From: a phage
Sequence record: PZ445430.1
DNA length: 64,000 nt
Direction: 5' to 3' (one strand)
Below the pieces are notes generated by a model. That model worked only from the letters and a program-made list of their open reading frames with translations, was not told where the DNA came from and searched no databases. Positions 1 through 64,000 of this stretch are shown here, one piece after another (positions within the stretch are counted from its first letter, which is position 1; every line of letters begins with the position of its first letter). The position numbers were made by a program, and so were the translations under genes.

Positions 1-2226
1 TTCACGTACAATGGCAACCACGGAGTCGTGAACCAACATGACGATCTTCATCTCTTTTCCTAGACCCAGGGACAGGATTTCTTCATCAGCATCAATAGCA
101 CCTAACAGGAGACTGTCAGAAGATGCAGACTGAATGATTGCGTTAAATCCAGAACGGATTTCTTCACCCTGAACACCACGATCTTCAGAATGGATATTGT
201 GCAGACGACGCTTACGACCAAAGTGACTGTAGATGAATCCAAAGTTCTTGATCTGATCGTGGCACTTATCAATCCAACGCTTAAGCTGAGGGAATTGACC
301 GAAGTAAGTTTCGATATAGTCCTTCGCATCTGCAACGGTACATTCAACAAACGGTTCGCCTGTCTTAGCGGCCTGTTCCAGAAGAGCTTCATTAACAGAA
401 TGAGCAACTTTAGCTGGGCCAGAACCATACAAAATACCGAAGGTAATTGCCTTAGCAGCCTGACGCAGAGCTGGGAACAGCTTCTTAACATCACGTGGCT
501 CACAGGTCAGTTTAAATACCATGTGTGCAATGTTAGAGTGGAAGTCAGGGTATTTATCCGGCTCATTCTTCATGTTGATAAATACTTGTTGCATGTTTCT
601 GTCACCAGACAGTACAGCAGCGTAATAAACTTCCGCAGTTGTTAAGTCCCATGCGATTACACGGTATCTAGGAGGAGCTACTACACAACCCTTGATAATA
701 GATTCATCACGTGGTAACTGTTGCAGGTTCAGCTTACCAGAAGAACTCAGACGACCAGAAGTAGTCATGTGTTCATGGAAACCAGTACGAATGCAACCAT
801 CTGCATCAATGCTCAGAAGAATCTTCTCAACATAAGTAGAGATCAGCTTAGTTAGCTTACGAATCTCTAGCAGAGTCTTAGCAATTGGATGCTGAGTAGC
901 CAGTTCGTTCAGAGCTTCTGCGTTTGTAGAATCTGCACCTGTATCTGTCAGCTTACCAGTTGGAGTCAGACCAACATAATCAAACAGAAGAACACGAAGT
1001 TGCTTAACAGAGTTCGGGTTAAATGCTTCGTTCTGATCTTTCTCTAGCTGAACGACTTCTGGATAAGTATACAGCTTTTCACGAGCCTTGTTCAGGTTGT
1101 GAGTTAACTGATACTGAGCTTCTTTCAAGCGATCAACAGAAATTGGTACACCACGATCTTCAACACGTTGCAGGAATACGCAACCAGGCATCAGAACATC
1201 ATAGTATAGACTGCGAAGTTTTTCATTCTTCTCAATTTTCGGTAAGAAGAAGTTATGCAGACGCAGAGTAGCATCGGTATCTTTTGCAGCATAAGGCCAC
1301 ATAATATCAAATGGAATCAGATCATAGCTGAAATCTTCTTTCTTGATTTTATGTGCTTTGCAATAATCATCCTTGAACTTATCCAGTTCAAAGTCGTAAT
1401 CGCCCATGTCAGTATACTTCATAGCCAGAGATTTCAAGCCGTGAGTACCACGACGTTCATCGAGAACATAGTGTTGTAACATGGTATCATGAAGTCTACG
1501 CTCTTTATGTGCTTTCTCGAAGGAAAGTCCTAGATGATAGGAGTAAAAGTGCATATCAAACTTCAAGTTATGAAAAACGATCTGATGATTCTTGCTATCC
1601 AGAATTTTCTGGAGATAATGTACAGCTACTTCGGTGATACTGTCAGAGTCAATATAGACACCCTGATACTCTTGGTGAGACATAGAAACACCAAGCAGAT
1701 AACCATCACGAGCATACAGAGCCGAGGTTTCGGAGTCGAATGCGATAGGCCCGATAACCATGTTATACACCATCTTGATGTATTCTTCAGCTTCATCTGG
1801 ATCAGTAATAGGACGATAGTCACCGGCTTTTGCAATCTTCTCGCGACCATTAATAATGTCGTGAATACTTTCTACAGTTGCTTCAAAGACCGGTTTCATT
1901 TCAGGCTTAAAGTGTAGCTGAGCTGGACTGATACTTGCAATCCAGTTGGCGTAGCCACCATGCTCTACACGTTTACCAGTATAATCACCGATACCTTTCT
2001 TACCTGCGAAATACAGGAAAGGTTCAGCACCAACTAGTACCACAAAATCGTAATCGTTCGGATCGAACGGGTTATCTGGAGTTCCGATTGTAATATGCTT
2101 TTTCAGCAGACGACCAGATAACTTCTCGTTACACATATGGAATACATCAACTTCCTCACCATAGAGCTGGAAGTGTTTATCATAACGAGTGTTATTTAGA
2201 GCTTTATCAACTACTGCAATTTTCAA
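1..2226 (-). CDS. DNA polymerase, family A (3'-5' exonuclease plus polymerase domains); C-terminus lies beyond the window edge
   Basis: Minus-strand frame open from 2226 to position 1; translation contains exo motif DSETSALY and pol motifs KAITFGILYG and LVHDSVV; TTG start 6 nt after AAAGGAGA. Confidence 0.85.
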   Translation of the reverse strand, partial: MKIAVVDKALNNTRYDKHFQLYGEEVDVFHMCNEKLSGRLLKKHITIGTPDNPFDPNDYDFVVLVGAEPFLYFAGKKGIGDYTGKRVEHGGYANWIASISPAQLHFKPEMKPVFEATVESIHDIINGREKIAKAGDYRPITDPDEAEEYIKMVYNMVIGPIAFDSETSALYARDGYLLGVSMSHQEYQGVYIDSDSITEVAVHYLQKILDSKNHQIVFHNLKFDMHFYSYHLGLSFEKAHKERRLHDTMLQHYVLDERRGTHGLKSLAMKYTDMGDYDFELDKFKDDYCKAHKIKKEDFSYDLIPFDIMWPYAAKDTDATLRLHNFFLPKIEKNEKLRSLYYDVLMPGCVFLQRVEDRGVPISVDRLKEAQYQLTHNLNKAREKLYTYPEVVQLEKDQNEAFNPNSVKQLRVLLFDYVGLTPTGKLTDTGADSTNAEALNELATQHPIAKTLLEIRKLTKLISTYVEKILLSIDADGCIRTGFHEHMTTSGRLSSSGKLNLQQLPRDESIIKGCVVAPPRYRVIAWDLTTAEVYYAAVLSGDRNMQQVFINMKNEPDKYPDFHSNIAHMVFKLTCEPRDVKKLFPALRQAAKAITFGILYGSGPAKVAHSVNEALLEQAAKTGEPFVECTVADAKDYIETYFGQFPQLKRWIDKCHDQIKNFGFIYSHFGRKRRLHNIHSEDRGVQGEEIRSGFNAIIQSASSDSLLLGAIDADEEILSLGLGKEMKIVMLVHDSVVAIVRE

Positions 2227-2288
2227 ATTTAGTCTCCTTTTGGTAAGTAAGTATAACTTCAGTGTTTCTTCTCTAACTTACCAATATA

Positions 2289-3179
2289 TTATACCAAATC
2301 TTTGAGCGATTCGGCAACTAAAATTTCAATACGTTGAGCCAACATATCGATCTCTTCTTTATTTAAATCACCTGGGTCTTTACCTTCTGGAAGAAGGAAG
2401 TTACCAATTACAGGTGTTAAACGTGTTTTTGTACGAATTAGCTTCGCCAATGCTTGCGCAGCTTTATTACCAGAGGCATCATTATCTAATAGGATAACTA
2501 CTACTCTTACTCCAGCAATAATGTAAGGACTGAACTTATCGGCAATGTTATCAGATGTAAACTGATGTGTACCAAAGCAGCAAGAAGCATAATCCACACC
2601 GTTATCTTCTAGATTTAACATATCAAAGATACCTTCAACTAGAATAAGAACTGGTGTATTATATCGTACAGGGAAAATCGGTGGTGAAACTTGTTTTGGT
2701 TTTACTAAGTATTTAGGAGGGGCAGAACTGTTTATAGAACGTCCCAAGAATAGGATATTGCGTCCAACAGCATCTGTTATTGGGAATACAATTCTGCCTT
2801 CCCAGTCTGCTTGATGTTGGAAAGCAAAATATTTCTTCAAGGTCTTAGAACTGATACCTCGGAAATCACCTTCGAAAAGGTAAGCAGATTCAGGAATTGC
2901 AAGATTCGTAGATCCATTCCTAATCTCTGAAATCTTTTTACGTACTTGTGACAATCTTGGTGACTGTCTGTACTGAGTCTCATTAAAATAATGGTAAATG
3001 CTCGGTATTCCTCTACCAAAGCCACAGCTCAAGCAATGCATAATACCTGATTCAGGGTCAATACGCAAGCTTGGGTGTTTATCATCATGATCTGGATTGA
3101 GACAACAGATGAGGATATCCCCACCTGTGTCTTTGTATTCAATGCCTTTCAGATCAAGTAGTTCTGTTATTCTACTCAT
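2289..3179 (-). CDS. DNA primase (DnaG-like, zinc finger plus Toprim)
   Basis: 296 aa; Cys/His zinc-finger region CCLNPDHDDKHPSL...HCLSCG; Toprim-like LVEGIFDMLNL and LLDNDASGNKAA; sits between helicase and polymerase. Confidence 0.75.
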   Translation of the reverse strand: MSRITELLDLKGIEYKDTGGDILICCLNPDHDDKHPSLRIDPESGIMHCLSCGFGRGIPSIYHYFNETQYRQSPRLSQVRKKISEIRNGSTNLAIPESAYLFEGDFRGISSKTLKKYFAFQHQADWEGRIVFPITDAVGRNILFLGRSINSSAPPKYLVKPKQVSPPIFPVRYNTPVLILVEGIFDMLNLEDNGVDYASCCFGTHQFTSDNIADKFSPYIIAGVRVVVILLDNDASGNKAAQALAKLIRTKTRLTPVIGNFLLPEGKDPGDLNKEEIDMLAQRIEILVAESLKDLV

Positions 3180-4648
3180 ATATCGCTGGCCTGTTCACCT
3201 GTTGAATTTTCAGCTTTGTCTTTCTTAGCACGTTTAGGTTGAGCTGGTTTATCCTTTTCAATAGGAATAACGAACTCAGCTTCCATTTGCGCAATATCTT
3301 CCATTGCTAGGTTGGTAGTGTTATCCATTCGTAGAGTTTCCCAGTTCATCTTAGGCATAAACTTCACACTATCAGAGGAACGAGTCTTAACGAAATCAAA
3401 CATAATAGCACCTTGACCATTATCAGCTTTTGCAGCGTTAAGATTAGCAGCCATATCTGCGGAATCAAGAATCCCTTTAGACATACGCGTTCTACCATCT
3501 TGGTCAATCTGGTAAGGGGCAACACCAGCCACGTTATGTTTCTGGCAGATAGATTTGAAAGATGAACTAACAACCATCTGTTCTTTCCAGTCATACATGT
3601 CAATGGTCTTTGAATCTGGAAGTCTTGTTTGGTTAATATAGTCTAGAAGAGCTACAGTAACCTTATCACCATATTTAGCAACTAGTTTATTTAATTCTAC
3701 GTCAACCGTCGTAATAGACAGTTCAGGATCGTAAACGATGATCATAGGAGTGTGAAGCTCATAGCCTTCAAGGAGTTTACTTTCCATATCATAGAAGTCA
3801 CTCATTTTAGCCATAGTGTATTGCTTAACGAAGTTATCGAAAAGCTCTTCACCGCCATTAAACATCCTAGCCCTAGTTCTGGCTAATCTCAACAGAGCAG
3901 CACCTTCAAGAGTGTTATTACGCATTGCTAATGCAGATACTCCAGCCAACATAGCCAGATTACGTCTAAACACTTCGTGCTCTTTCATCTCAATTGAGAA
4001 ATATGGAGCAATGTCTCCATTCAAATATTGCTGAACCTGTATGTTTGAACAGATAATGGATTTACCAGTACCACGCCAACCACCAAGCAGTAACGTTTCT
4101 GTGCGAGCTAAACCAATTTGAGCGTCGAACTCATTACAAATACCAAGAGCGATCAAGTTCAGTTTGGTATCTTCTTCTCTCTGGAAAATACGCATTGTGT
4201 CTGCGTTGAATACCTTTCCAGTATTCGTTACTTTCTCTTCTAATTTTAAGTGAAGGGAGGCAACTCGGTTGAGAATTTCTCCCTGATCCAGCATTGTTAA
4301 ATCTTGAAGCACGTCTGTTTCTAGAAGTTTCAGGAATAGATCCTGTGTATATTCGGCTTCTAGGACTTCAAGCGCCTGTTCCATGCTCACTTCTGGAATT
4401 TGAGTGTTAGCTAAGACGACAAGAGCTTGAGAAAGGCGGGCGTTCCTATTGGCCTCAAGCATCAGTGCGTCAATGGACGGCATTGCGTTATATTTCTTAT
4501 AATAATTCTGGACGGCTTGGTAAATTGAGGAGAAAGCGTCATTAAAATGATCTTTATGCAGTTTTGAGAATGTTTCCAATGCTATTTGCTTCTGTTCAGA
4601 AGCGAGAAGCATCTTCAACACTACAGCTCGCACGTTAAACAAGGTCAT
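3176..4648 (-). CDS. replicative DNA helicase (DnaB-like)
   Basis: Walker A-like GGWRGTGKS; start moved to ATG at 4648 behind AAAGGAGA RBS (the listed 507 aa ORF has an unlikely N-terminal extension). Confidence 0.65.
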   Translation of the reverse strand: MTLFNVRAVVLKMLLASEQKQIALETFSKLHKDHFNDAFSSIYQAVQNYYKKYNAMPSIDALMLEANRNARLSQALVVLANTQIPEVSMEQALEVLEAEYTQDLFLKLLETDVLQDLTMLDQGEILNRVASLHLKLEEKVTNTGKVFNADTMRIFQREEDTKLNLIALGICNEFDAQIGLARTETLLLGGWRGTGKSIICSNIQVQQYLNGDIAPYFSIEMKEHEVFRRNLAMLAGVSALAMRNNTLEGAALLRLARTRARMFNGGEELFDNFVKQYTMAKMSDFYDMESKLLEGYELHTPMIIVYDPELSITTVDVELNKLVAKYGDKVTVALLDYINQTRLPDSKTIDMYDWKEQMVVSSSFKSICQKHNVAGVAPYQIDQDGRTRMSKGILDSADMAANLNAAKADNGQGAIMFDFVKTRSSDSVKFMPKMNWETLRMDNTTNLAMEDIAQMEAEFVIPIEKDKPAQPKRAKKDKAENSTGEQASDI

Positions 4649-4730
4649 TCTCCTTTGCACGCTTTCGTGCCTTCTAAATGCAAAAAGGGGAAGGAGCATA
4701 GCCCCCTCCCCTTAGGTTTAATTTACCAGA

Positions 4731-5498
4731 TTATTCAGCAGCCGCAGCTTTTGCATCCAGTTTAGCACGCTTAGCAGCACCATCATAGTCCTTAGCAACC
4801 AGACCACGACGAGACAGCATAGATTTAACACCGCGCTCAGACTTACCAGTTTTCTCAGCGATCTCAGCAACAGCCATGTTAGCCAGATCCAGACCTTCTA
4901 ACAGATCTTCACGGGTTTTAGCACTTGAAGTTTCCTGTACCGGCATAGCAGCGATACGACCTTCGCGAAGCAGGCTCAGAGCTTTACCACGGATCTGCTT
5001 AATATTGCGACCGAAGTGAGCAGCGATAGCTTCAATAGTAGCACCAGCAACAACCTGATTAACGAAATCAGTTTCTTCATCAGGAGTGAAGGAACGAACA
5101 GCGGCAGCTTTTTCAGTTGGCTTAACAGAAGCAGTCATTTCTAGACTCAGGATCTTACCCTGTACCTGCTTAGCACCGAACTGACCACCAGCTACAGCAG
5201 CAGCGATTTCAGCGTAAGTATACTGACCAGCATGAGCGTTCAGGAAATCAACCAGTTCAGCTTCCTGCTCAGGAGTCCACGGGGATTTCTGTACTTCGTT
5301 TGCTTTCTGTACTTCGAAACCTTCTTTACGCAGCTTAGAGCCAACAGAGCGAGCGGTAACGTCTTTACCGGTCTCGGTAGCCAGTTCAGCAGCGATAGCA
5401 GCTACTTGTTCTTGAGAGATTACAGTAACACCCAGAGCAGTGGCTTTTGCTTTCAGAGACTCGGTTACACCTTCTACGTTCCAGTTCAGTTTAGACAT
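4731..5498 (-). CDS. hypothetical protein, Ala/Lys-rich, possible DNA-binding replication factor
   Basis: 255 aa ORF with GGAGA RBS; low-complexity Ala-rich composition; location inside replication module. Confidence 0.5.
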   Translation of the reverse strand: MSKLNWNVEGVTESLKAKATALGVTVISQEQVAAIAAELATETGKDVTARSVGSKLRKEGFEVQKANEVQKSPWTPEQEAELVDFLNAHAGQYTYAEIAAAVAGGQFGAKQVQGKILSLEMTASVKPTEKAAAVRSFTPDEETDFVNQVVAGATIEAIAAHFGRNIKQIRGKALSLLREGRIAAMPVQETSSAKTREDLLEGLDLANMAVAEIAEKTGKSERGVKSMLSRRGLVAKDYDGAAKRAKLDAKAAAAE

Positions 5499-6273
5499 TA
5501 TTATTTTTCTCCAATAGTTCTTTAATCGACAGGATTTCTATCCCATTCGTTTCGGCTTTCTTATAAGATGAGGAAGAACGTTTTGATTCATCCTCACAGA
5601 TTAGGTATTTGACGTCTTTGGTAACGGACTTCTTAACCGTATATCCTAGACTCTCTAAATAGTTTGTTGCATCCGTTCGATTTGCAAAATCTTGCAAAGA
5701 TCCGGTAATACAGACCGTGATTCCATTTGGCTGAGCAACTAAATCATCTGTAATGATGATATCAGCTTTAGCACCTCGAATACCAGTTGAGAATTTCCAC
5801 GGTAATTCAATAACATCCTTGCCTTGCGGGGAATTTAGCCAGGTTTTGTAATTTTCTCCAGCCTTGCCGTCAGCCTTCACATCGTGGAAGCTAGTGCAAT
5901 TTTGGGACAGTTTCTTTGCTGCAACCTCTCCAATAAGAGGAATTCCTAAAGAACCGAGAACTGAACCAAAGTCAATGTCTCCGCGAACCTTAGTATTTAA
6001 CTCGCTAATCAACTTAGCGGCAACCTTGCTACCCACAGCTCCGACCAAATCTTCTTCGGTCAGGTAAAACAGTTCTGAGATTTTAGTCAGCTCCAGCTTC
6101 TCAATAGTTTTCGGGCCAAAGCCCTTTAACTTCATTTTTGTGCAGAAGTTCTCGATTAACTTACTTGATTGCGCTGGACAGTTGGACTTATTCCTACAGA
6201 ATAATTGCCCGTTGACAAGATCTAGCTTAGAACCACAAGAGGGACATTGTGTTGGAATTTCGATTTTCATCAA
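5491..6273 (-). CDS. ligB: NAD-dependent DNA ligase, C-terminal subunit (zinc finger, HhH, BRCT-like)
   Basis: 260 aa; Cys4 cluster CPSCGSKL...CRNKSNCP typical of the LigA zinc finger; GFGPKTIEKL helix-hairpin-helix; AAGGAAG RBS. Confidence 0.7.
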   Translation of the reverse strand: MMKIEIPTQCPSCGSKLDLVNGQLFCRNKSNCPAQSSKLIENFCTKMKLKGFGPKTIEKLELTKISELFYLTEEDLVGAVGSKVAAKLISELNTKVRGDIDFGSVLGSLGIPLIGEVAAKKLSQNCTSFHDVKADGKAGENYKTWLNSPQGKDVIELPWKFSTGIRGAKADIIITDDLVAQPNGITVCITGSLQDFANRTDATNYLESLGYTVKKSVTKDVKYLICEDESKRSSSSYKKAETNGIEILSIKELLEKNNNV

Positions 6274-6300
6274 ATTTCTTCCTTATCAATTTATATAAAT

Positions 6301-6329
6301 ATTATAGCAAGTATTTAAGCATTTAGCAA
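6301..6329 (-). promoter_or_regulatory. sigma70-type promoter inside the ligA-ligB spacer, drives ligB
   Basis: Minus strand reads TTGCTA, 17 bp, TATAAT. Confidence 0.55.
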
Positions 6330-6472
6330 CTACAATTTTAACTAACTTTGCTTACCCTCGCCATAACTTTCTATCCCTCAACTGAATGATAATAGTATAT
6401 ACCTAAGCGGCGAAAATGTCAATAACCACTTTATAATTCCGACATGGTAAACGGGTAGCAAAGGGTTACGAA

Positions 6473-7444
6473 TTAGTCGTATACTCGCTCTACTATACAA
6501 GGGATTACACCACCAGCACGAATCACTCGAATCTGGCTACCGATCTCTAAATCGAGAGCGTTAATATAGTCAACGTTATTAAGAGTTGCTTTAACGATTG
6601 TGGCATCATCAATAATCACCGGTTCGAAATAACCAACTGGAGTTACTTTACCAGAAGCCCCAACTTGCCATTCAACTTTAACAAGAGTGGTAATTTCGCC
6701 TTCTTCATCCTCTTTAATAGCAAATGCACCACGAGGAAATTTATTAGTCCAACCTTCACGGAAGAATTTATTGTTGTCATTAATACGAACAACTTTACCG
6801 TCCGTCGGAATCCATTTAAAGAAGGAACGAACATTAACAACTGTCAAGAAGTTCTCATTCTCTAGCCAAAGCATATCTTTTAAATAGGCTTCTGTAATAC
6901 CGACTGTTTCCGCTGAACACTGGATACCATATGCAACGAAGATTAAACCACCTTCACCAATACGTTGGATGAAATCATCGCTGTCTTTCAGGTTAATAGC
7001 ACCCGAAGCGTAGTTACGTTTGTTCTCTACTTCTTTAGTAATTAGAACTTCACCAGTGATTTGAGTTGGTACTTTTTGGGAAATAGTTTTGGGGATGTTC
7101 AGCATTTTAACATTATGCGTTACATCATTCCCTAGAATACCGTTACCACGAGTTAACGCTTGAACAAACTCACCATTAATATATAATAGAGAAATCGCAC
7201 AACCATCTAACTTATCAGTTTCAACCTGACCAAGTGGGTTGAATGGAGCTTTATCACCACGATCGTAATAGACTTTCTGCAAAGAATACATACGATACAA
7301 ATGAGGGATATCACCTTTCGGTCCGATTTCTTCCTCTAGTGGGAATCTTTTAATCAGACGATCATATTCTTCGTCAGAGATTAAAGACATACCTTGATAA
7401 TATGCTTCTTGACAGCGTTTAATAAATTCTTTTACATTAGTCAT
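6473..7444 (-). CDS. ligA: NAD-dependent DNA ligase, N-terminal adenylation/OB subunit
   Basis: 323 aa; KxDG adenylation motif in VETDKLDGCAISLLY; N-terminal YYxxxxxLISDEEYD typical of the NAD-binding Ia domain. Confidence 0.75.
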   Translation of the reverse strand: MTNVKEFIKRCQEAYYQGMSLISDEEYDRLIKRFPLEEEIGPKGDIPHLYRMYSLQKVYYDRGDKAPFNPLGQVETDKLDGCAISLLYINGEFVQALTRGNGILGNDVTHNVKMLNIPKTISQKVPTQITGEVLITKEVENKRNYASGAINLKDSDDFIQRIGEGGLIFVAYGIQCSAETVGITEAYLKDMLWLENENFLTVVNVRSFFKWIPTDGKVVRINDNNKFFREGWTNKFPRGAFAIKEDEEGEITTLVKVEWQVGASGKVTPVGYFEPVIIDDATIVKATLNNVDYINALDLEIGSQIRVIRAGGVIPCIVERVYD

Positions 7445-7531
7445 TTATTTATATCTCTCATCAATTTATATAAATATTGTATAACAAAACTGAGTCGAAA
7501 GCAAGTACATTTATAAAGAAAAAGCCAAGAA

Positions 7532-7840
7532 CTAGGCATTCTTGGCTTTGAGTTCTTCAGCTCGTTTCTGTACTTCATGCAATACCTCGGATTCACTGAG
7601 GATTTGCGTAAAAGCGTAAAATAGCTGTGATGTAGTTTCTAGGGTATAAGGAAAAGAGAAGCCGGATTTCGTTGGAAACCACTCTCCAGTAATATCTTGG
7701 AGCCAGTAACGAATTCCCATGTATAGATTCCCACGAAATTCAGATACGGTTAGTCTTACTTGTTCCCCCTCCTTCTCCCAAAGCATGATGGACTGGTCGT
7801 CAACGTGTCCTTCATAGTTTTGATTTACCTGATCGCTCAT
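7532..7840 (-). CDS. hypothetical protein
   Basis: 102 aa ORF in minus-strand gene array; no recognisable motif. Confidence 0.45.
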   Translation of the reverse strand: MSDQVNQNYEGHVDDQSIMLWEKEGEQVRLTVSEFRGNLYMGIRYWLQDITGEWFPTKSGFSFPYTLETTSQLFYAFTQILSESEVLHEVQKRAEELKAKNA

Positions 7841-7890
7841 TTACATATCCCAAATACACAAAAAGCCCCATATAGGGGCTAATTGGTTTC

Positions 7891-8187
7891 TTATCGGCCT
7901 ACTGGAGAAGCACGATCTAACTCTGACTGGAGGCTCGTCACACGGCGAACTTTCGCAACAGGAATAAAACGGAAGCTATCATTAGTACGAGAGAAAACGA
8001 GGATTTCATCTTCTTTCGGCTTACGGATGCGCTCACGTTTAATACGCTCAGCCAGGTATTTATCCTGAGCTGGATCAAATTCCATCGTACCCTGAAGGTA
8101 CGTGGTTCCTTTCTGACGAAGTTTTTCGTAATGAAGATAAAACTCACCAAATTTTTCGCATTGAGCAATAATTTCAGCTTTGTTCAT
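7891..8187 (-). CDS. hypothetical protein
   Basis: 98 aa ORF; no recognisable motif. Confidence 0.45.
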   Translation of the reverse strand: MNKAEIIAQCEKFGEFYLHYEKLRQKGTTYLQGTMEFDPAQDKYLAERIKRERIRKPKEDEILVFSRTNDSFRFIPVAKVRRVTSLQSELDRASPVGR

Positions 8188-8223
8188 AACTGTATTCCTT
8201 GTATTGGTGGATTTATCTAAGAT

Positions 8224-8634
8224 TTACTTAGTGATAGCTCGGATAGCTTCTGCCAGATGAGCAGCTGCTTTACCGGTCAGCTTGTCGATGATTGCGTCGT
8301 CCAGGAAGTCCGGTGCTAAGCCAGCATCAGAGAATGCAGAGCGAAGATCGGAGTGAGCCTGAGCTTTGGAAGTACGAGAACCACCAGAAGCTTTTTCTCC
8401 AGTAGATGCGCTTGATTTAGAAGTAGAGCCAGCAGCTTTCTTGATATACAGACCTGCTTTGGTCAGCTTCATACGGAAGCCGTTCGGAGTTACACCATTT
8501 TCCTGAGCAATTTCGCTAACAATTTCCATGCTAACGCCCGGACGCTCATCTTCTGGGAATTGCTCCATACGAGCAACGTAGTCGGAAGACATTTTTTCGA
8601 ACAGTTCATCAGTCCACTGAGTTGGAGTAGTCAT
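8224..8634 (-). CDS. hypothetical protein
   Basis: 136 aa ORF downstream of minus-strand promoter 8693-8721; Ser/Ala-rich middle. Confidence 0.5.
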   Translation of the reverse strand: MTTPTQWTDELFEKMSSDYVARMEQFPEDERPGVSMEIVSEIAQENGVTPNGFRMKLTKAGLYIKKAAGSTSKSSASTGEKASGGSRTSKAQAHSDLRSAFSDAGLAPDFLDDAIIDKLTGKAAAHLAEAIRAITK

Positions 8635-8692
8635 ATTTTTCGATTTCCTTAATTAAGGATTAAACAGAATAGTTCTTTCAAACTATGAGAAT

Positions 8693-8721
8693 ATTATATC
8701 AAGAATTACAGGATTAAGCAA
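8693..8721 (-). promoter_or_regulatory. sigma70-type promoter (minus strand)
   Basis: Minus strand reads TTGCTT, 17 bp, TATAAT, upstream of the gene at 8224-8634. Confidence 0.55.
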
Positions 8722-8741
8722 CTGAAATTTTTCAGTAACTG

Positions 8742-8996
8742 CTACACATCTAGTTCAACGATCTCCCAATCGTTGGCCAGAGCTTCGTCTAGAGTTAGCT
8801 CAGTGGTTTTCCACGATGCATCGTCTAGCGTGAGTTTAGTACGCCCATCTTTAGACCACCACCAAGTAAATTCTATGATGTCATTATTATCAACATCTAC
8901 TTTGATAATAGTGGTAGAATAGGCATTATTTTCCCAGCTATCTCGCTGGAGATATTTTACGTCTCCAGCTTTTAACAGATCAGTTAGTTTACTCAC
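8742..8996 (-). CDS. hypothetical protein
   Basis: 84 aa ORF overlapping upstream gene stop by 8 nt (coupled). Confidence 0.45.
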   Translation of the reverse strand: MSKLTDLLKAGDVKYLQRDSWENNAYSTTIIKVDVDNNDIIEFTWWWSKDGRTKLTLDDASWKTTELTLDEALANDWEIVELDV

Positions 8997-9693
8997 GGCG
9001 TTTTCCTTTCTCTTTATCGAGTTTCAAGGCAGCTTTAACAGCTTCATTAACCAATGTGATAACTTCTTCACGGCTCCACTTAAAGCCTAGAGCCTTAACA
9101 TCAACTCCCAGCTTTTCCAGATGTTTAACAGAAGCTAATTCGTAGTGCATATAATGAACGTTCTGTTGCTTACCTTCTGATAACAGCCAAACACGATAGC
9201 AACCAACTGGATTAGTCATTGCTTTCTTGATTTCACCAATACACTGATAGCCAGGAACCCAAACAAGTTCACCAACTTCAAATTCTTCTGCCATTGCATC
9301 ATCAGGAATCAGTGGTGGATTCAATGGATCGACAATATCATTTAAACGAAGCAGAGCACCGTAACGTTCCAGAACAGATTTAATCATCGCTACAGAACGA
9401 TAGTTACGATCTGCGATTTCTTCAAAAGAATCACCAGATAAATACTGTTCAATTACGTTTGCAAGCTCAACACCCTCAATCAGTGTTCCGCGCTTCTTCT
9501 TTTTCATTTCCGCAACCTGAACCTGACGATCTCTCCATTCTTCGATCATTCGTTCCATAGTTGGGTTAGAAGAAACACCGAGCATTTCACATGCTGCTTT
9601 CTTAGTACCACCATTCTCCAGATGTTCGATAACCTTTTTAAAGGTTTCATCAGGGATTTCATGGATAAGTTTCTTTCTACGAGAACCAGCCAT
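8989..9693 (-). CDS. hypothetical protein, possible HTH DNA-binding
   Basis: 234 aa; GAGAGGAG RBS; segment GTKKAACEMLGVSSNPTMERMI resembles a helix-turn-helix. Confidence 0.5.
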   Translation of the reverse strand: MAGSRRKKLIHEIPDETFKKVIEHLENGGTKKAACEMLGVSSNPTMERMIEEWRDRQVQVAEMKKKKRGTLIEGVELANVIEQYLSGDSFEEIADRNYRSVAMIKSVLERYGALLRLNDIVDPLNPPLIPDDAMAEEFEVGELVWVPGYQCIGEIKKAMTNPVGCYRVWLLSEGKQQNVHYMHYELASVKHLEKLGVDVKALGFKWSREEVITLVNEAVKAALKLDKEKGKRRE

Positions 9694-9724
9694 ATTTAAA
9701 CTCCTCTCTCAAATTTATGAATCT

Positions 9725-9753
9725 ATTATACAGAAAATTTTTGCAAGATGCAA
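9725..9753 (-). promoter_or_regulatory. sigma70-type promoter (minus strand)
   Basis: Minus strand reads TTGCAT, 17 bp, TATAAT, then leader CATAAATTTGAGAGAGGAG before the ATG. Confidence 0.5.
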
Positions 9754-9759
9754 ATAAAT

Positions 9760-10332
9760 TTATAAAGAAGCTGCTTTCAGCTTGTTATACCTATAAAGAA
9801 TGGCCGGGGCGCTTTTAAATCCAAGCACTCTAGCAGTTTTTCTCCAAGAATTGGTTTTCTGATACGTAGATTCTATTAACTCTAAGGTTAGAGTATCGCC
9901 GGAGGGAATAACCACATTATATTTAAACATAGCCCTGCACCTATAAGATGCAGCCGCTTTAGTTATGCCCATACTTTCTAATTTCTTAATTTCTGCTAGG
10001 AAATCTGGATGTTCTCTCCAATTTTTATTATGAAATTTTATTGCATTAGCTTTGTAGGTTAATACCTGCAAGTTAACTAATCTAGGATCTAACTTATCAT
10101 CATTTATATGGTCTACTACCAATTCTGATTCTAATCCAGGAAGTAGCCCAAAACAATAAGCTACTAACCTATGCACCCTCACATTTATAGGAGAGCCATC
10201 CTTCATTAAATTAACTTGTAAGTACCCCGCAGTATTTTGACCCGGAGCAAGAAATTTGTTGGAGAGAAAAGAATACACCTCTCCATTTTCATTCACTGCA
10301 TAGTCAGGAAATTCGGGAATTCTTATAAACAT
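9760..10332 (-). CDS. HNH homing endonuclease
   Basis: 190 aa; HNH core HRLVAYCFG...VVDHINDDKLDPRLVNLQVLTYKANA; free-standing between replication genes. Confidence 0.7.
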   Translation of the reverse strand: MFIRIPEFPDYAVNENGEVYSFLSNKFLAPGQNTAGYLQVNLMKDGSPINVRVHRLVAYCFGLLPGLESELVVDHINDDKLDPRLVNLQVLTYKANAIKFHNKNWREHPDFLAEIKKLESMGITKAAASYRCRAMFKYNVVIPSGDTLTLELIESTYQKTNSWRKTARVLGFKSAPAILYRYNKLKAASL

Positions 10333-10564
10333 TATTGTTCCTTGAGCAAAGAAGCAAGTTCAGCATAGACTTTATCTAGCTCAAAGCCAATGCGAAGGGA
10401 CACACGAGTCTTCCGTTGTTTAAGTAACCATATGGAGACATTAGGGATGCCAGCGAGACGTGGTGGTACCACTCTACATAGTTTCTCCGCAGTATCGTAA
10501 ACAGAAGTTTTACGTTCTTTTACGGGAAACTTCCTTGTTTCCCACTTTTTATTCTTCACTGTCA
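10332..10564 (-). CDS. small hypothetical protein
   Basis: About 77 aa from an internal ATG; abuts the HNH gene; overlaps the stop of the large ATPase gene. Confidence 0.3.
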
Positions 10565-13338
10565 TTTCTAGCCCCCAATTCAGCAAGAGCTTCCTCATGC
10601 ATCTGACGTTCTTCATCTGTCATAAACTTAACTGGAATCGGCATACATTCGATCTTACAGTAAGTTCTGTACCAGTCCACAATCTTTTCCGTATCCAGAT
10701 CTTTACCAATACCCATCATGCCAAGATACATACGAGCATATTTTGGGTTAGCACTCTGACCTGTCTTAAGGAAGAAATCCTTCTTCTTATTCTTAAGAGC
10801 TTCAATAAAAGGTTTGATTGTTACGTTTGAACACTTCTTAATATCCTCCCAGAACATATCGTGCATCTTATGGAAGAATGCAGCTCTATCGTTTGGTTTA
10901 TCCTTGATATATTGTTCAACGTGTTCCACTGTTACATCTTTAATAGAATCCAGATGATAATAGCGAACCAGAAGTAACTTGGCTTCATATGCATCTGCAT
11001 GACGTGGTGCGCAGTATTCAGGAGTTGAGTGCAAAATAGCTTTGATTCGCTCTTCTGTATACTCTTTGCCTGCACCTTCGATAGTTCCCCAGCTTTCACT
11101 GAAAATATCAATAGTTGCACCTTGATCGAGAAGATAATACCGCAAAGTACTGGTATAGTTTCTAGATTCCAGCTCACGACGACGTGCGTACAGTTGTTGG
11201 GCTAACTCAATCCAACCTTCGTCAATATTATATTGCTCGGAACCCGCAGAAAATCCACTCGTAGATTTATCAATAAAATAATAAATGTTCTGAGCACCAC
11301 GGTCGCGCCTGATTGCTTGAAAACGCATGTTTGGCGCTTGGTTTGAGGTTCTAGTAATTACGAATACATTATCAAAATAGTTAAAGTCAACACCACTCGT
11401 TACAGATGGACTACATAATAAACAATCAATCTGTTGATCAATTAGCTCATTAGTTGTATAATCCAGAATACGTCGGATATCTACATCAGACGTAGAGTTT
11501 GAGTGAATTTCTTTAACTAACGCACCAGTATTACGACGTAACGCCATTCCCTTTTCATTCAGTTCATCTGGTCCACAGTCAGATACTAGGATTGACTTCT
11601 CACCCATCTCTAGAGATGTTTGAAGTGCAACCCAAATACTGGATTCATCAGGGAATTCATAAGCATGAGCTTTCGCCAGCATTTTACGGTGGTGATTATA
11701 AAATGCGACTGGTTTATCAAAATCAATCAAAGAACCATAGGCTTCAATCGTTTCTGCACTGATATCCCCATCAGATAAGATCACCGTTTTTGCAGTAATA
11801 AGAATATCACGAAGAACCTGAATACATTCACGACGGTTTTTAACAACCGGAGCGAATAACAGATCATTCATTACTGCGTCACATTCATCAATAAAGATCG
11901 TATCAATCTGACCCACAAAGCTCTTGAACTTATGTATAGAGTGAATAGTTGAAGACATACGATCAATAGCACCACGTTTGAAGTTCAGCATATCAACTGA
12001 CTTATCATACTGGCCAGCACCGAATTTCTTCGCATTAGAAGATACAAGTGCCCTAGTATTTGTGATTGCAATAAAGTTTCCTGGAAGAACACCTGCATCT
12101 AGCCACTTAGTTACTGCGGTAGTTTTACCCGTACCAAGACTTGCCTTAACAAATGTTAAATGTCCTTTTGGTGGTACAATGTTAATTTTCAGGTATGGAA
12201 CTTCTGGTGGAGAATCTGTGTCTAGACGTTTTAATGGTACACCTTTTAAGTTTGGTGGAATCTCACGTTTGGAGTTATTTACAAAGGCTTTGAGAGCCTG
12301 CTTACGACCGTTATTAAAGTAATCTTGAATATTACGACTATTATCTTTAGTCGCAATATACTCAGATAAAGCTGGTTTAATCTCACGTTCTAACCACGTA
12401 AAGTCAACACCATCTTCTAACGCTCTGTGATAAAGTTTTGGGATAATACGCAGGTACACTCCATCCTCAGCTTCTTCTAGTTCGCTGATGGTTTCTTCCA
12501 CTTTATCAGATGCAGCCTTCTTGCCTTTAATTTGGTCAAGTAAGGAGTAGAATTCTTCTTTAAACTCACCTCTAGTTGTTTCAAAGTCAACTAGGTTATT
12601 GGGTAGATTCACTTTCGAACCCTTAACATACACAAGACGTGGTTTATTCTCCGCTTTAAACGGATCGACTATACCATCATCAAATAAGGGGTCTGCAAAA
12701 TAGTGAAGCTGAACAGAAGAATAATAAGCTAAGTCAGCAATATCAAAACCATACTTTTGCTTACTACTGTCATTGATAGATGTAAATAAGAACTTTAACT
12801 GACCTTGCGTTACCTTGACATTAGATTCTAGCATTAAGTGCATTCGGATACCTGGTTTTAGGCCAGCCGAAGACGATGCATGAGCAATAAACCCTGCATC
12901 AAGAGGAAACATATCCTCACTAATACTATTCAACATCTTAATAATATGACGTGCCATGCCAACAAGATTAAACTTGTCATAGCCACCAGTATCTACAATA
13001 CCATCCACGTCCATAGCGATAATATGACTAGGATTGGATACGTTAAAGTTTCCTCTGGTACGACGCACATTATCTTTTGGAGCTAAACATTTACCACGAA
13101 TAGCTACAATATGCGGGTCTTTGGTAAGACGACGCATGATAGGTAACATTTCAGCAAGGTTTTGCGGGTCAAGTTCTTCAAGTACATCAAATTTGAAGGG
13201 CATGGAAGCTGGTTTACCTTCTGGATGCTCTTTAGAGAATCGCTTTGCAAAGGTGTAGTCTTCCACTTTGATCTCTTTCCAGATGCCAGTGGCTTTATCT
13301 CTGGAAAATCCTGCGTGACCTTGTAGGATTGAGAACAC
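10549..13338 (-). CDS. large replication-associated P-loop ATPase (primase/helicase or origin-binding type)
   Basis: Walker A SLGTGKTT and Walker B-like IFIDECDAV; probable GTG start at 13338, 7 nt after AGGAG; the listed 970 aa N-terminus looks non-coding. Confidence 0.55.
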   Translation of the reverse strand: MFSILQGHAGFSRDKATGIWKEIKVEDYTFAKRFSKEHPEGKPASMPFKFDVLEELDPQNLAEMLPIMRRLTKDPHIVAIRGKCLAPKDNVRRTRGNFNVSNPSHIIAMDVDGIVDTGGYDKFNLVGMARHIIKMLNSISEDMFPLDAGFIAHASSSAGLKPGIRMHLMLESNVKVTQGQLKFLFTSINDSSKQKYGFDIADLAYYSSVQLHYFADPLFDDGIVDPFKAENKPRLVYVKGSKVNLPNNLVDFETTRGEFKEEFYSLLDQIKGKKAASDKVEETISELEEAEDGVYLRIIPKLYHRALEDGVDFTWLEREIKPALSEYIATKDNSRNIQDYFNNGRKQALKAFVNNSKREIPPNLKGVPLKRLDTDSPPEVPYLKINIVPPKGHLTFVKASLGTGKTTAVTKWLDAGVLPGNFIAITNTRALVSSNAKKFGAGQYDKSVDMLNFKRGAIDRMSSTIHSIHKFKSFVGQIDTIFIDECDAVMNDLLFAPVVKNRRECIQVLRDILITAKTVILSDGDISAETIEAYGSLIDFDKPVAFYNHHRKMLAKAHAYEFPDESSIWVALQTSLEMGEKSILVSDCGPDELNEKGMALRRNTGALVKEIHSNSTSDVDIRRILDYTTNELIDQQIDCLLCSPSVTSGVDFNYFDNVFVITRTSNQAPNMRFQAIRRDRGAQNIYYFIDKSTSGFSAGSEQYNIDEGWIELAQQLYARRRELESRNYTSTLRYYLLDQGATIDIFSESWGTIEGAGKEYTEERIKAILHSTPEYCAPRHADAYEAKLLLVRYYHLDSIKDVTVEHVEQYIKDKPNDRAAFFHKMHDMFWEDIKKCSNVTIKPFIEALKNKKKDFFLKTGQSANPKYARMYLGMMGIGKDLDTEKIVDWYRTYCKIECMPIPVKFMTDEERQMHEEALAELGARNDSEE

Positions 13339-13834
13339 AACAATACTCCTATGTTGGTTATTCGGATATCTTTCTTTAGGACTATTCAAAAGAATAGAAC
13401 AACTATTACTACCATTTACACAAACATTAATCATCATCAAGCAGTATGAATAAGTTATCATACCTCAGTGCTGCGCTCTCTTAACTCTTATCCAGATCAG
13501 AATCTAGGTCATTGGCCGCTAAGCCGATTCTGATTGCCCTCACTATCCTATTGGTAGGTGGCTACTGGACGTGTCACCATTCGCTGCTCTTTTCGTTCGC
13601 ACCCCCATATAAAGCTCTGCCTATATAACGAGCTAAATATGCACGGTTTGGATTTACCTTTCCGAATTCAGGGTACGCAGATCACTTAATTGATAATTAA
13701 CTAACGCAGTATAAACACTAGTAATAGTTAAAACAACCCTTAATGGGGCAGCCTAACTGTTCCGTATTGCGGATTGTAAACAAGAAAAATTAGCAAAATC
13801 AATTTTTACTAATGTCTCTCAATTCAATATAAAT

Positions 13835-13863
13835 ATTATATCAAGATTTTGAGCATCCTGCAA
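13835..13863 (-). promoter_or_regulatory. sigma70-type promoter (minus strand) heading a 490 bp ORF-free region
   Basis: Minus strand reads TTGCAG, 17 bp, TATAAT. Confidence 0.5.
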
Positions 13864-13954
13864 GTAAAATTTTTCCGAAGGTGCTATCAGTGTCCTTGAG
13901 CACAGAGAAAACCGAGTCATTTTGACTCGGTAATCAGGATTGAGCTAATGAAAA

Positions 13955-14350
13955 TCAATCATCATTTAGGCCTGGGACATAGATTCCAATGCGATTTAAT
14001 TGACCTTTAGCTTCTTCGAGAATATCTTCGGTGTACTCCCAAATATCATCTTCTACTTGCAAAAGATAAGGGGATTCACCAGTTTCGGGGTCACGTGTAA
14101 TGGCTAAGCCACGTGGATGGAATATAGAGAAGTTGAGGGCAACAATCAAGCCCATGCTGGACAATTCATTCCAGTCAGCTTCCCAACCATCATCTTCATC
14201 TTCGTCCACAAAGACACCTACACTAGGGTCTGTTACAGAAGTAAACGGAAATGTTACACTAACCTTGTCAACCCCCAACCAACGTGCAAGGAGCCCTTCA
14301 GCACGCTCTACCAAATTAGGATCTATCTGACGCCAAAATACTTGTTCCAT
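13955..14350 (-). CDS. hypothetical protein, paralog A of a tandem pair
   Basis: 131 aa; shares W-x-EL-x-x-MGL-x-x-ALN and a GY-x-x-PGL C-terminus with the adjacent ORF. Confidence 0.5.
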   Translation of the reverse strand: MEQVFWRQIDPNLVERAEGLLARWLGVDKVSVTFPFTSVTDPSVGVFVDEDEDDGWEADWNELSSMGLIVALNFSIFHPRGLAITRDPETGESPYLLQVEDDIWEYTEDILEEAKGQLNRIGIYVPGLNDD

Positions 14351-14359
14351 TCTGCCTCC

Positions 14360-14788
14360 TTAAGCAGTTAAACCTGGGATCATATACCCGAAACGACGAA
14401 GTTTCTGAATCCCCTCATTTACTTCTTCGGGCGAATATGACCAGCCCTCACGTTCATTTACCTGGAAAGCAGGAGCTTCACCAGTGCGATAGTTTACAAT
14501 AAGACGGTGATTTGCAGGCATAAACAGCTTATGGTTCAAGGCAAAAACCAGACCCATTTCATCTAGTTCTTTCCAGTCTACAATTTCTTCTACTCTCTCA
14601 CCTAAATCCACGCTAACTCCAATACATGGAGCTTCCTCTAGTGGGCCTTTAAAGGATAGGAAGATATCGTTATTATCACACCAAATCTTAAGCAGATTGA
14701 TGGTTTCATTATACATACCATTAGGGAGAGAACGCCAGAAGTTGAGGAGCATAGGGTTTACCTCTTTCATGAAAAGATTATCGAACAT
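14360..14788 (-). CDS. hypothetical protein, paralog B of a tandem pair
   Basis: 142 aa; same conserved blocks as 13955-14350. Confidence 0.5.
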   Translation of the reverse strand: MFDNLFMKEVNPMLLNFWRSLPNGMYNETINLLKIWCDNNDIFLSFKGPLEEAPCIGVSVDLGERVEEIVDWKELDEMGLVFALNHKLFMPANHRLIVNYRTGEAPAFQVNEREGWSYSPEEVNEGIQKLRRFGYMIPGLTA

Positions 14789-14790
14789 AT

Positions 14791-15330
14791 TTACACCTTA
14801 AGTTTCTGAAGAGCCTTACACATTTCAAGATCTGGACTAAACTCCAGCATATAGCTGATAGCATTTAAATCTTGAAGGTTTATTCCAGTCCTGCCATTTA
14901 CAATAACAGTAGGGAATTGGTACATCATAGCACCAGCATCATCTAGGACACACCAATGCTTGAGCTTATATTTTTCGACGAAACGTAAAACAGAATTACC
15001 CCGAGATAAACCACCTCCAGTAAAATCTGTTGTACCAAGGAAACGATCGATCAAACCGAGCCCGGTCATAATCTGAACGTTCTCCATCTCATTTCGTACA
15101 GAAAACCATGAAGATACCCCAACAATCATTATTGGGGATGGCTTAAGAAAGTTCTGAAAAGCCTGGAGTAATGGCTTGTAAACCCAATCACCACCAAAGA
15201 ATAGCTTCTCACTATCTGGAGCATGATGGTGAGAGATGCTCGAATTGAGCACCCCATCAATATCCAGGAAAATCACAGGAGTATTACTTATTTCCACCAG
15301 TAGCATCCCACGTCCAGACTTTAACTTCAT
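14791..15330 (-). CDS. HAD-superfamily hydrolase/phosphatase-like protein
   Basis: 179 aa; HAD motif I-like VIFLDIDGVLN near the N-terminus. Confidence 0.5.
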   Translation of the reverse strand: MKLKSGRGMLLVEISNTPVIFLDIDGVLNSSISHHHAPDSEKLFFGGDWVYKPLLQAFQNFLKPSPIMIVGVSSWFSVRNEMENVQIMTGLGLIDRFLGTTDFTGGGLSRGNSVLRFVEKYKLKHWCVLDDAGAMMYQFPTVIVNGRTGINLQDLNAISYMLEFSPDLEMCKALQKLKV

Positions 15331-15468
15331 CAGTAAAAGGAACTGGAACCTTCAATTCACCTTTACCCCACATAACAGATAGGAACAGAGAATAAATGGT
15401 AATCATACCGATTAGGTTGACAAACCATACTAGACCTTTCCAGATACCCTTAAAAATCTTCTTCACCA
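15284..15468 (-). CDS. small membrane protein
   Basis: 61 aa from the ATG behind a strong AAGGAGGG RBS; hydrophobic segment GLVWFVNLIGMITIYSLFLSV. Confidence 0.4.
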
Positions 15469-15632
15469 TATTCTCCCTCCTTAATAAGGAACTCTTTCCA
15501 TTCTGCTGTATCCTCATAGATAACGCAGAAATCATCACTCTTCCATGAGAAGTCATCAGTAGCAAATTCGAAACGGTAGCACCAACTACCATCTGGCCAT
15601 ACTAAAAGATCACACATGCTTTTCTGGGACAT
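15450..15632 (-). CDS. small acidic hypothetical protein
   Basis: 60 aa from the ATG behind a GGAGGG RBS; acidic C-terminus EGEYGEEDF. Confidence 0.4.
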   Translation of the reverse strand: MSQKSMCDLLVWPDGSWCYRFEFATDDFSWKSDDFCVIYEDTAEWKEFLIKEGEYGEEDF

Positions 15633-16461
15633 AAATATTTCCCTCCATAAAAGCTTCAACTTGATCAATAAAGTGTTTATTACCAAAAACTTCGGCAGCT
15701 CCAGCACGCCATACAGTAACACCACGTTTCTCATACTCAAGCTGTTCGTCATAACGAACTTGTGGGTTAACAACCATCATCTTAGTTCCACGACATACAG
15801 CAGGAAATAATTCCCAGTTGAAGTTGATAACTTGGTTACTACAACCCACCACAATAACCATGTCATTGCTAGTAAGAGTATCAAACAGGTTGATTTGACC
15901 CATGTACCACGGAGCTGTCTCACCAAAGAACACCACGTTTGGTTTTACCCATTCGTAATCTTCAGGGGCAATCGCAGTATACCCAACATCTTCGATGATT
16001 TGATTGCGACCCTGATGATAGATCACCTCTTTCAAGTACCCGTGAGCGTGAATGATTTCATCACGAGGGATACCAGCACGTTCCAGAAGGTCATCAACGT
16101 TAGTAGTGAAGTTCTTCACGCTACCCGCATCATAACGCTGGAACCATTCTGCAATTCGCAGATGGGCAATGTTAGGCTCAACAGTCTGTAGTTCCTGACG
16201 ACGCATGTTGTAGAACTCATGAGTCTTGAGATACAGATCGTTACCATCTTCATCAATGCCAGGGAAACGAGCGCTGAAGTAGTTAGGATCATCTTCACCA
16301 CAGAAGCGACGGAAGCCAGCTTCAAAGTTAGGCAAGCTACATACTTCCTCTAGATCGTACTCATCCCACAAAGATTTTCCACTAGCAGTATCAGTACGGA
16401 AAGCACGAACACCACTATCTACACTCAAACCTGCACCACTAACAACAATTAGTCTACGCAT
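15610..16461 (-). CDS. SIR2-family (sirtuin-like) NAD-dependent protein
   Basis: 283 aa; sirtuin NAD-binding motif VVSGAGLSVDSGVRAFR; catalytic-type HG in IIHAHGY; VVFFGE block; no canonical CxxC-CxxC zinc module. Confidence 0.7.
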   Translation of the reverse strand: MRRLIVVSGAGLSVDSGVRAFRTDTASGKSLWDEYDLEEVCSLPNFEAGFRRFCGEDDPNYFSARFPGIDEDGNDLYLKTHEFYNMRRQELQTVEPNIAHLRIAEWFQRYDAGSVKNFTTNVDDLLERAGIPRDEIIHAHGYLKEVIYHQGRNQIIEDVGYTAIAPEDYEWVKPNVVFFGETAPWYMGQINLFDTLTSNDMVIVVGCSNQVINFNWELFPAVCRGTKMMVVNPQVRYDEQLEYEKRGVTVWRAGAAEVFGNKHFIDQVEAFMEGNIYVPEKHV

Positions 16462-16655
16462 TATACGATTCCTTGCTTGAATCCTTCGATGATATTTTGG
16501 AGCAGAATTGCTTCTTCTGGGCGAACCTTCTCTTGCTTAATAAGCATATCCAAACCAGCAATACAGGTAGCTACTCCAGCATTATACCCAGCATTCCACT
16601 GCTCCATAAGCATATTTTCTAAATTACTTTTTAGATTCTGATTCAAGAAGTCCAT
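16461..16655 (-). CDS. small hypothetical protein
   Basis: About 65 aa from an internal Met of the listed 92 aa ORF. Confidence 0.3.
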   Translation of the reverse strand: MDFLNQNLKSNLENMLMEQWNAGYNAGVATCIAGLDMLIKQEKVRPEEAILLQNIIEGFKQGIV

Positions 16656-16827
16656 AAAGTTTTTCCTCCAATTCCATAATACGATTTTCGTAAGAAGCAC
16701 GCAGCTTCTCGATGGACAAAGCACGAACTGTAACTTCATCTGAATTGATCGCTAGCTGAGCTAGATCTTCTGTTTCCATACGTCCGTTGTAAATTAAGCG
16801 ATATTTAAGATGTTTTACGTTTTTCAT
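16624..16827 (-). CDS. small hypothetical protein
   Basis: 67 aa; coiled-coil-like C-terminus. Confidence 0.35.
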   Translation of the reverse strand: MKNVKHLKYRLIYNGRMETEDLAQLAINSDEVTVRALSIEKLRASYENRIMELEEKLYGLLESESKK

Positions 16828-16836
16828 TCTTGTTCC

Positions 16837-17118
16837 TTAGTTCTGTACTGTAAATTCATTCTTATCACAGTGAGCATAATAATACCCATACATACGATAA
16901 ATTTTCACAGCCTTAGTAGACCCCTTCGATTCTTCATAATCAATCCAGAGCCACTTGTCTTTACCTACATAATGTACCCGAAACTTCTTAACTTTCTTAT
17001 CATTCCATGTTGCAACAACACGACGATAATCAAATCCACCCAACCAATCTAGAGCCTTACGTTCTTCACTAGGCTCTCCAAGATAGGAAACATCTACTTT
17101 CGGAAGCAATTCGCTCAT
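16837..17118 (-). CDS. hypothetical protein
   Basis: 93 aa; GAGAGGAGAAAG RBS; minus-strand promoter 17147-17175 upstream. Confidence 0.5.
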   Translation of the reverse strand: MSELLPKVDVSYLGEPSEERKALDWLGGFDYRRVVATWNDKKVKKFRVHYVGKDKWLWIDYEESKGSTKAVKIYRMYGYYYAHCDKNEFTVQN

Positions 17119-17146
17119 AGCTTTCTCCTCTCAAATTTATAAATCA

Positions 17147-17175
17147 ATTATACATAAGTTTTAGCTCGAAAGCAA
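17147..17175 (-). promoter_or_regulatory. sigma70-type promoter (minus strand)
   Basis: Minus strand reads TTGCTT, 17 bp, TATAAT, then TTGATTTATAAATTTGAGAGGAG leader. Confidence 0.55.
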
Positions 17176-17216
17176 ATAAAATAAAAGCCAGGTCGACTAG
17201 CAACCTGGCTGATTCA

Positions 17217-19091
17217 TTATTTAGCGCGAATGTCCTGATGTTTCACTCGACCCATAACCTCATGTTGTTTACCTGGGTTAAATGGACGAGCACCTGGATT
17301 TCCGAGATATCCACAAACTCGACGAGTTACCTCAAGAGTCTCAGGATCATGGTTGCCACAAATTGGGCATTTGAAACCATCCTCAGAAGCTATAGTTTCA
17401 CCCAAGAACCCACATTCCCCACAAGAGTCTACTGGAGTATTAATACCAAAGTAATGAACTTTACTTGCGGCATAGTTAATAACCCATTCCAGTGCATCTG
17501 GGAATCGTTTCATATCCGGCAATTCCACATAGGAAATGCATCCACCAGAAGCAATTGGAGTAAAGTTAGACTCATAATCGAACTTCACGTTTGGAGCAAC
17601 CTTACGTTCTACATCAAGGTGATGGGAATTAGTGTAATATCCTTTAGCCAGAATATCTTCATGCTCTGGAAAATACTCACGGTCTAGGCGACAGAAGCGA
17701 TCACATAGAGATTCAGATGGTGTAGCATATAGACTATACCCTAATTGAGTCTCTTCCTTCTTCTGATCAGCACGATCACGCATGTATTGTAGCACACGTT
17801 GAACGAACTTGACACAAGACTCAGACATTGTATCTACATCTTTACCAAACATGAACTGCAACATTTCGTGGCAGCCTATATATCCTAGAGATACAGAAGC
17901 ACGCTTGTAGAAATGATCAAACACATACTCATCTGGCCCCAGACGTAATCCAAAGGCTCCTGACATATAGAGGATGGGCGCAGCTTTAGCTTGGATGTAT
18001 TTTAAGCGATCAACCCTCCACTCCAATGCTTTTAACGCGGTATCCACACGCAGCTCAAGTAGATCGAAGAATAGATCAATATTTCCTTCCGCTTCGATAG
18101 CGATTCGAGGAAGGTTTACGGAAACAACGCCTAAGTTGTTACGACCAGAAGTTTCACCATCTTCCGCAGCAGCCAGGAATGAACGACAGCCCATAGAGAC
18201 TTTGTAGTCTCCCGTAACTTCTACAACCTTATCATAACTGATGTAGTCAGGATACATACGTTCAGCAGTACATTTCATAGCTAACTTCTTGATATCATAG
18301 TTAACATCACCAGGTTTCATGTTTACGCCATCACGCAAAACAAATACCAGTTTAGGGAAGATAGCTGTACGTTTATTGATACCCAAACCATCCATACGCA
18401 CTTCTAGGATTGCTTTCTGTACAAGACGTGCTTCCCAAGAAGTTCCTAGACCAAACCCAAAGGTAATAAACGGACTTTGACCATTAGAGTTGAACATCGT
18501 ATTGATTTCATACTCCAGGCCCTGACAGGCATCGTAAACTTCTTTCTCAGTCATTTCCGTAGCCATTACAGATGCTTTAGCTTCATCCTTAGTCCAACGC
18601 TTTGCAAACGCATGATTCTTATCATAAGACTTACGAACATAAGGAGCCAATACTTCATCTAATCGGTCTACAGAAGTACCCCCATATTGATGTGAACTAA
18701 CCTGAGTGATAATCTGAGCTGTGATAGCAGCCGCAGTAGTAATAGAGTTTGGTGTACTGATTTCAGCATTACCAACCTTCATACCATTCTTCAACATATC
18801 TTCCAAAGCAACCAGGCAACAGTTAGTCATACCTAACGCAGCGTAATCAGCATCATGGAAGTGAATATCACCAATCATGTGAGCATTTCGAATCTGGATT
18901 GGCATTTCTTCCAGAATCAGATATTTACTCAATTCCCCTGCAAGCATATCCCTTTGTGTAGGGAAACGTTCTGAGGGCTTATTGGCATTATTAAACAGCA
19001 GCTCTTCATCTGCTGAACCTTCGATAATTTCTTTGCAGTTTCGAATCAAGGACTGCATTCCTTTATACTTTAGTTCTTCATTGTGATTCAT
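17217..19091 (-). CDS. nrdD: anaerobic ribonucleoside-triphosphate reductase (class III)
   Basis: 624 aa; C-terminal zinc ribbon CGECG...CPICG followed by glycyl-radical motif RVCGYLG. Confidence 0.85.
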   Translation of the reverse strand: MNHNEELKYKGMQSLIRNCKEIIEGSADEELLFNNANKPSERFPTQRDMLAGELSKYLILEEMPIQIRNAHMIGDIHFHDADYAALGMTNCCLVALEDMLKNGMKVGNAEISTPNSITTAAAITAQIITQVSSHQYGGTSVDRLDEVLAPYVRKSYDKNHAFAKRWTKDEAKASVMATEMTEKEVYDACQGLEYEINTMFNSNGQSPFITFGFGLGTSWEARLVQKAILEVRMDGLGINKRTAIFPKLVFVLRDGVNMKPGDVNYDIKKLAMKCTAERMYPDYISYDKVVEVTGDYKVSMGCRSFLAAAEDGETSGRNNLGVVSVNLPRIAIEAEGNIDLFFDLLELRVDTALKALEWRVDRLKYIQAKAAPILYMSGAFGLRLGPDEYVFDHFYKRASVSLGYIGCHEMLQFMFGKDVDTMSESCVKFVQRVLQYMRDRADQKKEETQLGYSLYATPSESLCDRFCRLDREYFPEHEDILAKGYYTNSHHLDVERKVAPNVKFDYESNFTPIASGGCISYVELPDMKRFPDALEWVINYAASKVHYFGINTPVDSCGECGFLGETIASEDGFKCPICGNHDPETLEVTRRVCGYLGNPGARPFNPGKQHEVMGRVKHQDIRAK

Positions 19092-19130
19092 TATACCCTC
19101 CTTCTCTAACTAAGACTACTATTATAACTC

Positions 19131-19160
19131 ATTCGAAGGCGGATGTCAACAATATTTTAC
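19131..19160 (-). promoter_or_regulatory. sigma70-type promoter for nrdD (minus strand)
   Basis: Minus strand reads TTGACA, 18 bp, TATAAT, about 40 nt upstream of the nrdD start. Confidence 0.55.
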
Positions 19161-19341
19161 TATAAAGTTCTGTAACATGATCTGAGTCAAAAAATTTTAT
19201 TTGCCAACCTCTACTAAAAATAGTATAATCACGCACCCGTGCACGCGATATAAAATGATTATCTAGTACCATACATCTCCCAATAAAAGCAAGCAAATTT
19301 TTTATTTAAATGCAATATCATAGGCTTATTTAAAATTGTAG

Positions 19342-19370
19342 TTGCTTTCTCCCGTATATATTGGTATAAT
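19342..19370 (+). promoter_or_regulatory. sigma70-type promoter for phoH
   Basis: TTGCTT, 17 bp, TATAAT. Confidence 0.6.
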
Positions 19371-19443
19371 ATATTTGTAAGTTGATAAACAAGATCTTTT
19401 TGTTGATCCTCTGTTAGCGAAGTACACTATAGGAGTGTTATTT

Positions 19444-20196
19444 ATGGGAAAAGCACGTCAAAAAAGAGAGAACCGCAATGGTTCAAGAAAGCGTGGCAAC
19501 AAGTACGAGAGTAACGTAATTCAAGCAGATTTCTCTGGTGATTACGCCAATCCAGTTGCTAAACCCCTAGTTGGTAAAAACCGTGAGCAAAAATCATATA
19601 TCAATATGATCAAGAACAACACAGTGACTGTGGGTATTGGTGAACCAGGTACTGGTAAAACCTTTATTCCATCCGTTCTTGCAGCTCAGGAACTCGTAGA
19701 CATTCACTCAGATATTGAGCAAGTGATCCTCGTGCGTCCGAACGAACCTCTAGGTAAATCTCTTGGTATGCTCCCAGGTGATCTGGCAGAAAAGCTAGAG
19801 CCTTGGTTGGAACCAATAGCCGATGGCATGAAATGGGCAATCGGTGATCACGCCTACAAAGGATATGTCGAACGTCAGAAAATTAAATTCCTGGCTATCG
19901 AACATGCCCGTGGCCGAACTTTCAACAACTCCTATGTAATTGTCGATGAAGCTCAGAATATCTCCGTTGAAGCAATGATCTGTCTCCTGACTCGTGTAGG
20001 ACAAGATTGTCGTTTAATTATCTGTGGGGATATAGCGCAGAAAGACATCAAGGGTGATTCAGGTCTAGCACTTCTTATGGAAGTCTATGAGAAGTATGAA
20101 AACTCTCCTTTCTCTATGATCGAACTGATCGACAACGTTCGCTCACCAGAGTCTAAAGCATTCTACGATATCTTTAAGGATATGGGGAAGGTGTAA
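19444..20196 (+). CDS. phoH: PhoH-like ATPase
   Basis: Walker A GIGEPGTGKTF; Walker B-like VIVDEAQN; ATG at 19444 is 8 nt after AGGAG. Confidence 0.8.
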   Translation: MGKARQKRENRNGSRKRGNKYESNVIQADFSGDYANPVAKPLVGKNREQKSYINMIKNNTVTVGIGEPGTGKTFIPSVLAAQELVDIHSDIEQVILVRPNEPLGKSLGMLPGDLAEKLEPWLEPIADGMKWAIGDHAYKGYVERQKIKFLAIEHARGRTFNNSYVIVDEAQNISVEAMICLLTRVGQDCRLIICGDIAQKDIKGDSGLALLMEVYEKYENSPFSMIELIDNVRSPESKAFYDIFKDMGKV

Positions 20197-20197
20197 T

Positions 20198-20440
20198 ATG
20201 GGAAACGTCGTACATCTGCACCGCAAAACTAAGATCCACCGTACTTCATTGAGTGCTGCTAATATGATTACACGTAAGGAAGGGGAAGAAAGTCCTAAGA
20301 CTACCCTAGCGTGGAAAATTGTAGCCTCTAATCCAAATCGGCCATTCAACTATAATGAACTGAGTACTTCTATAGACATTCTTATGGCTAAGGAAATACG
20401 ACAGAAACTAACTGATATGACCGATAAACTTAAATGGTAA
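20198..20440 (+). CDS. small hypothetical protein
   Basis: 80 aa, coupled to the phoH stop. Confidence 0.4.
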   Translation: MGNVVHLHRKTKIHRTSLSAANMITRKEGEESPKTTLAWKIVASNPNRPFNYNELSTSIDILMAKEIRQKLTDMTDKLKW

Positions 20441-20447
20441 GACAGAC

Positions 20448-20481
20448 GAGCCTGGGTATGAAAATATCCGGGCTCTTTTTA
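20448..20481 (+). terminator. putative intrinsic terminator
   Basis: Hairpin GAGCCTGG...CCGGGCTC followed by TTTTTA. Confidence 0.45.
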
Positions 20482-20496
20482 TCTGTAAAATTGTAC

Positions 20497-20525
20497 TTGC
20501 AAAATGACCCAAAACAAAGTAGAAT
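20497..20525 (+). promoter_or_regulatory. sigma70-type promoter for nrdA
   Basis: TTGCAA, 17 bp, TAGAAT. Confidence 0.5.
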
Positions 20526-20562
20526 ATCTTCTAAATCCTGATAACTACAAAAAGGAAAGCCA

Positions 20563-22894
20563 AATGAGCCATCGTATCGAAAAAGTAATTAAACGTGACG
20601 GTACTGTTCAGGACTTTGCTCCTGAAAAACTCAATGATTGGGCTGCATGGGCATGTAAAGATACTGACGTAAGTTGGTCTGCCGTAGTTATGGCTGCCCT
20701 GAAAAATCTACCCAAAGGTGTTGTAGACTCCGATACACTCCAAGATGTGTTAATTAAAGCCGCTGAAGGTCTTATCAAAGACAACCCAGCATATGATACT
20801 GTAGCAAAGGAATTACGTCTTGCGCAGATGCGTAAACGCCTATATGATTCCTTTGAACCTCCTTCTCTGCGTTTCTTCCACGATCATATGGTTCGTATTG
20901 GCGCCTGGGAAGACATGAGTGCATGGATTAGCGATGATCATTTTGATGCTCTGAATCAAGTTATTGATCATGATCGCGATCGTTTATTCACCAGTGGTGG
21001 ACTGAAACAGTTCTTCGACAAGTATTCCCGTCGTAATATTGCAACTGGTGAAATTTATGAAACCCCGCAGTTTGCCTACATGGGTATGGCAATGGCGATG
21101 TTATCTCAACCTAACTGGACAATCCTAGATGCAATCGACCTCTACAATGCAATGTCGCTCCACAAAATCAACGTTCCTACGCCGCCACTGGTTGGCCTGC
21201 GCTCTAGTGACCGTGGATTTGCTAGTTGCTGTCTCGTGGATTCCACTGACACGCTGGATTCAATCGACACAGCCGAGCACATCGTCTTCAAAATGGTCGC
21301 AGCCAGAGCGGGAATCGGGTATCATCTTGAAAGCCGATCAATTGCTGATCCGGTGCGAAATGGGGCATTCCCGCATTCCGGAAAACTGCCATATTATCGA
21401 CACATTGACCGATCAGTAAAAGCTAACACTCAGCAAACCCGTGGTGGTTCTGCTACTGTGTCTTACCCATACTTCGATCCTGAAATCATTCAATTGATGC
21501 AAGTTAAGCAGCAACGTGCTACAGACGAGAATAAAATCGATAAGATGGATTACTCTCTGAGCTTTAACAACCTCCTGCTAAAACGTTACCTGAAAAACGA
21601 AGATATTACGCTAATGTCCTACTTCTACGCACCAGAAGTTCATGAAGCGTTTTATGGCGAAGATGAGGCTAAGTTTGAAGAAATCTACGTGGCAGCGGAG
21701 AAACGTGTGGCATCTCTTACAAAGATCGACCACGAAGGAAAAACAATTCCAGCAGCTCCTAGAATCTCTGCAAAAGAAATCCTAGATACTTGGTTACGTA
21801 TCCGTATGGAAACAGGGCGTATGTATGCTCATCACATTGGTGAATCTAACCGTCATGGTAACTTCCTTGACCCGATTCGTATGACCAACCTTTGTGTTGA
21901 AATTACTCAGCCAACCCGTCCATTCCATCACATTACGGAGCTGTATAAGACCCAAGATCAGTTAGACGATATGCGTCCAGAAGATATTGGTGAAGTATCT
22001 CTGTGTAACTTAGGTGGTGTTGTACTAGGTCGTATGGAATCTCTGGCTGAATGGGAGAAAACTTGCTACATTCTTCTGAAATTCGTTGATACAATCATCG
22101 AGATTCAGGATTACCCATTCCCAACTATGGAGTACACGGCTAAGAAACGTCGTAACGTTGGTATTGGTCTGATGAACGCAGCAGGTGCAATGGCAGCAGA
22201 AGGTTTGGCTTACGAAGGTGTTGAAGCCCGTAACTGGATTCACCGTGAAGCTGAAAAGCTGTCCTACTTCCTACATAAAGCCTCTGTACGTCTGGCTAAA
22301 GAACAAGGTGCATGTGACTGGTTTAATCGTACTAAACCATCCAAAGGAACTCTGGTAATCGACACGTACAAGAAAACTGTTGATGAACTGGTAACTGTAG
22401 GTCTAGAAATGGATTGGGAATCTCTGCGTGCAGATATTCTGAAATATGGTATGCGCAACTCTGTTCTGACTGCTCAGATGCCGGGTGAAAGTTCCTCTGT
22501 ACTGCTAGGTGTTACTAACTCTATCGAGCCGCCTCGTAAGATTGTATCTATCAAGGGTAGTGCAGTTAATAAAGTAATTGCAATTGCTCCAGGTGCAACC
22601 GATTGGGATACATTAATGAGTTATAAACTAGCTTATGATGTAGATCGTATCGAGTGGATAAAATGGGTAGCAACCATGCAGAAATTCTTCAGTCAGTCTA
22701 TCAGTACGAATATGTACTATGACTACACCAAGTTTGAGAATGAAATCATTCCTGGTCCAGTAGTAGTTCGTGATTTCATGACTGCTGTTAAGTACGGCTG
22801 GAAAACTTGGTACTACGCTAACTTCAACACTGAAAATGGTGGTGGAGCTGGTGAAGAAGCAGCAGGTTGTGCATCAGGTGGTTGTAACCTGTAA
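20563..22894 (+). CDS. nrdA: ribonucleoside-diphosphate reductase alpha subunit (class Ia)
   Basis: N-terminal ATP-cone HRIEKVIKRDGTVQDF; long catalytic domain; start at 20563 downstream of promoter 20497-20525 (the listed 20504 ATG lies inside the promoter). Confidence 0.85.
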
Positions 22895-22902
22895 TAAAAA
22901 CA

Positions 22903-22929
22903 AGGAGATCTTCGGGTCTCCTTTTTCTT
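22903..22929 (+). terminator. intrinsic terminator after nrdA
   Basis: AGGAGA-TCTTCGGG-TCTCCT hairpin then TTTTTCTTT. Confidence 0.6.
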
Positions 22930-22940
22930 TGAAATTTTAC

Positions 22941-22969
22941 TTGCTAATCGCTACCAGATTTGCTATAAT
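22941..22969 (+). promoter_or_regulatory. sigma70-type promoter for nrdB
   Basis: TTGCTA, 17 bp, TATAAT; follows the nrdA terminator. Confidence 0.6.
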
Positions 22970-23010
22970 ATTCCTGAAATAGTGAGAAATAGTGAGAAAG
23001 AGGAAAATCA

Positions 23011-24156
23011 ATGACTACTTTACTAAACCTGAATTGGGATCATACTAACGCTGACCTTTTCCTGGGCGATTCTCTTGGTATCGCAGATTACGTTCGTGTA
23101 GCACATCCTGAACTTGAGCGTCTAGCACTTTTGCAACGTTCTCAATTTTGGACTGAAACTGAAATCAGTCTGGAAGCCGATAAGAAACAATGGCCAAACC
23201 TCCCGCGTGATATTCAGGAAATTACTCTCCTGAACTTAGCATGGCAGACCCAAACAGATTCTTTCATTAGCCGTGCTCCTGAAGCAGCTATTATGCCGCT
23301 TGTAAGCCGTCCTGAATTGGAGGGTATGCTCAAGCAGTGGAGCTACTTCGAAGATCTGCACAGCCGTGCATATAGTAACATTATTCGTAACGTTCTGACT
23401 GATCCAGCAGAATTTATTGATTCTGTAACTAAAAACCAAGAAGCATTTGCACGTATCGCAGATTCTGTTGAACTGTTTGATGAATTGTATCTGTTAGGCC
23501 AGTATTTCCTTGCAGTACGTGATCATCGTGGTGATAATACTTATCCAGAAACTGAGTTCCCTGAAGTTAAACGTGAAACTCAGGCTAAACTGTTAGACGC
23601 TTACTTTGCAATCTATGGTCTGGAAGCAATGCAGTTCTACGCATCCTTTGCATGTACCTTTGCTCTAGCAGAGAACGATATTCTGCAAGGTATTGCTAAG
23701 AACCTGCAATTAATCGCTAAAGATGAAGCTCTACATACTCAAATGTCTAAAGCTATCATCCAGATTATGTTCCAGCAGTTTGATAAAGATCTGGTAGATG
23801 AAGCATTAGCTAAAGCACCAGCACAACTCCTAAAAACTCTGAAAACTGAGATTGAATGGGGCCACTTTATCTTTAAAGGCCGCAGTCTGATTGGTTTGAA
23901 CGCAGAATTGCTTGAAGAATACCTTTACTTTGTAGGACGTAACGCATTTATGCACATTGGTGTAGAATGGCCAAGCCACTTACCTGTAATTACTAAGAAC
24001 CCTATTCCGTGGATTATGAACTGGTTGGATACTACATCTTTACAACCTGCTCCACAAGAGATTCAGATTGGTGCAGCGTACCGTGTAGGTCAAGTAACTG
24101 AAACCTCTGCTGATACTCTGAAAGATCTTGGCAACGAATTTGAGGATATGTTCTAA
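23011..24156 (+). CDS. nrdB: ribonucleoside-diphosphate reductase beta subunit
   Basis: 381 aa immediately after nrdA with its own promoter; size and helical, ferritin-like character fit the small subunit. Confidence 0.8.
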   Translation: MTTLLNLNWDHTNADLFLGDSLGIADYVRVAHPELERLALLQRSQFWTETEISLEADKKQWPNLPRDIQEITLLNLAWQTQTDSFISRAPEAAIMPLVSRPELEGMLKQWSYFEDLHSRAYSNIIRNVLTDPAEFIDSVTKNQEAFARIADSVELFDELYLLGQYFLAVRDHRGDNTYPETEFPEVKRETQAKLLDAYFAIYGLEAMQFYASFACTFALAENDILQGIAKNLQLIAKDEALHTQMSKAIIQIMFQQFDKDLVDEALAKAPAQLLKTLKTEIEWGHFIFKGRSLIGLNAELLEEYLYFVGRNAFMHIGVEWPSHLPVITKNPIPWIMNWLDTTSLQPAPQEIQIGAAYRVGQVTETSADTLKDLGNEFEDMF

Positions 24157-24686
24157 TGATAGCAGCAATCTATGCAACTGGGCCGAATGGGGAGTTCGGC
24201 CTCAATGGTAAGCTCCCCTGGGGTTCTTTCAAAGAAGAACTAGATATCTTCTATGCTACATTGGATTCTCTGGCACCTGACAATATTATTGTAGGAGCAG
24301 GAACTTGGTTAGCATTCCCTGAGACTCTGCAAAAAAGAATACTAGGAGATTCTGACCTATTTATTTATGCAAATAGACCACTACCGAACTCTATAAGATC
24401 AGCTACACGCATAAGCAACATTGGATACCGTCTGCCTGATTTTCTCAAGGAAGAGGTAACTGTAGTATTAGGGGGAGCAACTCTGCTTCTTGAAATGTAT
24501 GTCAAAAATCATCTAGATATGGCGTATATCTCTACTATTACTTCAGCCACACCATTATCTGCTGATGTACATCTGCATCATCATATTACTTTAACTAATT
24601 CAATGGCAACTAGAATGGACTATGTGGCAGGACAGAATGCAGATAAAACGCTTTCATTCTTACAAGAATTGGTGATATTTAAATGA
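24156..24686 (+). CDS. dihydrofolate reductase-like protein
   Basis: 176 aa; N-terminus [21 protein letters not shown] matches the DHFR pattern; ATGA overlap with the nrdB stop. Confidence 0.65.
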
Positions 24687-25537
24687 AGCAATATATTGAA
24701 ACTGGAAAACGTATTCTTGAAGAGGGTGTATGGGTAACGAATCCTAGAACAGGGGTTCGTTGCCTAACCATTATTGATGCAGACTTTACCTTTAACGTAG
24801 GAGCAGGAGAACTGCCGCTAGTAACTACTCGTAAAGCATTTGCTAAACAAGCAATAATGGAAATGATCGGATATCTCCGTGGGTACGACTCAGCAGCACA
24901 ATTCCGCGCTATTGGTGTTAATACATGGAATGCTAATGCAAATGAAAATATTGCCTGGCTAGGTAATCCATTCCGTAAAGGCGAGGATGATATGGGACGA
25001 GTCTATGGTGTTCAAGGACGTCATTGGACTAATTCTGATGGTATGGTATTTGATCAGTTAGCCAAAGTCTATCATAATTTGAAAAGAGGGATTGACGATC
25101 GTGGAGAAATTTTAACTTTTTGGAACCCTGGGGAATTTCGTAGAGGATGCCTACGTCCGTGTATGCATACCCATCAATTCTCTATTTTAGGTGATACACT
25201 ATACCTAAACTCTTTCCAGAGGTCTAATGATTTCTTGCTGGGCCAAGTATTTAATATGGTGCAATGCTATGCACTTCTAGCTATTATGGCACAGATTACA
25301 GGTCTTAAGCCAGGTATTGCTCGTCAAAAGATTATTAATCTTCATATCTATGAAGATCAGTATAATGTTCTGATGGAGCACAAGCAATTCGATCGTGAAC
25401 CTTTTGCACCTCCTACTTTAGAAATCAATCCAAATATTAGAACTTTGGATGATGTATTAACGTGGGTAAGTAAGGATGATTTTACTGTTCGTGGCTATGA
25501 ACACCATCCTGCTATTGCATATCCATTTACGGTGTAA
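24683..25537 (+). CDS. thyA: thymidylate synthase
   Basis: 284 aa; catalytic-Cys region [10 protein letters not shown] resembles ThyA; overlaps the DHFR stop. Confidence 0.8.
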
Positions 25538-25540
25538 CAT

Positions 25541-25894
25541 ATGTTAATTATACTATTATTTGTCATATTCTTTCTAAAACATTTTATGGCCGATTATACA
25601 CTCCAAACTCCATATATGCTAAGAAAGACGAATAAAATAGGGTGGAAACTTCCATTATTAACCCATTCGCTAGTACATGCTGGATTAACATTTGCAATTC
25701 TAATCCTATTCACATCACCAGGAATGTCTATAGCTTTAGCTATTATGGAATTAATTCTACACTTTATTATAGATTATTGGAAAGCACAACGCTGTAAATA
25801 CGCTATAAGCGATGCTAAGTTTTGGATAGCTTTAGGATTTGATCAGTTACTGCATTATCTGACATACGCCCTAATAATCTTGATTATAATCTAA
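25541..25894 (+). CDS. hypothetical integral membrane protein
   Basis: 117 aa with three to four hydrophobic helices. Confidence 0.5.
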   Translation: MLIILLFVIFFLKHFMADYTLQTPYMLRKTNKIGWKLPLLTHSLVHAGLTFAILILFTSPGMSIALAIMELILHFIIDYWKAQRCKYAISDAKFWIALGFDQLLHYLTYALIILIII

Positions 25895-25898
25895 TTCA

Positions 25899-25925
25899 AA
25901 TAGCCCTTCGGGGCTATTATATTTA
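25899..25925 (+). terminator. intrinsic terminator
   Basis: ATAGCCC-TTCG-GGGCTAT hairpin then T-rich tail. Confidence 0.55.
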
Positions 25926-25933
25926 AATTTCAT

Positions 25934-25962
25934 TTGCTTACTGAGTGAAATTCAAATATAAT
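25934..25962 (+). promoter_or_regulatory. sigma70-type promoter
   Basis: TTGCTT, 17 bp, TATAAT. Confidence 0.6.
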
Positions 25963-25992
25963 ATACTTCTAGTTTGACAGAAGGATTTAATA

Positions 25993-26571
25993 ATGACAGC
26001 CATAGTAGCATTTAAATATAAAGATAAAGTATACTTAGCTGGTGATCGTATGGGTTCTAATGGCTATACGAAACTGCTGGTTAAAAATCCGAAAGTATTC
26101 AAAATCTCTGATGATTTGTACTTCGGATACACTAGTTCCTTCTACATGGGACAATTACTAGAGCATAGCTTTACTGTACCACCACGTTTAGCAGATATTT
26201 CCGATGATAAATATTTATATACGGAAATAGTACCTAAATTACGTGATATGTTTAACCAGAAAGATTTTGGCGAAAAGAAAAATGAAAAATATGCTGAACC
26301 TAATCTGGGACAATTTATTATGCTCTACAAAGGAAGAATCTTTATTTTCCAATCTAATGCTTCTATTCTAGAAGTTGAATATGCCGGTGTAGGCTGTGGA
26401 GGAGAAGATGTACTTTCCAGTATTCGTACAGGTTTAGCTATTGCGGATTGTCGAGCCACAGATTTAGATGTAGATGATATATTTGAAATCATTGATCTGG
26501 CTTTTACGCATTGTGCAGATTATATGTGTGGTGTATCTTCTCAACATGATGTATTAGTAATTGGAGAATAA
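25993..26571 (+). CDS. Ntn-hydrolase, HslV/proteasome beta-like protein
   Basis: 192 aa; N-terminal MTAIVAF...VYLAGDRMGSNG parallels HslV TTIV...AGDGQ with Thr2 as candidate nucleophile. Confidence 0.45.
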   Translation: MTAIVAFKYKDKVYLAGDRMGSNGYTKLLVKNPKVFKISDDLYFGYTSSFYMGQLLEHSFTVPPRLADISDDKYLYTEIVPKLRDMFNQKDFGEKKNEKYAEPNLGQFIMLYKGRIFIFQSNASILEVEYAGVGCGGEDVLSSIRTGLAIADCRATDLDVDDIFEIIDLAFTHCADYMCGVSSQHDVLVIGE

Positions 26572-26573
26572 AT

Positions 26574-26843
26574 ATGTCTATTCTTTTATCTGCTTTAGAA
26601 GCAAAACAAAATACTATTGCTAGCATTAAAAAGGAAGTAATTGACCTAGAATCACTTATTGCCATAGAGATTGACAAAGCTATCAAAGATAAAGAATTTA
26701 ACTGTCACATCCAGGGATTAACTGAATACTCAGAAAACGCTAGAAATAGCGTCATGCAAAAACTTAGCAAACTAGGTTATGTTGTAGAAGCTAAGTATGA
26801 ACAGCGTGAAGGTTTTTGGCTTGAAATTGATTGGAGCAAATAA
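26574..26843 (+). CDS. hypothetical protein
   Basis: 89 aa. Confidence 0.45.
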   Translation: MSILLSALEAKQNTIASIKKEVIDLESLIAIEIDKAIKDKEFNCHIQGLTEYSENARNSVMQKLSKLGYVVEAKYEQREGFWLEIDWSK

Positions 26844-27319
26844 TGTCGGTTTTCCACATATATACAGATGGTGCATGTAAAGGCAATCCTGGTTTAGGTG
26901 CGTGGGGATTCGTTGTCTATAATGATAATGATGATCGTATTGGCTCTAAATCTGGCTTCAGCCCTAAAACTACTAATAACGAAATGGAACTTACTGCAAT
27001 TGTAGAAGTTCTTCGTTGGTCTACTAAGAAAGATAATCGTCCAGTAATTATCTACACTGATTCTGCTTACTGCAAAAATGGTATGGAAAGCTGGATGTGG
27101 TCTTGGCAGAAGAAAGGCTGGAAGAAGGGAGATGGTGAAACTCCTCTTAATCTAGAACTCTGGCAAGAAGCATTTAAACTAACTCAACAGTATATTAACT
27201 TCCATGATACCAATCCAACCTTTGTTAAGGTTAAAGGTCACTCAGGTATTCGTGGTAATGAAGAAGTTGATGCTCTATGCAATACTGTAATTACTGAGCA
27301 AGAACTTGCTGAGATGTAA
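26843..27319 (+). CDS. rnhA: ribonuclease H
   Basis: RNase HI motifs HIYTDGACKGNPG, ELTAIVE, IIYTDSAY, VKGHSGIRGNEEVD. Confidence 0.8.
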   Translation: MSVFHIYTDGACKGNPGLGAWGFVVYNDNDDRIGSKSGFSPKTTNNEMELTAIVEVLRWSTKKDNRPVIIYTDSAYCKNGMESWMWSWQKKGWKKGDGETPLNLELWQEAFKLTQQYINFHDTNPTFVKVKGHSGIRGNEEVDALCNTVITEQELAEM

Positions 27320-27339
27320 TAAATAATTTAAAAATTCAC

Positions 27340-27368
27340 TTGCTTAAAGCCCTCGAATTTAGTATAAT
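27340..27368 (+). promoter_or_regulatory. sigma70-type promoter
   Basis: TTGCTT, 17 bp, TATAAT; flanked by inverted repeat AAAGCCCTC / GAGGGCTTT. Confidence 0.6.
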
Positions 27369-27395
27369 ATTCGTATTGAAAGTGAGGAGGGCTTT

Positions 27396-27674
27396 ATGCG
27401 AATTTACAACTCAAATTCATTAGGATTTAAACCTTTGAGAAAACGCGCACAATCTCCGCGTCAGATCAGAAAGGCAAATATTGGTGAGCCAGAAACTAGG
27501 CTTCCACCACCTCCGGAGCAGCGTCTAGTTTATCTAGATGAAGAATTAGCCGAAAGGGAACGCAAAGCTCAAGAAGAAATTGAGCGTAAGAAACTGTGTA
27601 CTGCTCCTGCATATAACAAGGGTGGTTATCAGTACGTTTCCAGTGAGGAACAAGCTAAGATGATCGGCAGATAA
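27396..27674 (+). CDS. hypothetical protein
   Basis: 92 aa after promoter 27340-27368 and GAGGAGGG RBS. Confidence 0.5.
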   Translation: MRIYNSNSLGFKPLRKRAQSPRQIRKANIGEPETRLPPPPEQRLVYLDEELAERERKAQEEIERKKLCTAPAYNKGGYQYVSSEEQAKMIGR

Positions 27675-27690
27675 TTTTTAAAAAATTCAT

Positions 27691-27719
27691 TTGCTAAACG
27701 CTTCAAAATTTCGTATAAT
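27691..27719 (+). promoter_or_regulatory. sigma70-type promoter
   Basis: TTGCTA, 17 bp, TATAAT with upstream A-tract. Confidence 0.6.
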
Positions 27720-27757
27720 ATATCTCATAAATTGATCAACAAAAAGGAAAACAAATA

Positions 27758-28273
27758 ATGGCTAAGCAGAAAAACGCAAAAACTCAGGCAGCTCCGGCAG
27801 TTAAAACTTTCGCTCAGACCGAAGCCAATCGTAAGGCTCGTCTGGAACGTCATCTGCGTAAGCATCCTACTGATGCTCAGGCTCAGACTGCCCTGAAGTC
27901 TGCGGCTCCGGTTCGCCAGAAGCCGAAGGCCAAGAACTCTACTCGCGCAACTGCTAAGCAGGTTGTGTTCATCAAGGGTGAAGGTCATAAGTCTGTACCG
28001 GTAACTCTGAGCTTTAACGGCGGTGCTGAGATGTTCGCCCGCAACGGTATGGCTCTGAAAGACTACGAAAAAGCAGTCAATCAGAAGCGTAAGCCAATGG
28101 CTGACGTAATGCGTGAATCCCGTGGACAGTTTGGCTCCGTTAAACCGAATATTTTCGGTGTAGAGTATAGCCGTGACAACGTTCGCGCTCTGTGCTACGG
28201 TATCGGTATTAAGTTTACTGGTGCTTCTGATCGTAAATCCGCTAAACCTACTCGTAAGCGTAAAGCGAAGTAA
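27758..28273 (+). CDS. hypothetical basic protein
   Basis: 171 aa, Lys/Arg/Ala-rich, GC-rich codon usage; after promoter 27691-27719. Confidence 0.55.
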   Translation: MAKQKNAKTQAAPAVKTFAQTEANRKARLERHLRKHPTDAQAQTALKSAAPVRQKPKAKNSTRATAKQVVFIKGEGHKSVPVTLSFNGGAEMFARNGMALKDYEKAVNQKRKPMADVMRESRGQFGSVKPNIFGVEYSRDNVRALCYGIGIKFTGASDRKSAKPTRKRKAK

Positions 28274-28279
28274 TGATTG

Positions 28280-28305
28280 ATGGGGCGAAAGCCCCATATA
28301 CTAAC
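28280..28305 (+). terminator. hairpin, possible terminator
   Basis: ATGGGGC-GAAA-GCCCCAT (GNRA loop); weak U-tract. Confidence 0.4.
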
Positions 28306-28334
28306 TCTTTCTCTGACTAATTAAGGATATTTTT

Positions 28335-28550
28335 ATGTTCTCTAAGAAACCACGTTCCGTTACTGAAATCGTTGCTTCCTTTACCACTATTACTGATGAA
28401 CTTCAAGCTCGTATTGAAGCTGACCAGAAAACTGCTGCTGATATTCAGAAACAGCAGGAAGAACTCGCTCTGAAACTGGCTGAAACCAATAAGAGTGAAA
28501 AATCTGCTCAAACTATTAAGGAAAATATCCTTAAACTGCTGGGCAAGTAA
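28335..28550 (+). CDS. small hypothetical protein
   Basis: 71 aa, coiled-coil-like. Confidence 0.45.
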   Translation: MFSKKPRSVTEIVASFTTITDELQARIEADQKTAADIQKQQEELALKLAETNKSEKSAQTIKENILKLLGK

Positions 28551-28558
28551 TTTAAATC

Positions 28559-28584
28559 AGGGGGCGAAAGCCCCTCTTATTTGG
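28559..28584 (+). terminator. hairpin, possible terminator
   Basis: GGGGGC-GAAA-GCCCCT then CTTATTTGG. Confidence 0.45.
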
Positions 28585-28591
28585 AGAAACT

Positions 28592-28804
28592 ATGCGTAAC
28601 TTCGTTGCAAAGAATGATTTTAACCGTGCTAGCACTCACAAGTCTGCTAGAGACTACACTCGTCTTTCTAAACATGAGCTTCTAGAAGAAATCATGGAAG
28701 AAAACTGGGATGTTAGTGAAAATGGAACAGACCTGTTTGAAGAAGAGGAAGTTCCTCTGAAAGACCCCAAACAGTGGGAGTCTATTAAAGAGACAGCTCT
28801 TTAA
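28592..28804 (+). CDS. small hypothetical acidic protein
   Basis: 70 aa. Confidence 0.45.
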   Translation: MRNFVAKNDFNRASTHKSARDYTRLSKHELLEEIMEENWDVSENGTDLFEEEEVPLKDPKQWESIKETAL

Positions 28805-28834
28805 TAGTTTTCTACAACAATAAAGGACATAATT

Positions 28835-29536
28835 ATGAAATTCAAGCCCTTTGGTATGCTGGACATTGAATCTCTAGGTACTCCAGGAAATTGCGGTACT
28901 ACTCATATTGCAATGCCTTCTTTCGCTTTTGTAGCGATGCACGGAATTGATAAAGATCCTGATCTGGTATTCGTTACTCTAGACGTTCAAGATCAGCTTA
29001 ATGCGGGTGCTAAGGTAACTGCCTCTACTATTGCATTCTGGATGGATCAAGCTAAAAACAGTCCATCTGCGCTCCATATTATGGAGGCTCTAAATGGTCG
29101 TAATCCTAAGCTGATTGCCTTCCGTGATGGTAAGCATCACTGCACTAATGACGTAGGCTCTAATTATGCTGCCTTCTCTATGGCTCAGAACATTATGGAA
29201 TTGTCTCTAGGAGATAATGCTCTGTATTACGGCAATGGCCCAGAGTTTGATATGACAATCTACTCTGCAAATACGTTCCATGCCGGAACCCATGAAGAAA
29301 TAGTTCCGTGGAAATTCTGGAACTTAGGTAACGTTCGATCTTTCCGTAATCAGTGGATGCAAGCTGGTTATAGCTATAAAGATCTAGAAGCCGAAGGTGC
29401 TAGCTGGGCAAAAGCTAAAATGGAAAAGATGGACACCATTCGTTATGGAATCTATCCTGTGAAGCATGATCCAGCATTCGATGCTTTAGTTGAAAGTTAT
29501 TGTGTAGCCGTCATGATCGAAAAAATCAAAATTTGA
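28835..29536 (+). CDS. putative DEDDh-type 3'-5' exonuclease
   Basis: 233 aa; Exo I-like MLDIESLGT and C-terminal H-x4-D (VKHDPAFD). Confidence 0.45.
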   Translation: MKFKPFGMLDIESLGTPGNCGTTHIAMPSFAFVAMHGIDKDPDLVFVTLDVQDQLNAGAKVTASTIAFWMDQAKNSPSALHIMEALNGRNPKLIAFRDGKHHCTNDVGSNYAAFSMAQNIMELSLGDNALYYGNGPEFDMTIYSANTFHAGTHEEIVPWKFWNLGNVRSFRNQWMQAGYSYKDLEAEGASWAKAKMEKMDTIRYGIYPVKHDPAFDALVESYCVAVMIEKIKI

Positions 29537-29537
29537 T

Positions 29538-29566
29538 TTGCTTTCAGCTCCAAAATTCTGTATAAT
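29538..29566 (+). promoter_or_regulatory. sigma70-type promoter
   Basis: TTGCTT, 17 bp, TATAAT. Confidence 0.6.
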
Positions 29567-29606
29567 ATATTCATAAATTTGAGAGAACAACAAAAGGAAA
29601 ATAATT

Positions 29607-29789
29607 ATGCCAGTATCTAAAAACGTCCGTAAAAATGGTAAAGTAGCAAAACGTAACCTGGGTCTGCGTCGTATGGCTGAGTGTCAGTCCGGCATCCAGA
29701 AAATCTTTAATGTACTGAATCGCGCCAACCCGAATATTGATAACAGTTCTGATACTGTTCTGCGCACTCTGCTGGCAATCGGTCTGTAA
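29607..29789 (+). CDS. small basic hypothetical protein
   Basis: 60 aa after promoter 29538-29566. Confidence 0.45.
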   Translation: MPVSKNVRKNGKVAKRNLGLRRMAECQSGIQKIFNVLNRANPNIDNSSDTVLRTLLAIGL

Positions 29790-29843
29790 TAGGCCGTTTT
29801 TAAAACAAATTCAAATCTCAAACTTCATATAAGGAAGCAAATA

Positions 29844-30482
29844 ATGACTACTCGTATCTCTAAAACTCGTGCTCTGGCAACTATCAAGTCTCTGGAAGCT
29901 AAAATCCGTAAAGCTACTGAACAACAGCTTTTGATCGCTGTTGGTGAAGGTAAGGACAAGAACCAAGTTGTCGTTGGCGCTGCAATCGAAGTAGATGCTC
30001 TGTCTACTCGTATTAAGACTGATTTCCAGTCTCTGCTGGATATGATGTCCCAGCGTGATCAGCTGAAAGCTGCGCTGATCAAGAGCAATGCTGAAACTGT
30101 TGTAGAGATCGGTTCTCGCTCTATGACTGTTGCGGAAGCAATCGAAGCTAAGCGTTCTATGGAACTCAAAGCTCAGTTGCTGGCTAACATGCGTAAGCAG
30201 TTCCATGCTGCTACTGTTAAGTTTAACACTCAGAAGGCTCAGTTTGACGCCAAGTATGAGCGTCTGCAGGATACCATGGCTACCCGCGACAAGAAGACTT
30301 CCGAGGATGAAGTTAAGATGCAGCTTAACCTGCTGGAACTCAAGAACACTCCGTTCCTGATCGATCCGCTGGAGCTAGAAAAGCTGATCAAGCAACACGA
30401 CGAAGAATACCAGGACTTTGCAACTAACGTTGACTTTGTTCTGTCTGAGTCCAACGCCTCTACTTTCATCGAAGTAGAGTAA
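29844..30482 (+). CDS. hypothetical coiled-coil protein
   Basis: 212 aa, GC-rich codon usage. Confidence 0.5.
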   Translation: MTTRISKTRALATIKSLEAKIRKATEQQLLIAVGEGKDKNQVVVGAAIEVDALSTRIKTDFQSLLDMMSQRDQLKAALIKSNAETVVEIGSRSMTVAEAIEAKRSMELKAQLLANMRKQFHAATVKFNTQKAQFDAKYERLQDTMATRDKKTSEDEVKMQLNLLELKNTPFLIDPLELEKLIKQHDEEYQDFATNVDFVLSESNASTFIEVE

Positions 30483-30862
30483 TAATTTAAAAGACTAGTA
30501 AATCGGTAGACGAAAGCCCAAGCATCTTACCTCGCAGCAGCGGTTGAAATACGAGGTTAAATAAGACCGCTGACCATACTATAAAGTATAATCTATTGGA
30601 GATTATGTTTATTACACCAGCCTCTTAAGCTGAACTGTAAAAACGGTCGTTGGTAGTACCAACACAACTTCAAAGATCAACGCTCAAGTATGAAAGCTGA
30701 AAAGTTAAAAGAACTCAAACTTCTAACCTTCTAAAGCTAAAAGATGCAAAGTATTCGTTGATGATTCAAACCCTAGATCAAAGGTACATGGCTCATAAGA
30801 TATGGCCTGTGGCGCCTCTAGGCTGTTTATCGGTTCACTAGTCTCTCAATTTAAAAATGTAT

Positions 30863-30891
30863 TTGCTAATTAGTTTAGTTTTCTATATAAT
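30863..30891 (+). promoter_or_regulatory. sigma70-type promoter
   Basis: TTGCTA, 17 bp, TATAAT. Confidence 0.55.
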
Positions 30892-30921
30892 ATATTTTTA
30901 AATTGATGAGACGAGGCTATT

Positions 30922-31239
30922 ATGATTTTTCATATTCTGATTGATGATGTTCGTGACCTGCATGGGATGGATATTATCATTCGAACCCCCGAAGCCGCTA
31001 TTGAGTTTCTGAATACAACCGATACCACCGGACATTTCGTTTATATGGATAATGATCTGGCTGTAGATGGTATGGAAGGTTATCAAATTCTTCGTTTACT
31101 CCTAGAATTTGGACAGAGACCCAAGAAAGTGGTACTAGTAACCTCGAACCCTGTAGCTAAGCAGAACATGCGTAATGATTTGCTTGACGAAGGGTATCAA
31201 GAAAGCCCTAATCGTATTGAGTACGATTGGCCGGAGTAA
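30922..31239 (+). CDS. hypothetical protein
   Basis: 105 aa after promoter 30863-30891. Confidence 0.5.
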   Translation: MIFHILIDDVRDLHGMDIIIRTPEAAIEFLNTTDTTGHFVYMDNDLAVDGMEGYQILRLLLEFGQRPKKVVLVTSNPVAKQNMRNDLLDEGYQESPNRIEYDWPE

Positions 31240-31244
31240 ATAAA

Positions 31245-31694
31245 ATGAAGGCAGCTTTGCTTCTAATAGCTGCCCTAACCTATAGCTTCAATAGTCATGC
31301 TACCTACGACTCAAAGCAGATTGATTGCATTGCAAAAAATATCTACTTCGAAGCACGAGGTGAGGGCACAAAGGGAATGATTGCAGTTGCACAGGTTACT
31401 AAAAACCGTGTAAACTCCGGTAAATTCCCTGATTCTTACTGTAAAGTAGTATATCAGTCTAACCAATTCAGCTGGACAGCTAAAAAACCTAGGGTTGATA
31501 AAACAGATGAGACTTGGCAAGTTGCTAAGAACTTAGCTAGAGTGATATACTACGTTGATTTACCACAAGATCCAACACAGGGGGCGTTATACTTCCATAG
31601 TGGTAAAGATAAACCGTACTGGACAAAGAAGTTTAAGAAAACAACGAAGATTCAAGGCCATACGTTCTACAAGCCTGTGGTTAAGAAAACTTAA
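31245..31694 (+). CDS. secreted cell-wall hydrolase, SleB-like domain
   Basis: Signal peptide MKAALLLIAALTYSFNSHA; blocks NIYFEARGE, VAQVTKNR, CKVVYQSNQFSW; ATG at 31245 is 8 nt after GGAG. Confidence 0.55.
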   Translation: MKAALLLIAALTYSFNSHATYDSKQIDCIAKNIYFEARGEGTKGMIAVAQVTKNRVNSGKFPDSYCKVVYQSNQFSWTAKKPRVDKTDETWQVAKNLARVIYYVDLPQDPTQGALYFHSGKDKPYWTKKFKKTTKIQGHTFYKPVVKKT

Positions 31695-31702
31695 AAATTC
31701 GA

Positions 31703-31731
31703 TTGCTTAAAGACTTAAATTTCTGTATAAT
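31703..31731 (+). promoter_or_regulatory. sigma70-type promoter
   Basis: TTGCTT, 17 bp, TATAAT. Confidence 0.6.
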
Positions 31732-31762
31732 ACTTTCATAAATTAATGAGAGGAAGCGAAAT

Positions 31763-31933
31763 ATGAAATCAGTTGTAATTATTGGTGTTAATACCCGTGG
31801 TATCCGTACTACGAAAACAGTTAAAACTACTAACGTTGCTGAAATTACTACAAACCCTAAGAAGTTTGATTTCGCCAAAGTCTCGGCAGTTATGACAGAA
31901 CAATCTTTTAACCAAGTACTGGGAATTAAATAA
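31763..31933 (+). CDS. small hypothetical protein (56 aa)
   Basis: ATG after promoter 31703-31731 and GAGAGGAAG RBS; below the ORF-track cutoff. Confidence 0.35.
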   Translation: MKSVVIIGVNTRGIRTTKTVKTTNVAEITTNPKKFDFAKVSAVMTEQSFNQVLGIK

Positions 31934-32376
31934 TGGAAGAAAATATTCTAAATGTTTTGCGTAGGGCTTTGCAGGAATCTAAGATTGATGGCTCTGATAA
32001 AGAGGTAGCTAAAAGCTACCAGACCATAATCGAAGATCTTCAGCGTGTTGATAAAGACTTCATTACTTCTGAACAGTTTGTGTCTTATCTCAAAGCTCAG
32101 CTGAAAAGCATTAATCAGACGAAAGCTAAACTTCATGGTCAAGACCTTGATAATTATAGCTTGCAGTCTGCTCAGTATGAATATATACTGAACAAATGGC
32201 TACAACAGTATCTGCCGCCTCAGCTTTCTGATTCTGAGATTCGCAAATACTTTGCAGAATTAGTTACGTTGAACCCTGGGATTACGAAGAGTATGCTGAT
32301 GAAAGCGATTAAGGAAGAATTCCCTGGTCGTTATGACGGTGGCATCGCTGCTCAGGTTGCTGGCGAATTTAACTAA
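31933..32376 (+). CDS. GatB/YqeY-domain protein
   Basis: 147 aa; QYLPPQLSDSEI and C-terminal GRYDGGIAAQV match the YqeY family pattern. Confidence 0.5.
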   Translation: MEENILNVLRRALQESKIDGSDKEVAKSYQTIIEDLQRVDKDFITSEQFVSYLKAQLKSINQTKAKLHGQDLDNYSLQSAQYEYILNKWLQQYLPPQLSDSEIRKYFAELVTLNPGITKSMLMKAIKEEFPGRYDGGIAAQVAGEFN

Positions 32377-32384
32377 AAATTGAT

Positions 32385-32413
32385 TTGCTAAACGCTTCAA
32401 AATTCTGTATAAT
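32385..32413 (+). promoter_or_regulatory. sigma70-type promoter heading the ORF-free 850 nt region
   Basis: TTGCTA, 17 bp, TATAAT, then the usual CATAAATTAGAGAACAG leader but no start codon. Confidence 0.6.
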
Positions 32414-32419
32414 AGATTC

Positions 32420-33272
32420 ATAAATTAGAGAACAGCGAGCCGATTACGCTGAGTGAGTTTAGTGATTCCTACTAGGATAGCTACTCCACTGAATAGAGTC
32501 GGTGAGTTGGAGACTAGTAAGTACTCTGAGAGAGGCTACGAGCTAACGCTTATTGCTATTGATAGGGAACTGAAAATCTGCGGAAAACTCGGGAGCTGTC
32601 CCGAAATCTCGTAAACTCTTCTCTAGTTTATGTTAGTGGGGTGTCGAACTGACTTATGTGATAACACTGCCGTCCTAGTATAAACGGTAATATCAAACCG
32701 TAACTGGTGGAAGATGCAGGTTCGAATCCTGCGGTCGGAAAGAATCAGATAACTCGGGCTTATACCGGATAAGCATTCGCTGCTGTAGTACATACTATGA
32801 CGGTTCAGGAGGTACGCCTCCTGATCAGTATTAGGTTAGAATCGAAACAGCTAAACCACGAGGAAACCTGACGGCCTCAACCAAACTCGGAACTCGGGAT
32901 CACTGCCTAGTGTGTACCCCGTTTAACCTGAGACTAGGCATCCAGCTTCGCATCGAAAATCGGAGGTGCGATTCTAACAGACCGCGTGAATATGAGAGTG
33001 GGAAACGCTGACATGAGAGATGTCACTAATGGTGCCCAATAGTACAGGTAATTCGCGATAATTCCTGTTGAGCGGCAGCAGTAGGCTGGGAGTCATGACC
33101 TAAGCCTAACCGAGTTCTTCACATACGGAGAACATAACCACAAAGTCACCCTGACTTAAACTGGAAGATATTGTCTGACGGAAGGGCTGCAGAGCTTAAT
33201 CTGAGGGGGCTGACCCTACCTACCGTCGGGTATCTTTAAGAGCTTTTATAAGAGTTCTTAAAAATACCTAAA
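32420..33272 (+). ncRNA. candidate large structured non-coding RNA (about 850 nt, promoter-driven, ORF-free)
   Basis: Promoter 32385-32413; no ORF of 60 aa or more on either strand; GC-richer than flanks; many local hairpins (e.g. GGAGGTACGCCTCC, CGGGAGCTGTCCCG); ends at tRNA-Arg. Confidence 0.35.
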
Positions 33273-33347
33273 CGGGGTGTAGTCTAAGGGATAGGCAGGA
33301 GTCTTCTAAATTCCTTTATGCAGGTTCGAATCCTGTCACCTCGGCCA
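33273..33347 (+). tRNA. tRNA-Arg (anticodon TCT)
   Basis: Cloverleaf by hand: acceptor CGGGGTG/CACCTCG, anticodon loop CTTCTAA, T-arm GCAGG-TTCGAAT-CCTGT, encoded CCA. Confidence 0.75.
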
Positions 33348-33373
33348 ATTTTATTAACTGCTAGGAAAATAAA

Positions 33374-33574
33374 GTGAAAACACGATATATAGTAAAAGTA
33401 GTAGGTGAACATTCACAAGTAAATACCACCGATGTTACAGCGCTAGCATTTGAAGTAGTCTCCGGTATAGTCATATTTCATAACGGAGATATCAAAGCTC
33501 CTGAATTTGCTGTGGATGCTAGCCTGTTTATTTCTGCAACTAAAGTAACTGTAGTAGCTAACTCTTCTAAATAA
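33374..33574 (+). CDS. small hypothetical protein
   Basis: 66 aa, GTG start after AGGA. Confidence 0.35.
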   Translation: MKTRYIVKVVGEHSQVNTTDVTALAFEVVSGIVIFHNGDIKAPEFAVDASLFISATKVTVVANSSK

Positions 33575-33585
33575 TAAGGAAATAT

Positions 33586-34530
33586 ATGTTTACTAAAAAC
33601 ACTAAAGAACTGACTTCCGATCAAAAAGTAATTCGTACTATTAAACGTTGGGGCGTTGGTGCTGTAGTTGGTCTTGGCGCTCTTATTCTGGCTCTCAATT
33701 CCTATACAGTTGTTCAGGACGGTACGGTTAAAACTCAGACTTTCCTGGGTAAAGTTAGTCCTAATCCTGTATTGCCGGGGTTCCATATTGTCAACCCATT
33801 CGCCTCTTTTGATACTTTTAGTACGAAAGATATTTCTATGAAACTGGATAAACTTCAGGTTCCTAGCCAGGATAAGTTTAAGTCCACTGTTGACATTACC
33901 GTTATGTTGCAGTTTGATGGTGCTAAAGCTCCTATGAACCGTGTTAACGCAGGTACTCAGGATCAAGCTCTGAACAAGTACGTTGAAGAGAAGATGCTAT
34001 CTACTATTCGTGAGTTTGGTAAGTCTGTACCAAAAGCACAAGATCTGTTCGACGCTAAGATTCAGGCTCAACTGCAAACTGCTATTCAGCAAGAAGTAGA
34101 AGAGTACGCGCGTCCTTATGGTTACACGGTTAAGCAAGTATTCCTTCAGGATATTACTCTGCCACCTGTAATCATGGAACAGGTACAAAACACAAAAGTT
34201 CGTGAAGAACAAGTTAACGCCGCTAAAGCTGAATTGGCTCGTGTTGAACAAGAAGCACAGCAGAAAGTTAAGCAAGCTGAAGCTGATCGTTCTGCTCGTG
34301 AAAACATGGCAGTAGCTAACGAACGTGACGCAGATGCTAAACTGTACGCAGCTAAGAAAGAAGCTGAAGCTAACGCCGCGCTGCAACGTACCATTACTCC
34401 TGAAATGATTCGTTGGAAGCAGCTGGAAGTTGAAATGCTTCGTGCTGAAAAATACCAAGGTGGTGTACCGCAGACTATTGTTGGTACTGGCTACGATGGT
34501 CAAATGATCATGGATATGCGTAACAAGTAA
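33586..34530 (+). CDS. SPFH/band-7 (HflC/prohibitin-like) membrane protein
   Basis: 314 aa; N-terminal TM helix WGVGAVVGLGALILALN; long Ala/Glu/Gln-rich coiled coil typical of SPFH proteins. Confidence 0.6.
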   Translation: MFTKNTKELTSDQKVIRTIKRWGVGAVVGLGALILALNSYTVVQDGTVKTQTFLGKVSPNPVLPGFHIVNPFASFDTFSTKDISMKLDKLQVPSQDKFKSTVDITVMLQFDGAKAPMNRVNAGTQDQALNKYVEEKMLSTIREFGKSVPKAQDLFDAKIQAQLQTAIQQEVEEYARPYGYTVKQVFLQDITLPPVIMEQVQNTKVREEQVNAAKAELARVEQEAQQKVKQAEADRSARENMAVANERDADAKLYAAKKEAEANAALQRTITPEMIRWKQLEVEMLRAEKYQGGVPQTIVGTGYDGQMIMDMRNK

Positions 34531-34553
34531 TAGTTACACGTAATCTTCGAACC

Positions 34554-34592
34554 AAGCCCGCGTTTCCTCCGAGAGCGCGGGCTTTTCTGTAT
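34554..34592 (+). terminator. intrinsic terminator after the SPFH gene
   Basis: AAGCCCGCG...CGCGGGCTT hairpin then TTCTGTATTT. Confidence 0.65.
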
Positions 34593-34742
34593 TTAAGGCA
34601 AAAGAAAAGCCCATAAGTTATTCAACTAAGGTCTTTAGTATTTAATTCTTTAATTCTTTAGAATCATATACTATTATTGTAGCAACAACGTGCTACCACT
34701 AAATGCCTTGAGATTTTTCCACTAAAAAGTTTAAAAATTCGA

Positions 34743-34771
34743 TTGCTTGAACGCTAAATTCTCTGTATAAT
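34743..34771 (+). promoter_or_regulatory. sigma70-type promoter for nadR-pnuC
   Basis: TTGCTT, 17 bp, TATAAT. Confidence 0.6.
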
Positions 34772-34801
34772 ATATTTATAAATTTGAGAGAGGAATCAAA
34801 T

Positions 34802-35857
34802 ATGATTAAGACTGGTCTAGTAATTGGTAAGTTCGCGCCATTAACGCGTGGTCATATTAACCTAATAAACACAGCAGCAACTATGTGTGAACGAGTTATT
34901 GTTGTAGTTAGTCATGATAATCGTTGGCTGGATAAGCAGAACACACGTGATCAGGAAGTATTACAGTTAAAGAATCGACTTCGTTGGTTAGAACAAACTT
35001 ACGCGGATATTGAGCACATTTCGGTAGAGTACATTATTGAAGATGATATTCCTGAATATCCGAATGGTTGGCCGGAATATGCTAGAATCCTTAATGAAAA
35101 TTACGGACATTTGCCTGAGATCACCGTTTTCTCTAGCGAACTAGACTATGATGCAGAATATAAGAAATATCTGCCGAAGTTTGGTCATTATATTGTAGAT
35201 TCTGATCGGACTCGTGTTCCAATCTCAGCTACAATGATTCGTAATGATCTTATGAAGTATTGGGAGTTTCTTCCTAGCGTAGTTCGTAAAGATTACGTGC
35301 GTAAGGTTGTAATCATTGGGACTGAAAGCTCGGGAAAGACTACTTTAACAAAATACCTTGCGAAGCTATACAACACTTCGTGGGTAGAAGAATATGGCCG
35401 AACGTATTGTGAAGTTGATCTAGTTGGTAACGAAAATCTACTTACCAGTGAAGATTACAGTAAAATTGCGTTCAGACACAAAGAGCTAGAGTTTGAGGCA
35501 GAACGTACTGCAAATAAGATCATGTTTGTAGACACAAATGCTTTTATTACTGAGTTCTACCACAGACTTTATGAACATCGTAAGAATCCTGTGGTTACAG
35601 CAATTGCAAAAGAAGAACATTACGATTTAGTAATTGTTCTAGCGCCTACTGTTAAGTGGGTAGATGATGGTTTACGTATTAACTCCGATCGTTCAATTAC
35701 TTCTGAACTGTTCGAGCAGATGAAGAAAGAATTTCCAAATCAGTTCCCTGAAGGGCGTACTGTTTACATCGACTCCCCGGACTACAAAGTTCGTATGGAC
35801 GAAGCAGTAAACGCAGTAGACTGGCTGATTCATCACTTTAACGTTGGAGAGTTTTAA
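34802..35857 (+). CDS. nadR: NadR-like bifunctional NMN adenylyltransferase / ribosylnicotinamide kinase
   Basis: Nucleotidyltransferase motif GKFAPLTRGH at the N-terminus; second-domain P-loop GTESSGKTTL; start at 34802 after promoter 34743-34771. Confidence 0.65.
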   Translation: MIKTGLVIGKFAPLTRGHINLINTAATMCERVIVVVSHDNRWLDKQNTRDQEVLQLKNRLRWLEQTYADIEHISVEYIIEDDIPEYPNGWPEYARILNENYGHLPEITVFSSELDYDAEYKKYLPKFGHYIVDSDRTRVPISATMIRNDLMKYWEFLPSVVRKDYVRKVVIIGTESSGKTTLTKYLAKLYNTSWVEEYGRTYCEVDLVGNENLLTSEDYSKIAFRHKELEFEAERTANKIMFVDTNAFITEFYHRLYEHRKNPVVTAIAKEEHYDLVIVLAPTVKWVDDGLRINSDRSITSELFEQMKKEFPNQFPEGRTVYIDSPDYKVRMDEAVNAVDWLIHHFNVGEF

Positions 35858-35858
35858 T

Positions 35859-36536
35859 ATGACTAACTATCTTGTAAATGACTTTAAAAACTGGAAACCT
35901 TTGGAATATCTGTGGCTGTTTATAGCAGTCGCCTTTATTAGTTTAGCAAACTATAATGGTACAGCTCTAGATTGGGCTACTGCAATAACCAATGTGGTTT
36001 GTGTTATTCTGGTTGCAAAAGGACGTGTTTCCAACTATATTTGGGGCTTAGTGGGTGTTCTTACATATGGTATTACAGCTTTAAACGCAGATCTTTATGG
36101 TAACGCTGCACTAAACCTGCTATACTACGTTCCTATGCAGTTTTATGGAATGTACTTATGGCATAAAAATAAGCCAAGTAATCTGCCAGATGTTCCAACT
36201 AAGTTTCTGACTAAAGCCCAAGCTCTGCTGACTCTAGGGATTCTAGCAGTAGCCACGTTAGGGTATGGTAGTTTCTTAGCTACTACAGCTGATCCATTCC
36301 CAATGCTCGATGCATTTACTGCGGTTGGTAGTGTGATCGCTATGTGGCTTATGGTTAAGCAGTATGCCGAGCAGTGGCTGATCTGGATTGCTATTAACAT
36401 TGGTACTGTGTACATTTGGCTTGTAACTGCTCAATCTACAGGTGCATCTTATGCAATCCTAGCAATGTGGCTAGTATTCTTAGGTAACTCTATTATGGGA
36501 GCCTATAAAGGATACTTTGTACGCGTTAACAAATAA
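35859..36536 (+). CDS. pnuC: PnuC-like nicotinamide riboside transporter
   Basis: About 225 aa polytopic membrane protein, Trp/Tyr-rich helices, directly coupled to the nadR stop. Confidence 0.6.
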   Translation: MTNYLVNDFKNWKPLEYLWLFIAVAFISLANYNGTALDWATAITNVVCVILVAKGRVSNYIWGLVGVLTYGITALNADLYGNAALNLLYYVPMQFYGMYLWHKNKPSNLPDVPTKFLTKAQALLTLGILAVATLGYGSFLATTADPFPMLDAFTAVGSVIAMWLMVKQYAEQWLIWIAINIGTVYIWLVTAQSTGASYAILAMWLVFLGNSIMGAYKGYFVRVNK

Positions 36537-36543
36537 AGTAGTT

Positions 36544-36570
36544 ATAGCCCTCGCTTAGAGGGCTATTATA
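36544..36570 (+). terminator. hairpin after pnuC
   Basis: ATAGCCCTC-GCTTA-GAGGGCTAT. Confidence 0.45.
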
Positions 36571-36583
36571 CAGAAATTTTCAC

Positions 36584-36612
36584 TTGCTTAATATAGAAAA
36601 TTTCTGTATAAT
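36584..36612 (+). promoter_or_regulatory. sigma70-type promoter
   Basis: TTGCTT, 17 bp, TATAAT. Confidence 0.6.
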
Positions 36613-36642
36613 ATATTTATAAATTCGAGAGAGGAATCAAAC

Positions 36643-36939
36643 ATGAAACGCATTGTACTTGCATTGACTCTAGTATCTACTTCTGTATTTGCTGCTCCGC
36701 AACAGGAACTTTGTCAAGTTCAGGTTTGTAATAAGCTAGAACGATTTACTCTAAACATTTGGTCCCATATTAAAGATAATATGGGTGAACAGTGTTTTGA
36801 TATTGTTCTGCCAAAAGAACAGGCTATTCCTGGTGCTGTTCTTAGCTCAGAATCACGTTGGTGGCAGGGTTCTTCTATCAATCCAACTAAGAAGTCAGTG
36901 ACACGTATCAAACAAGTATATCAGTGCAAGGTTCAGTAA
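36643..36939 (+). CDS. small secreted hypothetical protein
   Basis: Signal peptide MKRIVLALTLVSTSVFAAP; four Cys. Confidence 0.5.
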   Translation: MKRIVLALTLVSTSVFAAPQQELCQVQVCNKLERFTLNIWSHIKDNMGEQCFDIVLPKEQAIPGAVLSSESRWWQGSSINPTKKSVTRIKQVYQCKVQ

Positions 36940-36947
36940 AATTTCAC

Positions 36948-36976
36948 TTGCTTAATGTCGAAATTTTCTGTATAAT
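36948..36976 (+). promoter_or_regulatory. sigma70-type promoter driving a tRNA transcript
   Basis: TTGCTT, 17 bp, TATAAT; tRNA-Ser begins about 15 nt after the -10. Confidence 0.6.
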
Positions 36977-36990
36977 ATATTCATAAATTC

Positions 36991-37084
36991 GGAAGATTAA
37001 CCCTAATGGTAAGGGAGCTGTTTGCTAAACAGCCAGTAGCTGTGGAGACACGGTGTGCCAGTTCGAATCTGGCATCTTCCTCCA
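36991..37084 (+). tRNA. tRNA-Ser (anticodon GCT), class II
   Basis: Acceptor GGAAGAT/ATCTTCC, anticodon stem GCTGT/ACAGC with loop TTGCTAA, long variable arm, T-loop TTCGAAT, CCA; starts about 8 nt after promoter 36948-36976. Confidence 0.7.
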
Positions 37085-37089
37085 GATTT

Positions 37090-37167
37090 GGTTCTCAAGC
37101 TCATTTGGTATGAGCCGTCGCCTCATAAGCGAAAGGTAGGTAGGTTCGAATCCTCCGGGAGCCACCA
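37090..37167 (+). tRNA. tRNA with CAT anticodon (Met/fMet or Ile2)
   Basis: Acceptor GGTTCTC/GGGAGCC, anticodon loop CTCATAA, T-loop TTCGAAT, CCA. Confidence 0.6.
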
Positions 37168-37184
37168 ATTAATTAGGAGACTAT

Positions 37185-37370
37185 ATGTCACGCTTTCGAG
37201 AAATTGCTCAAGAGCTAGAAGAATGTATGTGTACTGAATGTTGGGGTTCTGGCACTCAAAATGATGCTGAACCTGGGGACATTTTCTATAACGAATGGGA
37301 ATGTCCTACCTGTAAAGGTTCTGGCATTAACCCTAATTATGCAATTTCTTTTGATATTGAGCGAGGCTAA
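37185..37370 (+). CDS. small zinc-ribbon-like protein
   Basis: 61 aa; CxxC pairs CTECWGSG and CPTCKGSG. Confidence 0.5.
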   Translation: MSRFREIAQELEECMCTECWGSGTQNDAEPGDIFYNEWECPTCKGSGINPNYAISFDIERG

Positions 37371-37371
37371 A

Positions 37372-37710
37372 ATGGATATTTTTACAACTCCGGCAGTCAA
37401 CCTTTTAGGTGTAGGTCTGTTCCAAGCTACCATCTATCGTATTGATGATACCACAGATGTAGTAACGTTCATTGTACCAGAGTTCTTCCTAGAAAAGTTC
37501 TTTGAAGAGTTTGAGCAGTTTCGTGAAGAACACAATGCTCATTCCGATATGGAAGATCTAGCAGCTATGTTCCCTGCGGTTTACGGCTATATCTTTGAAG
37601 GTAATGGCCTAGATCTTAATAAATCTGAACTCGTTGAACTTAACTGGGGCATCAATTTTGAAGTTGGCTCTCCATTCCCTCGATATTTCCAGGGTTTAGA
37701 GATTCGCTAA
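37372..37710 (+). CDS. hypothetical protein
   Basis: 112 aa from the ATG overlapping the upstream stop. Confidence 0.45.
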   Translation: MDIFTTPAVNLLGVGLFQATIYRIDDTTDVVTFIVPEFFLEKFFEEFEQFREEHNAHSDMEDLAAMFPAVYGYIFEGNGLDLNKSELVELNWGINFEVGSPFPRYFQGLEIR

Positions 37711-37718
37711 GATTACAT

Positions 37719-37795
37719 GGGGGTGTAATCGAATTGGCATAGGTACTGGACTTAAAATTCAGGTTTTGTGGGTTCGAATCCCACCACCCCTACCA
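37719..37795 (+). tRNA. tRNA, anticodon loop CTTAAAA (TAA, Leu-type codon UUA) with class I architecture
   Basis: Acceptor GGGGGTG/CACCCCT, T-arm GTGGG-TTCGAAT-CCCAC, discriminator A, CCA; short variable loop is unusual for Leu. Confidence 0.5.
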
Positions 37796-37810
37796 AATTA
37801 AGGAAATAAA

Positions 37811-37954
37811 ATGAAAGCTATTAAGAAAGCACTGCGTAAATTTATGTACTGTCGTTTTCATAGCATCAAGGCTTCAACTAATGGTACGACTTACGATCGC
37901 TATGATCCTAAGTTTGGCTTACACTCTAAACAACTGGAGAAAACAAATGGCTAA
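37811..37954 (+). CDS. small hypothetical protein (47 aa)
   Basis: ATG after TAAGGA RBS; overlaps the next ORF. Confidence 0.25.
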   Translation: MKAIKKALRKFMYCRFHSIKASTNGTTYDRYDPKFGLHSKQLEKTNG

Positions 37955-38153
37955 TCCTGAAATTACGGCACAACGCTTTATGCTGAAAGGAATTATTGCT
38001 GAAGCAGGCATGACAGAAGAAGTTGCAGATTTTCAAAAGCAATTCCTCAATATTCTCACTCAAGCCAAAGAGCTAGGAGAGAAAGAACATGGCGCGGCTA
38101 TTATGGCAATCACATTGGTTGGGCTTGATCTGGCTGAAGAATCAGGAGTTTAA
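37948..38153 (+). CDS. small hypothetical protein
   Basis: 68 aa from the ATG after GGAGAAAA. Confidence 0.4.
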
Positions 38154-38183
38154 CTCCTCCAAGCAGAAATTTTAAAAATGTAC

Positions 38184-38213
38184 TTGCTTTTTACTTAAGA
38201 TTTCTGCTATAAT
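38184..38213 (+). promoter_or_regulatory. sigma70-type promoter
   Basis: TTGCTT, 18 bp, TATAAT. Confidence 0.5.
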
Positions 38214-38242
38214 AGTTATATAAGTTGATGAGAGGAATCAGA

Positions 38243-38515
38243 ATGTTAAAACGTTTTGCAGCAACTGGTATTGAAAGCTCAGTATGTAAATCCTGGGGTG
38301 GTTGGGAAGGTGAGATCGAGTGGCTTTATTTCTACAATGTAGAACTTCTTCCAGAGATCAAAGCTCAATGTATTGAGGCTGGTATGGCTCCTGATGCTAC
38401 GGCTGATGTTGAAATCAGCATGAATAAGCTAGAGGGTCGAGTAGTCACTGTTACTGATGAAGGTGAAGAGGTATTCGAACTTCCATTCACTTTGAAAGTC
38501 ACTCCTGGCTTCTAG
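38243..38515 (+). CDS. hypothetical protein
   Basis: 90 aa after promoter 38184-38213 and GAGAGGAATCAG RBS. Confidence 0.5.
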   Translation: MLKRFAATGIESSVCKSWGGWEGEIEWLYFYNVELLPEIKAQCIEAGMAPDATADVEISMNKLEGRVVTVTDEGEEVFELPFTLKVTPGF

Positions 38516-38553
38516 TAACTGATACAGCACTGAGCAAGTTCTTTAAAATCTTA

Positions 38554-38583
38554 CTTGCTCAGTCCTTCAAAACTTGATATAAT
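38554..38583 (+). promoter_or_regulatory. sigma70-type promoter ahead of the Tyr-Glu-Trp-Phe tRNA block
   Basis: TTGCTC, 18 bp, TATAAT; the -35 sits in inverted repeat CTGAGCAAG / CTTGCTCAG. Confidence 0.45.
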
Positions 38584-38708
38584 AGTTATCTAATTTGGAA
38601 AACATATCTGAATGAGAAGTAACTAAGCGAGTTGCTTTTAGGGGTAAAGTCAGGATAGCCTGAAATATTCCACCTTGAGTTTAACCGACTTACTTTTCAT
38701 TCAAATAT

Positions 38709-38789
38709 GGGGGATTGGCTCAGTGGCGACGGCGCCTGGCTGTAGACCGGGTATATCACGCGGAGGTTCGAGTCCTCCATCTCCCACCA
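38709..38789 (+). tRNA. tRNA-Tyr (anticodon GTA)
   Basis: Acceptor GGGGGAT/ATCTCCC, anticodon stem CCTGG/CCGGG loop CTGTAGA, 10-nt variable region, T-loop TTCGAGT, CCA. Confidence 0.65.
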
Positions 38790-38797
38790 AAATTAAT

Positions 38798-38872
38798 GCA
38801 CCTATCGTCTAATGGTTAGGACATCAGGATTTCAATCTGAGAATCGGAGTTCAATTCTCCGTGGGTGTGCCA
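38798..38872 (+). tRNA. tRNA-Glu (anticodon TTC)
   Basis: Acceptor GCACCTA/TGGGTGT, D-arm GTCT-AATGGTTA-GGAC, anticodon loop ATTTCAA, T-loop TTCAATT, CCA. Confidence 0.7.
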
Positions 38873-38881
38873 ATTAATAAT

Positions 38882-38952
38882 TGGGGTACGCATAGGTTGC
38901 TAGTGGGCCTCCAAAACCCATGAAAAGGTTTCGAATACCTTTACCCCTGCCA
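38882..38952 (+). tRNA. tRNA-Trp (anticodon CCA)
   Basis: Anticodon loop CTCCAAA; T-arm AAGGT-TTCGAAT-ACCTT; 1:72 is an unpaired T:T; CCA. Confidence 0.6.
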
Positions 38953-38958
38953 ATATTT

Positions 38959-39033
38959 GCACCTTTAGCTGAGATGGATTAGCGCTTGCCTGAAGAGCTT
39001 GAGAGGTTCGTTCAATTCGAACAGGGTGCACCA
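38959..39033 (+). tRNA. tRNA-Phe (anticodon GAA), anticodon stem imperfect
   Basis: Acceptor GCACCTT/AGGGTGC, D-arm GCTG...TAGC, loop CTGAAGA at positions 32-38, T-arm GTTCG-TTCAATT-CGAAC, CCA; two T:T mismatches in the anticodon stem. Confidence 0.5.
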
Positions 39034-39050
39034 ATTTGAAGGAGATGCTG

Positions 39051-39323
39051 ATGCATCCTGAAAACTTCTTTATATACTGTACTAGTCTTTTGCTTAAACG
39101 CCGGATTAATAAAGTATATCACTACAGAGCTAGTCAACAGCCTTATGTTTATGATTCTAGTGGAGATCATATTCCACTTGAGCAACTAGGGACTGATTAT
39201 ATGGTTTTGAAGCACTTTAATGAGGCGAAGATCTCTAGCGTTCATAACCGACAAAACTCTAAAACGTGGTGGCATAAGAAGCGTAAGAAAGGCATCAAAT
39301 TTCTTAAAAATGTAGTTGCTTAA
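39051..39323 (+). CDS. hypothetical protein
   Basis: About 90 aa from the ATG after GGAG. Confidence 0.4.
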   Translation: MHPENFFIYCTSLLLKRRINKVYHYRASQQPYVYDSSGDHIPLEQLGTDYMVLKHFNEAKISSVHNRQNSKTWWHKKRKKGIKFLKNVVA

Positions 39324-39344
39324 ATCCTTAAAGTTCTGTATAAT
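39316..39344 (+). promoter_or_regulatory. sigma70-type promoter
   Basis: TTGCTT, 17 bp, TATAAT. Confidence 0.6.
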
Positions 39345-39372
39345 TATTACATAAATTGAACTGGAGAACTAG

Positions 39373-39561
39373 ATGAAAGCACCTAAACCGAAATTAGTTA
39401 AGTTCGACTGCTGTGATACTGAAATCTTATTTACTAAGTTTGGTGAATTTAAGATGTGTGAATGTGGAACATGTGGTTACGATCATGGTGATGGATATTA
39501 TTGCAGAACCCTAGGGCCTTCTGAACTAATCCACTTCTCATGGCCGGAAAGTAAAGAATAA
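39373..39561 (+). CDS. small zinc-ribbon-like protein
   Basis: 62 aa; Cys pairs CCDT...CECGTCG...YCR; promoter 39316-39344. Confidence 0.5.
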   Translation: MKAPKPKLVKFDCCDTEILFTKFGEFKMCECGTCGYDHGDGYYCRTLGPSELIHFSWPESKE

Positions 39562-39563
39562 TA

Positions 39564-39639
39564 CGACCGTTGGCTGAATGGCTTAGGCGGAGGCCTGCAA
39601 AACCTCCTTATGTGAGTTCGAATCTCATGCGGTCGTCCA
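39564..39639 (+). tRNA. tRNA-Cys (anticodon GCA)
   Basis: Acceptor CGACCGT/GCGGTCG, anticodon loop CTGCAAA, T-arm GTGAG-TTCGAAT-CTCAT, discriminator T, CCA. Confidence 0.65.
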
Positions 39640-39781
39640 ATTTGCTGAAAGAATTGTTAAATCAATTCAGGCACGCGTAGGAACACTGCCTCAGTAATTG
39701 AAAGATGAGGCACGGTTTGGAGAGGTATGCCGCTACACGCTACGGTGCTAACTCCGTCTAGGTGAAAATCCTAGTCAGCAA

Positions 39782-39867
39782 TATAAATTTAGGGTCGTTG
39801 GCTGAACGGTTTAAGCGCCGGACTGTTAATCCGTATCCGCAAGGATAAAGTAGGTTCAACTCCTACA
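39782..39867 (+). tRNA. tRNA-Asn-like (anticodon GTT) with an extended variable arm
   Basis: Anticodon arm CGGA-CTGTTAA-TCCG; 15-nt variable region forming hairpin ATCC-GCAA-GGAT; T-arm GTAGG-TTCAACT-CCTAC; CCA. Confidence 0.5.
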
Positions 39868-39904
39868 CGGCCCGCCAATTTCACTAACAACTGAGGAAAT
39901 AGAT

Positions 39905-40090
39905 ATGACAACTCGTGCAATTGCTCTACTAGAAGCTGATCGTGATAATCTGATTAATAATATTAAGGTTCGTGGTAATATTATTAAGGCTCTGAAAGCT
40001 GAACTTCTTGAAGAACTTCAAGGTCAAGTAGAGCGTCGTGAAGCTCTAAAAGAGGTTGAGGAAGCTATCGAAAAACTCAAAACTGAGTAA
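39905..40090 (+). CDS. small hypothetical coiled-coil protein
   Basis: 61 aa. Confidence 0.4.
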   Translation: MTTRAIALLEADRDNLINNIKVRGNIIKALKAELLEELQGQVERREALKEVEEAIEKLKTE

Positions 40091-40099
40091 ACAAATTAT

Positions 40100-40176
40100 G
40101 CGATCGGGGCTGGCTTGGTAATGGTACTCCCCTGTCACGGGAGAGAATGTGGGTTCGAATCCCATCGGTCGCGCCA
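40100..40176 (+). tRNA. tRNA-Asp (anticodon GTC)
   Basis: Acceptor GCGATCG/CGGTCGC, anticodon stem CTCCC/GGGAG loop CTGTCAC, T-arm GTGGG-TTCGAAT-CCCAT, discriminator G, CCA. Confidence 0.7.
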
Positions 40177-40252
40177 ATTTTTGCAGGACGCTGGTATAGA
40201 TAACCACCGCGTGGGAAGTGTCTATATTTAGAGCACTGCAAAACATAATAAT

Positions 40253-40328
40253 ACATCCATAGCTCAATGGTTAGAGCTACCGCCTCTTAAGCGGAGGGTT
40301 CTAGGTTCAAGTCCTAGTGGGTGTACCA
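40253..40328 (+). tRNA. tRNA-Lys (anticodon CTT)
   Basis: Acceptor ACATCCA/TGGGTGT, D-arm GCTC-AATGGTTA-GAGC, anticodon loop CTCTTAA, T-arm CTAGG-TTCAAGT-CCTAG, CCA. Confidence 0.65.
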
Positions 40329-40541
40329 AACATCAGAGCAGCGTGATGTACTGCAAAGACCCAAAGTCCGGGGTGGACTTCTTGATTCAAAGGAGCAGGC
40401 ATTAATTATCATTCTAGCGTGGTGGAGAGGGGACACCAGCTTGCCGAGGGTAGAAGCTCGTTCGATTCGAGTGAAAGAATGGTTCTCGTAAATCCGCACA
40501 AGTGATAGCAGGTTCAAGTCCTGCCTAGATTGACTTATTAT

Positions 40542-40615
40542 GCGTTCGTAGTTAAAAGGTATAATTTTTGGTTGCCAACCAGAAGTTGAGGGTTCGATTC
40601 CCTCCGACCGCACCA
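40542..40615 (+). tRNA. tRNA-Gly (anticodon GCC)
   Basis: Acceptor GCGTTCG/CGACCGC (one mismatch), anticodon stem TTTGG/CCAGA loop TTGCCAA, T-arm GAGGG-TTCGATT-CCCTC, CCA. Confidence 0.6.
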
Positions 40616-40863
40616 AATTTAGGTTTCTGCTTCCTAGAGAACTGACTCCTAGATAAACAAGGCGATGAGTTTCCGGCCGGTTCTAGTCGCTGAAAATCCT
40701 CCCGACCAGGTAGGTGTAAGTAAACGAAAGTTTACTTATTAAGTAAGTCCGACACATCGGCGGGTGTGTTCTAGTACTTAAAGAAGGTCTCGCAAACTTT
40801 CTCGCTAGCATGAGTTCATAGCTCGGTGACTTACCTAATAAGTAAATTTATTAAAAAATGTAG

Positions 40864-40892
40864 TTGCTATTTAGCTTAATTCTCTGTATAAT
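40864..40892 (+). promoter_or_regulatory. sigma70-type promoter driving tRNA-Pro and the adjacent CAT tRNA
   Basis: TTGCTA, 17 bp, TATAAT. Confidence 0.6.
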
Positions 40893-40924
40893 ATATTTTA
40901 TAAAGTGAGTTAACAAAGAATATT

Positions 40925-41002
40925 CTCCGTGTAGCTCAGTTTGGCCAGAGCGTTTCGTTTGGGGCGATAGGGTCGGGGGTTCAAATCCTCCCACGGAGAC
41001 CA
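40925..41002 (+). tRNA. tRNA-Pro (anticodon TGG)
   Basis: Acceptor CTCCGTG/CACGGAG, D-arm GCTC...GAGC, anticodon loop TTTGGGG, T-loop TTCAAAT, CCA; about 30 nt after promoter 40864-40892. Confidence 0.7.
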
Positions 41003-41008
41003 AACAAT

Positions 41009-41086
41009 TGCGGGTTAGATCTCTGGTAGAGATCGCTAGTCTCATAAGCTAGAAAGAGGTAGGTTCGATTCCTACACCCGCTTCCA
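41009..41086 (+). tRNA. tRNA with CAT anticodon (Met/fMet or Ile2)
   Basis: D-arm GATC-TCTGGTAGA-GATC, anticodon stem CTAGT/GCTAG loop CTCATAA, T-arm GTAGG-TTCGATT-CCTAC, CCA; unpaired T1:T72. Confidence 0.65.
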
Positions 41087-41106
41087 ATTTAATAGAAGGA
41101 TTTCGA

Positions 41107-41271
41107 AATGAAATTATTTCGTTTAAAAGTAAGTGATCTACGTTCTAGCAAAGATCGTAAGAAGTATCCACTAGCTCACTATGGTAAAGATGAAAACGAA
41201 GTGATGGCGGAATTTGGTATTAATCATCCTTACTTGAAAGTCTACTCTATTAAAGAAGTATACATGTATTA
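41107..41271 (+). CDS. small hypothetical protein (54 aa)
   Basis: ATG after AAGGA RBS; between two tRNAs; below the ORF-track cutoff. Confidence 0.3.
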
Positions 41272-41274
41272 AAT

Positions 41275-41352
41275 TGACCGTTAACTCAACTGGATAAGAG
41301 TACCGAGCTTTTACCTCGTAGGTTCTGGGTTCGAATCCCAGACGGTCAACCA
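41275..41352 (+). tRNA. tRNA-Lys (anticodon TTT)
   Basis: Acceptor TGACCGT/ACGGTCA, anticodon loop CTTTTAC, T-arm CTGGG-TTCGAAT-CCCAG, CCA. Confidence 0.7.
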
Positions 41353-41369
41353 ATTTAAAGGAATTTGTT

Positions 41370-41687
41370 ATGAATATTAACAAAGTTCTAGAAACAATAT
41401 CAGAAATGTCTGGTAGAGCTGGAAAACGCTTTACTGAACTATGCATTAAAAATCAAAAAGTACCAGAACATCAATGTCATTATTGTCGAGACTGTGAACA
41501 ATACCATGAAATGTGTATGGTTGAAGATTGGGTCTGGGATCAGATAAGAAAAGAGCAACCCAAAGATATTGTTCTATGTTTTACTTGTATGGAACGACGT
41601 TTAGGACGTAAAATTACGCTCAAAGATCTTAAACATGTTCCCTGTAACGCTCCTTACTTCATTGGCTTTAGAATGGAGAGATTTTAA
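41370..41687 (+). CDS. Cys-rich hypothetical protein
   Basis: 105 aa; motifs CHYCRDCEQYHEMC and CFTC. Confidence 0.5.
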   Translation: MNINKVLETISEMSGRAGKRFTELCIKNQKVPEHQCHYCRDCEQYHEMCMVEDWVWDQIRKEQPKDIVLCFTCMERRLGRKITLKDLKHVPCNAPYFIGFRMERF

Positions 41688-41820
41688 TGACTATCTGGTT
41701 TTATTTAATGAAGCAGAAAATAAGAGATTCCTATGTATTCTCTGCTGACTTTACAATAGGTATGTTTATAGCAGGTTTCTGTGAATTTGTAGTTGAAGCC
41801 TACATCATAGGAAGTCTTTT

Positions 41821-41894
41821 GCTCGGTTAGTTTAATGGGAGAACCCCGTCTTTACACGGCGGTTGCGATAGTTCGATTCTATCACCGAGTACCA
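41821..41894 (+). tRNA. tRNA-Val (anticodon TAC)
   Basis: Acceptor GCTCGGT/ACCGAGT, D-arm GTTT-AATGGGA-GAAC, anticodon stem CCGTC/GGCGG loop TTTACAC, T-arm GATAG-TTCGATT-CTATC, CCA. Confidence 0.7.
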
Positions 41895-41919
41895 ATTAAC
41901 TCAAAATAAGGAATTGCAA

Positions 41920-42273
41920 ATGCAATTATCAAGCAAGGTTCAAGGCTATTTCGGGCATGTAACAATGGAGTTCGCTATCTCTAAAGGTTGGGACTTCGAA
42001 CAAGATCTAGCTGAATTCTACAAAGATATTGATCTGAATGTACCGTACATAGGACTCTCTACTGGTCAAGAGATCACAGAAGGCGATGTGTTCAAGGCAA
42101 GTCAAGGTGAGGTAACACCTAGTTTTGCCGAGTTCTGGTTAGGAATTACTCTGAAAGATGATGCACCGGATGGTGGTGTGGTTATGCAGAGTATGCACTC
42201 TGGAAGCTCTGATTACCTTTTCGTTAGTGACGTTAAGGAAATACAAGAAATCTGCAAAAATGTACTTGCTTGA
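41920..42273 (+). CDS. hypothetical protein
   Basis: About 117 aa from the ATG after AAGGA. Confidence 0.45.
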   Translation: MQLSSKVQGYFGHVTMEFAISKGWDFEQDLAEFYKDIDLNVPYIGLSTGQEITEGDVFKASQGEVTPSFAEFWLGITLKDDAPDGGVVMQSMHSGSSDYLFVSDVKEIQEICKNVLA

Positions 42274-42294
42274 TGCTTAATTTCTTGTTATAAT
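42266..42294 (+). promoter_or_regulatory. sigma70-type promoter heading a 260 nt leader and the tRNA-Ala pair
   Basis: TTGCTT, 17 bp, TATAAT; leader begins with hairpin GATGAGGAGAAATCCTCATC. Confidence 0.55.
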
Positions 42295-42557
42295 ATTTAT
42301 ATAAATCGATGAGGAGAAATCCTCATCAAAGTTCACTAAGGTATTAGCTCGACCTAGGACTGGCTGCCAACAAGCACAGTTGCAATTAGACCCCTAATGG
42401 CGGGGGGATACTTTGCAATAAGTTCTAGATTAGTCCACTAGATTCAGCGGCAACTGAATAGTGTATCGGGTTTGTGAAGAGCGGTTATCCTCTACTGGCT
42501 AATGTCTGAGGGTAATACGCACACCGAGCTAATAGCCTTAGTAAACTTAAAGATTTT

Positions 42558-42631
42558 GGGGATATAGTTTAATGGTAGAACATCTGCCTTGCACGCAGAA
42601 GACGAGGGTTCAACTCCCTCTTTCTCCACCA
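42558..42631 (+). tRNA. tRNA-Ala (anticodon TGC)
   Basis: G3:U70 wobble in acceptor GGGGATA/TTTCTCC; anticodon stem TCTGC/GCAGA loop CTTGCAC; T-arm GAGGG-TTCAACT-CCCTC; CCA. Confidence 0.65.
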
Positions 42632-42636
42632 AATTC

Positions 42637-42712
42637 GGGGTCATAGGTTATTTGGTTAAACTTACTGCCTTGCAAGCAGTGGAACTCAGTTCAATTCTGA
42701 GTGACTCCACCA
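42637..42712 (+). tRNA. second tRNA-Ala-like gene (anticodon TGC)
   Basis: G3:U70 in acceptor GGGGTCA/TGACTCC; anticodon stem ACTGC/GCAGT loop CTTGCAA; T-arm CTCAG-TTCAATT-CTGAG; CCA. Confidence 0.55.
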
Positions 42713-42731
42713 AACAAATTAAGGAAATAAT

Positions 42732-42950
42732 ATGGTATTCTTAGTAGCCTCTGTAGTTCTTGCAGCTTTAGCACTAGCTATCTATTTTAGAACTGTTAAA
42801 GATTTAGCTAAAGAAAAGAAAACTTTCTTTACTGATTATTCTTGGGGCGCTCCATATACTGTCCGCTTTATCAGCTTAGAAGCTATGCTGATAATGGTAT
42901 TCAGTGGCGTAGGTTCCATTGTTGCGGGATTATTATTTATTTCTAACTAA
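42732..42950 (+). CDS. small membrane protein
   Basis: 72 aa with two hydrophobic segments. Confidence 0.45.
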   Translation: MVFLVASVVLAALALAIYFRTVKDLAKEKKTFFTDYSWGAPYTVRFISLEAMLIMVFSGVGSIVAGLLFISN

Positions 42951-42957
42951 ATAAAAT

Positions 42958-43038
42958 GGGGATGTGGCGAAATTGGCAGACGCGCTAGATTTAGGTTCTA
43001 GTCTCCGGGTGTGGGTTCGAGTCCCTCCATCCCTACCA
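42958..43038 (+). tRNA. tRNA-Leu (anticodon TAG)
   Basis: Acceptor GGGGATG/CATCCCT, anticodon stem CTAGA/TCTAG loop TTTAGGT, extended variable region, T-loop TTCGAGT, discriminator A, CCA. Confidence 0.6.
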
Positions 43039-43054
43039 AACATTGGATTAACTC

Positions 43055-43267
43055 ATGATGAAAACTCCTATAACTGATATCTGGTTAGCTGTTAATACGT
43101 TAACTAAAGAGTATGTGTTTATAGAGTATGGTCAGAGGTATGACCAAAAGATGTATAATCTCATACTTCCAGTATCCGCTAATGAAGTTTATGATTTAAT
43201 CCTGAGATCTACGGAAGAGCAAATCGACTTGGTGACGAAAACCACTTGGAAAGTGGCTGACTTGTGA
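43055..43267 (+). CDS. doubtful small ORF overlapping tRNA-Ser
   Basis: 70 aa ORF whose last 55 nt overlap the tRNA at 43213-43305. Confidence 0.2.
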   Translation: MMKTPITDIWLAVNTLTKEYVFIEYGQRYDQKMYNLILPVSANEVYDLILRSTEEQIDLVTKTTWKVADL

Positions 43268-43305
43268 AAGCAGGCTTGAGAGTTCGAATCTCTCTTCTTC
43301 CGCCA
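43213..43305 (+). tRNA. tRNA-Ser (anticodon GGA), class II
   Basis: Acceptor GGAAGAG/TTCTTCC, anticodon loop TTGGAAA, long variable arm, T-arm GAGAG-TTCGAAT-CTCTC, discriminator G, CCA. Confidence 0.6.
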
Positions 43306-43319
43306 AACAAAATTTATAG

Positions 43320-43414
43320 GGTAGGTCAATCCAACGGCTGGCGCTGGACTCCGACTTGAAATCGGTTGATCGTAGTGATACGGTGTAAGGGTTCGATCCC
43401 CTTACCTACCCCCA
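43320..43414 (+). tRNA. tRNA-Ser (anticodon TGA), class II
   Basis: Acceptor GGTAGGT/ACCTACC, anticodon stem CCGA/TCGG loop CTTGAAA, long variable arm, T-arm AAGGG-TTCGATC-CCCTT, CCA. Confidence 0.6.
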
Positions 43415-43729
43415 AATCTTGAAGTATGCCGGAATCGGTAGACGGGGCTTCCTAAAGGGCGTAAGAGGAACATCCACTCCTCATAAGATACCCGAAAACG
43501 AGGCTGAGATAAATGGTCTATCTCGTGAAGGTTCAAGTCCTTCTGCTTCTTGATATTCAATGGCTCAAAGAGTAACGGTGCACCTTTCTAGAGAATTTTC
43601 TGGGCGAGAATCCAGAAGTAATCAACTAGTTGTTAGTGTGATGAGTTTCGGAGAGCCGCCACAATTGAAGTCTTTAGAATGGGTATCGCCCTTTAGCCCC
43701 TCCGAAAGGGATAACTAGAGATTTCAATT

Positions 43730-43806
43730 GTGGCTATATCATAATTGGTTAATGATCCTGATTGTGAATCAGGCCTATGTGGATTCGAATTCCACTAGCC
43801 ACCCCA
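43730..43806 (+). tRNA. tRNA-His (anticodon GTG)
   Basis: Acceptor GTGGCTA/TAGCCAC, D-arm TCAT-AATTGGTTA-ATGA, anticodon stem CCTGA/TCAGG loop TTGTGAA, T-arm GTGGA-TTCGAAT-TCCAC, discriminator C, CCA. Confidence 0.7.
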
Positions 43807-43812
43807 AATATT

Positions 43813-43887
43813 GCGTCCTTATTTCAATGGAAAGAATGTAAAGCTACGAACTTTACGATCGGGGTTCGATTCCCTGAGGATGCACCA
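43813..43887 (+). tRNA. tRNA-Arg (anticodon ACG)
   Basis: Acceptor GCGTCCT/AGGATGC, anticodon stem TAAAG/CTTTA loop CTACGAA, T-arm CGGGG-TTCGATT-CCCTG, CCA. Confidence 0.7.
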
Positions 43888-43911
43888 ATTAACTTATATA
43901 GGAAATAAAAT

Positions 43912-44112
43912 ATGGCTGATTTCTGCAAAGAATGCTCTATCGATATGTGGGGCAAAGATACTGGTGATCTTTCTGGTCTGATTACAGAAGCCGAAGTTAA
44001 AGAAGGCTATGGTGCTGTTGTAATCTGTGAAGGTTGTGGTATTATTCGTGTTGATCATAATGGTAAACGTCTAGAAGAACCAGATCCAATTGCCACGGTT
44101 CCTGTAGAATAA
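43912..44112 (+). CDS. small zinc-ribbon-like protein
   Basis: 66 aa; Cys pairs CKEC and CEGCG. Confidence 0.45.
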   Translation: MADFCKECSIDMWGKDTGDLSGLITEAEVKEGYGAVVICEGCGIIRVDHNGKRLEEPDPIATVPVE

Positions 44113-44119
44113 AAATTAT

Positions 44120-44195
44120 TGGGATGTAGATCAATTGGCAGATCGTCGGCCTCTGACTCCGAAGGTTCCACGTTCGATCCGTGGCATCCCAGCCA
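44120..44195 (+). tRNA. tRNA-Gln (anticodon CTG)
   Basis: Acceptor TGGGATG/CATCCCA (U1:A72), D-arm GATC...GATC, anticodon loop CTCTGAC, T-arm CCACG-TTCGATC-CGTGG, discriminator G, CCA. Confidence 0.7.
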
Positions 44196-44201
44196 AATAC
44201 T

Positions 44202-44277
44202 TGGAGAGTAGTGTAACGGTTAGCACAACGGCCTTTGACTCCGTTAATGGTAGGTTCGATTCCTCCTTCTCCAGCCA
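44202..44277 (+). tRNA. tRNA-Gln (anticodon TTG)
   Basis: Acceptor TGGAGAG/TTCTCCA, anticodon stem ACGGC/TCCGT loop CTTTGAC, T-loop TTCGATT, discriminator G, CCA. Confidence 0.7.
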
Positions 44278-44283
44278 ATTTAT

Positions 44284-44358
44284 GCGTGATTAGTTCAGTG
44301 GCTAGAATAACTGGCTTCCAACCAGTAGACACGAGTTCGACTCTCGTATCCCGCACCA
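44284..44358 (+). tRNA. tRNA-Gly (anticodon TCC)
   Basis: Anticodon stem ACTGG/CCAGT loop CTTCCAA; T-arm ACGAG-TTCGACT-CTCGT; acceptor GCGTGAT/ATCCCGC; CCA. Confidence 0.65.
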
Positions 44359-44373
44359 ATTTAAGGAAACGTT

Positions 44374-44580
44374 ATGGACGTTTTTGAGTTTCGTAATAAA
44401 AACCCTAATAGGCGAGTTTTAATTATTGGTGAAACATACCGAGCTTATGAGCAGGAAGACGGTTCGGTTTTATTAAATGATGAAAAGCAAGGCTATAGCT
44501 TTCATCCGGAAGAAACATATGAAGAATTTCGTACTAAGTTTCTTTTACCAGACTGGCTAGCAATAGCTGAGCAAAGATAA
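44374..44580 (+). CDS. small hypothetical protein
   Basis: 68 aa. Confidence 0.45.
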   Translation: MDVFEFRNKNPNRRVLIIGETYRAYEQEDGSVLLNDEKQGYSFHPEETYEEFRTKFLLPDWLAIAEQR

Positions 44581-44755
44581 CCCGAAGATGGCTGATAATC
44601 TAAAGGTAGATAAACGAATGAAGCACGTTGAGGTTGAGTTGGGTGAAGAACGTTTAAAACTCTCCTTCGAATTCTTACAACAGTTGGCTATGACAGTAAT
44701 GTCTGATAAGTCTCCTGTATTTGAAAAAGAAATTCCGTTGAAATAACGGGTTTAT

Positions 44756-44830
44756 TGCTCCTAAAGCATTGCTGGCGATGCAGTTGCCTTGTAAGCATCT
44801 GAACCGGGTTCGATTCCTGGTGGGAGCACC
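44756..44830 (+). tRNA. tRNA-Thr (anticodon TGT)
   Basis: Acceptor GCTCCTA/TGGGAGC, D-arm GCAT...ATGC, anticodon loop CTTGTAA, T-arm CCGGG-TTCGATT-CCTGG, CCA. Confidence 0.7.
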
Positions 44831-44844
44831 AAATTTAAAAATTC

Positions 44845-44874
44845 ATTTGCCTTCTCTCTTATTTCTTGTTATAA
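44845..44874 (+). promoter_or_regulatory. sigma70-type promoter
   Basis: TTGCCT, 18 bp, TATAAT. Confidence 0.5.
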
Positions 44875-44905
44875 TATTTATATAAATTAATGAGAGGGAA
44901 ACCAA

Positions 44906-45199
44906 ATGAAACGTTATCTTTCTGTCGTGTTCCAAACGGGTGGTCAACGCTACACTTACGAATTTCCTGAGTCTTGGAAAATAAAAGAAGGTGATCAAGT
45001 TGTTGTGCTAACACCTCGTGAAGGCTTCAAAGTAGTAACGGTTAAACAAGTATTTCCAAAAGATCACGAACCATCTAAGTCTATTCAGTACAAGATGATT
45101 CACGGTCTGGTACGAAAAGTACCTAGAACAGAAGTCGAAGTAGATAAAACTGGTGAAGCTAAATACCAGTATACCTCTTACTTAGACGAGTTGTTATAA
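44906..45199 (+). CDS. hypothetical protein
   Basis: 97 aa after promoter 44845-44874 and GAGAGGGAAACC RBS. Confidence 0.5.
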   Translation: MKRYLSVVFQTGGQRYTYEFPESWKIKEGDQVVVLTPREGFKVVTVKQVFPKDHEPSKSIQYKMIHGLVRKVPRTEVEVDKTGEAKYQYTSYLDELL

Positions 45200-45405
45200 T
45201 GAGAATTACTTTCACAGAAAAGATTATGGGCAATGGTGTTATGATCATTACCGCATGGGATGGTAATCAGTGGTGTAGTGTTTCAGGTATTAAGCCTGAA
45301 GAACAAACACTAGAAAATATCTCAAAGATTAAGCGAAGAATGGCAGAACGTGCACGACTTCCAGGTGCGCCTAGAAATGGTAAACGTTCTGCAATTAAAT
45401 GTTAA
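45199..45405 (+). CDS. small hypothetical protein
   Basis: 68 aa, ATGA-coupled to the upstream gene. Confidence 0.45.
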   Translation: MRITFTEKIMGNGVMIITAWDGNQWCSVSGIKPEEQTLENISKIKRRMAERARLPGAPRNGKRSAIKC

Positions 45406-45406
45406 T

Positions 45407-45483
45407 GCTTCGGTAGCTTAGCGATCTAAAGCACTCGGCTGATAACCGAGAGATCGGGGGTTTAAATCCCTCCCGGAGTACCA
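45407..45483 (+). tRNA. tRNA-Ile (anticodon GAT)
   Basis: Acceptor GCTTCGG/CCGGAGT, D-arm GCTT...AAGC, anticodon stem CTCGG/CCGAG loop CTGATAA, T-arm GGGGG-TTTAAAT-CCCTC, CCA. Confidence 0.7.
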
Positions 45484-45578
45484 AATTTAGGAAGTAAGAC
45501 TATGCGTCCAGGAAAGTTTAAAAAAGCTAATTGGTCTAAAGAGTATAAAGAATACTTACTTAGTCTAGTAAAACATAA

Positions 45579-45654
45579 TAGTTAGTTGGCAGAGAGGTTA
45601 TGCACCTCCTTCATACGGAGCGACTACAGTGGTTCAAATCCACTACTAACTACC
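45579..45654 (+). tRNA. tRNA with CAT anticodon (third Met/Ile2-type gene)
   Basis: Acceptor AGTTAGT/ACTAACT, anticodon loop TTCATAC, T-arm AGTGG-TTCAAAT-CCACT, CCA. Confidence 0.6.
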
Positions 45655-45838
45655 AAAGATAAGATCAGGCCTTTGTGCCAGATCTCTGTGTTTATTAAAC
45701 TGAATGGGACTATCAATCCACAAGCCGGACTACGAGCGATTATCGGGTATTCACTTAATAAACAGCCTGCCTCCCAGTTTTTATCTTGCTTCTGGGTTAA
45801 CAAAAAGCTGAGCCAAATTCTAACATCATGGAGATCTA

Positions 45839-46207
45839 ATGAAAGCGTACCAAAACCTTAAATCCGGCGTAATTAACCTTGTTCATGACAATCAGATCAT
45901 TCAATTATACTCTAAAGATGGTGAACTTAAACAAAAAGTTCTAGTTGAAGATCTAGAAGGTATCACACCTCACTTTGATACTGAAGCCTTTCGCATCGTA
46001 GATGTTGAAGTAGTTCCTCAGGTCGAGGGCGGTCAGCACCTAAATGTCAATGTGTTAAGTCGTGATCAGCTTTTGGATGCACAGAAACATCCTGAAAAAT
46101 ACCCTCAGTTGACCATTCGTGTCTCTGGCTATGCTGTTCGATTTAATGCACTGACGCGTGAACAACAGAACGACGTTATTAGTCGTACATTTACTCAGGC
46201 GATATAA
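45839..46207 (+). CDS. grcA: autonomous glycyl-radical cofactor (GrcA/YfiD-like)
   Basis: 122 aa; C-terminal [11 protein letters not shown]...[20 protein letters not shown] carries the glycyl-radical motif RVSGY and closely matches enterobacterial GrcA as recalled. Confidence 0.75.
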
Positions 46208-46288
46208 TGGGGTTTGGATACGATTTCTCCCAGCTACGCAAGGTAGTCGAGCAAACTCCATTTATCTCCCAAGTTTTAGGAGAAATGT

Positions 46289-46582
46289 GTGGATCGAGCA
46301 TTAAGACGCCATCACCGGCAACGTGTGAAAAACAATCGCAAAAAGTATTGGACAGTCTTCCCACATGAAGAAAGTCCTAAGCGGTTAGGCATTATCACTA
46401 CCACTCCTTGCATCTGTTCTTGTTGGATGTGTGGGAATCCTCGCAAATACTATAAGAATAGTAAAGCAGGTATGAAAATCTCGGAGATTAAAAAGATGGA
46501 ATCGACTGAACTGATTATCGGATATGGCGAAGGTATTTCAAATGATGAATTTGATGGCTTCGTAGGTTTCGGTGAAGGTTAA
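46289..46582 (+). CDS. hypothetical basic, Cys-containing protein
   Basis: 97 aa; GTG start 8 nt after AGGAG; terminator follows. Confidence 0.45.
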   Translation: MDRALRRHHRQRVKNNRKKYWTVFPHEESPKRLGIITTTPCICSCWMCGNPRKYYKNSKAGMKISEIKKMESTELIIGYGEGISNDEFDGFVGFGEG

Positions 46583-46591
46583 TTAATAATA

Positions 46592-46630
46592 AACCCCAGC
46601 TATTGAATAAGTAGTCTGGGGTTTTCTTGT
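46592..46630 (+). terminator. intrinsic terminator
   Basis: AAACCCCAG...CTGGGGTTT hairpin then TCTTG. Confidence 0.6.
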
Positions 46631-46646
46631 ATATAGGATTTTCGAA

Positions 46647-46832
46647 ATGAAAATTTTTAAAGTAAACTATAGCGGCCTGTGGTTAGGTGGTACAGCTATT
46701 GTTGTTGCGGAAACTGCGGAAGAAGCAATCGAACTGGCTAGAAACCATAGAAGTTCTATAGAATTCGAGAATGTGACAGTAGAAGAACTCCCTAGCAGTG
46801 GGGTAGTATACAACGACAACGGAGATTACTGA
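46647..46832 (+). CDS. small hypothetical protein
   Basis: 61 aa. Confidence 0.45.
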   Translation: MKIFKVNYSGLWLGGTAIVVAETAEEAIELARNHRSSIEFENVTVEELPSSGVVYNDNGDY

Positions 46833-46890
46833 TGTTATATTTTGAAGTTCGCCCACATTAAGTTAATTTAAAAGACTTAATGGAGGTAAT

Positions 46891-47286
46891 ATGAGCCGTA
46901 CATATCGTAAACAATCTGGAAATCGTCACTGGCGTGATTCACATCGTTCTACTTATAACTTTCATAGCAATAATATCCGTATTCCGTATATCTACACGGA
47001 TAGGGATGGTAAACAGTGGAAGTATTATCAAGTTCGATCCAATGAAGCATGGGCTAAAACTTGGGATGAAATTGAGAAGGAGATTCAGGAAAATATCATC
47101 CGTAACGAGAAGAAAGATGGGCACTGGTGGGATTCTGTTAGTAGGAACGTTAAGTGGCATTCTAACAAAATGGTTCGTCAGGGAAACCGTCGTGAACTTC
47201 ATCATGTGATGAAAGATCCAGAAAATTACGACTATAATCGCGATCATGATCTGCGTAAGCGTGGATTATGGTGGTGCTACGACTAA
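46891..47286 (+). CDS. hypothetical Trp/His/Arg-rich protein
   Basis: 131 aa. Confidence 0.5.
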   Translation: MSRTYRKQSGNRHWRDSHRSTYNFHSNNIRIPYIYTDRDGKQWKYYQVRSNEAWAKTWDEIEKEIQENIIRNEKKDGHWWDSVSRNVKWHSNKMVRQGNRRELHHVMKDPENYDYNRDHDLRKRGLWWCYD

Positions 47287-47303
47287 TTTCGTAAATAATT
47301 CAT

Positions 47304-47332
47304 TTGCTAAAACCCTCTTTTCTTGATATAAT
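47304..47332 (+). promoter_or_regulatory. sigma70-type promoter
   Basis: TTGCTA, 17 bp, TATAAT; flanked by inverted repeat AACCCTCT / AGAGGGCTT. Confidence 0.6.
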
Positions 47333-47362
47333 ATTTATATAAATTGATGAGAGGGCTTTGAA

Positions 47363-47644
47363 ATGAAAACTCGCTTAGACTGCGCTGTCCATGTTCTTGA
47401 GCATGATGTTGTTGGGACTTGTATGTCCTATCATGAAGCAGGCAGAATGATTGTTAAACGTATTGCTGATGTTTGTAGTTTGAAAATCACAGAAGATGAA
47501 GCAGACGAACTGCTTGGACAGGCAATAGAGAAAACAGAAATTTTCTTGTGCGATTCTTGTTCTTGGTGGTGTGAAGCTCACGAACATTCTTTCAATGATT
47601 ATGATGTATGCCGTGACTGTAAGGAGGATGATGAAGATGAGTAA
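47363..47644 (+). CDS. hypothetical Cys-rich acidic protein
   Basis: 93 aa; CDSCSWWCEAHEH...CRDC; promoter 47304-47332. Confidence 0.5.
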   Translation: MKTRLDCAVHVLEHDVVGTCMSYHEAGRMIVKRIADVCSLKITEDEADELLGQAIEKTEIFLCDSCSWWCEAHEHSFNDYDVCRDCKEDDEDE

Positions 47645-47852
47645 TTTCTGTTCTCCTTTCGTTACCTTTAGAACTTCTAATTATAAGGACTGTTCTATAA
47701 ATATAACTACAGTGGCATTAATAATTAGTGAAGGCCCTAATAGGTGTAAAGTGTATGTGACTGGAGACTCTATCGGTGTAACTATAGATACTAGTCGAGA
47801 AGGCGTACTACAGGCTATCACGAATAAACTAAGAGAGTTGCATTATGCGTAA
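47638..47852 (+). CDS. small hypothetical protein
   Basis: About 71 aa from the ATG overlapping the upstream stop. Confidence 0.4.
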
Positions 47853-48144
47853 ACTTATTATTGCTCTAGTAATTTCAGCAGTTAGTTTCGGTTCTCTGGC
47901 ATCCACCAAAGTTTCTATGAAAAATGGTAATATTAAAGTTCAGCAGAACGGTATTACCACCGAATATGGTAAAGTGCGTGATATTAAAGAACGTAATGGC
48001 AAAGTAGAGATCTATACTAATAAAAACTTCTCTACTCCGGCTGTTACTGTTAGCAAACGTGGTGAAATCACTACTCAACGTTCTAACAATTCCGATTCGT
48101 TTACTTGTCGTTATGATTGCGACTTTGAAGGTGAAGATGACTAA
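47845..48144 (+). CDS. small secreted protein
   Basis: 99 aa; signal peptide MRKLIIALVISAVSFGSLAS. Confidence 0.5.
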   Translation: MRKLIIALVISAVSFGSLASTKVSMKNGNIKVQQNGITTEYGKVRDIKERNGKVEIYTNKNFSTPAVTVSKRGEITTQRSNNSDSFTCRYDCDFEGEDD

Positions 48145-48556
48145 TTTAGATCCTAGAATTAAACTTGCGATTGAAGAAATCCAAGATCAAATCGATGAGG
48201 ACTTCACTGTTTGGTCAAGATTTGGTAATGGTGAGGGTTGTCAGCTTTATAGTATGAAAATGGGTATCTCGATTGAACTTAGTATCAATCCCGAGGGCAA
48301 CGTAGAAGCCCAACCCACGTTCAGTGTTCCAGGTTTCTCTGGATTTGTTATGGGCATGAAATTATGTTTGCCAAACAAACATCTTTACCGTGTTATCTGT
48401 CAGCTAGAAACGATTAAACATTTCTTACCTGAAGGTAACATTAACGATTACTATCATGAGGTTGTAGCAGCCCACATGATGAAGGAACGCAAACGTCGGA
48501 GAGAAGAACGTGAAAGAGCTAAATCTCAACAGTCTAGTTCAGATTCCAGCAACTGA
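48137..48556 (+). CDS. hypothetical protein
   Basis: About 139 aa from the ATG overlapping the upstream stop. Confidence 0.45.
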   Translation: MTNLDPRIKLAIEEIQDQIDEDFTVWSRFGNGEGCQLYSMKMGISIELSINPEGNVEAQPTFSVPGFSGFVMGMKLCLPNKHLYRVICQLETIKHFLPEGNINDYYHEVVAAHMMKERKRRREERERAKSQQSSSDSSN

Positions 48557-48803
48557 TGCTGTACTAGAGTATCTTAGAAATGATCACACTAAATTCTGGA
48601 CTGATTATAGCTACGAGCATAAATCAGATTTAGCTACTGATTTTGCAAATAAACGAATAGCTGAGTATACAGATCCTAGAGTTAAGAATGATATGATTAC
48701 TTTACCACTTTGGGATGTGATGGAAAAGTTTGGCAAAGACTTATGCACAGGTTGTGTACCATTGTTTGTTACTATTTTAGTTGACGAAAAGGATCTTAAA
48801 TGA
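48510..48803 (+). CDS. hypothetical protein
   Basis: 97 aa; start uncertain (overlaps the upstream gene by 46 nt). Confidence 0.4.
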   Translation: MKELNLNSLVQIPATDAVLEYLRNDHTKFWTDYSYEHKSDLATDFANKRIAEYTDPRVKNDMITLPLWDVMEKFGKDLCTGCVPLFVTILVDEKDLK

Positions 48804-49084
48804 TTATCTCTCCATTTGCTTTGTGGTTTGTTATTGGTGCAGTTGTCGCGATTTACAGTCTGATTGATGATCTGTATATCTCTAAAAATAAAGATGTTAT
48901 TCTTTATGTTATAAACAAGTATCGTCCACCAGAATTAGCAGAATTTGACGATGAAAAGATGTTCAAATTCATTATGTCAGGTATGCTTATTATGGACACC
49001 TTGTTCGGACCAGTAGCCACTTATTTCTTCTTCCGTAAGACTCGTAAGATGAAAAAGTTCCGTGCTGAAATGCAGAACAAGTAA
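48800..49084 (+). CDS. small membrane protein
   Basis: 94 aa, two hydrophobic helices. Confidence 0.45.
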   Translation: MIISPFALWFVIGAVVAIYSLIDDLYISKNKDVILYVINKYRPPELAEFDDEKMFKFIMSGMLIMDTLFGPVATYFFFRKTRKMKKFRAEMQNK

Positions 49085-49200
49085 AGAACTAGCGTAGGAC
49101 CGAGTTGCGTCACCTGCAACTGTTACGGATAAGGGAGTCGTGCCCCTTAGTGCGGTAAGTGGTGAGTTGGTCGCTGACCTCAACTTTAACTGGAGATATC

Positions 49201-49542
49201 ATGAGCTTTATTTTATTCATTGTAGCAGCATGGTTTATTATTGGTTTAGGCTATGCTATTGCAGTTATTCGTCATCTGGATGAATATTCTGCTGAATGGT
49301 TTATTAAGTACCTACGTTTAGACGATCAAGAATACGAGTTCGACAGTGCTGAGGAAAGACAGGCTGTCCAGTCAATGACCCCCAGAGAATGCTTGCTTTA
49401 CATGCGTGTAATTGGTTTCTTTGGACTGTTGGTAGCAGGACCGCTAGGTCTTACTATTGCGCCCTATAAAGAAGTTATTGACGACATTAAACTATGGAGA
49501 ACCGCTGGATCGCTACGTCGTGCTAGAGAATTAAGTAAATAA
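49201..49542 (+). CDS. membrane protein
   Basis: About 113 aa from the ATG after GGAG; terminator follows. Confidence 0.45.
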   Translation: MSFILFIVAAWFIIGLGYAIAVIRHLDEYSAEWFIKYLRLDDQEYEFDSAEERQAVQSMTPRECLLYMRVIGFFGLLVAGPLGLTIAPYKEVIDDIKLWRTAGSLRRARELSK

Positions 49543-49583
49543 GAGTGATGATAATCACCTCCTAGCAAGAATAATAATGACAA

Positions 49584-49620
49584 AGCCCAGCCTGCAATTT
49601 TGCGACTGGGCTATTTTTGT
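49584..49620 (+). terminator. intrinsic terminator
   Basis: AGCCCAG...CTGGGCT hairpin then ATTTTTGT. Confidence 0.6.
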
Positions 49621-49633
49621 AATAAAATTTCAG

Positions 49634-49662
49634 TTGCTCAGATGCCACAAGTATTGTATAAT
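49634..49662 (+). promoter_or_regulatory. sigma70-type promoter
   Basis: TTGCTC, 17 bp, TATAAT. Confidence 0.55.
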
Positions 49663-49693
49663 ATGTTTATAGATTGAGGCAAAAGGATAATTT

Positions 49694-50392
49694 ATGAGAA
49701 TCATTTCAAAGTTCAATGATGTATACGATTTGCAGAATAGTTTATTTGATCCAGATCGTGTCTGGGAGCGTAAAACTGAAGAGCTGCTGGTAAAAGTAAC
49801 TGACGATGTAGAAAAGAATATCGTTCATAATCGTCAAGTGTTTCGTGAAGGTTCCTTATCCTTCCGTGGTGACTTCGAATACTCAGTAAATCCACTGTTT
49901 ATTGCAGGTGAAGTTTATTGGTTACATGAGCTGTCCTGCTGGCATCCAGCATTCAGTTTCAAAACGTTCAATATCGATGCTGTGTTCGATAAAATGGAAG
50001 AAATGGGATTACATGCCCGTTCTTATTTACTAGACAAGAATCGTGGTGATGTTCGTGAAACTATGCGAGATATGTTGGTTGAAGCAAAACCTAAAGCAGA
50101 ACGTATCTTATCTGAACTGCGTGTACCAATTGCGTATGTGAAAGGTATTAAGAAGAACGATAACGATGATGTTCGTAACTTCGTAATTCAGACCAACATT
50201 CGTTTCCACCAGTCGGGTATTCCGTGGCAGGAAATTGAAAGTAACTTATACCGTTTACACCAAGTTCTCGAACAGTATATTTTCGGTGTACTAGGAACTG
50301 GTGAGCCTGATATGATTACCGTATCAGATAAAGACAGGTTAGCAGCACATGGATTTGATACAAAAACTTCTTTCAGGAATATGGCAAGGTAA
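49694..50392 (+). CDS. hypothetical protein
   Basis: 232 aa after promoter 49634-49662. Confidence 0.5.
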   Translation: MRIISKFNDVYDLQNSLFDPDRVWERKTEELLVKVTDDVEKNIVHNRQVFREGSLSFRGDFEYSVNPLFIAGEVYWLHELSCWHPAFSFKTFNIDAVFDKMEEMGLHARSYLLDKNRGDVRETMRDMLVEAKPKAERILSELRVPIAYVKGIKKNDNDDVRNFVIQTNIRFHQSGIPWQEIESNLYRLHQVLEQYIFGVLGTGEPDMITVSDKDRLAAHGFDTKTSFRNMAR

Positions 50393-50798
50393 GTGGTATA
50401 TACTGGGAGCTGGTCTTGCGATAGGTATCGGATTCGGTGCTTATCACTTAGTAAATAAGGTTGAAACTCTAGCTGGGGATCTTGCAGTTGCGACTAAAAA
50501 GATATCCACTCTAGAGACTTCCCTTAATAAGGTGAAAACTGAAAGTGAACTTCGGGAGACTCGAATGAATCAGTATTTCACAATGAATAATATTTCGCAA
50601 GCAGATCTAGACAAAAAGATTAAGCAGTTAGATAAAGCTCTTAGTCGTCAAGATGTTATCGCTGCAAAGCCTGGATTGGTAACATTAATTGCTAAAAAGC
50701 AGAATAAAGAGTTCGAGGAAAGATTAGCGTGTTTAACTGGAAACTTGGAGTACTGCTCGCAGCCGCAATCACAATCACAGGCTGTGCAGAAGAAATAA
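50349..50798 (+). CDS. membrane-anchored coiled-coil protein (i-spanin-like architecture)
   Basis: 149 aa; N-terminal TM WYILGAGLAIGIGFGAY then coiled coil. Confidence 0.35.
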   Translation: MDLIQKLLSGIWQGKWYILGAGLAIGIGFGAYHLVNKVETLAGDLAVATKKISTLETSLNKVKTESELRETRMNQYFTMNNISQADLDKKIKQLDKALSRQDVIAAKPGLVTLIAKKQNKEFEERLACLTGNLEYCSQPQSQSQAVQKK

Positions 50799-51082
50799 AA
50801 CCAGAGCCATCCCATGAGTTAAAGCAAGCTCATGTCGATTGGCCTAAAGGACTTCAGCCTTGTAGTTTTGATTTCAAATTCGAAAAGAAATTAGCTACAA
50901 ATGGTGAAGATGGCGTAGTAGTTGTTGTACCTTACAAAGATTGGAATGCAAAAGCAAAATGCGAGGAAGCAGTTTACTCTTACATTTCACGACTGACCGG
51001 TATGGTTTGCTTCTATCGTCAGGATTTACAAGAAAAACGTTGCTTAGTTTATTATCCACCCATTACAAATAGGAAAGATTAA
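50729..51082 (+). CDS. putative lipoprotein (o-spanin-like arrangement)
   Basis: 117 aa; lipobox LAAAITITGC; GTG start overlapping the 3' end of the upstream gene in another frame. Confidence 0.35.
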   Translation: MFNWKLGVLLAAAITITGCAEEIKPEPSHELKQAHVDWPKGLQPCSFDFKFEKKLATNGEDGVVVVVPYKDWNAKAKCEEAVYSYISRLTGMVCFYRQDLQEKRCLVYYPPITNRKD

Positions 51083-51834
51083 TGTCAGTATTAGTCGGTT
51101 TACATGGTGAGGCTGGTGCGGGAAAAGATACTGTTGCAAAATTAATGATTGACTGGTGTAACGACACGTTCCCAACGTGTTTATCCCGTCGGTACAGTTT
51201 TGCTAAACCCGTTTACGAACTTGCATCCGTAATCCTCGGGGTAACTCCAGAGTTTCTGGGAGAGCGCAGGGGAAAAGAGATTGACCAATGGTTTACGGTC
51301 ACACAATCTCAATTGGAGCGAGCTAGAGACGTATGGTTTAAGTATGGTATCGATAAGTTTGAGGACTTCTCGTACGTTTGGCCGATTTTTGAAGGAAAAT
51401 ACCTTGATCCTCAGCAATTGATTGGGCAAGCTGATGATGCGCTATATAGCGTGTTTATCTCCCCAAGAAAAATGCTTCAGCTTGTAGGTACTGAGTTAGG
51501 AAGGCAGCTGGTGCATGAACGCATTTGGCTCATAATTCTGGAGCAATCCATCGATAAAGACGATCCAGACGTCGCAATCGTTACCGATGTGCGTTTCCCC
51601 AATGAGGGAGAGCTAATCATGGAAACCAATACTCTAGATATGGATTCCATGCTTATTAAGGTTGAATCTGGTATTACTAATAAGTATCGCATCGAGACAG
51701 ATCACCCGTCTGAAAGCGGTATTCCTGAAAAATACATTTCTCATAAATTTGAGAATACCTTCAACGGACTTGATGCACTTCGTACCGATGTGTACCACTT
51801 CTGTGACTTAGAGCTAGAACCACTAGTTGGATAA
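51082..51834 (+). CDS. deoxynucleoside monophosphate kinase
   Basis: 250 aa; P-loop GLHGEAGAGKDT resembles phage dNMP kinase. Confidence 0.6.
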   Translation: MSVLVGLHGEAGAGKDTVAKLMIDWCNDTFPTCLSRRYSFAKPVYELASVILGVTPEFLGERRGKEIDQWFTVTQSQLERARDVWFKYGIDKFEDFSYVWPIFEGKYLDPQQLIGQADDALYSVFISPRKMLQLVGTELGRQLVHERIWLIILEQSIDKDDPDVAIVTDVRFPNEGELIMETNTLDMDSMLIKVESGITNKYRIETDHPSESGIPEKYISHKFENTFNGLDALRTDVYHFCDLELEPLVG

Positions 51835-51846
51835 TTAAGGATCACT

Positions 51847-52446
51847 ATGACTAATAAGAAAGAAGAAAAGACTAACCTGTTTCACACTGTTCACCAATCT
51901 AACGAATATACCTTTTTCTTTGATGAAGAATTAGGTTCACCAGATGAGTATCGTGACCTATCTATGATACTGATGCAGGCTGGTGAAGAAGATGAAATTA
52001 ATCTGATGATTAATGGGCCAGGTGGTTACGTTGATACTGCTGCCCAGCTATCTAACTTAATCGCTAACTGTCGTGGAACGGTTATTGGACACCTGCTCGG
52101 TCCTAGTGCTTCTGCTTATTGCACAATCTTCCTGTCTTGCCACGGTTGGGTTGTACATCCACATGCTACGCTTATGGGACATACGTTCTCTGGCGGATTC
52201 TGTGAGAAAGGTCAAGAAATCAAGAAAGCCTATGAATCCTACAACCAGTTTGTAGAAGATATGATGCTAGATATTTACTTTCCGTTCTTCTCTGTCGACG
52301 AAATCGAGGACATGGTAAAAGAGAATAAGAATATCTATCTTAACAGCAAAGAAATCAATAAGCGTATTAAAATTTTGGCGAATTATCGCAAAGAGCAATA
52401 TAGTAAAGCTCAAGCCCCACATCCAGAAGAACATGGAGAAGTGTAA
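51847..52446 (+). CDS. ClpP-like (S14) serine peptidase-like protein
   Basis: 199 aa; INGPGGYVDTA resembles the ClpP INSPGG motif; Ser/His candidates present. Confidence 0.5.
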   Translation: MTNKKEEKTNLFHTVHQSNEYTFFFDEELGSPDEYRDLSMILMQAGEEDEINLMINGPGGYVDTAAQLSNLIANCRGTVIGHLLGPSASAYCTIFLSCHGWVVHPHATLMGHTFSGGFCEKGQEIKKAYESYNQFVEDMMLDIYFPFFSVDEIEDMVKENKNIYLNSKEINKRIKILANYRKEQYSKAQAPHPEEHGEV

Positions 52447-52454
52447 GTAGTTTT

Positions 52455-52487
52455 AAGCCAGAGTTTAACGACTCTGGCTTTTCTTTT
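52455..52487 (+). terminator. intrinsic terminator
   Basis: AAGCCAGAGT-TTAACG-ACTCTGGCTT then TTCTTTTG. Confidence 0.65.
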
Positions 52488-52549
52488 GCCTAAAATTCTT
52501 CTTGACAACGACAAAAAATTGTGCTCCAGAAGTGATCTTAAAAAACACA

Positions 52550-52578
52550 TTGTAATTTTACTCTAGAATTAGTATAAT
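52550..52578 (+). promoter_or_regulatory. sigma70-type promoter for the holin-endolysin pair
   Basis: TTGTAA, 17 bp, TATAAT. Confidence 0.45.
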
Positions 52579-52602
52579 GGTAGTGGTTAGAGGAGGTTAC
52601 AA

Positions 52603-53259
52603 GTGGAAAAGTTTATACAACTATTAACGATACTGCTACAAGAAGCGAAAGATCCAGCTTCACTACTAAAACGTCTGCTAACTATCTTAGTTGCTGTCAT
52701 TATTTTCTTGTTTGTAAGTAACACTAGCGAGGTGATGTCATTTTTAAAGACTTTCTCCACGTCTTCGGTTTTACAGGATGTTCAAACCCAAAGGATAGAT
52801 AACTTTCCTAATGTAGCACGAGAAAAAAGTATGGTTCTTTTCTCCCAGACTGGTGCGGATGCCGTTTTTGTAGTAAAGTATAAACCAGATGCTATAAATG
52901 ATTATTCAAACATTATTGCATGGGAAAGCAATGCGCAATTGGATAGGGCTGACTTGGCCGATAAAGCAGTAAATAAGACGTCTGAACTTTATAGACGTCA
53001 CCTGGAAGGCTTTAACTACGCTGCGGATTTAAGTGTAAAAGTAAATAAATATACAGGGTCAAATATACCAGCATTTAAGAACATTACTTTTAATTACGTC
53101 TACACTTGTCCATATTTCAACCTAAATAATATCTATGCTGGATACATAGGTATTGCATGGAAGGATAAACCCGTAGATACAGCTGATTCGGAACAATTTA
53201 ATGAGTACTTAGCAAAGCTCTGTTCCCCACAACGGAGATCATTAGGTAGATCTATATGA
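52603..53259 (+). CDS. putative holin / membrane lysis protein
   Basis: 218 aa; GTG start after GAGGAGG; N-terminal TM LLTILVAVIIFLFV; immediately upstream of and overlapping the endolysin gene. Confidence 0.45.
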   Translation: MEKFIQLLTILLQEAKDPASLLKRLLTILVAVIIFLFVSNTSEVMSFLKTFSTSSVLQDVQTQRIDNFPNVAREKSMVLFSQTGADAVFVVKYKPDAINDYSNIIAWESNAQLDRADLADKAVNKTSELYRRHLEGFNYAADLSVKVNKYTGSNIPAFKNITFNYVYTCPYFNLNNIYAGYIGIAWKDKPVDTADSEQFNEYLAKLCSPQRRSLGRSI

Positions 53260-53669
53260 GTTTTAAATTTGGTAAAAATAGCGAAAAACAATTAGCAACT
53301 GTTAAGCCCGAGCTACAAAAGGTAGCTCGTAGGGCTTTAGAACTATCCCCATACGATTTCACAATCGTACAAGGTATTCGTACAGTAGCACAAAGTGCCC
53401 AAAATATTGCTAATGGTACTTCATTCTTGAAAGACCCTAGCAAAAGTAAGCATGTAACTGGAGACGCTATAGATTTTGCACCATATATTAATGGTAAGAT
53501 TGACTGGAAAGATCTGGAAGCATTTTGGGCTGTTAAGAAGGCTTTTGAACAAGCCGGTAAGGAACTTGGTATCAAACTTCGTTTTGGTGCCGACTGGAAT
53601 AGTTCTGGTGATTATCATGATGAGATCGATCGTGGTACTTACGACGGTGGTCACGTAGAATTAGTCTGA
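53256..53669 (+). CDS. lys: endolysin, L-alanyl-D-glutamate peptidase (zinc peptidase M15-like)
   Basis: 137 aa; zinc-ligand motifs HVTGDAIDF and DGGHVE. Confidence 0.75.
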   Translation: MSFKFGKNSEKQLATVKPELQKVARRALELSPYDFTIVQGIRTVAQSAQNIANGTSFLKDPSKSKHVTGDAIDFAPYINGKIDWKDLEAFWAVKKAFEQAGKELGIKLRFGADWNSSGDYHDEIDRGTYDGGHVELV

Positions 53670-53678
53670 TAATAAATC

Positions 53679-53704
53679 AAGGCGGGGTAACTCCCGCCTT
53701 TTAA
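53679..53704 (+). terminator. intrinsic terminator after the endolysin gene
   Basis: GGCGGG-GTAACT-CCCGCC then TTTTAAAG. Confidence 0.6.
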
Positions 53705-53744
53705 AGCAAAGGGGGCTTTAAAAACTTAATGATAGGAGAAAGCC

Positions 53745-54161
53745 ATGTTTGCAGAACTATTCACCATGATGTTACTAGGAATATGGAAGATAAGCCTAGT
53801 AGTTTTCATTTTAATGATAATTCTTACGGTTGTCGCACTAGTTACACAAAATGACACATTAAAGAAAGTCGTTCATGGGCTAGAGTATATAATTATGGGC
53901 ACATTCGGCGTTTGCAAATGCAACTGCCAGAGAAATACGAAATATTGTTGGCTTTGGATGGAGTTAGAAAACTGCATAACAGTAGCCCTAGCTGTCTCAT
54001 TCGGTATGATTCTTATGGCCCTTACTCTAGCATTGATACCACTGATGTTAGCTGGGGGAGTCACGGCTTATTTCACCCTTTTCTCCCCTATACTTATGTA
54101 TTCAATATATCCAATAACAATGTACCTAGTTAGGAAGAGATTCCCACATCAAGCACATTAA
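53745..54161 (+). CDS. integral membrane protein
   Basis: 138 aa, about four TM helices, Cys cluster CKCNCQ. Confidence 0.45.
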   Translation: MFAELFTMMLLGIWKISLVVFILMIILTVVALVTQNDTLKKVVHGLEYIIMGTFGVCKCNCQRNTKYCWLWMELENCITVALAVSFGMILMALTLALIPLMLAGGVTAYFTLFSPILMYSIYPITMYLVRKRFPHQAH

Positions 54162-54174
54162 TATAAAAAAGTAG

Positions 54175-54203
54175 TTGACTTTCCGCTGAAATTTTTATAT
54201 AAT
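54175..54203 (+). promoter_or_regulatory. sigma70-type promoter
   Basis: TTGACT, 17 bp, TATAAT. Confidence 0.6.
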
Positions 54204-54236
54204 ATTTGTATAAATTGAATCAGAGGAGTTTCACAA

Positions 54237-54647
54237 ATGTCAGATCGTTACTACACTCAGATGGCTAACCATTACAATATGGCTCCGTATGAATTGAACA
54301 TCGCATTACGTGACCTCGATTCACCAGAGCGTGCAAAACTTGAGAAAAAGGCGGGAATTCGTATGTCTAGCAAGGGCAAGAAACTTACTCGTATTGACTT
54401 AAATACCATGCTAATGGAAGAGCTTGGCGTGAATATTGAAGGTCAGAAGTTGCCTCTCAATGTTCTTGAAACGATGCTGGATAAAGTCAAAAAGAAAACC
54501 TATAAGAAAGTACAAGTACCGGAAGGCAGGCTAAAAGCCCCTTATCAGGCTGCTGTATCTGAGTGCTTAGGTGCTACCTTAGATCTTAGCACTGCAACTG
54601 TTAAAGTTATGAAGGCATTTTTGGAGGCCATTAATAAACATGAGTAA
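54237..54647 (+). CDS. hypothetical protein
   Basis: 136 aa after promoter 54175-54203. Confidence 0.5.
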   Translation: MSDRYYTQMANHYNMAPYELNIALRDLDSPERAKLEKKAGIRMSSKGKKLTRIDLNTMLMEELGVNIEGQKLPLNVLETMLDKVKKKTYKKVQVPEGRLKAPYQAAVSECLGATLDLSTATVKVMKAFLEAINKHE

Positions 54648-54930
54648 ATTAGTATATCTGTTAAAGGGATCTACCTGCAATCCGTGCAAAATGTTCGAGC
54701 CTGTATTTGATAAAGTAGTACAGGACTACAGTCTAGAAGTTCATAAAGAGACTGATAACACAGAACTTATGCAGAAATTTGGCGTTCGTCAGGTTCCTGT
54801 AGTAGTTCTAGCAGATCGTCTCCCAAATGGTCGTGTGGAAGCCAACCACATTCTGATTGGTCGTCAGCTTCGTAAAGAAACTATGCACGATGCAATCAAA
54901 AACTTCCTGGAAGATAACCCAGAAGATTAA
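54640..54930 (+). CDS. thioredoxin/glutaredoxin-like protein
   Basis: 96 aa; redox motif CNPC near the N-terminus. Confidence 0.55.
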   Translation: MSKLVYLLKGSTCNPCKMFEPVFDKVVQDYSLEVHKETDNTELMQKFGVRQVPVVVLADRLPNGRVEANHILIGRQLRKETMHDAIKNFLEDNPED

Positions 54931-54937
54931 TAAATCC

Positions 54938-54970
54938 AACCCAGATCTTAGCTGATCTGGGTTTTTTATT
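54938..54970 (+). terminator. intrinsic terminator
   Basis: AACCCAGATC...GATCTGGGTT then TTTTATT. Confidence 0.65.
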
Positions 54971-54972
54971 AC

Positions 54973-55001
54973 TTGCTTTCTGCTAAAAATTTTGATATAA
55001 T
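54973..55001 (+). promoter_or_regulatory. sigma70-type promoter for the Ser/Thr phosphatase gene
   Basis: TTGCTT, 17 bp, TATAAT. Confidence 0.6.
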
Positions 55002-55031
55002 ATTTATATAAATTTGAGAGAGGAATAACAA

Positions 55032-55892
55032 ATGGCTAAATTTAACCTGCACGAAATGTTAGTAGTACCAGACGATGTTAACCTGTTCTTCGTAGGAGAT
55101 ATTCACGGCTGTAATGATATGCTGGAAGATGCTCTTAAACTAGCAGGATATAAAGAAAAGCGGGATTATGTTGTCTGTGTTGGCGACCTAATTGACCGTG
55201 GCCCGCAGAACCTACAGGTTCTAGCTAAGTTCCTGTATAATCCACGCTACCGTAGCGTTCGTGGCAACCACGACCAATTTATGATTGGTGGTGATTACGC
55301 CAACTGGATGTACAACGGTGGCATGTGGGCTATGAATGAGCTAGATACTGATACCATTAAGGCTATTGGTGCAGATATGGCTAAAAAGATGCCAGTATTT
55401 ATGACTGTCCTGCATCGTGGTAAGAAATATGGTGTTGTTCATGGCGGAGTACCATTCCAGTATAAAGAAAATGGTAATGAAGTAAAAACACCAAACTGGG
55501 ATGATATTATTGATCGCATCGCTGCTAGCGAAAATGATCCTCATGATCATCCAGCTTACTATATCGAGCCATATCTATGGGATCGTGATGTAATCCAGGA
55601 AATTAGTTTCCACTTGTCTAAGCAAGGTGCTGAGCATCCATATTTCCAGCGTTATGCAGGGTTTAAGGATGAATTAGTTGTAGAAGTGCCGCCAGTTGGG
55701 AGTGTGGATTTCGTATTCCACGGTCATACTGGTGTTCCTTACCCAATTCTATATAAGAACCGTGTTTATCTTGATACTGGCGGTGTTTTCAACGGGCAGT
55801 TGACGGTTGCGCAAGTTAATGATGAAGCTGGTAAAATCATGACATTTACCACAGATAAAAATGATAGCTGTGGTGTACAGAGGATTCTATAA
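55032..55892 (+). CDS. Ser/Thr protein phosphatase (PPP-family metallophosphoesterase)
   Basis: Signature motifs GDIHGC, GDLIDRGPQ, GNHD in canonical order. Confidence 0.8.
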   Translation: MAKFNLHEMLVVPDDVNLFFVGDIHGCNDMLEDALKLAGYKEKRDYVVCVGDLIDRGPQNLQVLAKFLYNPRYRSVRGNHDQFMIGGDYANWMYNGGMWAMNELDTDTIKAIGADMAKKMPVFMTVLHRGKKYGVVHGGVPFQYKENGNEVKTPNWDDIIDRIAASENDPHDHPAYYIEPYLWDRDVIQEISFHLSKQGAEHPYFQRYAGFKDELVVEVPPVGSVDFVFHGHTGVPYPILYKNRVYLDTGGVFNGQLTVAQVNDEAGKIMTFTTDKNDSCGVQRIL

Positions 55893-56260
55893 TGGAACGT
55901 GAAGAACGCTATGTTGTAATTAAGCTGAGCGACATTGAAGAAGGTTTAAAACTAGGGCATATCAGCCCTAGTACTGTTACCGCATTAGAGCATATCGTAA
56001 CTACAGTATGGTTTAGTCGAGCACAACGTGGTAAAGAAGATCTCAAAACTGTCGTGGTAGAACAAGATTGGCCGGAATACGAAGAAGTCTGGCGAATGAT
56101 AGAGAATCGTGTAGCCTTTGAACAGGCTCGTCAGGAGCAATTAGATAAAGGCTACGCCGATGCAAAGGAACATCATGAAATTCATGACGAGATATTCAAA
56201 CTTCGTGGTATTAGTAGTTACTGTCAAGGCTGGAATAAATATGCGGAGGAAGTTCTGTAA
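55892..56260 (+). CDS. hypothetical protein
   Basis: 122 aa, coupled to the upstream stop. Confidence 0.5.
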   Translation: MEREERYVVIKLSDIEEGLKLGHISPSTVTALEHIVTTVWFSRAQRGKEDLKTVVVEQDWPEYEEVWRMIENRVAFEQARQEQLDKGYADAKEHHEIHDEIFKLRGISSYCQGWNKYAEEVL

Positions 56261-56466
56261 TGAAGAGATTACTTCTATTATCAGTGCTAATACTAGCTGG
56301 ATGTGATTCCTATGAGAATAATATGAGATTTACTGCAGAAGATACAAAACACTTATGTGATGTAGCGGGAGGTGAGCTAGATTATTCCAGCATTCAAATT
56401 GGACTCACAAAAGGTATATTCTACGATAGCTATACTATTACCTCTACTTGTGTAAGGAATAAATAA
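56260..56466 (+). CDS. small lipoprotein
   Basis: 68 aa; lipobox LILAGC. Confidence 0.45.
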   Translation: MKRLLLLSVLILAGCDSYENNMRFTAEDTKHLCDVAGGELDYSSIQIGLTKGIFYDSYTITSTCVRNK

Positions 56467-56573
56467 TGAAAAAGACACGCCAAGAAATTGATGCCGAAGT
56501 TCTTTTTGGCATTGCAGTTTGTGTGGAGCTAGCTTTACTGCTAGCCTTACCATTTATTCTATAAGGATTAAAC

Positions 56574-57164
56574 ATGAAAGTTAAATTCTGGTCGGAGTTG
56601 CACTTAGACCACCCCGGAATTCTTCGCTTCCGTCCGTGGTTTAAGAATATGAAAGAGCATGACGAATATATTCTGGATACTTTGTCCAAGCACATTGGCA
56701 AGCGTACTAAGCTTGTCCTGCTAGGAGATACTGCTGTTGGCCGAGAGGGTCTGGCAAAATTAAAATCGGTTATCCATAATGTGCCTAACCAGTTAATCAT
56801 GGGCAACCACGATGCTGAACGTCAGGGTATTCGCATTCGTGATCTAGTAGACGTTTATGATGATATTCAGGCTCTAGGTAAGCAAACAGGTGGTGGCAAG
56901 AAGTTCTGGCTGTCCCACTGTCCTTTACACCCAGAGGAACTTCGTGGTAAACTGAACATCCACGGACATGTGCACACCAATTCGGTGCGTGACCCACGTT
57001 ATATCAACGTCTCTTTTGAGATGAGCAAGGCTCCTATTCCTCTAGAGGATATTGTGTCTGGCAAGTTCACAAGCTACGATAAAGTAGTTAACTGCACTAC
57101 AGGTGAAGTACTCCAAATTGGTGAAGATGTGGCAGCAGTATTAAGGGGAGATATCAATGTTTGA
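56574..57164 (+). CDS. calcineurin-like metallophosphoesterase
   Basis: 196 aa; LGDTAVG, GNHD and HGHVH motifs. Confidence 0.6.
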   Translation: MKVKFWSELHLDHPGILRFRPWFKNMKEHDEYILDTLSKHIGKRTKLVLLGDTAVGREGLAKLKSVIHNVPNQLIMGNHDAERQGIRIRDLVDVYDDIQALGKQTGGGKKFWLSHCPLHPEELRGKLNIHGHVHTNSVRDPRYINVSFEMSKAPIPLEDIVSGKFTSYDKVVNCTTGEVLQIGEDVAAVLRGDINV

Positions 57165-57266
57165 TTTTGATGGAATGACTCGTGATATAATTGTAGCAGC
57201 AGCAATAATTATCACTATTTCTTTCCTACTTGGCGTAGGAGTAGGTATTTTATTATAAAAATTCAG

Positions 57267-57295
57267 TTGCTAAAATGCTTAGTTTTCTGTATAAT
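57267..57295 (+). promoter_or_regulatory. sigma70-type promoter
   Basis: TTGCTA, 17 bp, TATAAT. Confidence 0.6.
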
Positions 57296-57325
57296 TACTT
57301 TATAAATTGATGAGAAGGAATCAAA

Positions 57326-57757
57326 ATGCAAAAGATTGATAAAGCACTTTTAATCGCAACAGCAGATAAGTTTGAGCAAGTTAAAGCTACTTTTAAGGCA
57401 GTCTTTCAGTCTTATGTTCAAGACAAATCGAACCCGATTTCTGAGCGTTTGATGATGTGGGAATGTTTTGCTTGCAATGCTCTGCTAATTTCCGATTATA
57501 AAGGAGAAGTATCTGAGGAATTGCATGAGATCTTTATTAATGAGGATACTCCACGCTATCAGTTAGTGAACTTCCAAGATCTAGCTGAGCAAGTTATTCC
57601 TGATGATCTTTGGGACAAGTATTACGGCGATCCTGAAGAAGATGGTATGGAACCTGAGAAGTGCATCGAACTGATCTGTAAAGATCACCCTGAAATTGCT
57701 GAGAAATTTGAGCTAGTATTTGCTTCTGAGTTCTCAGGTTTCGTTAACGATTGGTAA
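57326..57757 (+). CDS. hypothetical protein
   Basis: 143 aa after promoter 57267-57295. Confidence 0.5.
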   Translation: MQKIDKALLIATADKFEQVKATFKAVFQSYVQDKSNPISERLMMWECFACNALLISDYKGEVSEELHEIFINEDTPRYQLVNFQDLAEQVIPDDLWDKYYGDPEEDGMEPEKCIELICKDHPEIAEKFELVFASEFSGFVNDW

Positions 57758-57774
57758 GTAATTAAAAAATTCAG

Positions 57775-57802
57775 TTGCTTTTAGCTTTAAAATTCTGTAT
57801 AA
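57775..57802 (+). promoter_or_regulatory. sigma70-type promoter
   Basis: TTGCTT, 16 bp, TATAAT. Confidence 0.55.
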
Positions 57803-57835
57803 TAAGTTCATAAATTAATGAGAGAGGAAATTCTA

Positions 57836-58087
57836 ATGGAAAACATGACTAAAACTGAAATGGCTAACGTTCTGGCAATTCTCCTCGATATGCAGGGTTT
57901 TGAAGGTCAGCTCATGAAGATGTCTATTCCGGCAATGAAAAAGATGTATGATTCTCTGAACAAAAATGCTATGGCATTCAACCTCGCTAAACAGGAAGCA
58001 CGTTTTGCGAAAGAGCATCAGGCAACTGCGGAACGTCGTGCAGCATCTTTTGAGCGTGAAGTTAAGCAACTGAAAGGTAAGAAATAA
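57836..58087 (+). CDS. small hypothetical protein
   Basis: About 83 aa from the ATG after GAGAGAGGAA; promoter 57775-57802. Confidence 0.45.
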   Translation: MENMTKTEMANVLAILLDMQGFEGQLMKMSIPAMKKMYDSLNKNAMAFNLAKQEARFAKEHQATAERRAASFEREVKQLKGKK

Positions 58088-58494
58088 TGACTAATGGAAA
58101 ATTCTTACTTGTACTATGGCTGAATGCCCTAGTCTCTCTAGCTATCACACTCGGTGTTACCGATTTCATGCTTAACCAGCGTGATAAAGTAGAAGTTAAG
58201 GAAGCCCCAACCCCGCATAAGGATAAATGGGAAGAGGCAAAGAAAGCAGCCATGGAAATGGAGCAGAGACACCGTCAACAAGGTGAATATGCTGATGAAC
58301 AATTCTCCAGATTTACAGGGGTTACAGTAATAGATGTTTTAAGATCTGGTGACACAAATCAAGCAAAAATTATGGTAGAAGAAGGGAAGATTTTTTGCCA
58401 AAATAAAGGTAGTGTCTTATTTAAGATCAAATTTTATGGAAATGTAGAAGAAGTACCGCCATCCATGTGGTGTGCTAATGGAGTATTTAAATGA
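58087..58494 (+). CDS. membrane-anchored hypothetical protein
   Basis: 135 aa; N-terminal TM. Confidence 0.45.
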   Translation: MTNGKFLLVLWLNALVSLAITLGVTDFMLNQRDKVEVKEAPTPHKDKWEEAKKAAMEMEQRHRQQGEYADEQFSRFTGVTVIDVLRSGDTNQAKIMVEEGKIFCQNKGSVLFKIKFYGNVEEVPPSMWCANGVFK

Positions 58495-58772
58495 TTACAG
58501 AAATTTTAATTGGATTGCTGGTTCTCACGACTTTGGCAGCAATTGGCGGAATCATTGGCATTCTTAATGCTAATAAAAATATGGAAGCAATGAAGGCCAC
58601 CAACAATGCACTATGGGAAAAGTATATAGCTGCTGAGAAAGATATTGAGGACACGCAAAGACGTTCAGATCTTCTTAAAGAAAAGCTAAAGAATGTTGAA
58701 GCTCTTGTTGGTAACACTAAACTTCCTATCAAAGTCCTGCGCGCTCAGGTAATCACGGAGATTAAGAAATGA
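58491..58772 (+). CDS. small membrane protein
   Basis: 93 aa; N-terminal TM then coiled coil. Confidence 0.45.
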   Translation: MITEILIGLLVLTTLAAIGGIIGILNANKNMEAMKATNNALWEKYIAAEKDIEDTQRRSDLLKEKLKNVEALVGNTKLPIKVLRAQVITEIKK

Positions 58773-59014
58773 TGTTAATTATCTTAGCTTTTTATTTGGT
58801 TATTGTTGGTGTTTTGGTTACTAAGTATCATACCTGGACTCCGAAGAACGTTGGTAAAGTAGCACTATTTGTTCTGCCAGTTCCTGTTATCATCGTTGCT
58901 ATGTTGTTCACAATGTTGGCTGGTAAAGTGACAAAAACTGACGTTAAACGCATTGTAGACGAACTACAACAATCTTCTGACATGATCGAGGATATCCTGA
59001 AAGATGAAGCTTAA
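58769..59014 (+). CDS. small membrane protein
   Basis: 81 aa; two TM helices. Confidence 0.45.
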   Translation: MMLIILAFYLVIVGVLVTKYHTWTPKNVGKVALFVLPVPVIIVAMLFTMLAGKVTKTDVKRIVDELQQSSDMIEDILKDEA

Positions 59015-59336
59015 TTTTAGTGAATTAACCCTGCTAGATGAGTTTCTAGGTTTTGTTACTGAGCGTGGGTTTATTAACGTAGATCCTCAGACACTAGAAG
59101 TCCTGCGATCTATCCAGAATAAAACTAAAACAGATCTGGAAGACTTATGGCGACCGCTTTCTGAGCTAACTCCTCTTAACATGAAAGTGATTGTTAAAAA
59201 TATTGAAACTGGTGAAGAACGTGAAATGGTTCGTAAAGAACTGGCTAATAGTTATTCTCCAGAGTCCTTAGTGATGCATCATGACGATGAACCAGAAACA
59301 CTTTGGACAGCCCATTACGTTTGGCGTCTACCTTGA
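59004..59336 (+). CDS. hypothetical protein
   Basis: 110 aa. Confidence 0.45.
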   Translation: MKLNFSELTLLDEFLGFVTERGFINVDPQTLEVLRSIQNKTKTDLEDLWRPLSELTPLNMKVIVKNIETGEEREMVRKELANSYSPESLVMHHDDEPETLWTAHYVWRLP

Positions 59337-59436
59337 TTGATTTAACAACTGTTACGGCAATCCTAATCTTCGGTTTAGTGGTTGCCGTTTTCATAATCGT
59401 TGAGCAGGCCAAAGTAATACGGAGACTTAAAAATAG

Positions 59437-59637
59437 ATGATTAATTTTTATAACCCTAATTTGCAGAAAGCAACGTGGGATTACTTTATAATTCTACCCG
59501 CTTTTATGTTAAGTTGTGCAATCATTAACATTATGTATCAAGAAGCGGGCTGGACAGTTCAAGATTTCCACGTTTCACAAGTTCTTCCTTTCATGTATGA
59601 AGGCGTTATCGCAGCAATAAATGGAGTTCGTAAATGA
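59437..59637 (+). CDS. small hypothetical protein
   Basis: 66 aa. Confidence 0.4.
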   Translation: MINFYNPNLQKATWDYFIILPAFMLSCAIINIMYQEAGWTVQDFHVSQVLPFMYEGVIAAINGVRK

Positions 59638-60101
59638 CAGCACTGCAAAGATTACAGAATTACTGGTTTGATGGCCAATTTAATGATTTATTCATCCAGT
59701 TGTTTGTCGAAACGAACGGACGCTTTAACTACCGCTTCTTTAATACTTTCCATGAGACGAAGTTCTCACATACAGAAATTAATGCAGCTATCCAAGATCT
59801 CACCGGTTCTAAGGTAATTCCTTATCGTGATGTAGATTTTGCACCTGACTGTTTTGGTTTTGAATTGTTTAAGAAAGCGTATAAATTCGGTAAGTTCGAA
59901 GATGCACGACATTGGGTTCACGACTTCTGGTATAACACCGATATCGTTCCTAGCCGTGTACTGATCCTCAACTGGATTGCAAAACAACATCCACCTAAAG
60001 CACAATCCTCCTTCTTACCAACAGATACAGGAAACCTTTATTATGACATCAAAGAAAAATCCAGTACTCGAACAGATGAAGCTGTTGGAGAAGCAGATTG
60101 A
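59634..60101 (+). CDS. hypothetical protein
   Basis: 155 aa. Confidence 0.45.
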   Translation: MTALQRLQNYWFDGQFNDLFIQLFVETNGRFNYRFFNTFHETKFSHTEINAAIQDLTGSKVIPYRDVDFAPDCFGFELFKKAYKFGKFEDARHWVHDFWYNTDIVPSRVLILNWIAKQHPPKAQSSFLPTDTGNLYYDIKEKSSTRTDEAVGEAD

Positions 60102-60426
60102 GAAAGGAGAGGTGGACAGTCAAGATATCGTCCAACACGTCTTTGATACTACAGTGGAATGCGCTAATCCGCTGGTGGCAGGAGAAACCTCCGATATACT
60201 AGGGCTGTTAATGGCTGTTGGTCAGCTAATTGAGATTACCCAAGAAGAGCTGGATAATGATGAAGAAGTAACTGTTCATGATGTTCTCGGTGCTCTAGAT
60301 CTGATTGTTAATGCTTATGCTTTTAAACGTCGCCACTCAATTGATGAATATCTAGTTTCTCGTGAGATTACTGAATCTCTTCTAGAAACCGCTGATATGG
60401 CCTTAAACGGCAAGAAACTTCACTAA
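60043..60426 (+). CDS. hypothetical acidic protein
   Basis: About 127 aa from an internal ATG of the listed ORF; start uncertain. Confidence 0.35.
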   Translation: MTSKKNPVLEQMKLLEKQIEKGEVDSQDIVQHVFDTTVECANPLVAGETSDILGLLMAVGQLIEITQEELDNDEEVTVHDVLGALDLIVNAYAFKRRHSIDEYLVSREITESLLETADMALNGKKLH

Positions 60427-60436
60427 GGAAATAATT

Positions 60437-60859
60437 ATGCAATTTAACGTTATATCTGCTTTTCCAGGGTGTGGTAAGACTTACTTTACTAAGTGTTTTC
60501 CACGTGTACTAGACTCAGATTCTTCTAAGTTCCCGAAGGATAACTTTCCAGCGAACTATATTGAGCACATTTCACAAGCTATAGAAGAAGGTAAACTGAT
60601 CTTAGTTTCTAGCCATAAAGAAGTACGGGATGCCCTTCATGCTGCTGGAATAGATTTTATTCTGCTTTATCCAGAACGAGAGCTAAAAGAAGAATATTTA
60701 GCTAGGTATAAAGAAAGAGGAAGTCCTGATAGCTTTATCTCTTTACTTGATAGTAAATGGGATGAATGGATAACCTCCTGTGAATGTGACCCTGCGATCT
60801 CTATTCCTATGGAATCAGGTGAATTTATAACGGATTTAGTGAGCATTGATGCTACCTAA
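60437..60859 (+). CDS. P-loop NTPase-like protein
   Basis: 140 aa; Walker A-like AFPGCGKTYF. Confidence 0.5.
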   Translation: MQFNVISAFPGCGKTYFTKCFPRVLDSDSSKFPKDNFPANYIEHISQAIEEGKLILVSSHKEVRDALHAAGIDFILLYPERELKEEYLARYKERGSPDSFISLLDSKWDEWITSCECDPAISIPMESGEFITDLVSIDAT

Positions 60860-60866
60860 TTTCTAG

Positions 60867-60897
60867 AGGCCAGGACTTAATTGTTCTGGCCTTTCGT
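60867..60897 (+). terminator. putative intrinsic terminator
   Basis: GGCCAG...CTGGCC hairpin then TTTCGTG. Confidence 0.45.
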
Positions 60898-60914
60898 GTA
60901 TCAAGGAAATTCAA

Positions 60915-61118
60915 ATGCAAGTATATGTTCTTACTAGAGATATAAATGAGTACAATCAAGAGGGAATGTACTTCGTAAAGGTATTCGCTGAAAAGCCTAA
61001 TAAACAACAATTATTAGCTGCTGGAGTACCAGAAGATCAGGCTAACTATCTATTACAAGATAAAGAATATACGGAGTATGCTTACGAATGCTTCTATCTT
61101 AACTGTGAGACTATTTAG
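60915..61118 (+). CDS. small hypothetical protein
   Basis: 67 aa. Confidence 0.4.
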   Translation: MQVYVLTRDINEYNQEGMYFVKVFAEKPNKQQLLAAGVPEDQANYLLQDKEYTEYAYECFYLNCETI

Positions 61119-61119
61119 C

Positions 61120-61638
61120 ATGAGAGATAAAATAAACGAATTACTCTATGAGGAAGCACTACAATTCCCTATAAATAGATTCACTAAATCAGATGGATCT
61201 ATTAATAGAACTAAACTCAAACAACTTCATCCAGACTTCCAGCAAGATGCACTTAATCTAATCTTTATTAGAAGAGCTGTTGAAGCACATGGTAAGTTCT
61301 TTGGGTATGAAAGAGTTAAGTATAGAACGATGCAACAGCAAGTTGAGATCTATTGTCCAGATCATGATGGTTACTTCTTGCAAACTGCACGCTCTCACTT
61401 AGAAGGTCATGGTTGCCGACTATGTGCTCATAAAGTTGTGACACGCTTAACAGACTATGGAGTGTACACCGTACCGGCACCTTTCCACAAATTTGTAGTT
61501 GACGGCGAGCACATAATTTGGTATAATAAAGATCAAAAGTTAAAACAGGAGTTAAAGAAAGATGGAGTACGTAGTCTGGTCAAACCCATTAGCTCTACTC
61601 TCCCACAAACTGTTCAAGACGACGTGGGGGAGACATGA
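61120..61638 (+). CDS. hypothetical protein with Cys/His cluster
   Basis: About 172 aa; CPDHDGYF...HGCRLCAH suggests a metal-binding or nuclease-like fold. Confidence 0.4.
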   Translation: MRDKINELLYEEALQFPINRFTKSDGSINRTKLKQLHPDFQQDALNLIFIRRAVEAHGKFFGYERVKYRTMQQQVEIYCPDHDGYFLQTARSHLEGHGCRLCAHKVVTRLTDYGVYTVPAPFHKFVVDGEHIIWYNKDQKLKQELKKDGVRSLVKPISSTLPQTVQDDVGET

Positions 61639-61849
61639 GATAACTGTTAATGAGAGTCCACTTAATCATCAACATCCTTTAGTCCCGACTCTCTACAAGA
61701 TTATTATAAATGATACAGAATATTTACTAGATGATTTTGGTAAAGAGTTTGTACAAAAAGCCATAGACAACAATAACATTTCTATGGGCGAATTAATTAA
61801 TAGAGCATCTAACTTTGATAAGAGTTGGATGTTAATTTGGAGTAACTAA
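61562..61849 (+). CDS. hypothetical protein, start uncertain
   Basis: 95 aa ORF overlapping the upstream gene by 77 nt. Confidence 0.3.
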   Translation: MEYVVWSNPLALLSHKLFKTTWGRHEITVNESPLNHQHPLVPTLYKIIINDTEYLLDDFGKEFVQKAIDNNNISMGELINRASNFDKSWMLIWSN

Positions 61850-62082
61850 TGGAATATGTATTAATTATCTTAGCAATTGCATTAGTATTTGCTATTAACA
61901 CTGCTGTGCATAAGACTCGTGAAGCCAATCAGGTTATTGACGATAACGTGAAGTTGCGTAGCAAAGTTACTAATCTCAAACAACAGCGTGAAGCTCTGAA
62001 GTTATTCGTGGCTCAAGGTAGCCTAGAGCATGCACCGGAAGACTTCATTGTTTATCTTAAACGTTACATGGGAATCAAATAA
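61849..62082 (+). CDS. small membrane protein
   Basis: 77 aa; N-terminal TM. Confidence 0.4.
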   Translation: MEYVLIILAIALVFAINTAVHKTREANQVIDDNVKLRSKVTNLKQQREALKLFVAQGSLEHAPEDFIVYLKRYMGIK

Positions 62083-62267
62083 TGGAAACATTACTTCTTA
62101 TATTACTGGGCGGTTCACTCTTAACTATTCTAGGCTTGATACTGATTTGCAGTCGTCTTAATACTAAGAATCTAGAGTTAAACTGTGAGAACGAGATTCT
62201 TAACAGAGAAATTAAACAACACAATATCGCAGCTCGTAAGCTGTTAGATAAACTGGAGAATAAATAA
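62082..62267 (+). CDS. small membrane protein
   Basis: 61 aa; N-terminal TM. Confidence 0.4.
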   Translation: METLLLILLGGSLLTILGLILICSRLNTKNLELNCENEILNREIKQHNIAARKLLDKLENK

Positions 62268-62878
62268 TGTTTACACAACAAACCATTAAAGTAGTAGCAG
62301 ATCATGAACTCGACACATGGGATTACAGCTTTAAAGATCTGACTGCTACAGTACAGTTTAAATCTATGCAACTGTCGTTTTTGCACACTGATCTTCAAGG
62401 TTGCAAGGAATTTCAGGCTAAGCTTATGAATGCTCGTGCTATCTTTGGCACGGCTCGTATCCCGGCTGATAATCTGATTAATGCACTAATCGATGCTGGA
62501 TACAAACTCGTGAAGACTGAGGTGAATCGCCCTAGTACTCCAGTGACTATTCGGGATCCGTGGCAGTCGGGGCCAATCGCAATGCTGAATAATTCTGATA
62601 AAAGATTAATGTCGGATATGCACAATGTTCCTTGTGGTGGCGTGGTAAGCAATACGCAAGCATATAAGTTTGGGGAAGCATCTAGCGTAGACGAGTGGAA
62701 TAAAGCTGGCGTTGCAATGATGGGCTTTGCAAAAGATCGCGGAGCACAAGAAGACTCCGGAGTTTCTAGGAACTCATATACTATTCGTTTGAGCAATCCT
62801 AGCAAAGAAGGTGAGCTTGAAGAAATGTTAACGAAAGTATTCGAAGCTATTGATGCAGATAAGGCTAGAGGTCGTTAA
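62267..62878 (+). CDS. hypothetical protein
   Basis: 203 aa. Confidence 0.5.
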   Translation: MFTQQTIKVVADHELDTWDYSFKDLTATVQFKSMQLSFLHTDLQGCKEFQAKLMNARAIFGTARIPADNLINALIDAGYKLVKTEVNRPSTPVTIRDPWQSGPIAMLNNSDKRLMSDMHNVPCGGVVSNTQAYKFGEASSVDEWNKAGVAMMGFAKDRGAQEDSGVSRNSYTIRLSNPSKEGELEEMLTKVFEAIDADKARGR

Positions 62879-63186
62879 TGGATATAATTACTCAGTTTAC
62901 TGTAGGCCGCTGTAAGGTGGCCACACTCAATAAACATACAGTCGGAGTTAGTACATTATCTGAAAACGAATATGAACAAAAAGAAGATATGCAGTATATT
63001 CTCTTCATTGGTTCAGATGATATGAAGTTACTTAAAGACCTAGTATTTAAGTTACCTCCAAATATAAAAATAACACCTAGAAATATATCTCACTTATCTG
63101 AGCAGCTAGGGTTTACGTGGATTAAGTTAGATCCTTCAGTGAAATCAGTAACAAAAACTAAACCAAAACCGGATGATTATATATGA
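62878..63186 (+). CDS. hypothetical protein
   Basis: 102 aa. Confidence 0.45.
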   Translation: MDIITQFTVGRCKVATLNKHTVGVSTLSENEYEQKEDMQYILFIGSDDMKLLKDLVFKLPPNIKITPRNISHLSEQLGFTWIKLDPSVKSVTKTKPKPDDYI

Positions 63187-63908
63187 GTATAAAAAAGAAT
63201 TTAGCAGAGATTATTAAGTTAGCTAGAGCTTGTAATGGAAAGAATGTTTCCGAACTTAATGAGTTAGAAGCTCATGCAGTAGCATTTTGTGCAGAGTTTT
63301 ATCCAGCATATATTAATGCTAGTGGGCAACCTAAATATAATAAAGATGCAGAAGAAGTTACTCTAGCACCTTCTTATATTAGTTTACGTCGTCTGATTCA
63401 AACTGTTGATCCTACTATTAAAGGATTTTCAGCAGATTCATTCCACGTCTTTGCAGATAAAGAACTCCCGCATTTTAAAGAAGGAAATGCAAAGTCATGT
63501 TTAGAATGTTATCCTAATATTCTGATGATTCCTCAAAAGCAATGTAAATACGATCATCTCCCTAGACTTACAAAGAAAGTAGAACCACCATATTCTTCTC
63601 TATCTGAATTAAAGCTAGGAATCGTATCTACACTTGCGCAGGTTCATCTAAGTATAGTTGACGAATCAACATCATCTAACCATATTCTAGATGCTGCTCA
63701 CTTTGAAATCTTACGTGATCCTGAACAAGCTAGAAAAGTTGCAAGATCTGTTAAGTTTGATATCGAAACAATTCTTGACACTAAACAAGAAACTAGATCT
63801 AGGGGAAGTGTAGATTATTCTGCGCTAAATTCCGAGTCATCTTACCTAGCAACATTCCTTTTCATGGCATCGAAGGGAGTCATACTCAAAGTCAATCACG
63901 ATCTATAA
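63183..63908 (+). CDS. hypothetical protein
   Basis: 241 aa. Confidence 0.5.
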   Translation: MSIKKNLAEIIKLARACNGKNVSELNELEAHAVAFCAEFYPAYINASGQPKYNKDAEEVTLAPSYISLRRLIQTVDPTIKGFSADSFHVFADKELPHFKEGNAKSCLECYPNILMIPQKQCKYDHLPRLTKKVEPPYSSLSELKLGIVSTLAQVHLSIVDESTSSNHILDAAHFEILRDPEQARKVARSVKFDIETILDTKQETRSRGSVDYSALNSESSYLATFLFMASKGVILKVNHDL

Positions 63909-63925
63909 ACGTTAGCAAAATCTTC

Positions 63926-63954
63926 TTGACATTATTTGAGCTGCATGTTATAAT
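63926..63954 (+). promoter_or_regulatory. consensus sigma70 promoter at the window end
   Basis: TTGACA, 17 bp, TATAAT. Confidence 0.6.
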
Positions 63955-64000
63955 AATCTCATAGATTAAAAACATCAACTTGTTTTTACCTCTAGGCCGT

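What the first reader, a model, noticed from the sequence alone, without database searches (positions are those of the whole stretch)
27340..27400. Inverted repeats spanning promoters could sequester the RBS only in read-through transcripts
At 27346-27392 the sequence AAAGCCCTC lies upstream of the -10 and its complement GAGGGCTTT lies downstream, overlapping the GAGGAGGG ribosome-binding site. The same arrangement recurs at 47310-47355 (AACCCTCT / AGAGGGCTT). A transcript from an upstream promoter would contain both arms and could occlude the RBS, while a transcript from the local promoter has only the 3' arm, coupling translation efficiency to promoter choice.
Basis: inference. Interest (0 to 1): 0.45.

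Follow-up and report, generated by a model that had tools for sequence, protein, structure and literature searches.

The report
Promoter-spanning hairpins that hide ribosome sites
[quoted passage not shown] RNA that reads through from upstream should therefore fold and hide that site, while RNA started at the local promoter cannot; this trick is already known from phage T4 and IS10 but, as far as I could find, has not been described for T5-like phages.

Summary
The window is a T5-like phage, 100% identical to Escherichia phage SuperGirl (Epseptimavirus, Demerecviridae). Both inverted repeats exist.

- **Site 1:** a perfect 10-bp repeat, TAAAGCCCTC 27345-27354 / GAGGGCTTTA 27387-96. The 5' arm lies in the spacer of a T5-type early promoter. 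The 3' arm covers the Shine-Dalgarno (SD) sequence and the A of the ATG.
- **Site 2:** 9 of 10 pairs (one A.C mismatch) plus flanking helices.
a stronger third case at promoter 44847 and a fourth promoter-spanning helix at 30863.

Read-through RNAs fold unusually well (z = -4.0, -2.3, -4.6). RNAs starting at the local promoter do not. The cost of opening the ribosome site rises by 11-18 kcal/mol in the read-through RNAs.

The arrangement recurs with different arm sequences in Proteus, Providencia, Klebsiella and Vibrio relatives. Five of 69 promoters have at least 9 perfect complementary bases, against 0.28 expected (P about 1e-5). One orthologous promoter shows clear covariation (5 of 18 pairs changed on both sides). 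Covariation at the window's own sites is weak.

The mechanism matches the T4 e/soc/49/I-TevI hairpins and IS10 fold-back inhibition, so I rate it a new member of a known kind. The translational effect itself is inferred, not shown.

The parts
27340..27368 (+). Site 1 promoter: -35 TTGCTT (27340-45), 17-nt spacer, -10 TATAAT (27363-68), ATATT discriminator. The predicted transcription start is about 27375. It is orthologous to the annotated T5 promoter 46337-46411 upstream of T5.090.
   Evidence: The T5 early-promoter ATATT discriminator is described in PMC7472727.
27345..27354 (+). Site 1 5' arm TAAAGCCCTC, an anti-SD-like sequence inside the promoter spacer. It is present only in transcripts started upstream.
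27387..27396 (+). Site 1 3' arm GAGGGCTTTA. It overlaps the SD GAGGAGGG (27384-27391) and the A of ATG 27396-27398.
27396..27674 (+). Gene controlled at site 1: 92 aa, unknown function (phrog_4593; T5.090 / bas29_0068).
47299..47318 (+). Site 2 5' arms. UUCAUUU (47299-47305) and UAAA+ACCCUCU (47308-47318) overlap the -35 TTGCTA (47304-47309) and the first part of the spacer.
47350..47367 (+). Site 2 3' arms. AGAGGG (SD) CUUUG and AAAUGAA include AUG 47363-47365. C47356 is opposite A47312, the single mismatch.
47363..47644 (+). Gene controlled at site 2: 93 aa, Cys-rich, unknown function (phrog_2855; T5.053 ortholog).
44842..44863 (+). Site 3 (not in the finding) 5' arms. UUCAUUUG (44842-44849) and UUCUCUCUUAUU (44852-44863) overlap the -35 TTGCCT (44847-44852) and the spacer of the T5 'P11' ortholog. 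The site lies 11 nt after tRNA-Thr (44757-44831).
44889..44910 (+). Site 3 3' arms. AAUGAGAGGGAA (containing the SD) and CAAAUGAA (AUG 44906-44908). The gene 44906-45199 encodes 97 aa of unknown function (phrog_4760, T5.058).
30841..30912 (+). Site 4 (weaker, different anatomy). An AU-rich helix of about 22 bp joins 30841-30863 (the A/T-rich region just upstream of the -35) with 30889-30912 (-10, discriminator and leader). It spans promoter 30863 and ends at GAGAC, immediately 5' of the SD of gene 30922-31239.

Best explanation
A subset of sigma-70 early promoters of this T5-like phage is dual-coded. The sequence just after the -35 box (and sometimes the -35 box itself) is the reverse complement of the SD and start-codon region of the first gene downstream.

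RNA polymerase arriving from an upstream promoter transcribes both arms. The read-through RNA then folds into a long-range hairpin that buries the SD and AUG, so 30S ribosomal subunits bind poorly. RNA started at the local promoter begins 3' of the 5' arm, cannot form the hairpin, and is translated.

The result is that synthesis of these particular small proteins depends on their own promoter and is insulated from the heavy read-through typical of the T5 early region, which has few terminators.

**Shown here:** the sequences, their position relative to the promoter elements, the predicted folds, enrichment over controls, recurrence in relatives, and covariation in relatives.

**Inferred:** that read-through occurs at a meaningful level, that the hairpin forms in vivo, that it lowers translation, and what the phage gains from it.
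For: 1. **Anatomy.** At sites 1-3 the 5' arm lies between the -35 and -10 boxes, and the 3' arm covers the SD and AUG.
2. **Folding.** Read-through RNAs have MFE -25.7, -21.5 and -26.0 kcal/mol with z = -3.95, -2.26 and -4.59 against dinucleotide shuffles. Local-start RNAs have z = -0.33, +1.04 and +0.59.
3. **Ribosome-site opening energy.**

| Site | Local RNA (kcal/mol) | Read-through RNA (kcal/mol) |
|---|---|---|
| 1 | 5.3 | 16.3 |
| 2 | 5.7 | 18.0 |
| 3 | 6.1 | 23.8 |

4. **Controls.**
   - These three are the top three of 23 promoters and reach or exceed the 99th percentile of chimeras.
   - Among 98 predicted genes, long-range occlusion is a property of promoter-proximal genes (mean 3.7 versus 0.55 kcal/mol; Mann-Whitney p = 4e-5).
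5. **Recurrence with different sequences in distant Demerecviridae**:
   - PM135: AAACTCCTTAA / TTAGGGAGTTT and CTCCCATTA / TAATGGGAG.
   - JSF12: TCCTCTTTT / AAAAGAGGA.
   - Klebsiella vB_Kpn24-P2: CATTTGCTAA / TTAGCAAATG.
   - Pooled over five genome segments, 5 of 69 promoters have at least 9 bp, against 0.28 expected (P = 9e-6). The signal is specific to spacer versus ribosome site.
6. **Covariation in relatives.** At the orthologous promoter of the Toprim/primase-like gene in 8 Proteus/Providencia phages, 91.7% of cells are paired, against 59% or less when the partner is slid. Five of 18 pairs changed on both sides. No shuffle out of 500 reached the observed covariation score.
7. **Covariation at site 2.** The window clade has AAAACCCTCT / AGAGGGCTTT. 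The T5 clade has AAACCTCTCT / AGAGAGGTTT, a perfect 10 bp, giving a C-G to U-A compensatory pair.
8. **Wobble pairs.** G.U pairs are used on the sense strand (site 3, alignment A2, several singletons), which fits RNA rather than DNA pairing.
9. **Precedent.** The mechanism is experimentally established elsewhere: T4 e, soc, 49, I-TevI (PMC3014915 section 29; PMC2988022 section 12).
Against: - **No expression data.** I found no transcript-end map for these three promoters, which are predicted or annotated only.
- **Site 1 arms are almost invariant.** Across 33 relatives there are only single changes: about 5 keep pairing (through G.U or a register shift) and 3 break it. There is no compensatory double change. 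Over sites 1-3, single transitions split roughly evenly between tolerated and disruptive.
- **No extra conservation.** By eye (not counted), the arms look no more conserved than the rest of the promoter.
- **Same temporal class.** The upstream and local promoters are both early, unlike in T4, so the benefit of gating is unclear.
- **Generic pairing.** The 5' arms of sites 2 and 3 are CU-rich anti-SD-like sequences. In chimeras they would also pair with other T5 leaders. Part of the complementarity also follows from the family consensus: spacer AAAGC, 'CATTT' before the -35 box, 'AAATG' at start codons.
- **No link to missing terminators.** Hairpin-bearing promoters are not significantly depleted of upstream terminators (2 of 10 versus 17 of 59).
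- **Long loops.** With loops of 25-32 nt, ribosome binding during transcription could outcompete folding.
Confidence: 0.55

Rival explanations
1. The promoter-spanning hairpins are RNA processing or stability elements in read-through transcripts. They could be RNase III or RNase E entry sites, or 3'-end-protecting structures. Their role would be to separate the upstream message or tRNA precursor from the downstream cistron, and RBS occlusion would be incidental.
For: - Site 3 begins 11 nt after tRNA-Thr, where the precursor must be processed.
- Site 4 forms an almost continuous helix of about 22 bp, the size class of RNase III substrates (substrate size is from my own knowledge).
- Sites 1-3 stack an outer helix on an inner AU-rich hairpin, loosely like the T7 early RNase III sites (own knowledge).
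Against: - The helices at sites 1-3 are 10-18 bp interrupted by loops, and the inner hairpin is just the generic palindromic T5 -10/discriminator/leader consensus.
- In every independent instance the 3' arm sits on the SD or AUG, not elsewhere in the leader or coding sequence (5 of 69 versus 1 of 69). A pure processing site would not need this.
- No Rfam family matches the sites.
Confidence: 0.15
2. The complementarity is a chance by-product of the shared T5 promoter/leader consensus. CU-rich spacers, 'AAAGC' after the -35 box and purine-rich GAGAGG leaders would generate it without any selection on pairing.
For: - Only 3-4 of about 25 promoters show the feature.
- The 5' arms of sites 2 and 3 also occlude other promoters' leaders in chimeras.
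- Sites 1 and 2 share nearly the same arms, so they are not fully independent.
- Single substitutions are not biased towards keeping pairs.
- 9-bp inverted repeats within 60 nt are expected several times by chance in 64 kb (my estimate).
Against: - Enrichment over the chimera null across five genome segments, P about 1e-5.
- The arm sequences differ between lineages and each matches its own gene's SD.
- Five pairs covary at the Proteus/Providencia promoter.
- Compensatory changes at site 2 and site 4 between the T5 and window clades.
- Read-through folds have z-scores of -4.0 and -4.6.
Confidence: 0.15
3. The inverted repeat acts at the DNA level, as a symmetric operator for a dimeric phage or host regulator flanking the -10 box and start site, or as a cruciform that modulates promoter activity.
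For: The arms flank the core promoter with about 42 bp centre-to-centre at site 1. Covariation alone cannot distinguish DNA symmetry from RNA pairing.
Against: - The arm sequences differ completely among sites and lineages, so there is no common recognition motif.
- Several helices depend on G.U pairs that exist only in sense-strand RNA (site 3; alignment A2 pairs 21-58, 17-62, 11-68).
- The 3' arm is always the SD/AUG.
- Loops of 25-32 bp make cruciform extrusion unfavourable (own knowledge).
Confidence: 0.05
4. The hairpin is a weak terminator or attenuator that stops read-through polymerases just past the promoter, insulating transcription units rather than translation.
For: The stem is followed by UUU at site 1 and UUU at site 2. 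The PM135 example is followed by UUUUU.
Against: - The terminator scan does not detect these sites.
- The loops are about 30 nt.
- Site 3 and the JSF12 and Klebsiella examples have no U-tract.
- Termination there would cut off the gene's own coding sequence only for read-through RNA, which would be functionally redundant with RBS occlusion.
Confidence: 0.05

Closest known systems
Phage T4 translation-initiation-region hairpins spanning late promoters (genes e, soc, 49, I-TevI; also segB, and Aeh1 mobE)
   Same: The SD and/or AUG is sequestered in a helix that forms only on transcripts started upstream. A promoter sits within or next to the 5' arm, so locally started transcripts lack that arm and are translated (PMC3014915 section 29; PMC2988022 section 12; McPheeters et al. 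1986, PMC311593, as cited there).
   Different: - In T4 the internal promoter is a late (gp55) promoter and the read-through RNA is early or middle, so the device gives temporal control. Here both promoters are sigma-70 early-type, with the ATATT discriminator.
- Here the 5' arm lies inside the -35/-10 spacer (or overlaps the -35 box), so one sequence serves both promoter geometry and RNA pairing.
- The genes here are small proteins of unknown function, not lysis or homing-endonuclease genes.
- There is no experimental proof here.
IS10 / IS50 'fold-back inhibition' protecting transposase from external promoters (Davis, Simons & Kleckner 1985; Schulz & Reznikoff 1991; from my own knowledge, not retrievable in the library)
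   Same: A sigma-70 promoter whose own transcript starts inside the structure. Transcripts entering from outside contain an upstream segment complementary to the RBS region and are poorly translated. The purpose is insulation from read-through rather than timing.
   Different: This is a phage early region, not a transposable element. Several unrelated genes carry lineage-specific arms. The upstream transcription is the phage's own programmed transcription, not accidental.
T7 early-region RNase III processing hairpins (own knowledge)
   Same: Intercistronic stem-loops in long phage early transcripts. Site 4 (about 22 bp) approaches the required length.
   Different: The T7 sites do not span promoters and are not built on the SD sequence. 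The helices at sites 1-3 are shorter and interrupted.

Membership tests
T4-type promoter-embedded RBS-sequestering hairpin | The SD and/or start codon is base-paired in transcripts initiated upstream. | tested here: met
   The read-through minimum-energy and centroid structures pair the SD and AUG at sites 1-3. Opening energy rises by 11-18 kcal/mol. This is prediction only.
T4-type promoter-embedded RBS-sequestering hairpin | A promoter lies inside the structure, so its transcript lacks the 5' arm. | tested here: met
   The 5' arms lie between the -35 and -10 boxes of consensus T5 early promoters. The orthologous T5 sequences are annotated promoters. The transcription starts were not mapped here.
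T4-type promoter-embedded RBS-sequestering hairpin | The internal promoter belongs to a later temporal class than the read-through transcripts (late, gp55-dependent). | tested here: not met
   The promoters are sigma-70 -35/-10 early-type with the ATATT discriminator. The upstream promoters (for example 25934) are of the same type.
T4-type promoter-embedded RBS-sequestering hairpin | Translation is demonstrably lower from long transcripts than from short ones. | not testable with these tools
   This needs reporter fusions, toeprinting or ribosome profiling.
IS10/IS50 fold-back inhibition | The structure protects a transposase gene at the end of an insertion sequence from outside transcription. 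| tested here: not met
   The downstream genes are phage ORFs of unknown function (phrog_4593, 2855, 4760). No transposase or IS ends are present.
Intrinsic (rho-independent) terminator | A G+C-rich stem with a short loop, followed directly by a U-tract. | tested here: not met
   Neither site is listed by the terminator scan. The loop is 32 nt at site 1 and 31 nt at site 2, and 3 U follow the stem at these two sites.
RNase III processing site | About two turns (around 20 bp) of largely continuous double-stranded RNA, cleaved by RNase III. | tested here: inconclusive
   Sites 1-3 have interrupted helices of 10-18 bp. Site 4 has about 22 bp. Cleavage cannot be tested here.
Any curated Rfam RNA family | A match at or above the family's gathering score. 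| tested here: not met
   Only tRNA matches were found in the whole window.

The most novel reading that the evidence does not exclude
Across Demerecviridae, the spacer of strong sigma-70 early promoters is repeatedly recruited as an anti-Shine-Dalgarno element. This would be a family-wide 'transcript-origin gate' that makes the first cistron after selected promoters translatable only from its own promoter, even though the read-through and local transcripts belong to the same temporal class. The device would be gained, lost and re-tuned by compensatory change at different promoters in different genera. It would mean that promoter spacers, usually treated as sequence-neutral, carry a second, RNA-level code, and that T5 early gene dosage is set by promoter-specific translation rather than by transcript abundance.
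Probability: 0.35. Interest if true: 0.6.

Novelty: new member of a known kind. Interest (0 to 1): 0.45.

Why it matters
- **T5 gene control is poorly understood.** How T5 switches transcription between its temporal gene classes is still unknown (PMC7472727). If these hairpins work as proposed, they show that T5-like phages set protein output from a region with few terminators and heavy read-through by gating translation according to where the transcript started.
- **It adds a new setting for a known device.** It would be a case where the gating promoter is an ordinary sigma-70 early promoter of a phage and where the promoter spacer is dual-coded.
- **Annotation and engineering.** Operon membership would not predict expression of these cistrons.
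- **Ready test set.** The covarying Proteus/Providencia promoter and the three sites here form a ready-made natural mutant series for testing.

Tried and rejected
- **Terminator reading: rejected.** The scans do not list the sites, the loops are about 30 nt, and there is no consistent U-tract.
- **General property of all T5 promoters: rejected.** The remaining 19-20 promoters are indistinguishable from chimeras.
- **Association with missing upstream terminators: not significant** (2 of 10 versus 17 of 59).
- **Shared function of the gated genes: nothing found.** All are unrelated proteins of unknown function, except a Toprim/primase-like protein in Proteus phages.
- **More distant orthologues of the site 1 gene.**
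  - A metagenome scan gave 5 more T5-like sequences, which showed only C-to-U or register-shift variants, plus many marine relatives without the promoter.
  - The viral-contig relatives L029-L032 lack the promoter.
  - L033 and L034 have a different promoter with only an 8-bp AT-rich repeat that does not cover the SD.
- **Relatives of the PM135 and JSF12 genes in IMG/VR:** only self hits. GenBank phages gave the useful Proteus/Providencia set. JSF12 relatives are 99% or more identical and uninformative.
- **Literature.** I found no description of such hairpins for T5. The IS10 papers are not held in the library.
- **Gene 46891.** Its high score turned out to be a compact hairpin in its leader that shields part of the ribosome site. 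In T5 it lies entirely downstream of the P10a -10 box, so it does not span the promoter.

Full report
**Identity of the window.** Bases 26000-29000 are 100% identical to Escherichia phage SuperGirl (MZ501105, Epseptimavirus, Demerecviridae) and 80-99% identical to several hundred T5-like phages. The finding lies in the early region. Upstream are nrdA/B, frd, td and RNase H (which ends at 27319). Downstream is a 92-aa hypothetical gene, 27396-27674.

A scan for the T5 promoter architecture found about 45 such promoters in the window. That architecture is an A-rich upstream element, TTGCTW, a 17-nt spacer, TATAAT, an ATATT discriminator and the leader 'ATAAATTGATGAGAGG'. In T5 itself, the orthologues of the sequences discussed here are annotated promoters:

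| Site | T5 promoter | T5 gene downstream |
|---|---|---|
| 1 | 46337-46411 | T5.090 |
| 2 | 26722-26796 | T5.053 |
| 3 | 'P11', 28597-28671 | T5.058 |

**The observation.**
- Site 1 is a perfect 10-bp inverted repeat, TAAAGCCCTC (27345-27354) with GAGGGCTTTA (27387-27396). The 5' arm lies in the spacer between the -35 box (27340-45) and the -10 box (27363-68). The 3' arm overlaps the SD GAGGAGGG and the A of the ATG.
- Site 2 is AAAACCCTCT (47309-47318) with AGAGGGCTTT (47350-47359), 9 of 10 pairs with one A.C mismatch. A flanking helix, UUCAUUU/AAAUGAA, covers the AUG.

**Further sites.** I compared every promoter's [-35 + spacer] with its own leader. A third and stronger case appeared at promoter 44847, 11 nt after tRNA-Thr: UUCAUUUG/CAAAUGAA plus UUCUCUCUUAUU/AAUGAGAGGGAA, which covers both SD and AUG. 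A fourth promoter-spanning helix of about 22 bp lies at 30841-30863/30889-30912 and ends just 5' of the SD.

**Folding.**

| Site | Read-through MFE (kcal/mol) | Read-through z | Local-start z | Opening energy, local (kcal/mol) | Opening energy, read-through (kcal/mol) |
|---|---|---|---|---|---|
| 1 | -25.7 | -3.95 | -0.33 | 5.3 | 16.3 |
| 2 | -21.5 | -2.26 | +1.04 | 5.7 | 18.0 |
| 3 | -26.0 | -4.59 | +0.59 | 6.1 | 23.8 |

The long-range helix is present in both the minimum-energy and centroid structures. Opening energy is the free energy needed to unpair ATG-14..ATG+2. The upstream stop codons lie 24-26 nt before the 5' arms, so terminating ribosomes should not prevent folding (read from the sequence; the footprint size is my own knowledge).

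**Is it more than chance?**
- In the window, the three sites are the top three of 23 promoters. A null of 506 chimeras (the upstream part of promoter a joined to the downstream part of promoter b) has mean 2.25 and 99th percentile 11.9 kcal/mol. The high chimeras all involve the same few 5' arms.
- Among 98 predicted genes, long-range occlusion by upstream sequence is a property of promoter-proximal genes (mean 3.7 versus 0.55 kcal/mol; Mann-Whitney p = 4e-5). The one non-promoter outlier, gene 46891, has a compact hairpin in its leader next to the SD rather than a promoter-spanning one.
- The other roughly 20 promoters do not differ from the null. This is therefore a feature of a subset of T5 promoters, not of all of them.

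**Independent lineages.** I fetched 30-40 kb of the early region of four distant Demerecviridae and applied the same procedure. New instances appeared at non-homologous genes, each with arms matching that gene's own SD:

| Phage | 5' arm / 3' arm | Pairs | Increase in opening energy (kcal/mol) |
|---|---|---|---|
| Proteus PM135 | AAACTCCTTAA / TTAGGGAGTTT | 11 bp | 16.2 |
| Proteus PM135 | CTCCCATTA / TAATGGGAG | 9 bp | 8.8 |
| Vibrio JSF12 | TCCTCTTTT / AAAAGAGGA | 9 bp | 7.4 |
| Klebsiella vB_Kpn24-P2 | CATTTGCTAA / TTAGCAAATG (-35 box with start codon) | 10 bp | 12.3 |

Vibrio D415 had none. Pooling the window and these four segments, 5 of 69 promoters have a perfect complement of at least 9 bp between [-35/spacer] and [ATG-20..+3]. 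The chimera rate is 0.4%, or 0.28 expected (binomial P = 9e-6). The same spacers against the coding sequence at +6..+29 give 1 of 69. Far-upstream sequence against the ribosome site gives 0 of 69.

**Covariation.**
- **Site 1.** The arms are nearly invariant in 33 relatives. Variants are single changes. C-to-U or A-to-G changes that keep a G.U pair, or a register shift on the repeated GAGGAGGG, account for about 5. Three break distal pairs. There is no compensatory double change.
- **Site 2.** The window clade (AAAACCCTCT/AGAGGGCTTT) and the T5 clade (AAACCTCTCT/AGAGAGGTTT, a perfect 10 bp) differ by a C-G to U-A compensatory pair and by an A.C to C-G pair. Overall 95.9% of cells are paired and 2 pairs changed on both sides. 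The signal is modest.
- **Site 3.** Almost invariant.
- **Site 4.** GTCTC/GAGAC in the window corresponds to GTTTC/GAAAC in T5.
- **Relatives.** The clearest evidence comes from the promoter of the Toprim/primase-like gene in six Proteus and two Providencia phages. It keeps an 11-12-bp spacer/SD helix through three different arm pairs. In the alignment, 91.7% of cells are paired, against 59% or less when the 3' partner is slid by 1-3 columns. Five of 18 pairs changed on both sides (for example AU/GC/UA at columns 16-63). No shuffle out of 500 reached the observed covariation score.
- The T5 and window orthologue of that promoter (P15a; window 34743) lacks the helix (3.2 kcal/mol). The device is therefore gained and lost at different promoters in different genera.
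- Several helices rely on G.U pairs on the sense strand, which favours RNA pairing over DNA symmetry.

**How the arms may arise.** The family consensus spacer begins AAA(N)GCTTA, and many promoters are preceded by 'CATTT'. A leader that acquires GCTTT after its SD, or that has AAATG at its start codon, becomes complementary to these conserved promoter bases. This may explain why sites 1 and 2 share 'GGGCTTT' (inference). It also means that part of the complementarity comes cheaply, and that sites 1 and 2 are not fully independent.

**Mechanism and comparison with known systems.** Read-through RNA contains both arms and hides the SD and AUG, while the local transcript has only the 3' arm.
- This is the established mechanism of T4 genes e, soc, 49 and I-TevI. 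It is also predicted for T4 segB and reported for Aeh1 mobE. In all of these a promoter sits in the 5' part of an inhibitory ribosome-site hairpin (PMC3014915 section 29; PMC2988022 section 12).
- It is also the mechanism of IS10/IS50 fold-back inhibition (my own knowledge).
- The differences from T4 are two. The gating promoter is a sigma-70 early promoter of the same temporal class as the upstream promoters, so the defining 'late promoter' feature is not met. And the 5' arm is embedded in the -35/-10 spacer.
- Functionally it looks closer to the IS10 logic, which is insulation from outside transcription. It is not an insertion sequence, though.
- I found no description of this in the T5 literature I could search, and no Rfam family matches.

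**Rivals.**
- **Processing or stability element.** This is plausible for site 3 (next to a tRNA) and for site 4 (about 22 bp). It does not explain why the 3' arm is always the SD or AUG.
- **Chance or consensus by-product.** This is weakened by the enrichment, the lineage-specific arms and the covariation.
- **DNA operator or cruciform.** There is no common motif, the helices depend on G.U pairs, and the loops are long.
- **Terminator.** This is not supported by the scans.

**Limits.** Everything here is computational.
- The transcription starts are inferred from the consensus, 7 nt after the -10 box, as for PN25 (my own knowledge).
- The extent of read-through, the kinetics of folding with 25-32-nt loops, and the benefit to the phage are all unknown.
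- The gated genes are unrelated small proteins of unknown function.
- Hairpin-bearing promoters are not significantly depleted of upstream terminators.

Noticed in passing
It pairs UUCAUUUG with CAAAUGAA and UUCUCUCUUAUU with AAUGAGAGGGAA. The opening energy rises by 17.8 kcal/mol in read-through RNA, and the fold has z = -4.6.
   Followed up: yes
window 30841-30863 with 30889-30912: An AU-rich helix of about 22 bp pairs the A/T-rich region just upstream of the -35 of promoter 30863 with its own -10, discriminator and leader. It ends at GAGAC just before the SD of gene 30922. T5 keeps it, with a GTCTC/GAGAC to GTTTC/GAAAC compensatory change. It is long enough to be a possible RNase III substrate.
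   Followed up: partly
window 30922-31239: The 105-aa protein after promoter 30863 matches Pfam PF20274 (cREC_REC, cyclic-phosphate processing receiver domain; E = 1e-15). It is annotated only as hypothetical in the phage record.
   Followed up: no
window 19091-19149 (- strand), nrdD promoter: The spacer TCCGCCTTC is complementary (8 of 9, with one G.A mismatch) to the SD GAAGGAGGG. The T5 orthologue has a different spacer (CTGCCCTTG) that pairs with GAGGGTA in another register. This is a possible weaker fifth case (7.6 kcal/mol).
   Followed up: partly
window 46856-46884: A compact hairpin in the leader, CATTAAGTT/GACTTAATG with a 9-nt loop, abuts the SD GGAGG of gene 46891 (T5.054 orthologue, downstream of T5 promoter P10a). 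In T5 the hairpin lies entirely downstream of the P10a -10 box, so it should be present in the local transcript too. It shields part of the RBS rather than being promoter-gated.
   Followed up: partly
window 42306-42329: A local hairpin, GATGAGGA-gaaa-TCCTCATC, lies in the non-coding leader after promoter 42266 (T5 P13b orthologue) ahead of tRNA-Ala. It sequesters the SD-like leader sequence where there is no gene to translate.
   Followed up: no
window 32669-32740: Rfam gives a borderline tRNA match (29.3 bits; gathering score 29) that ARAGORN did not call. It may be a degenerate or tRNA-like RNA, as annotated in the T5 tRNA region.
   Followed up: no
window 27396-27674; loci L108-L182: The C-terminal motif EIERKKLCTAPAYNKGxYxY..EEQAKxIGR of the 92-aa protein (phrog_4593) is conserved in many marine and freshwater metagenome contigs far outside the T5-like phages. 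This suggests a widespread small phage protein domain of unknown function.
   Followed up: no
L090 (Klebsiella phage vB_Kpn24-P2) 30005 and 32740: Two Klebsiella-phage promoters share the spacer GCTCTTAT and the leader AATGAGAG, the same arm pair as the core of window site 3. The arm pair may therefore be older than the Markadamsvirinae or may have spread by promoter-cassette recombination.
   Followed up: no

What the first reader, a model, noticed from the sequence alone, without database searches (positions are those of the whole stretch)
32385..33347. Promoter-driven, ORF-free, hairpin-rich stretch of about 850 nt upstream of tRNA-Arg: candidate large structured RNA
A canonical early promoter (TTGCTA, 17 bp, TATAAT) and the usual CATAAATT leader are followed by no start codon and no ORF of 60 aa or more on either strand until tRNA-Arg at 33273. 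The interval is GC-richer than neighbouring coding DNA and full of local stems (GGAGGTACGCCTCC, CGGGAGCTGTCCCG, GCCTAGT...ACTAGGC, ACAGG...CCTGT). It also holds a perfect T-arm (GCAGG-TTCGAAT-CCTGC at 32716-32732) with no matching acceptor stem. Large ornate RNAs of phages (GOLLD/ROOL class) are known to sit beside tRNA genes, but I cannot assign it to any family from sequence alone.
Basis: partly seen in the sequence, partly recalled or inferred. Interest (0 to 1): 0.8.

Follow-up and report, generated by a model that had tools for sequence, protein, structure and literature searches.

The report
RNAX: large structured T5-phage RNA
The ORF-free stretch is a real non-coding gene, the roughly 850-nt "RNAX" stable RNA of T5-like phages, which folds into a conserved multi-domain structure that includes a tRNA-shaped module and whose function is still unknown.

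Summary
A 10/12 sigma-70 promoter (32385-32413) is followed by about 850 nt with no ORF of 60 aa or more, ending one base before tRNA-Arg(UCU). The interval is GC-richer than its flanks.

It is not an orphan. The homologous interval is annotated in GenBank records of T5, BF23, phage 5 and DT57C as misc_RNA "rnaX / RNAX, stable RNA with unknown functions". The T5 st0 deletion removes it.

I found homologues in every Demerecviridae lineage sampled, 600-1300 nt long. There is no codon periodicity. Base-pair covariation is strong. In the tRNA-like module 97% of cells pair and 16 of 30 pairs carry compensatory changes. In the 3' tail 87% pair and 16 of 38 do.

The RNA is modular:
- a helix that ties up the 5' leader;
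- an optional 5' domain;
- a tRNA-like cloverleaf on a 12-bp stalk, with a non-conserved anticodon arm;
- a variable centre;
- a 3' domain and a near-invariant terminal hairpin.

Rfam 15 matches only the tRNA model (29.3 bits). GOLLD, ROOL, tmRNA and intron models do not match.

Most likely it is released by RNase P at tRNA-Arg and acts in trans as a tRNA-shaped scaffold or decoy. That function is inferred, not shown.

The parts
32385..32413 (+). Early sigma-70 promoter (TTGCTA, 17 nt, TATAAT). It is the homologue of T5 promoter 'P16-17'.
   Evidence: 10/12 match. Annotated as promoter P16-17 in T5 and BF23 records. Conserved in all loci.
32420..33272 (+). RNAX transcript, about 853 nt. The 5' end is inferred: A at 32420 by analogy with T5 N25-type promoters, whereas the GenBank RNAX start corresponds to 32427. 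The 3' end is the base before tRNA-Arg.
   Evidence: Homology to annotated rnaX. No ORF. No codon periodicity. MFE z = -3.5 on the + strand only.
32420..32432 (+). P1 5' strand (leader AUAAAUUAGAGAA). It pairs with 32619-32631.
   Evidence: 13-bp duplex, z = -6.2. A P1 duplex of 7-14 bp is present in all 24 distinct leader/partner combinations. It is kept as a simple hairpin in T5/DT57C, where the 5' domain is absent. It is compensated in L024 (GAUG/CAUC) and AAS21.
32619..32631 (+). P1 3' strand (UUCUCUAGUUUAU), preceded by the conserved CGUAAACUCUUCUC motif (32610-32623).
   Evidence: RNAalifold finds 32427-32/32619-24 with 4 of 6 pairs doubly changed.
32430..32508 (+). 5'-domain core with a candidate H-type pseudoknot. 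Hairpin CAGCG/CGCUG is 32433-37/32447-51. Its loop GCCGAUU (32439-45) pairs with AGUCGGU (32497-32503). A variable hairpin E1 lies between them (32453-32489).
   Evidence: CCGA/UCGG becomes CAGA/UCUG (DU_PP_V, My1, Proteus phage) and CUGA/UCAG (AAS21). CAGCG/CGCUG becomes CAGCA/UGCUG. E1 has 7 unrelated sequence types, and all close with 6-8 terminal pairs.
32509..32618 (+). Variable remainder of the optional 5' domain, including hairpin CGGGAGCUGUCCCG (32590-32603).
   Evidence: The whole 5' domain is absent in T5, DT57C, L011 and L024. In L006, L070 and L077-79 it is replaced by an HNH ORF.
32635..32644 (+). G1 motif AGUGGGGUGU, nearly invariant. It is a long-range pairing partner of an AACCAC motif.
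   Evidence: RNAalifold pairs 32636-44 with 33132-41, 92% of cells paired. GUGG/CCAC becomes ACGG/CCGU in DU_PP_V and My1. The partner assignment (C1 or C2) is ambiguous.
32649..32757 (+). Stalk (32649-62 with 32744-57), then a conserved internal loop (AACACU / AAGA), then the tRNA-like domain.
   Evidence: 12-pair stalk, 98% of cells paired, 7 pairs with compensatory changes. Covariance model R1 scores 176 bits here, and this is the only strong copy in the window.
32669..32740 (+). tRNA-like domain: 7-bp acceptor stem, D arm with GG, perfect T arm, and a degenerate anticodon arm (3 bp plus a 6-nt GUAACU loop). No encoded CCA.
   Evidence: Rfam tRNA 29.3 bits, with 18 nt of the anticodon region left unaligned. 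ARAGORN does not call it in the window. In relatives ARAGORN and other annotators give it assorted anticodons. Acceptor, D and T stems covary.
32758..32774 (+). Hairpin GCUUA-UACCGGA-UAAGC, directly 3' of the stalk.
   Evidence: 5 pairs, 96% of cells paired, three pair types at the apical pair.
32775..32996 (+). Variable central domain. It holds GGAGGUACGCCUCC (32808-21), the C1 motif CUAAACCACG (32851-60), GCCUAGU...ACUAGGC (32905-39) and a conserved block (32943-85).
   Evidence: Replaced by unrelated sequence in T5-type RNAs. The block 32946-88 is 89-93% identical in Klebsiella and Yersinia phages. C1 changes to AAACCGU in DU_PP_V and My1.
32997..33141 (+). 3' domain: G2 motif AGUGGGAAA (32997-33005), GAGAG-loop hairpin (33009-25), ACAGG/CCUGU hairpin (33044-68), near-invariant GGAGUCAUGACC (33089-33100; one change each in L007 and My1) and C2 motif AUAACCAC (33134-41).
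   Evidence: The hairpins are compensated between types, for example UGACAU/AUGUCA, UGGCAU/AUGCCA and UCACAU/AUGUGA.
33144..33272 (+). 3' tail: GUCA-CCC-UGAC hairpin (33144-56), UUAAACUGGAA (33156-66), three-way 'Y' element (33167-33234), terminal 12-bp hairpin (33235-62) and an AAAAAUACCUAAA linker.
   Evidence: Covariance model R2, alignment A5: 87% of cells paired, 16 of 38 pairs with double changes, score 0.233 against 0.144 in shuffles (0/500), slid controls 37-54%. The terminal hairpin is 95% identical even in Pectobacterium phage and is compensated in phage bux.
33273..33347 (+). tRNA-Arg(UCU), with encoded CCA. Its RNase P site would define the 3' end of RNAX.
34554..34584 (+). First intrinsic-terminator-like site downstream. 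This is the likely end of the operon: RNAX, tRNA-Arg, a 66-aa ORF and the Band-7 gene.
   Evidence: It is the homologue of the annotated 'ter1' in T5 and BF23. Band_7 Pfam match, 70 bits.

Best explanation
The interval is the window phage's copy of rnaX, the gene for 'RNAX', a large non-coding stable RNA of T5-like phages (Demerecviridae).

Shown:
- It is non-coding.
- It sits directly behind a conserved early promoter and directly in front of tRNA-Arg(UCU), with no terminator between them.
- It is conserved family-wide, with abundant compensatory base changes.
- It is modular, built of: P1, which ties up the 5' leader; an optional 5' domain with a candidate pseudoknot; a tRNA-like cloverleaf on a 12-bp stalk; a variable centre; a 3' domain with near-invariant single-stranded motifs; and a near-invariant terminal hairpin.

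Inferred:
- The RNA is made as the first part of the early transcript that runs through RNAX, tRNA-Arg and the Band-7 gene.
- RNase P cleavage at the 5' end of tRNA-Arg releases it.
- Base-pairing of both termini (P1 and the terminal hairpin) protects it, which would explain the label 'stable RNA'.

Inferred function, about 30% likely:
- It acts in trans as a tRNA-shaped scaffold or decoy.
- In the tRNA-like module the acceptor stem, T arm and D arm (the tRNA 'elbow') are conserved, but the anticodon arm is not.
- It would therefore engage proteins that read tRNA shape (RNase P, CCA-adding or modification enzymes, tRNA-directed host toxins, or the adjacent phage YqeY-like protein) rather than decode.
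- Being dispensable in the laboratory fits an accessory, host-dependent role like that of the neighbouring tRNA genes.

The confidence given (0.7) is for the identity and the structured, non-coding nature, not for the inferred function.
For: Identity:
- BLAST finds 527 phage records.
- misc_RNA rnaX is annotated at the orthologous place in DT57C (636 nt), T5 (719 nt), BF23 (784 nt) and phage 5.

Non-coding:
- No ORF of 60 aa or more.
- Variable sites fall 184/186/176 by position mod 3, against 49/38/78 in the neighbouring CDS. 105 of 141 indels are not multiples of 3.
- The short ORFs have no Pfam match.

Structure:
- z = -3.5 on the + strand only.
- tRNA-like module: 97% of cells paired, 16 of 30 pairs doubly changed, 0/500 shuffles reach this, slid controls 26-44%.
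- 3' tail: 87% paired, 16 of 38 pairs.
- P1 is present in all 24 variants.
- Variable elements keep their closing helices across 6-7 unrelated sequence types.
- Coordinated GUGG/CCAC to ACGG/CCGU change.
- Many G-U pairs, which would be A-C mismatches on the other strand.

Breadth:
- Tequintavirus, Epseptimavirus, Sugarlandvirus, Eos, Pantoea AAS21, and Pectobacterium DU_PP_V and My1.
- An independent covariance-model hit (67 bits) in Proteus Novosibvirus, inside an 822-nt unannotated gap before tRNA-Arg.

Operon context: no terminator until 34554.

Dispensability: the st0 deletion spans the gene.

Context for the decoy idea: T5 tRNAs rescue infection from tRNA-targeting defences (PMC10644984, read; abstract of PMC10802454, listed).
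Against: - No transcript data were available here. 'Stable RNA' rests on a GenBank note, and I found no paper describing it.
- The 5' end is uncertain: 32420 or 32427.
- The tRNA-like cloverleaf is replaced by a plain hairpin in L003 and L004 and on the Proteus-phage stalk. The 5' domain is missing in T5 and DT57C. No single module except the stalk region and the 3' part is universal.
- The anticodon arm is not conserved, which argues against a decoy for anticodon-loop nucleases specifically.
- The RNA is dispensable in laboratory hosts.
- The YqeY-like neighbour is weak in Pfam (20.6-27.1 bits, cut-off 27) and absent next to the RNA in Sugarlandvirus.
- The 3'-tail alignment was fitted to the structure by the covariance model, which inflates the pair counts somewhat.
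Confidence: 0.7

Rival explanations
1. Cis-acting leader. The structure exists to control or assist expression of what follows. It could be a folding or processing platform for RNase P/RNase E maturation of tRNA-Arg. It could also be a stability or antitermination element for the tRNA-Arg and Band-7 operon. On this reading it has no function once cut off.
For: - It always lies upstream of tRNA-Arg(UCU) in the same transcription unit.
- The best-conserved element is the hairpin nearest the tRNA.
- There is no terminator between the RNA and the tRNA.
- GGUAUC (33229-34) has two mutually exclusive partners, which would suit a switch.
Against: - 600-1300 nt of covarying multi-domain structure is far more than known tRNA leaders need.
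- In many phages a 0.5-kb mobile ORF separates the RNA from tRNA-Arg. The conserved 3' hairpin then stays with the RNA, not with the tRNA.
- The 26 other tRNAs in the window have no such leader.
- The submitters' annotation calls it a stable RNA.
Confidence: 0.2
2. Genomic debris. The stretch would be a decaying pseudo-tRNA plus remnants of dead genes and homing-endonuclease traffic in the dispensable tRNA region, with hairpins arising by chance.
For: - T5 record AY587007 annotates only a pseudo-tRNA here.
- The region is mosaic, with whole segments swapped, deleted or interrupted by HNH and T5orf172 ORFs.
- It is deletable.
Against: - Compensatory changes maintain helices over the whole family.
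- Motifs are near-invariant from Escherichia to Pectobacterium phages.
- Swapped segments preserve their closing helices.
- The fold is strand-specific.
Confidence: 0.04
3. Unrecognised small protein genes, as annotated ('hypothetical protein' x2-4) in SuperGirl, SmurfNell, Seabear and others.
For: - Several deposited genomes call CDSs here.
- The window has ORFs of 53 and 56 aa.
Against: - No third-position bias, and indels that break frames.
- The ORFs are not conserved between phages.
- No Pfam match.
- The 56-aa reverse-strand ORF is simply the complement of the tRNA-like domain.
Confidence: 0.02
4. A divergent member of a described large-RNA class (GOLLD, ROOL, tmRNA, RNase P RNA, group I/II intron, Y RNA).
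For: - Large size, phage origin and tRNA adjacency resemble GOLLD/ROOL (own knowledge).
- The embedded tRNA mimic resembles YrlA and tmRNA (PMC4201824).
Against: - No Rfam 15 match other than tRNA, at E up to 10 and with permissive filters.
- ARAGORN finds no tmRNA.
- The tRNA-like domain of YrlA is circularly permuted, with the long stem in the anticodon position. Here the order is that of a normal tRNA and the stalk extends the acceptor end.
Confidence: 0.03

Closest known systems
RNAX (gene rnaX) of phages T5, BF23, phage 5 and DT57C. GenBank AY734508, AJ604530, AJ604531, KM979354: 'stable RNA with unknown functions'.
   Same: - Same locus: promoter P16-17, then the RNA, then tRNA-Arg(UCU), then the Band-7 gene, then ter1.
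- About 80-82% nucleotide identity over the shared tRNA-like module and 3' domain.
- Both covariance models hit the annotated RNAX.
   Different: - The window RNA is longer (about 853 nt against 636-784).
- It carries the full 5' domain that T5 and DT57C lack.
- Its central domain is of a different type, shared instead with Klebsiella and Yersinia phages.
- In the genome identical to the window (SuperGirl) the region is annotated as hypothetical proteins.
GOLLD and ROOL large ornate RNAs of phages and prophages
   Same: Hundreds of nucleotides of conserved multi-domain structure, phage-borne, often next to or around tRNA genes, function unknown (own knowledge).
   Different: - No covariance-model match.
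- No shared motifs.
- RNAX is found only in Demerecviridae as far as searched.
Bacterial and phage Y RNAs of the YrlA type (tRNA mimics bound by Rsr/Ro60)
   Same: A non-coding RNA in which a long helix carries a domain with tRNA-like D and T arms that is not a decoder. Some are RNase P and CCA-adding substrates (PMC4201824).
   Different: - YrlA is 80-130 nt.
- Its tRNA-like part is permuted: the acceptor-like stem is a closed hairpin and the Ro-binding stem replaces the anticodon arm.
- RNAX keeps the normal tRNA order, and its stalk extends from the acceptor end.
- No rsr gene is known at this locus, and there is no Rfam match.
Stable RNAs of the T4 tRNA cluster (species 1 and 2 / RNA C and D) and tmRNA
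   Same: - T4: RNAs of unknown function co-transcribed with phage tRNAs and matured by the tRNA-processing machinery (own knowledge).
- tmRNA: a tRNA-like domain combined with pseudoknots.
   Different: - The T4 species are about 140 nt and unrelated in sequence.
- The tRNA-like domain of tmRNA is formed by its 5' and 3' ends, and it carries a tag ORF. ARAGORN finds none here.

Membership tests
RNAX (rnaX) of T5-like phages | Located between early promoter P16-17 and tRNA-Arg(UCU), upstream of the Band-7 gene and ter1 | tested here: met
   Promoter 32385-32413, tRNA-Arg 33273, Band_7 ORF 33586-34530, terminator 34554. Same order in the annotated T5, BF23 and DT57C records.
RNAX (rnaX) of T5-like phages | Sequence and structure homology to the annotated RNAX | tested here: met
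   blastn gives about 80-82% identity over roughly half of the query to DT57C and T5. In DT57C's annotated RNAX the R2 match (3' tail, 104 bits) lies inside the feature, and its tRNA-like module aligns in A1, the alignment R1 was built from.
RNAX (rnaX) of T5-like phages | Accumulates as a stable RNA in infected cells | not testable with these tools
   This rests only on the GenBank note 'stable RNA with unknown functions'. I found no paper and no expression data.
GOLLD / ROOL | Match to the family covariance model | tested here: not met
   cmscan of 31800-34000 at E up to 10, and of 32620-32800 with laxer filters, returned no such match. The gathering-threshold scan of the whole window found only tRNAs.
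tRNA (functional decoder) | Cloverleaf scoring above the tRNA model threshold | tested here: inconclusive
   29.3 bits against a gathering score of 29, with 2 non-standard acceptor pairs. ARAGORN does not call it in the window.
tRNA (functional decoder) | Canonical 5-bp anticodon stem with a 7-nt loop and a conserved anticodon | tested here: not met
   - 18 nt are left unaligned by the tRNA model.
- The window has a 3-bp stem and a 6-nt GUAACU loop.
- Relatives have other loops, a 20-nt insertion (Sugarland) or no cloverleaf at all (L003, L004).
- Annotators assign Ser(ACT), Ser(CGA), Leu(TAG), SeC(TCA) or 'OTHER'.
tRNA (functional decoder) | Free acceptor end with a 3' CCA, encoded as in the phage's other tRNAs | tested here: not met
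   The acceptor stem is followed by AAAGAA, not CCA. Both flanks are base-paired in a covarying 12-pair stalk.
tmRNA | tRNA-like domain formed by the 5' and 3' ends, plus a tag-peptide ORF | tested here: not met
   ARAGORN finds no tmRNA. No Rfam tmRNA match.
YrlA-type Y RNA | Permuted tRNA-like domain on a Ro60/Rsr-binding stem, encoded beside rsr | tested here: not met
   The topology differs: normal tRNA order, with the stalk at the acceptor end (against PMC4201824). No Rfam match. The immediate neighbours that were scanned are YqeY-like and Band-7 proteins, not Rsr.
Group I / II intron or other ribozyme | Match to the family model; interrupted host gene | tested here: not met
   No Rfam match. 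The flanking genes are intact.

The most novel reading that the evidence does not exclude
RNAX could be the founding member of a new class of large, modular phage RNAs, comparable in rank to GOLLD or ROOL. Its conserved tRNA-shaped module and near-invariant single-stranded motifs would recruit or sequester a tRNA-recognising host or phage factor early in infection. One example would be blunting tRNA-directed defence or hijacking tRNA processing. It might also assemble into a higher-order particle. The mutually exclusive pairings of GGUAUC (33229-34) would then be a functional switch.
Probability: 0.25. Interest if true: 0.85.

Novelty: new member of a known kind. Interest (0 to 1): 0.58.

Why it matters
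T5 is a classical model phage, yet this 0.6-1.3 kb RNA survives only as a GenBank note. It has no Rfam family, and I could find no structural or functional study of it. In many deposited genomes it is mis-annotated as hypothetical proteins or as odd tRNAs (SeC, 'OTHER').

Three things follow from showing that it is a covariation-supported, family-wide, multi-domain RNA with an embedded tRNA mimic.
- It gives annotators a model to use.
- It adds a tractable E. coli/Salmonella system to the small set of very large bacterial and phage structured RNAs of unknown function.
- It links the RNA to the current question of why phages carry tRNA clusters and how they counter tRNA-targeting immunity. This can be tested directly, because viable deletion mutants (T5 st0) already exist.

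Tried and rejected
- Literature. The terms covered RNAX, T5 stable RNA, DT57C, BF23 tRNA region, T5 RNA-seq, Demerecviridae structured RNA and YrlA. The BF23 genome paper does not mention it.
- Rfam. Only the tRNA model matches.
- Sequence-only alignment of the 3' domain (A2). It was too mosaic, and RNAalifold recovered only the terminal hairpin. I replaced it with covariance-model realignment of the 3' tail. One predicted hairpin (33190-33203) was not supported, with 48% of cells paired.
- YrlA-like architecture. I considered it from memory and rejected it after reading PMC4201824, because the topology is permuted.
- Search for distant relatives:
  - tblastn with the Band-7 protein led to T4-like phages, so it was uninformative.
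  - tblastn with the endolysin gave Aeromonas and Vibrio phages with no RNAX. It also gave one true Novosibvirus locus.
  - An IMG/VR scan with the 3' motif and a metagenome scan with a degenerate T-arm/acceptor pattern returned only close T5-like relatives. Ten of the 22 metagenome hits were RNAX at 150-176 bits.
- Origin of the tRNA-like domain. It is at most 64% identical to any of the 27 tRNAs in the window.
- Partner assignment of the two GUGGG and two AACCAC motifs could not be resolved.
Full report
**1. Observation**

- TTGCTA, 17 nt and TATAAT lie at 32385-32413 (10 of 12 consensus positions), followed by CATAAATTAGAG.
- From there to tRNA-Arg(UCU) at 33273-33347 there is no ORF of 60 aa or more on either strand. 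The longest are 53 aa (+) and 56 aa (-).
- GC rises to 0.44-0.50, against 0.32-0.41 in the flanks.
- All quoted stems and the T arm GCAGGTTCGAATCCTGC (32716-32732) are present.

The + strand RNA (32420-33272) folds to -270.5 kcal/mol, z = -3.5 against dinucleotide shuffles. The reverse strand gives z = -1.1.

One detail is wrong. The T arm does have an acceptor stem. Rfam's tRNA model aligns 32669-32740 end to end at 29.3 bits (gathering score 29), skipping only the anticodon arm.

**2. Identity**

The window is a T5-like phage, 100% identical here to Escherichia phage SuperGirl. blastn finds the interval in 527 phage records.

Four records carry a misc_RNA feature at exactly this place: T5 (AY734508), BF23 (AJ604530), phage 5 (AJ604531) and DT57C (KM979354).
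- It runs from promoter 'P16-17' to the base before tRNA-Arg. It is followed by the Band-7 gene and terminator ter1.
- Another T5 record (AY587007) marks only a pseudo-tRNA.
- Many other genomes call hypothetical proteins, or tRNA-SeC, tRNA-OTHER or tRNA-Ser, here.
- AY734508 also shows that the viable T5 st0 deletion (33667-41891) removes rnaX.

I found no paper that discusses RNAX. Rfam 15 has no family for it.

**3. Not coding**

- Among 13 related RNAs, variable sites fall 184/186/176 on positions mod 3.
- 105 of 141 indels are not multiples of three.
- The adjacent CDS shows the expected 49/38/78.
- The short ORFs differ between phages and have no Pfam match.

**4. Distribution and modularity**

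I collected the locus from:
- 26 IMG/VR T5-likes;
- Klebsiella Sugarlandvirus, Yersinia phiR2-01, Pectobacterium DU_PP_V and My1, phage Eos and Pantoea AAS21;
- a range of Epseptimavirus.

From the inferred start to a conserved 3' motif the RNA measures 602 to 1294 nt.

Conserved blocks alternate with segments that are swapped, expanded or deleted.
- The whole 5' domain is missing in T5 and DT57C.
- Extra domains sit between P1 and the tRNA-like module in several phages.
- The centre exists in at least two unrelated versions.

Mobile endonuclease genes have landed at the two borders.
- An HNH_3 ORF starts at the leader and replaces the 5' domain.
- A T5orf172/MUG113 ORF or a 169-aa ORF sits between the terminal hairpin and tRNA-Arg.

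A covariance model of the tRNA-like module (R1) finds one strong copy in the window (176 bits). It also gives an independent hit (67 bits, E 2e-15) in Proteus phage VTCCBPA139 (Novosibvirus). That hit lies inside an 822-nt unannotated gap in front of tRNA-Arg(UCU) which also contains the 5'-core motifs.

Scans of IMG/VR and of metagenomes found only close T5-like relatives. As far as searched, the family is confined to Demerecviridae.

**5. Structure**

(a) tRNA-like module (32633-32783), 18 sequences.
- RNAalifold predicts a 12-pair stalk (32649-62 with 32744-57) and a conserved internal loop (AACACU/AAGA). It also predicts the acceptor stem and T arm of the tRNA-like domain, and a following hairpin.
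- Counting gives 97% of cells paired and 16 of 30 pairs with changes on both sides. The covariation score is 0.373 against 0.195 in shuffles (0/500). Slid controls give 26-44% paired.
- D, T and acceptor stems covary. The D-loop GG and the T loop are conserved.
- The anticodon arm is short and not conserved.
- In L003, L004 and the Proteus phage the cloverleaf is replaced by a plain hairpin on the same stalk.

(b) P1.
- The leader (32420-32432) pairs with 32619-32631 (13 bp, z = -6.2).
- A P1 duplex of 7-14 bp exists in all 24 distinct variants.
- It persists as a simple hairpin where the 5' domain is deleted, and it is compensated in L024 and AAS21.

(c) 5' core.
- The hairpin CAGCG/CGCUG and the pairing of its loop (GCCGAUU) with AGUCGGU form a candidate H-type pseudoknot.
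- Support comes from C-G to A-U and U-A exchanges in three lineages.

(d) Long-range motifs.
- There are two GUGGG motifs (32635-44 and 32997-33005) and two AACCAC motifs (32851-60 and 33134-41).
- All four change together to ACGG and CCGU in DU_PP_V and My1.
- RNAalifold pairs 32636-44 with 33132-41 (92% paired), but the partner assignment is unresolved.

(e) 3' tail (33139-33271), realigned with covariance model R2.
- 87% of cells paired, 16 of 38 pairs doubly changed, score 0.233 against 0.144 (0/500), slid controls 37-54%.
- The alignment was fitted to the model, so these counts lean towards the structure.
- One small hairpin is not supported.
- The terminal 12-bp hairpin is 99% paired and almost invariant.

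(f) Variable inserts.
- They keep their closing helices across 6-7 unrelated sequence types.
- G-U pairs are frequent, so the constraint acts on the + strand RNA.

**6. Mechanism**

Shown: a conserved early promoter, a structured non-coding RNA, an abutting tRNA gene and no intervening terminator.

Inferred from established tRNA biology:
- RNase P cleavage at tRNA-Arg +1 creates the 3' end of RNAX.
- Pairing of both termini (P1 and the terminal hairpin) would shield it from end-dependent decay, consistent with the 'stable RNA' label.

The tRNA-like module conserves the parts that shape-reading proteins use (acceptor/T-arm stack and D/T elbow) but not the anticodon arm. It is tied into a stalk rather than having free ends. 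It is therefore a mimic, not a decoder.

My best guess, at about 30%, is a trans-acting tRNA-shaped scaffold or decoy for a host or phage tRNA-binding factor.
- Its accessory character (st0) is in keeping with this.
- So is the reported role of T5 tRNAs against tRNA-targeting defences (PMC10644984; abstract of PMC10802454).
- The upstream gene is weakly YqeY-like (20.6-27.1 bits). I treat that as a lead, not as evidence.

The main rival, at about 20%, is a purely cis-acting leader or processing platform for the downstream operon.

**7. Comparison and verdict**

The RNA is a member of the RNAX family by locus and homology. It is not a member of GOLLD, ROOL, tmRNA, intron or YrlA families, each of which failed a tested defining feature. 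It resembles them in being a large phage RNA beside tRNAs, or an RNA that carries a tRNA mimic.

The gene itself is a rediscovery. What appears to be new is the covariation-backed architecture and the family-wide distribution.

Noticed in passing
L006 3488-3970; also L070, L077, L078, L079 (homologous to window 32420-32633): In several Epseptimavirus an HNH_3 homing-endonuclease ORF (160 aa) starts exactly in the RNAX leader (TTCATGAAA). It replaces P1 and the whole 5' domain. The rest of RNAX then becomes the 3' UTR of that ORF.
   Followed up: partly
L004 4333-4842, L028, L074-L076; L007 4286-4852, L030 (insertion point corresponds to window 33271/33273): Two unrelated ORFs are inserted precisely between the RNAX terminal hairpin and tRNA-Arg in different phages. 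One is 169 aa with no Pfam match. The other is about 188 aa with T5orf172/MUG113 domains. Klebsiella phages carry 108-aa and 58-aa ORFs there. The junction looks like a hot spot for mobile genes.
   Followed up: partly
window 31933-32376: The gene just upstream of the RNAX promoter is weakly YqeY-like (23.3 bits, Pfam cut-off 27; 27.1 bits in phiR2-01). Pfam's YqeY domain is related to the tRNA-binding tail of GatB (own knowledge). This neighbour is present in Markadamsvirinae but was not detected next to RNAX in Sugarlandvirus, Pectobacterium or Proteus phages.
   Followed up: partly
window 33229-33234 (GGUAUC), with 33167-33171 or 33263-33268: The invariant GGUAUC can pair either upstream, closing the Y element, or downstream, extending the terminal hairpin. 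Both alternatives show compensating changes in relatives. This could be a conformational switch or a coincidence.
   Followed up: no
window 32714-32731 and 33318-33335: The T-arm region of the tRNA-like domain and that of tRNA-Arg(UCU) share an identical 18-nt run (ATGCAGGTTCGAATCCTG). Overall, the tRNA-like domain is at most 64% identical to any tRNA in the window.
   Followed up: partly
L002 (T5 AY587007), about 2010-2095: T5 itself carries an insertion of about 83 nt in the 3' tail. It is flanked by a duplication of GTCACCTTGAC(T/A)TAAACTGGAA, which is why its RNAX is longer than that of DT57C.
   Followed up: no
window 32430-33272, as annotated in MZ501105, OR896824, MK728824, PQ569719, OQ790079 and others: Many deposited T5-like genomes annotate 2-6 'hypothetical proteins' inside RNAX, or call tRNA-SeC(TCA), tRNA-OTHER, tRNA-Ser or tRNA-Pro there. 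These are probably mis-annotations.
   Followed up: partly
window 33586-34530: The Band-7/SPFH protein downstream of tRNA-Arg is about 81% identical, over residues 38-312, to proteins of T4-like Klebsiella phages (KP15, RB43 group). This suggests exchange between unrelated phage families.
   Followed up: no
L033 2508-2655: Model R1 (stalk plus tRNA-like module) aligns full-length at 42 bits across the genuine tRNA-Arg of DU_PP_V and its flanks. This hints that the tRNA may also be embedded between partly complementary flanks, or that the module derives from such a unit.
   Followed up: no
window 13462-13954 and 30483-30897: These are two further stretches of 415-493 nt without any ORF of 50 aa or more on either strand. 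I did not examine them.
   Followed up: no
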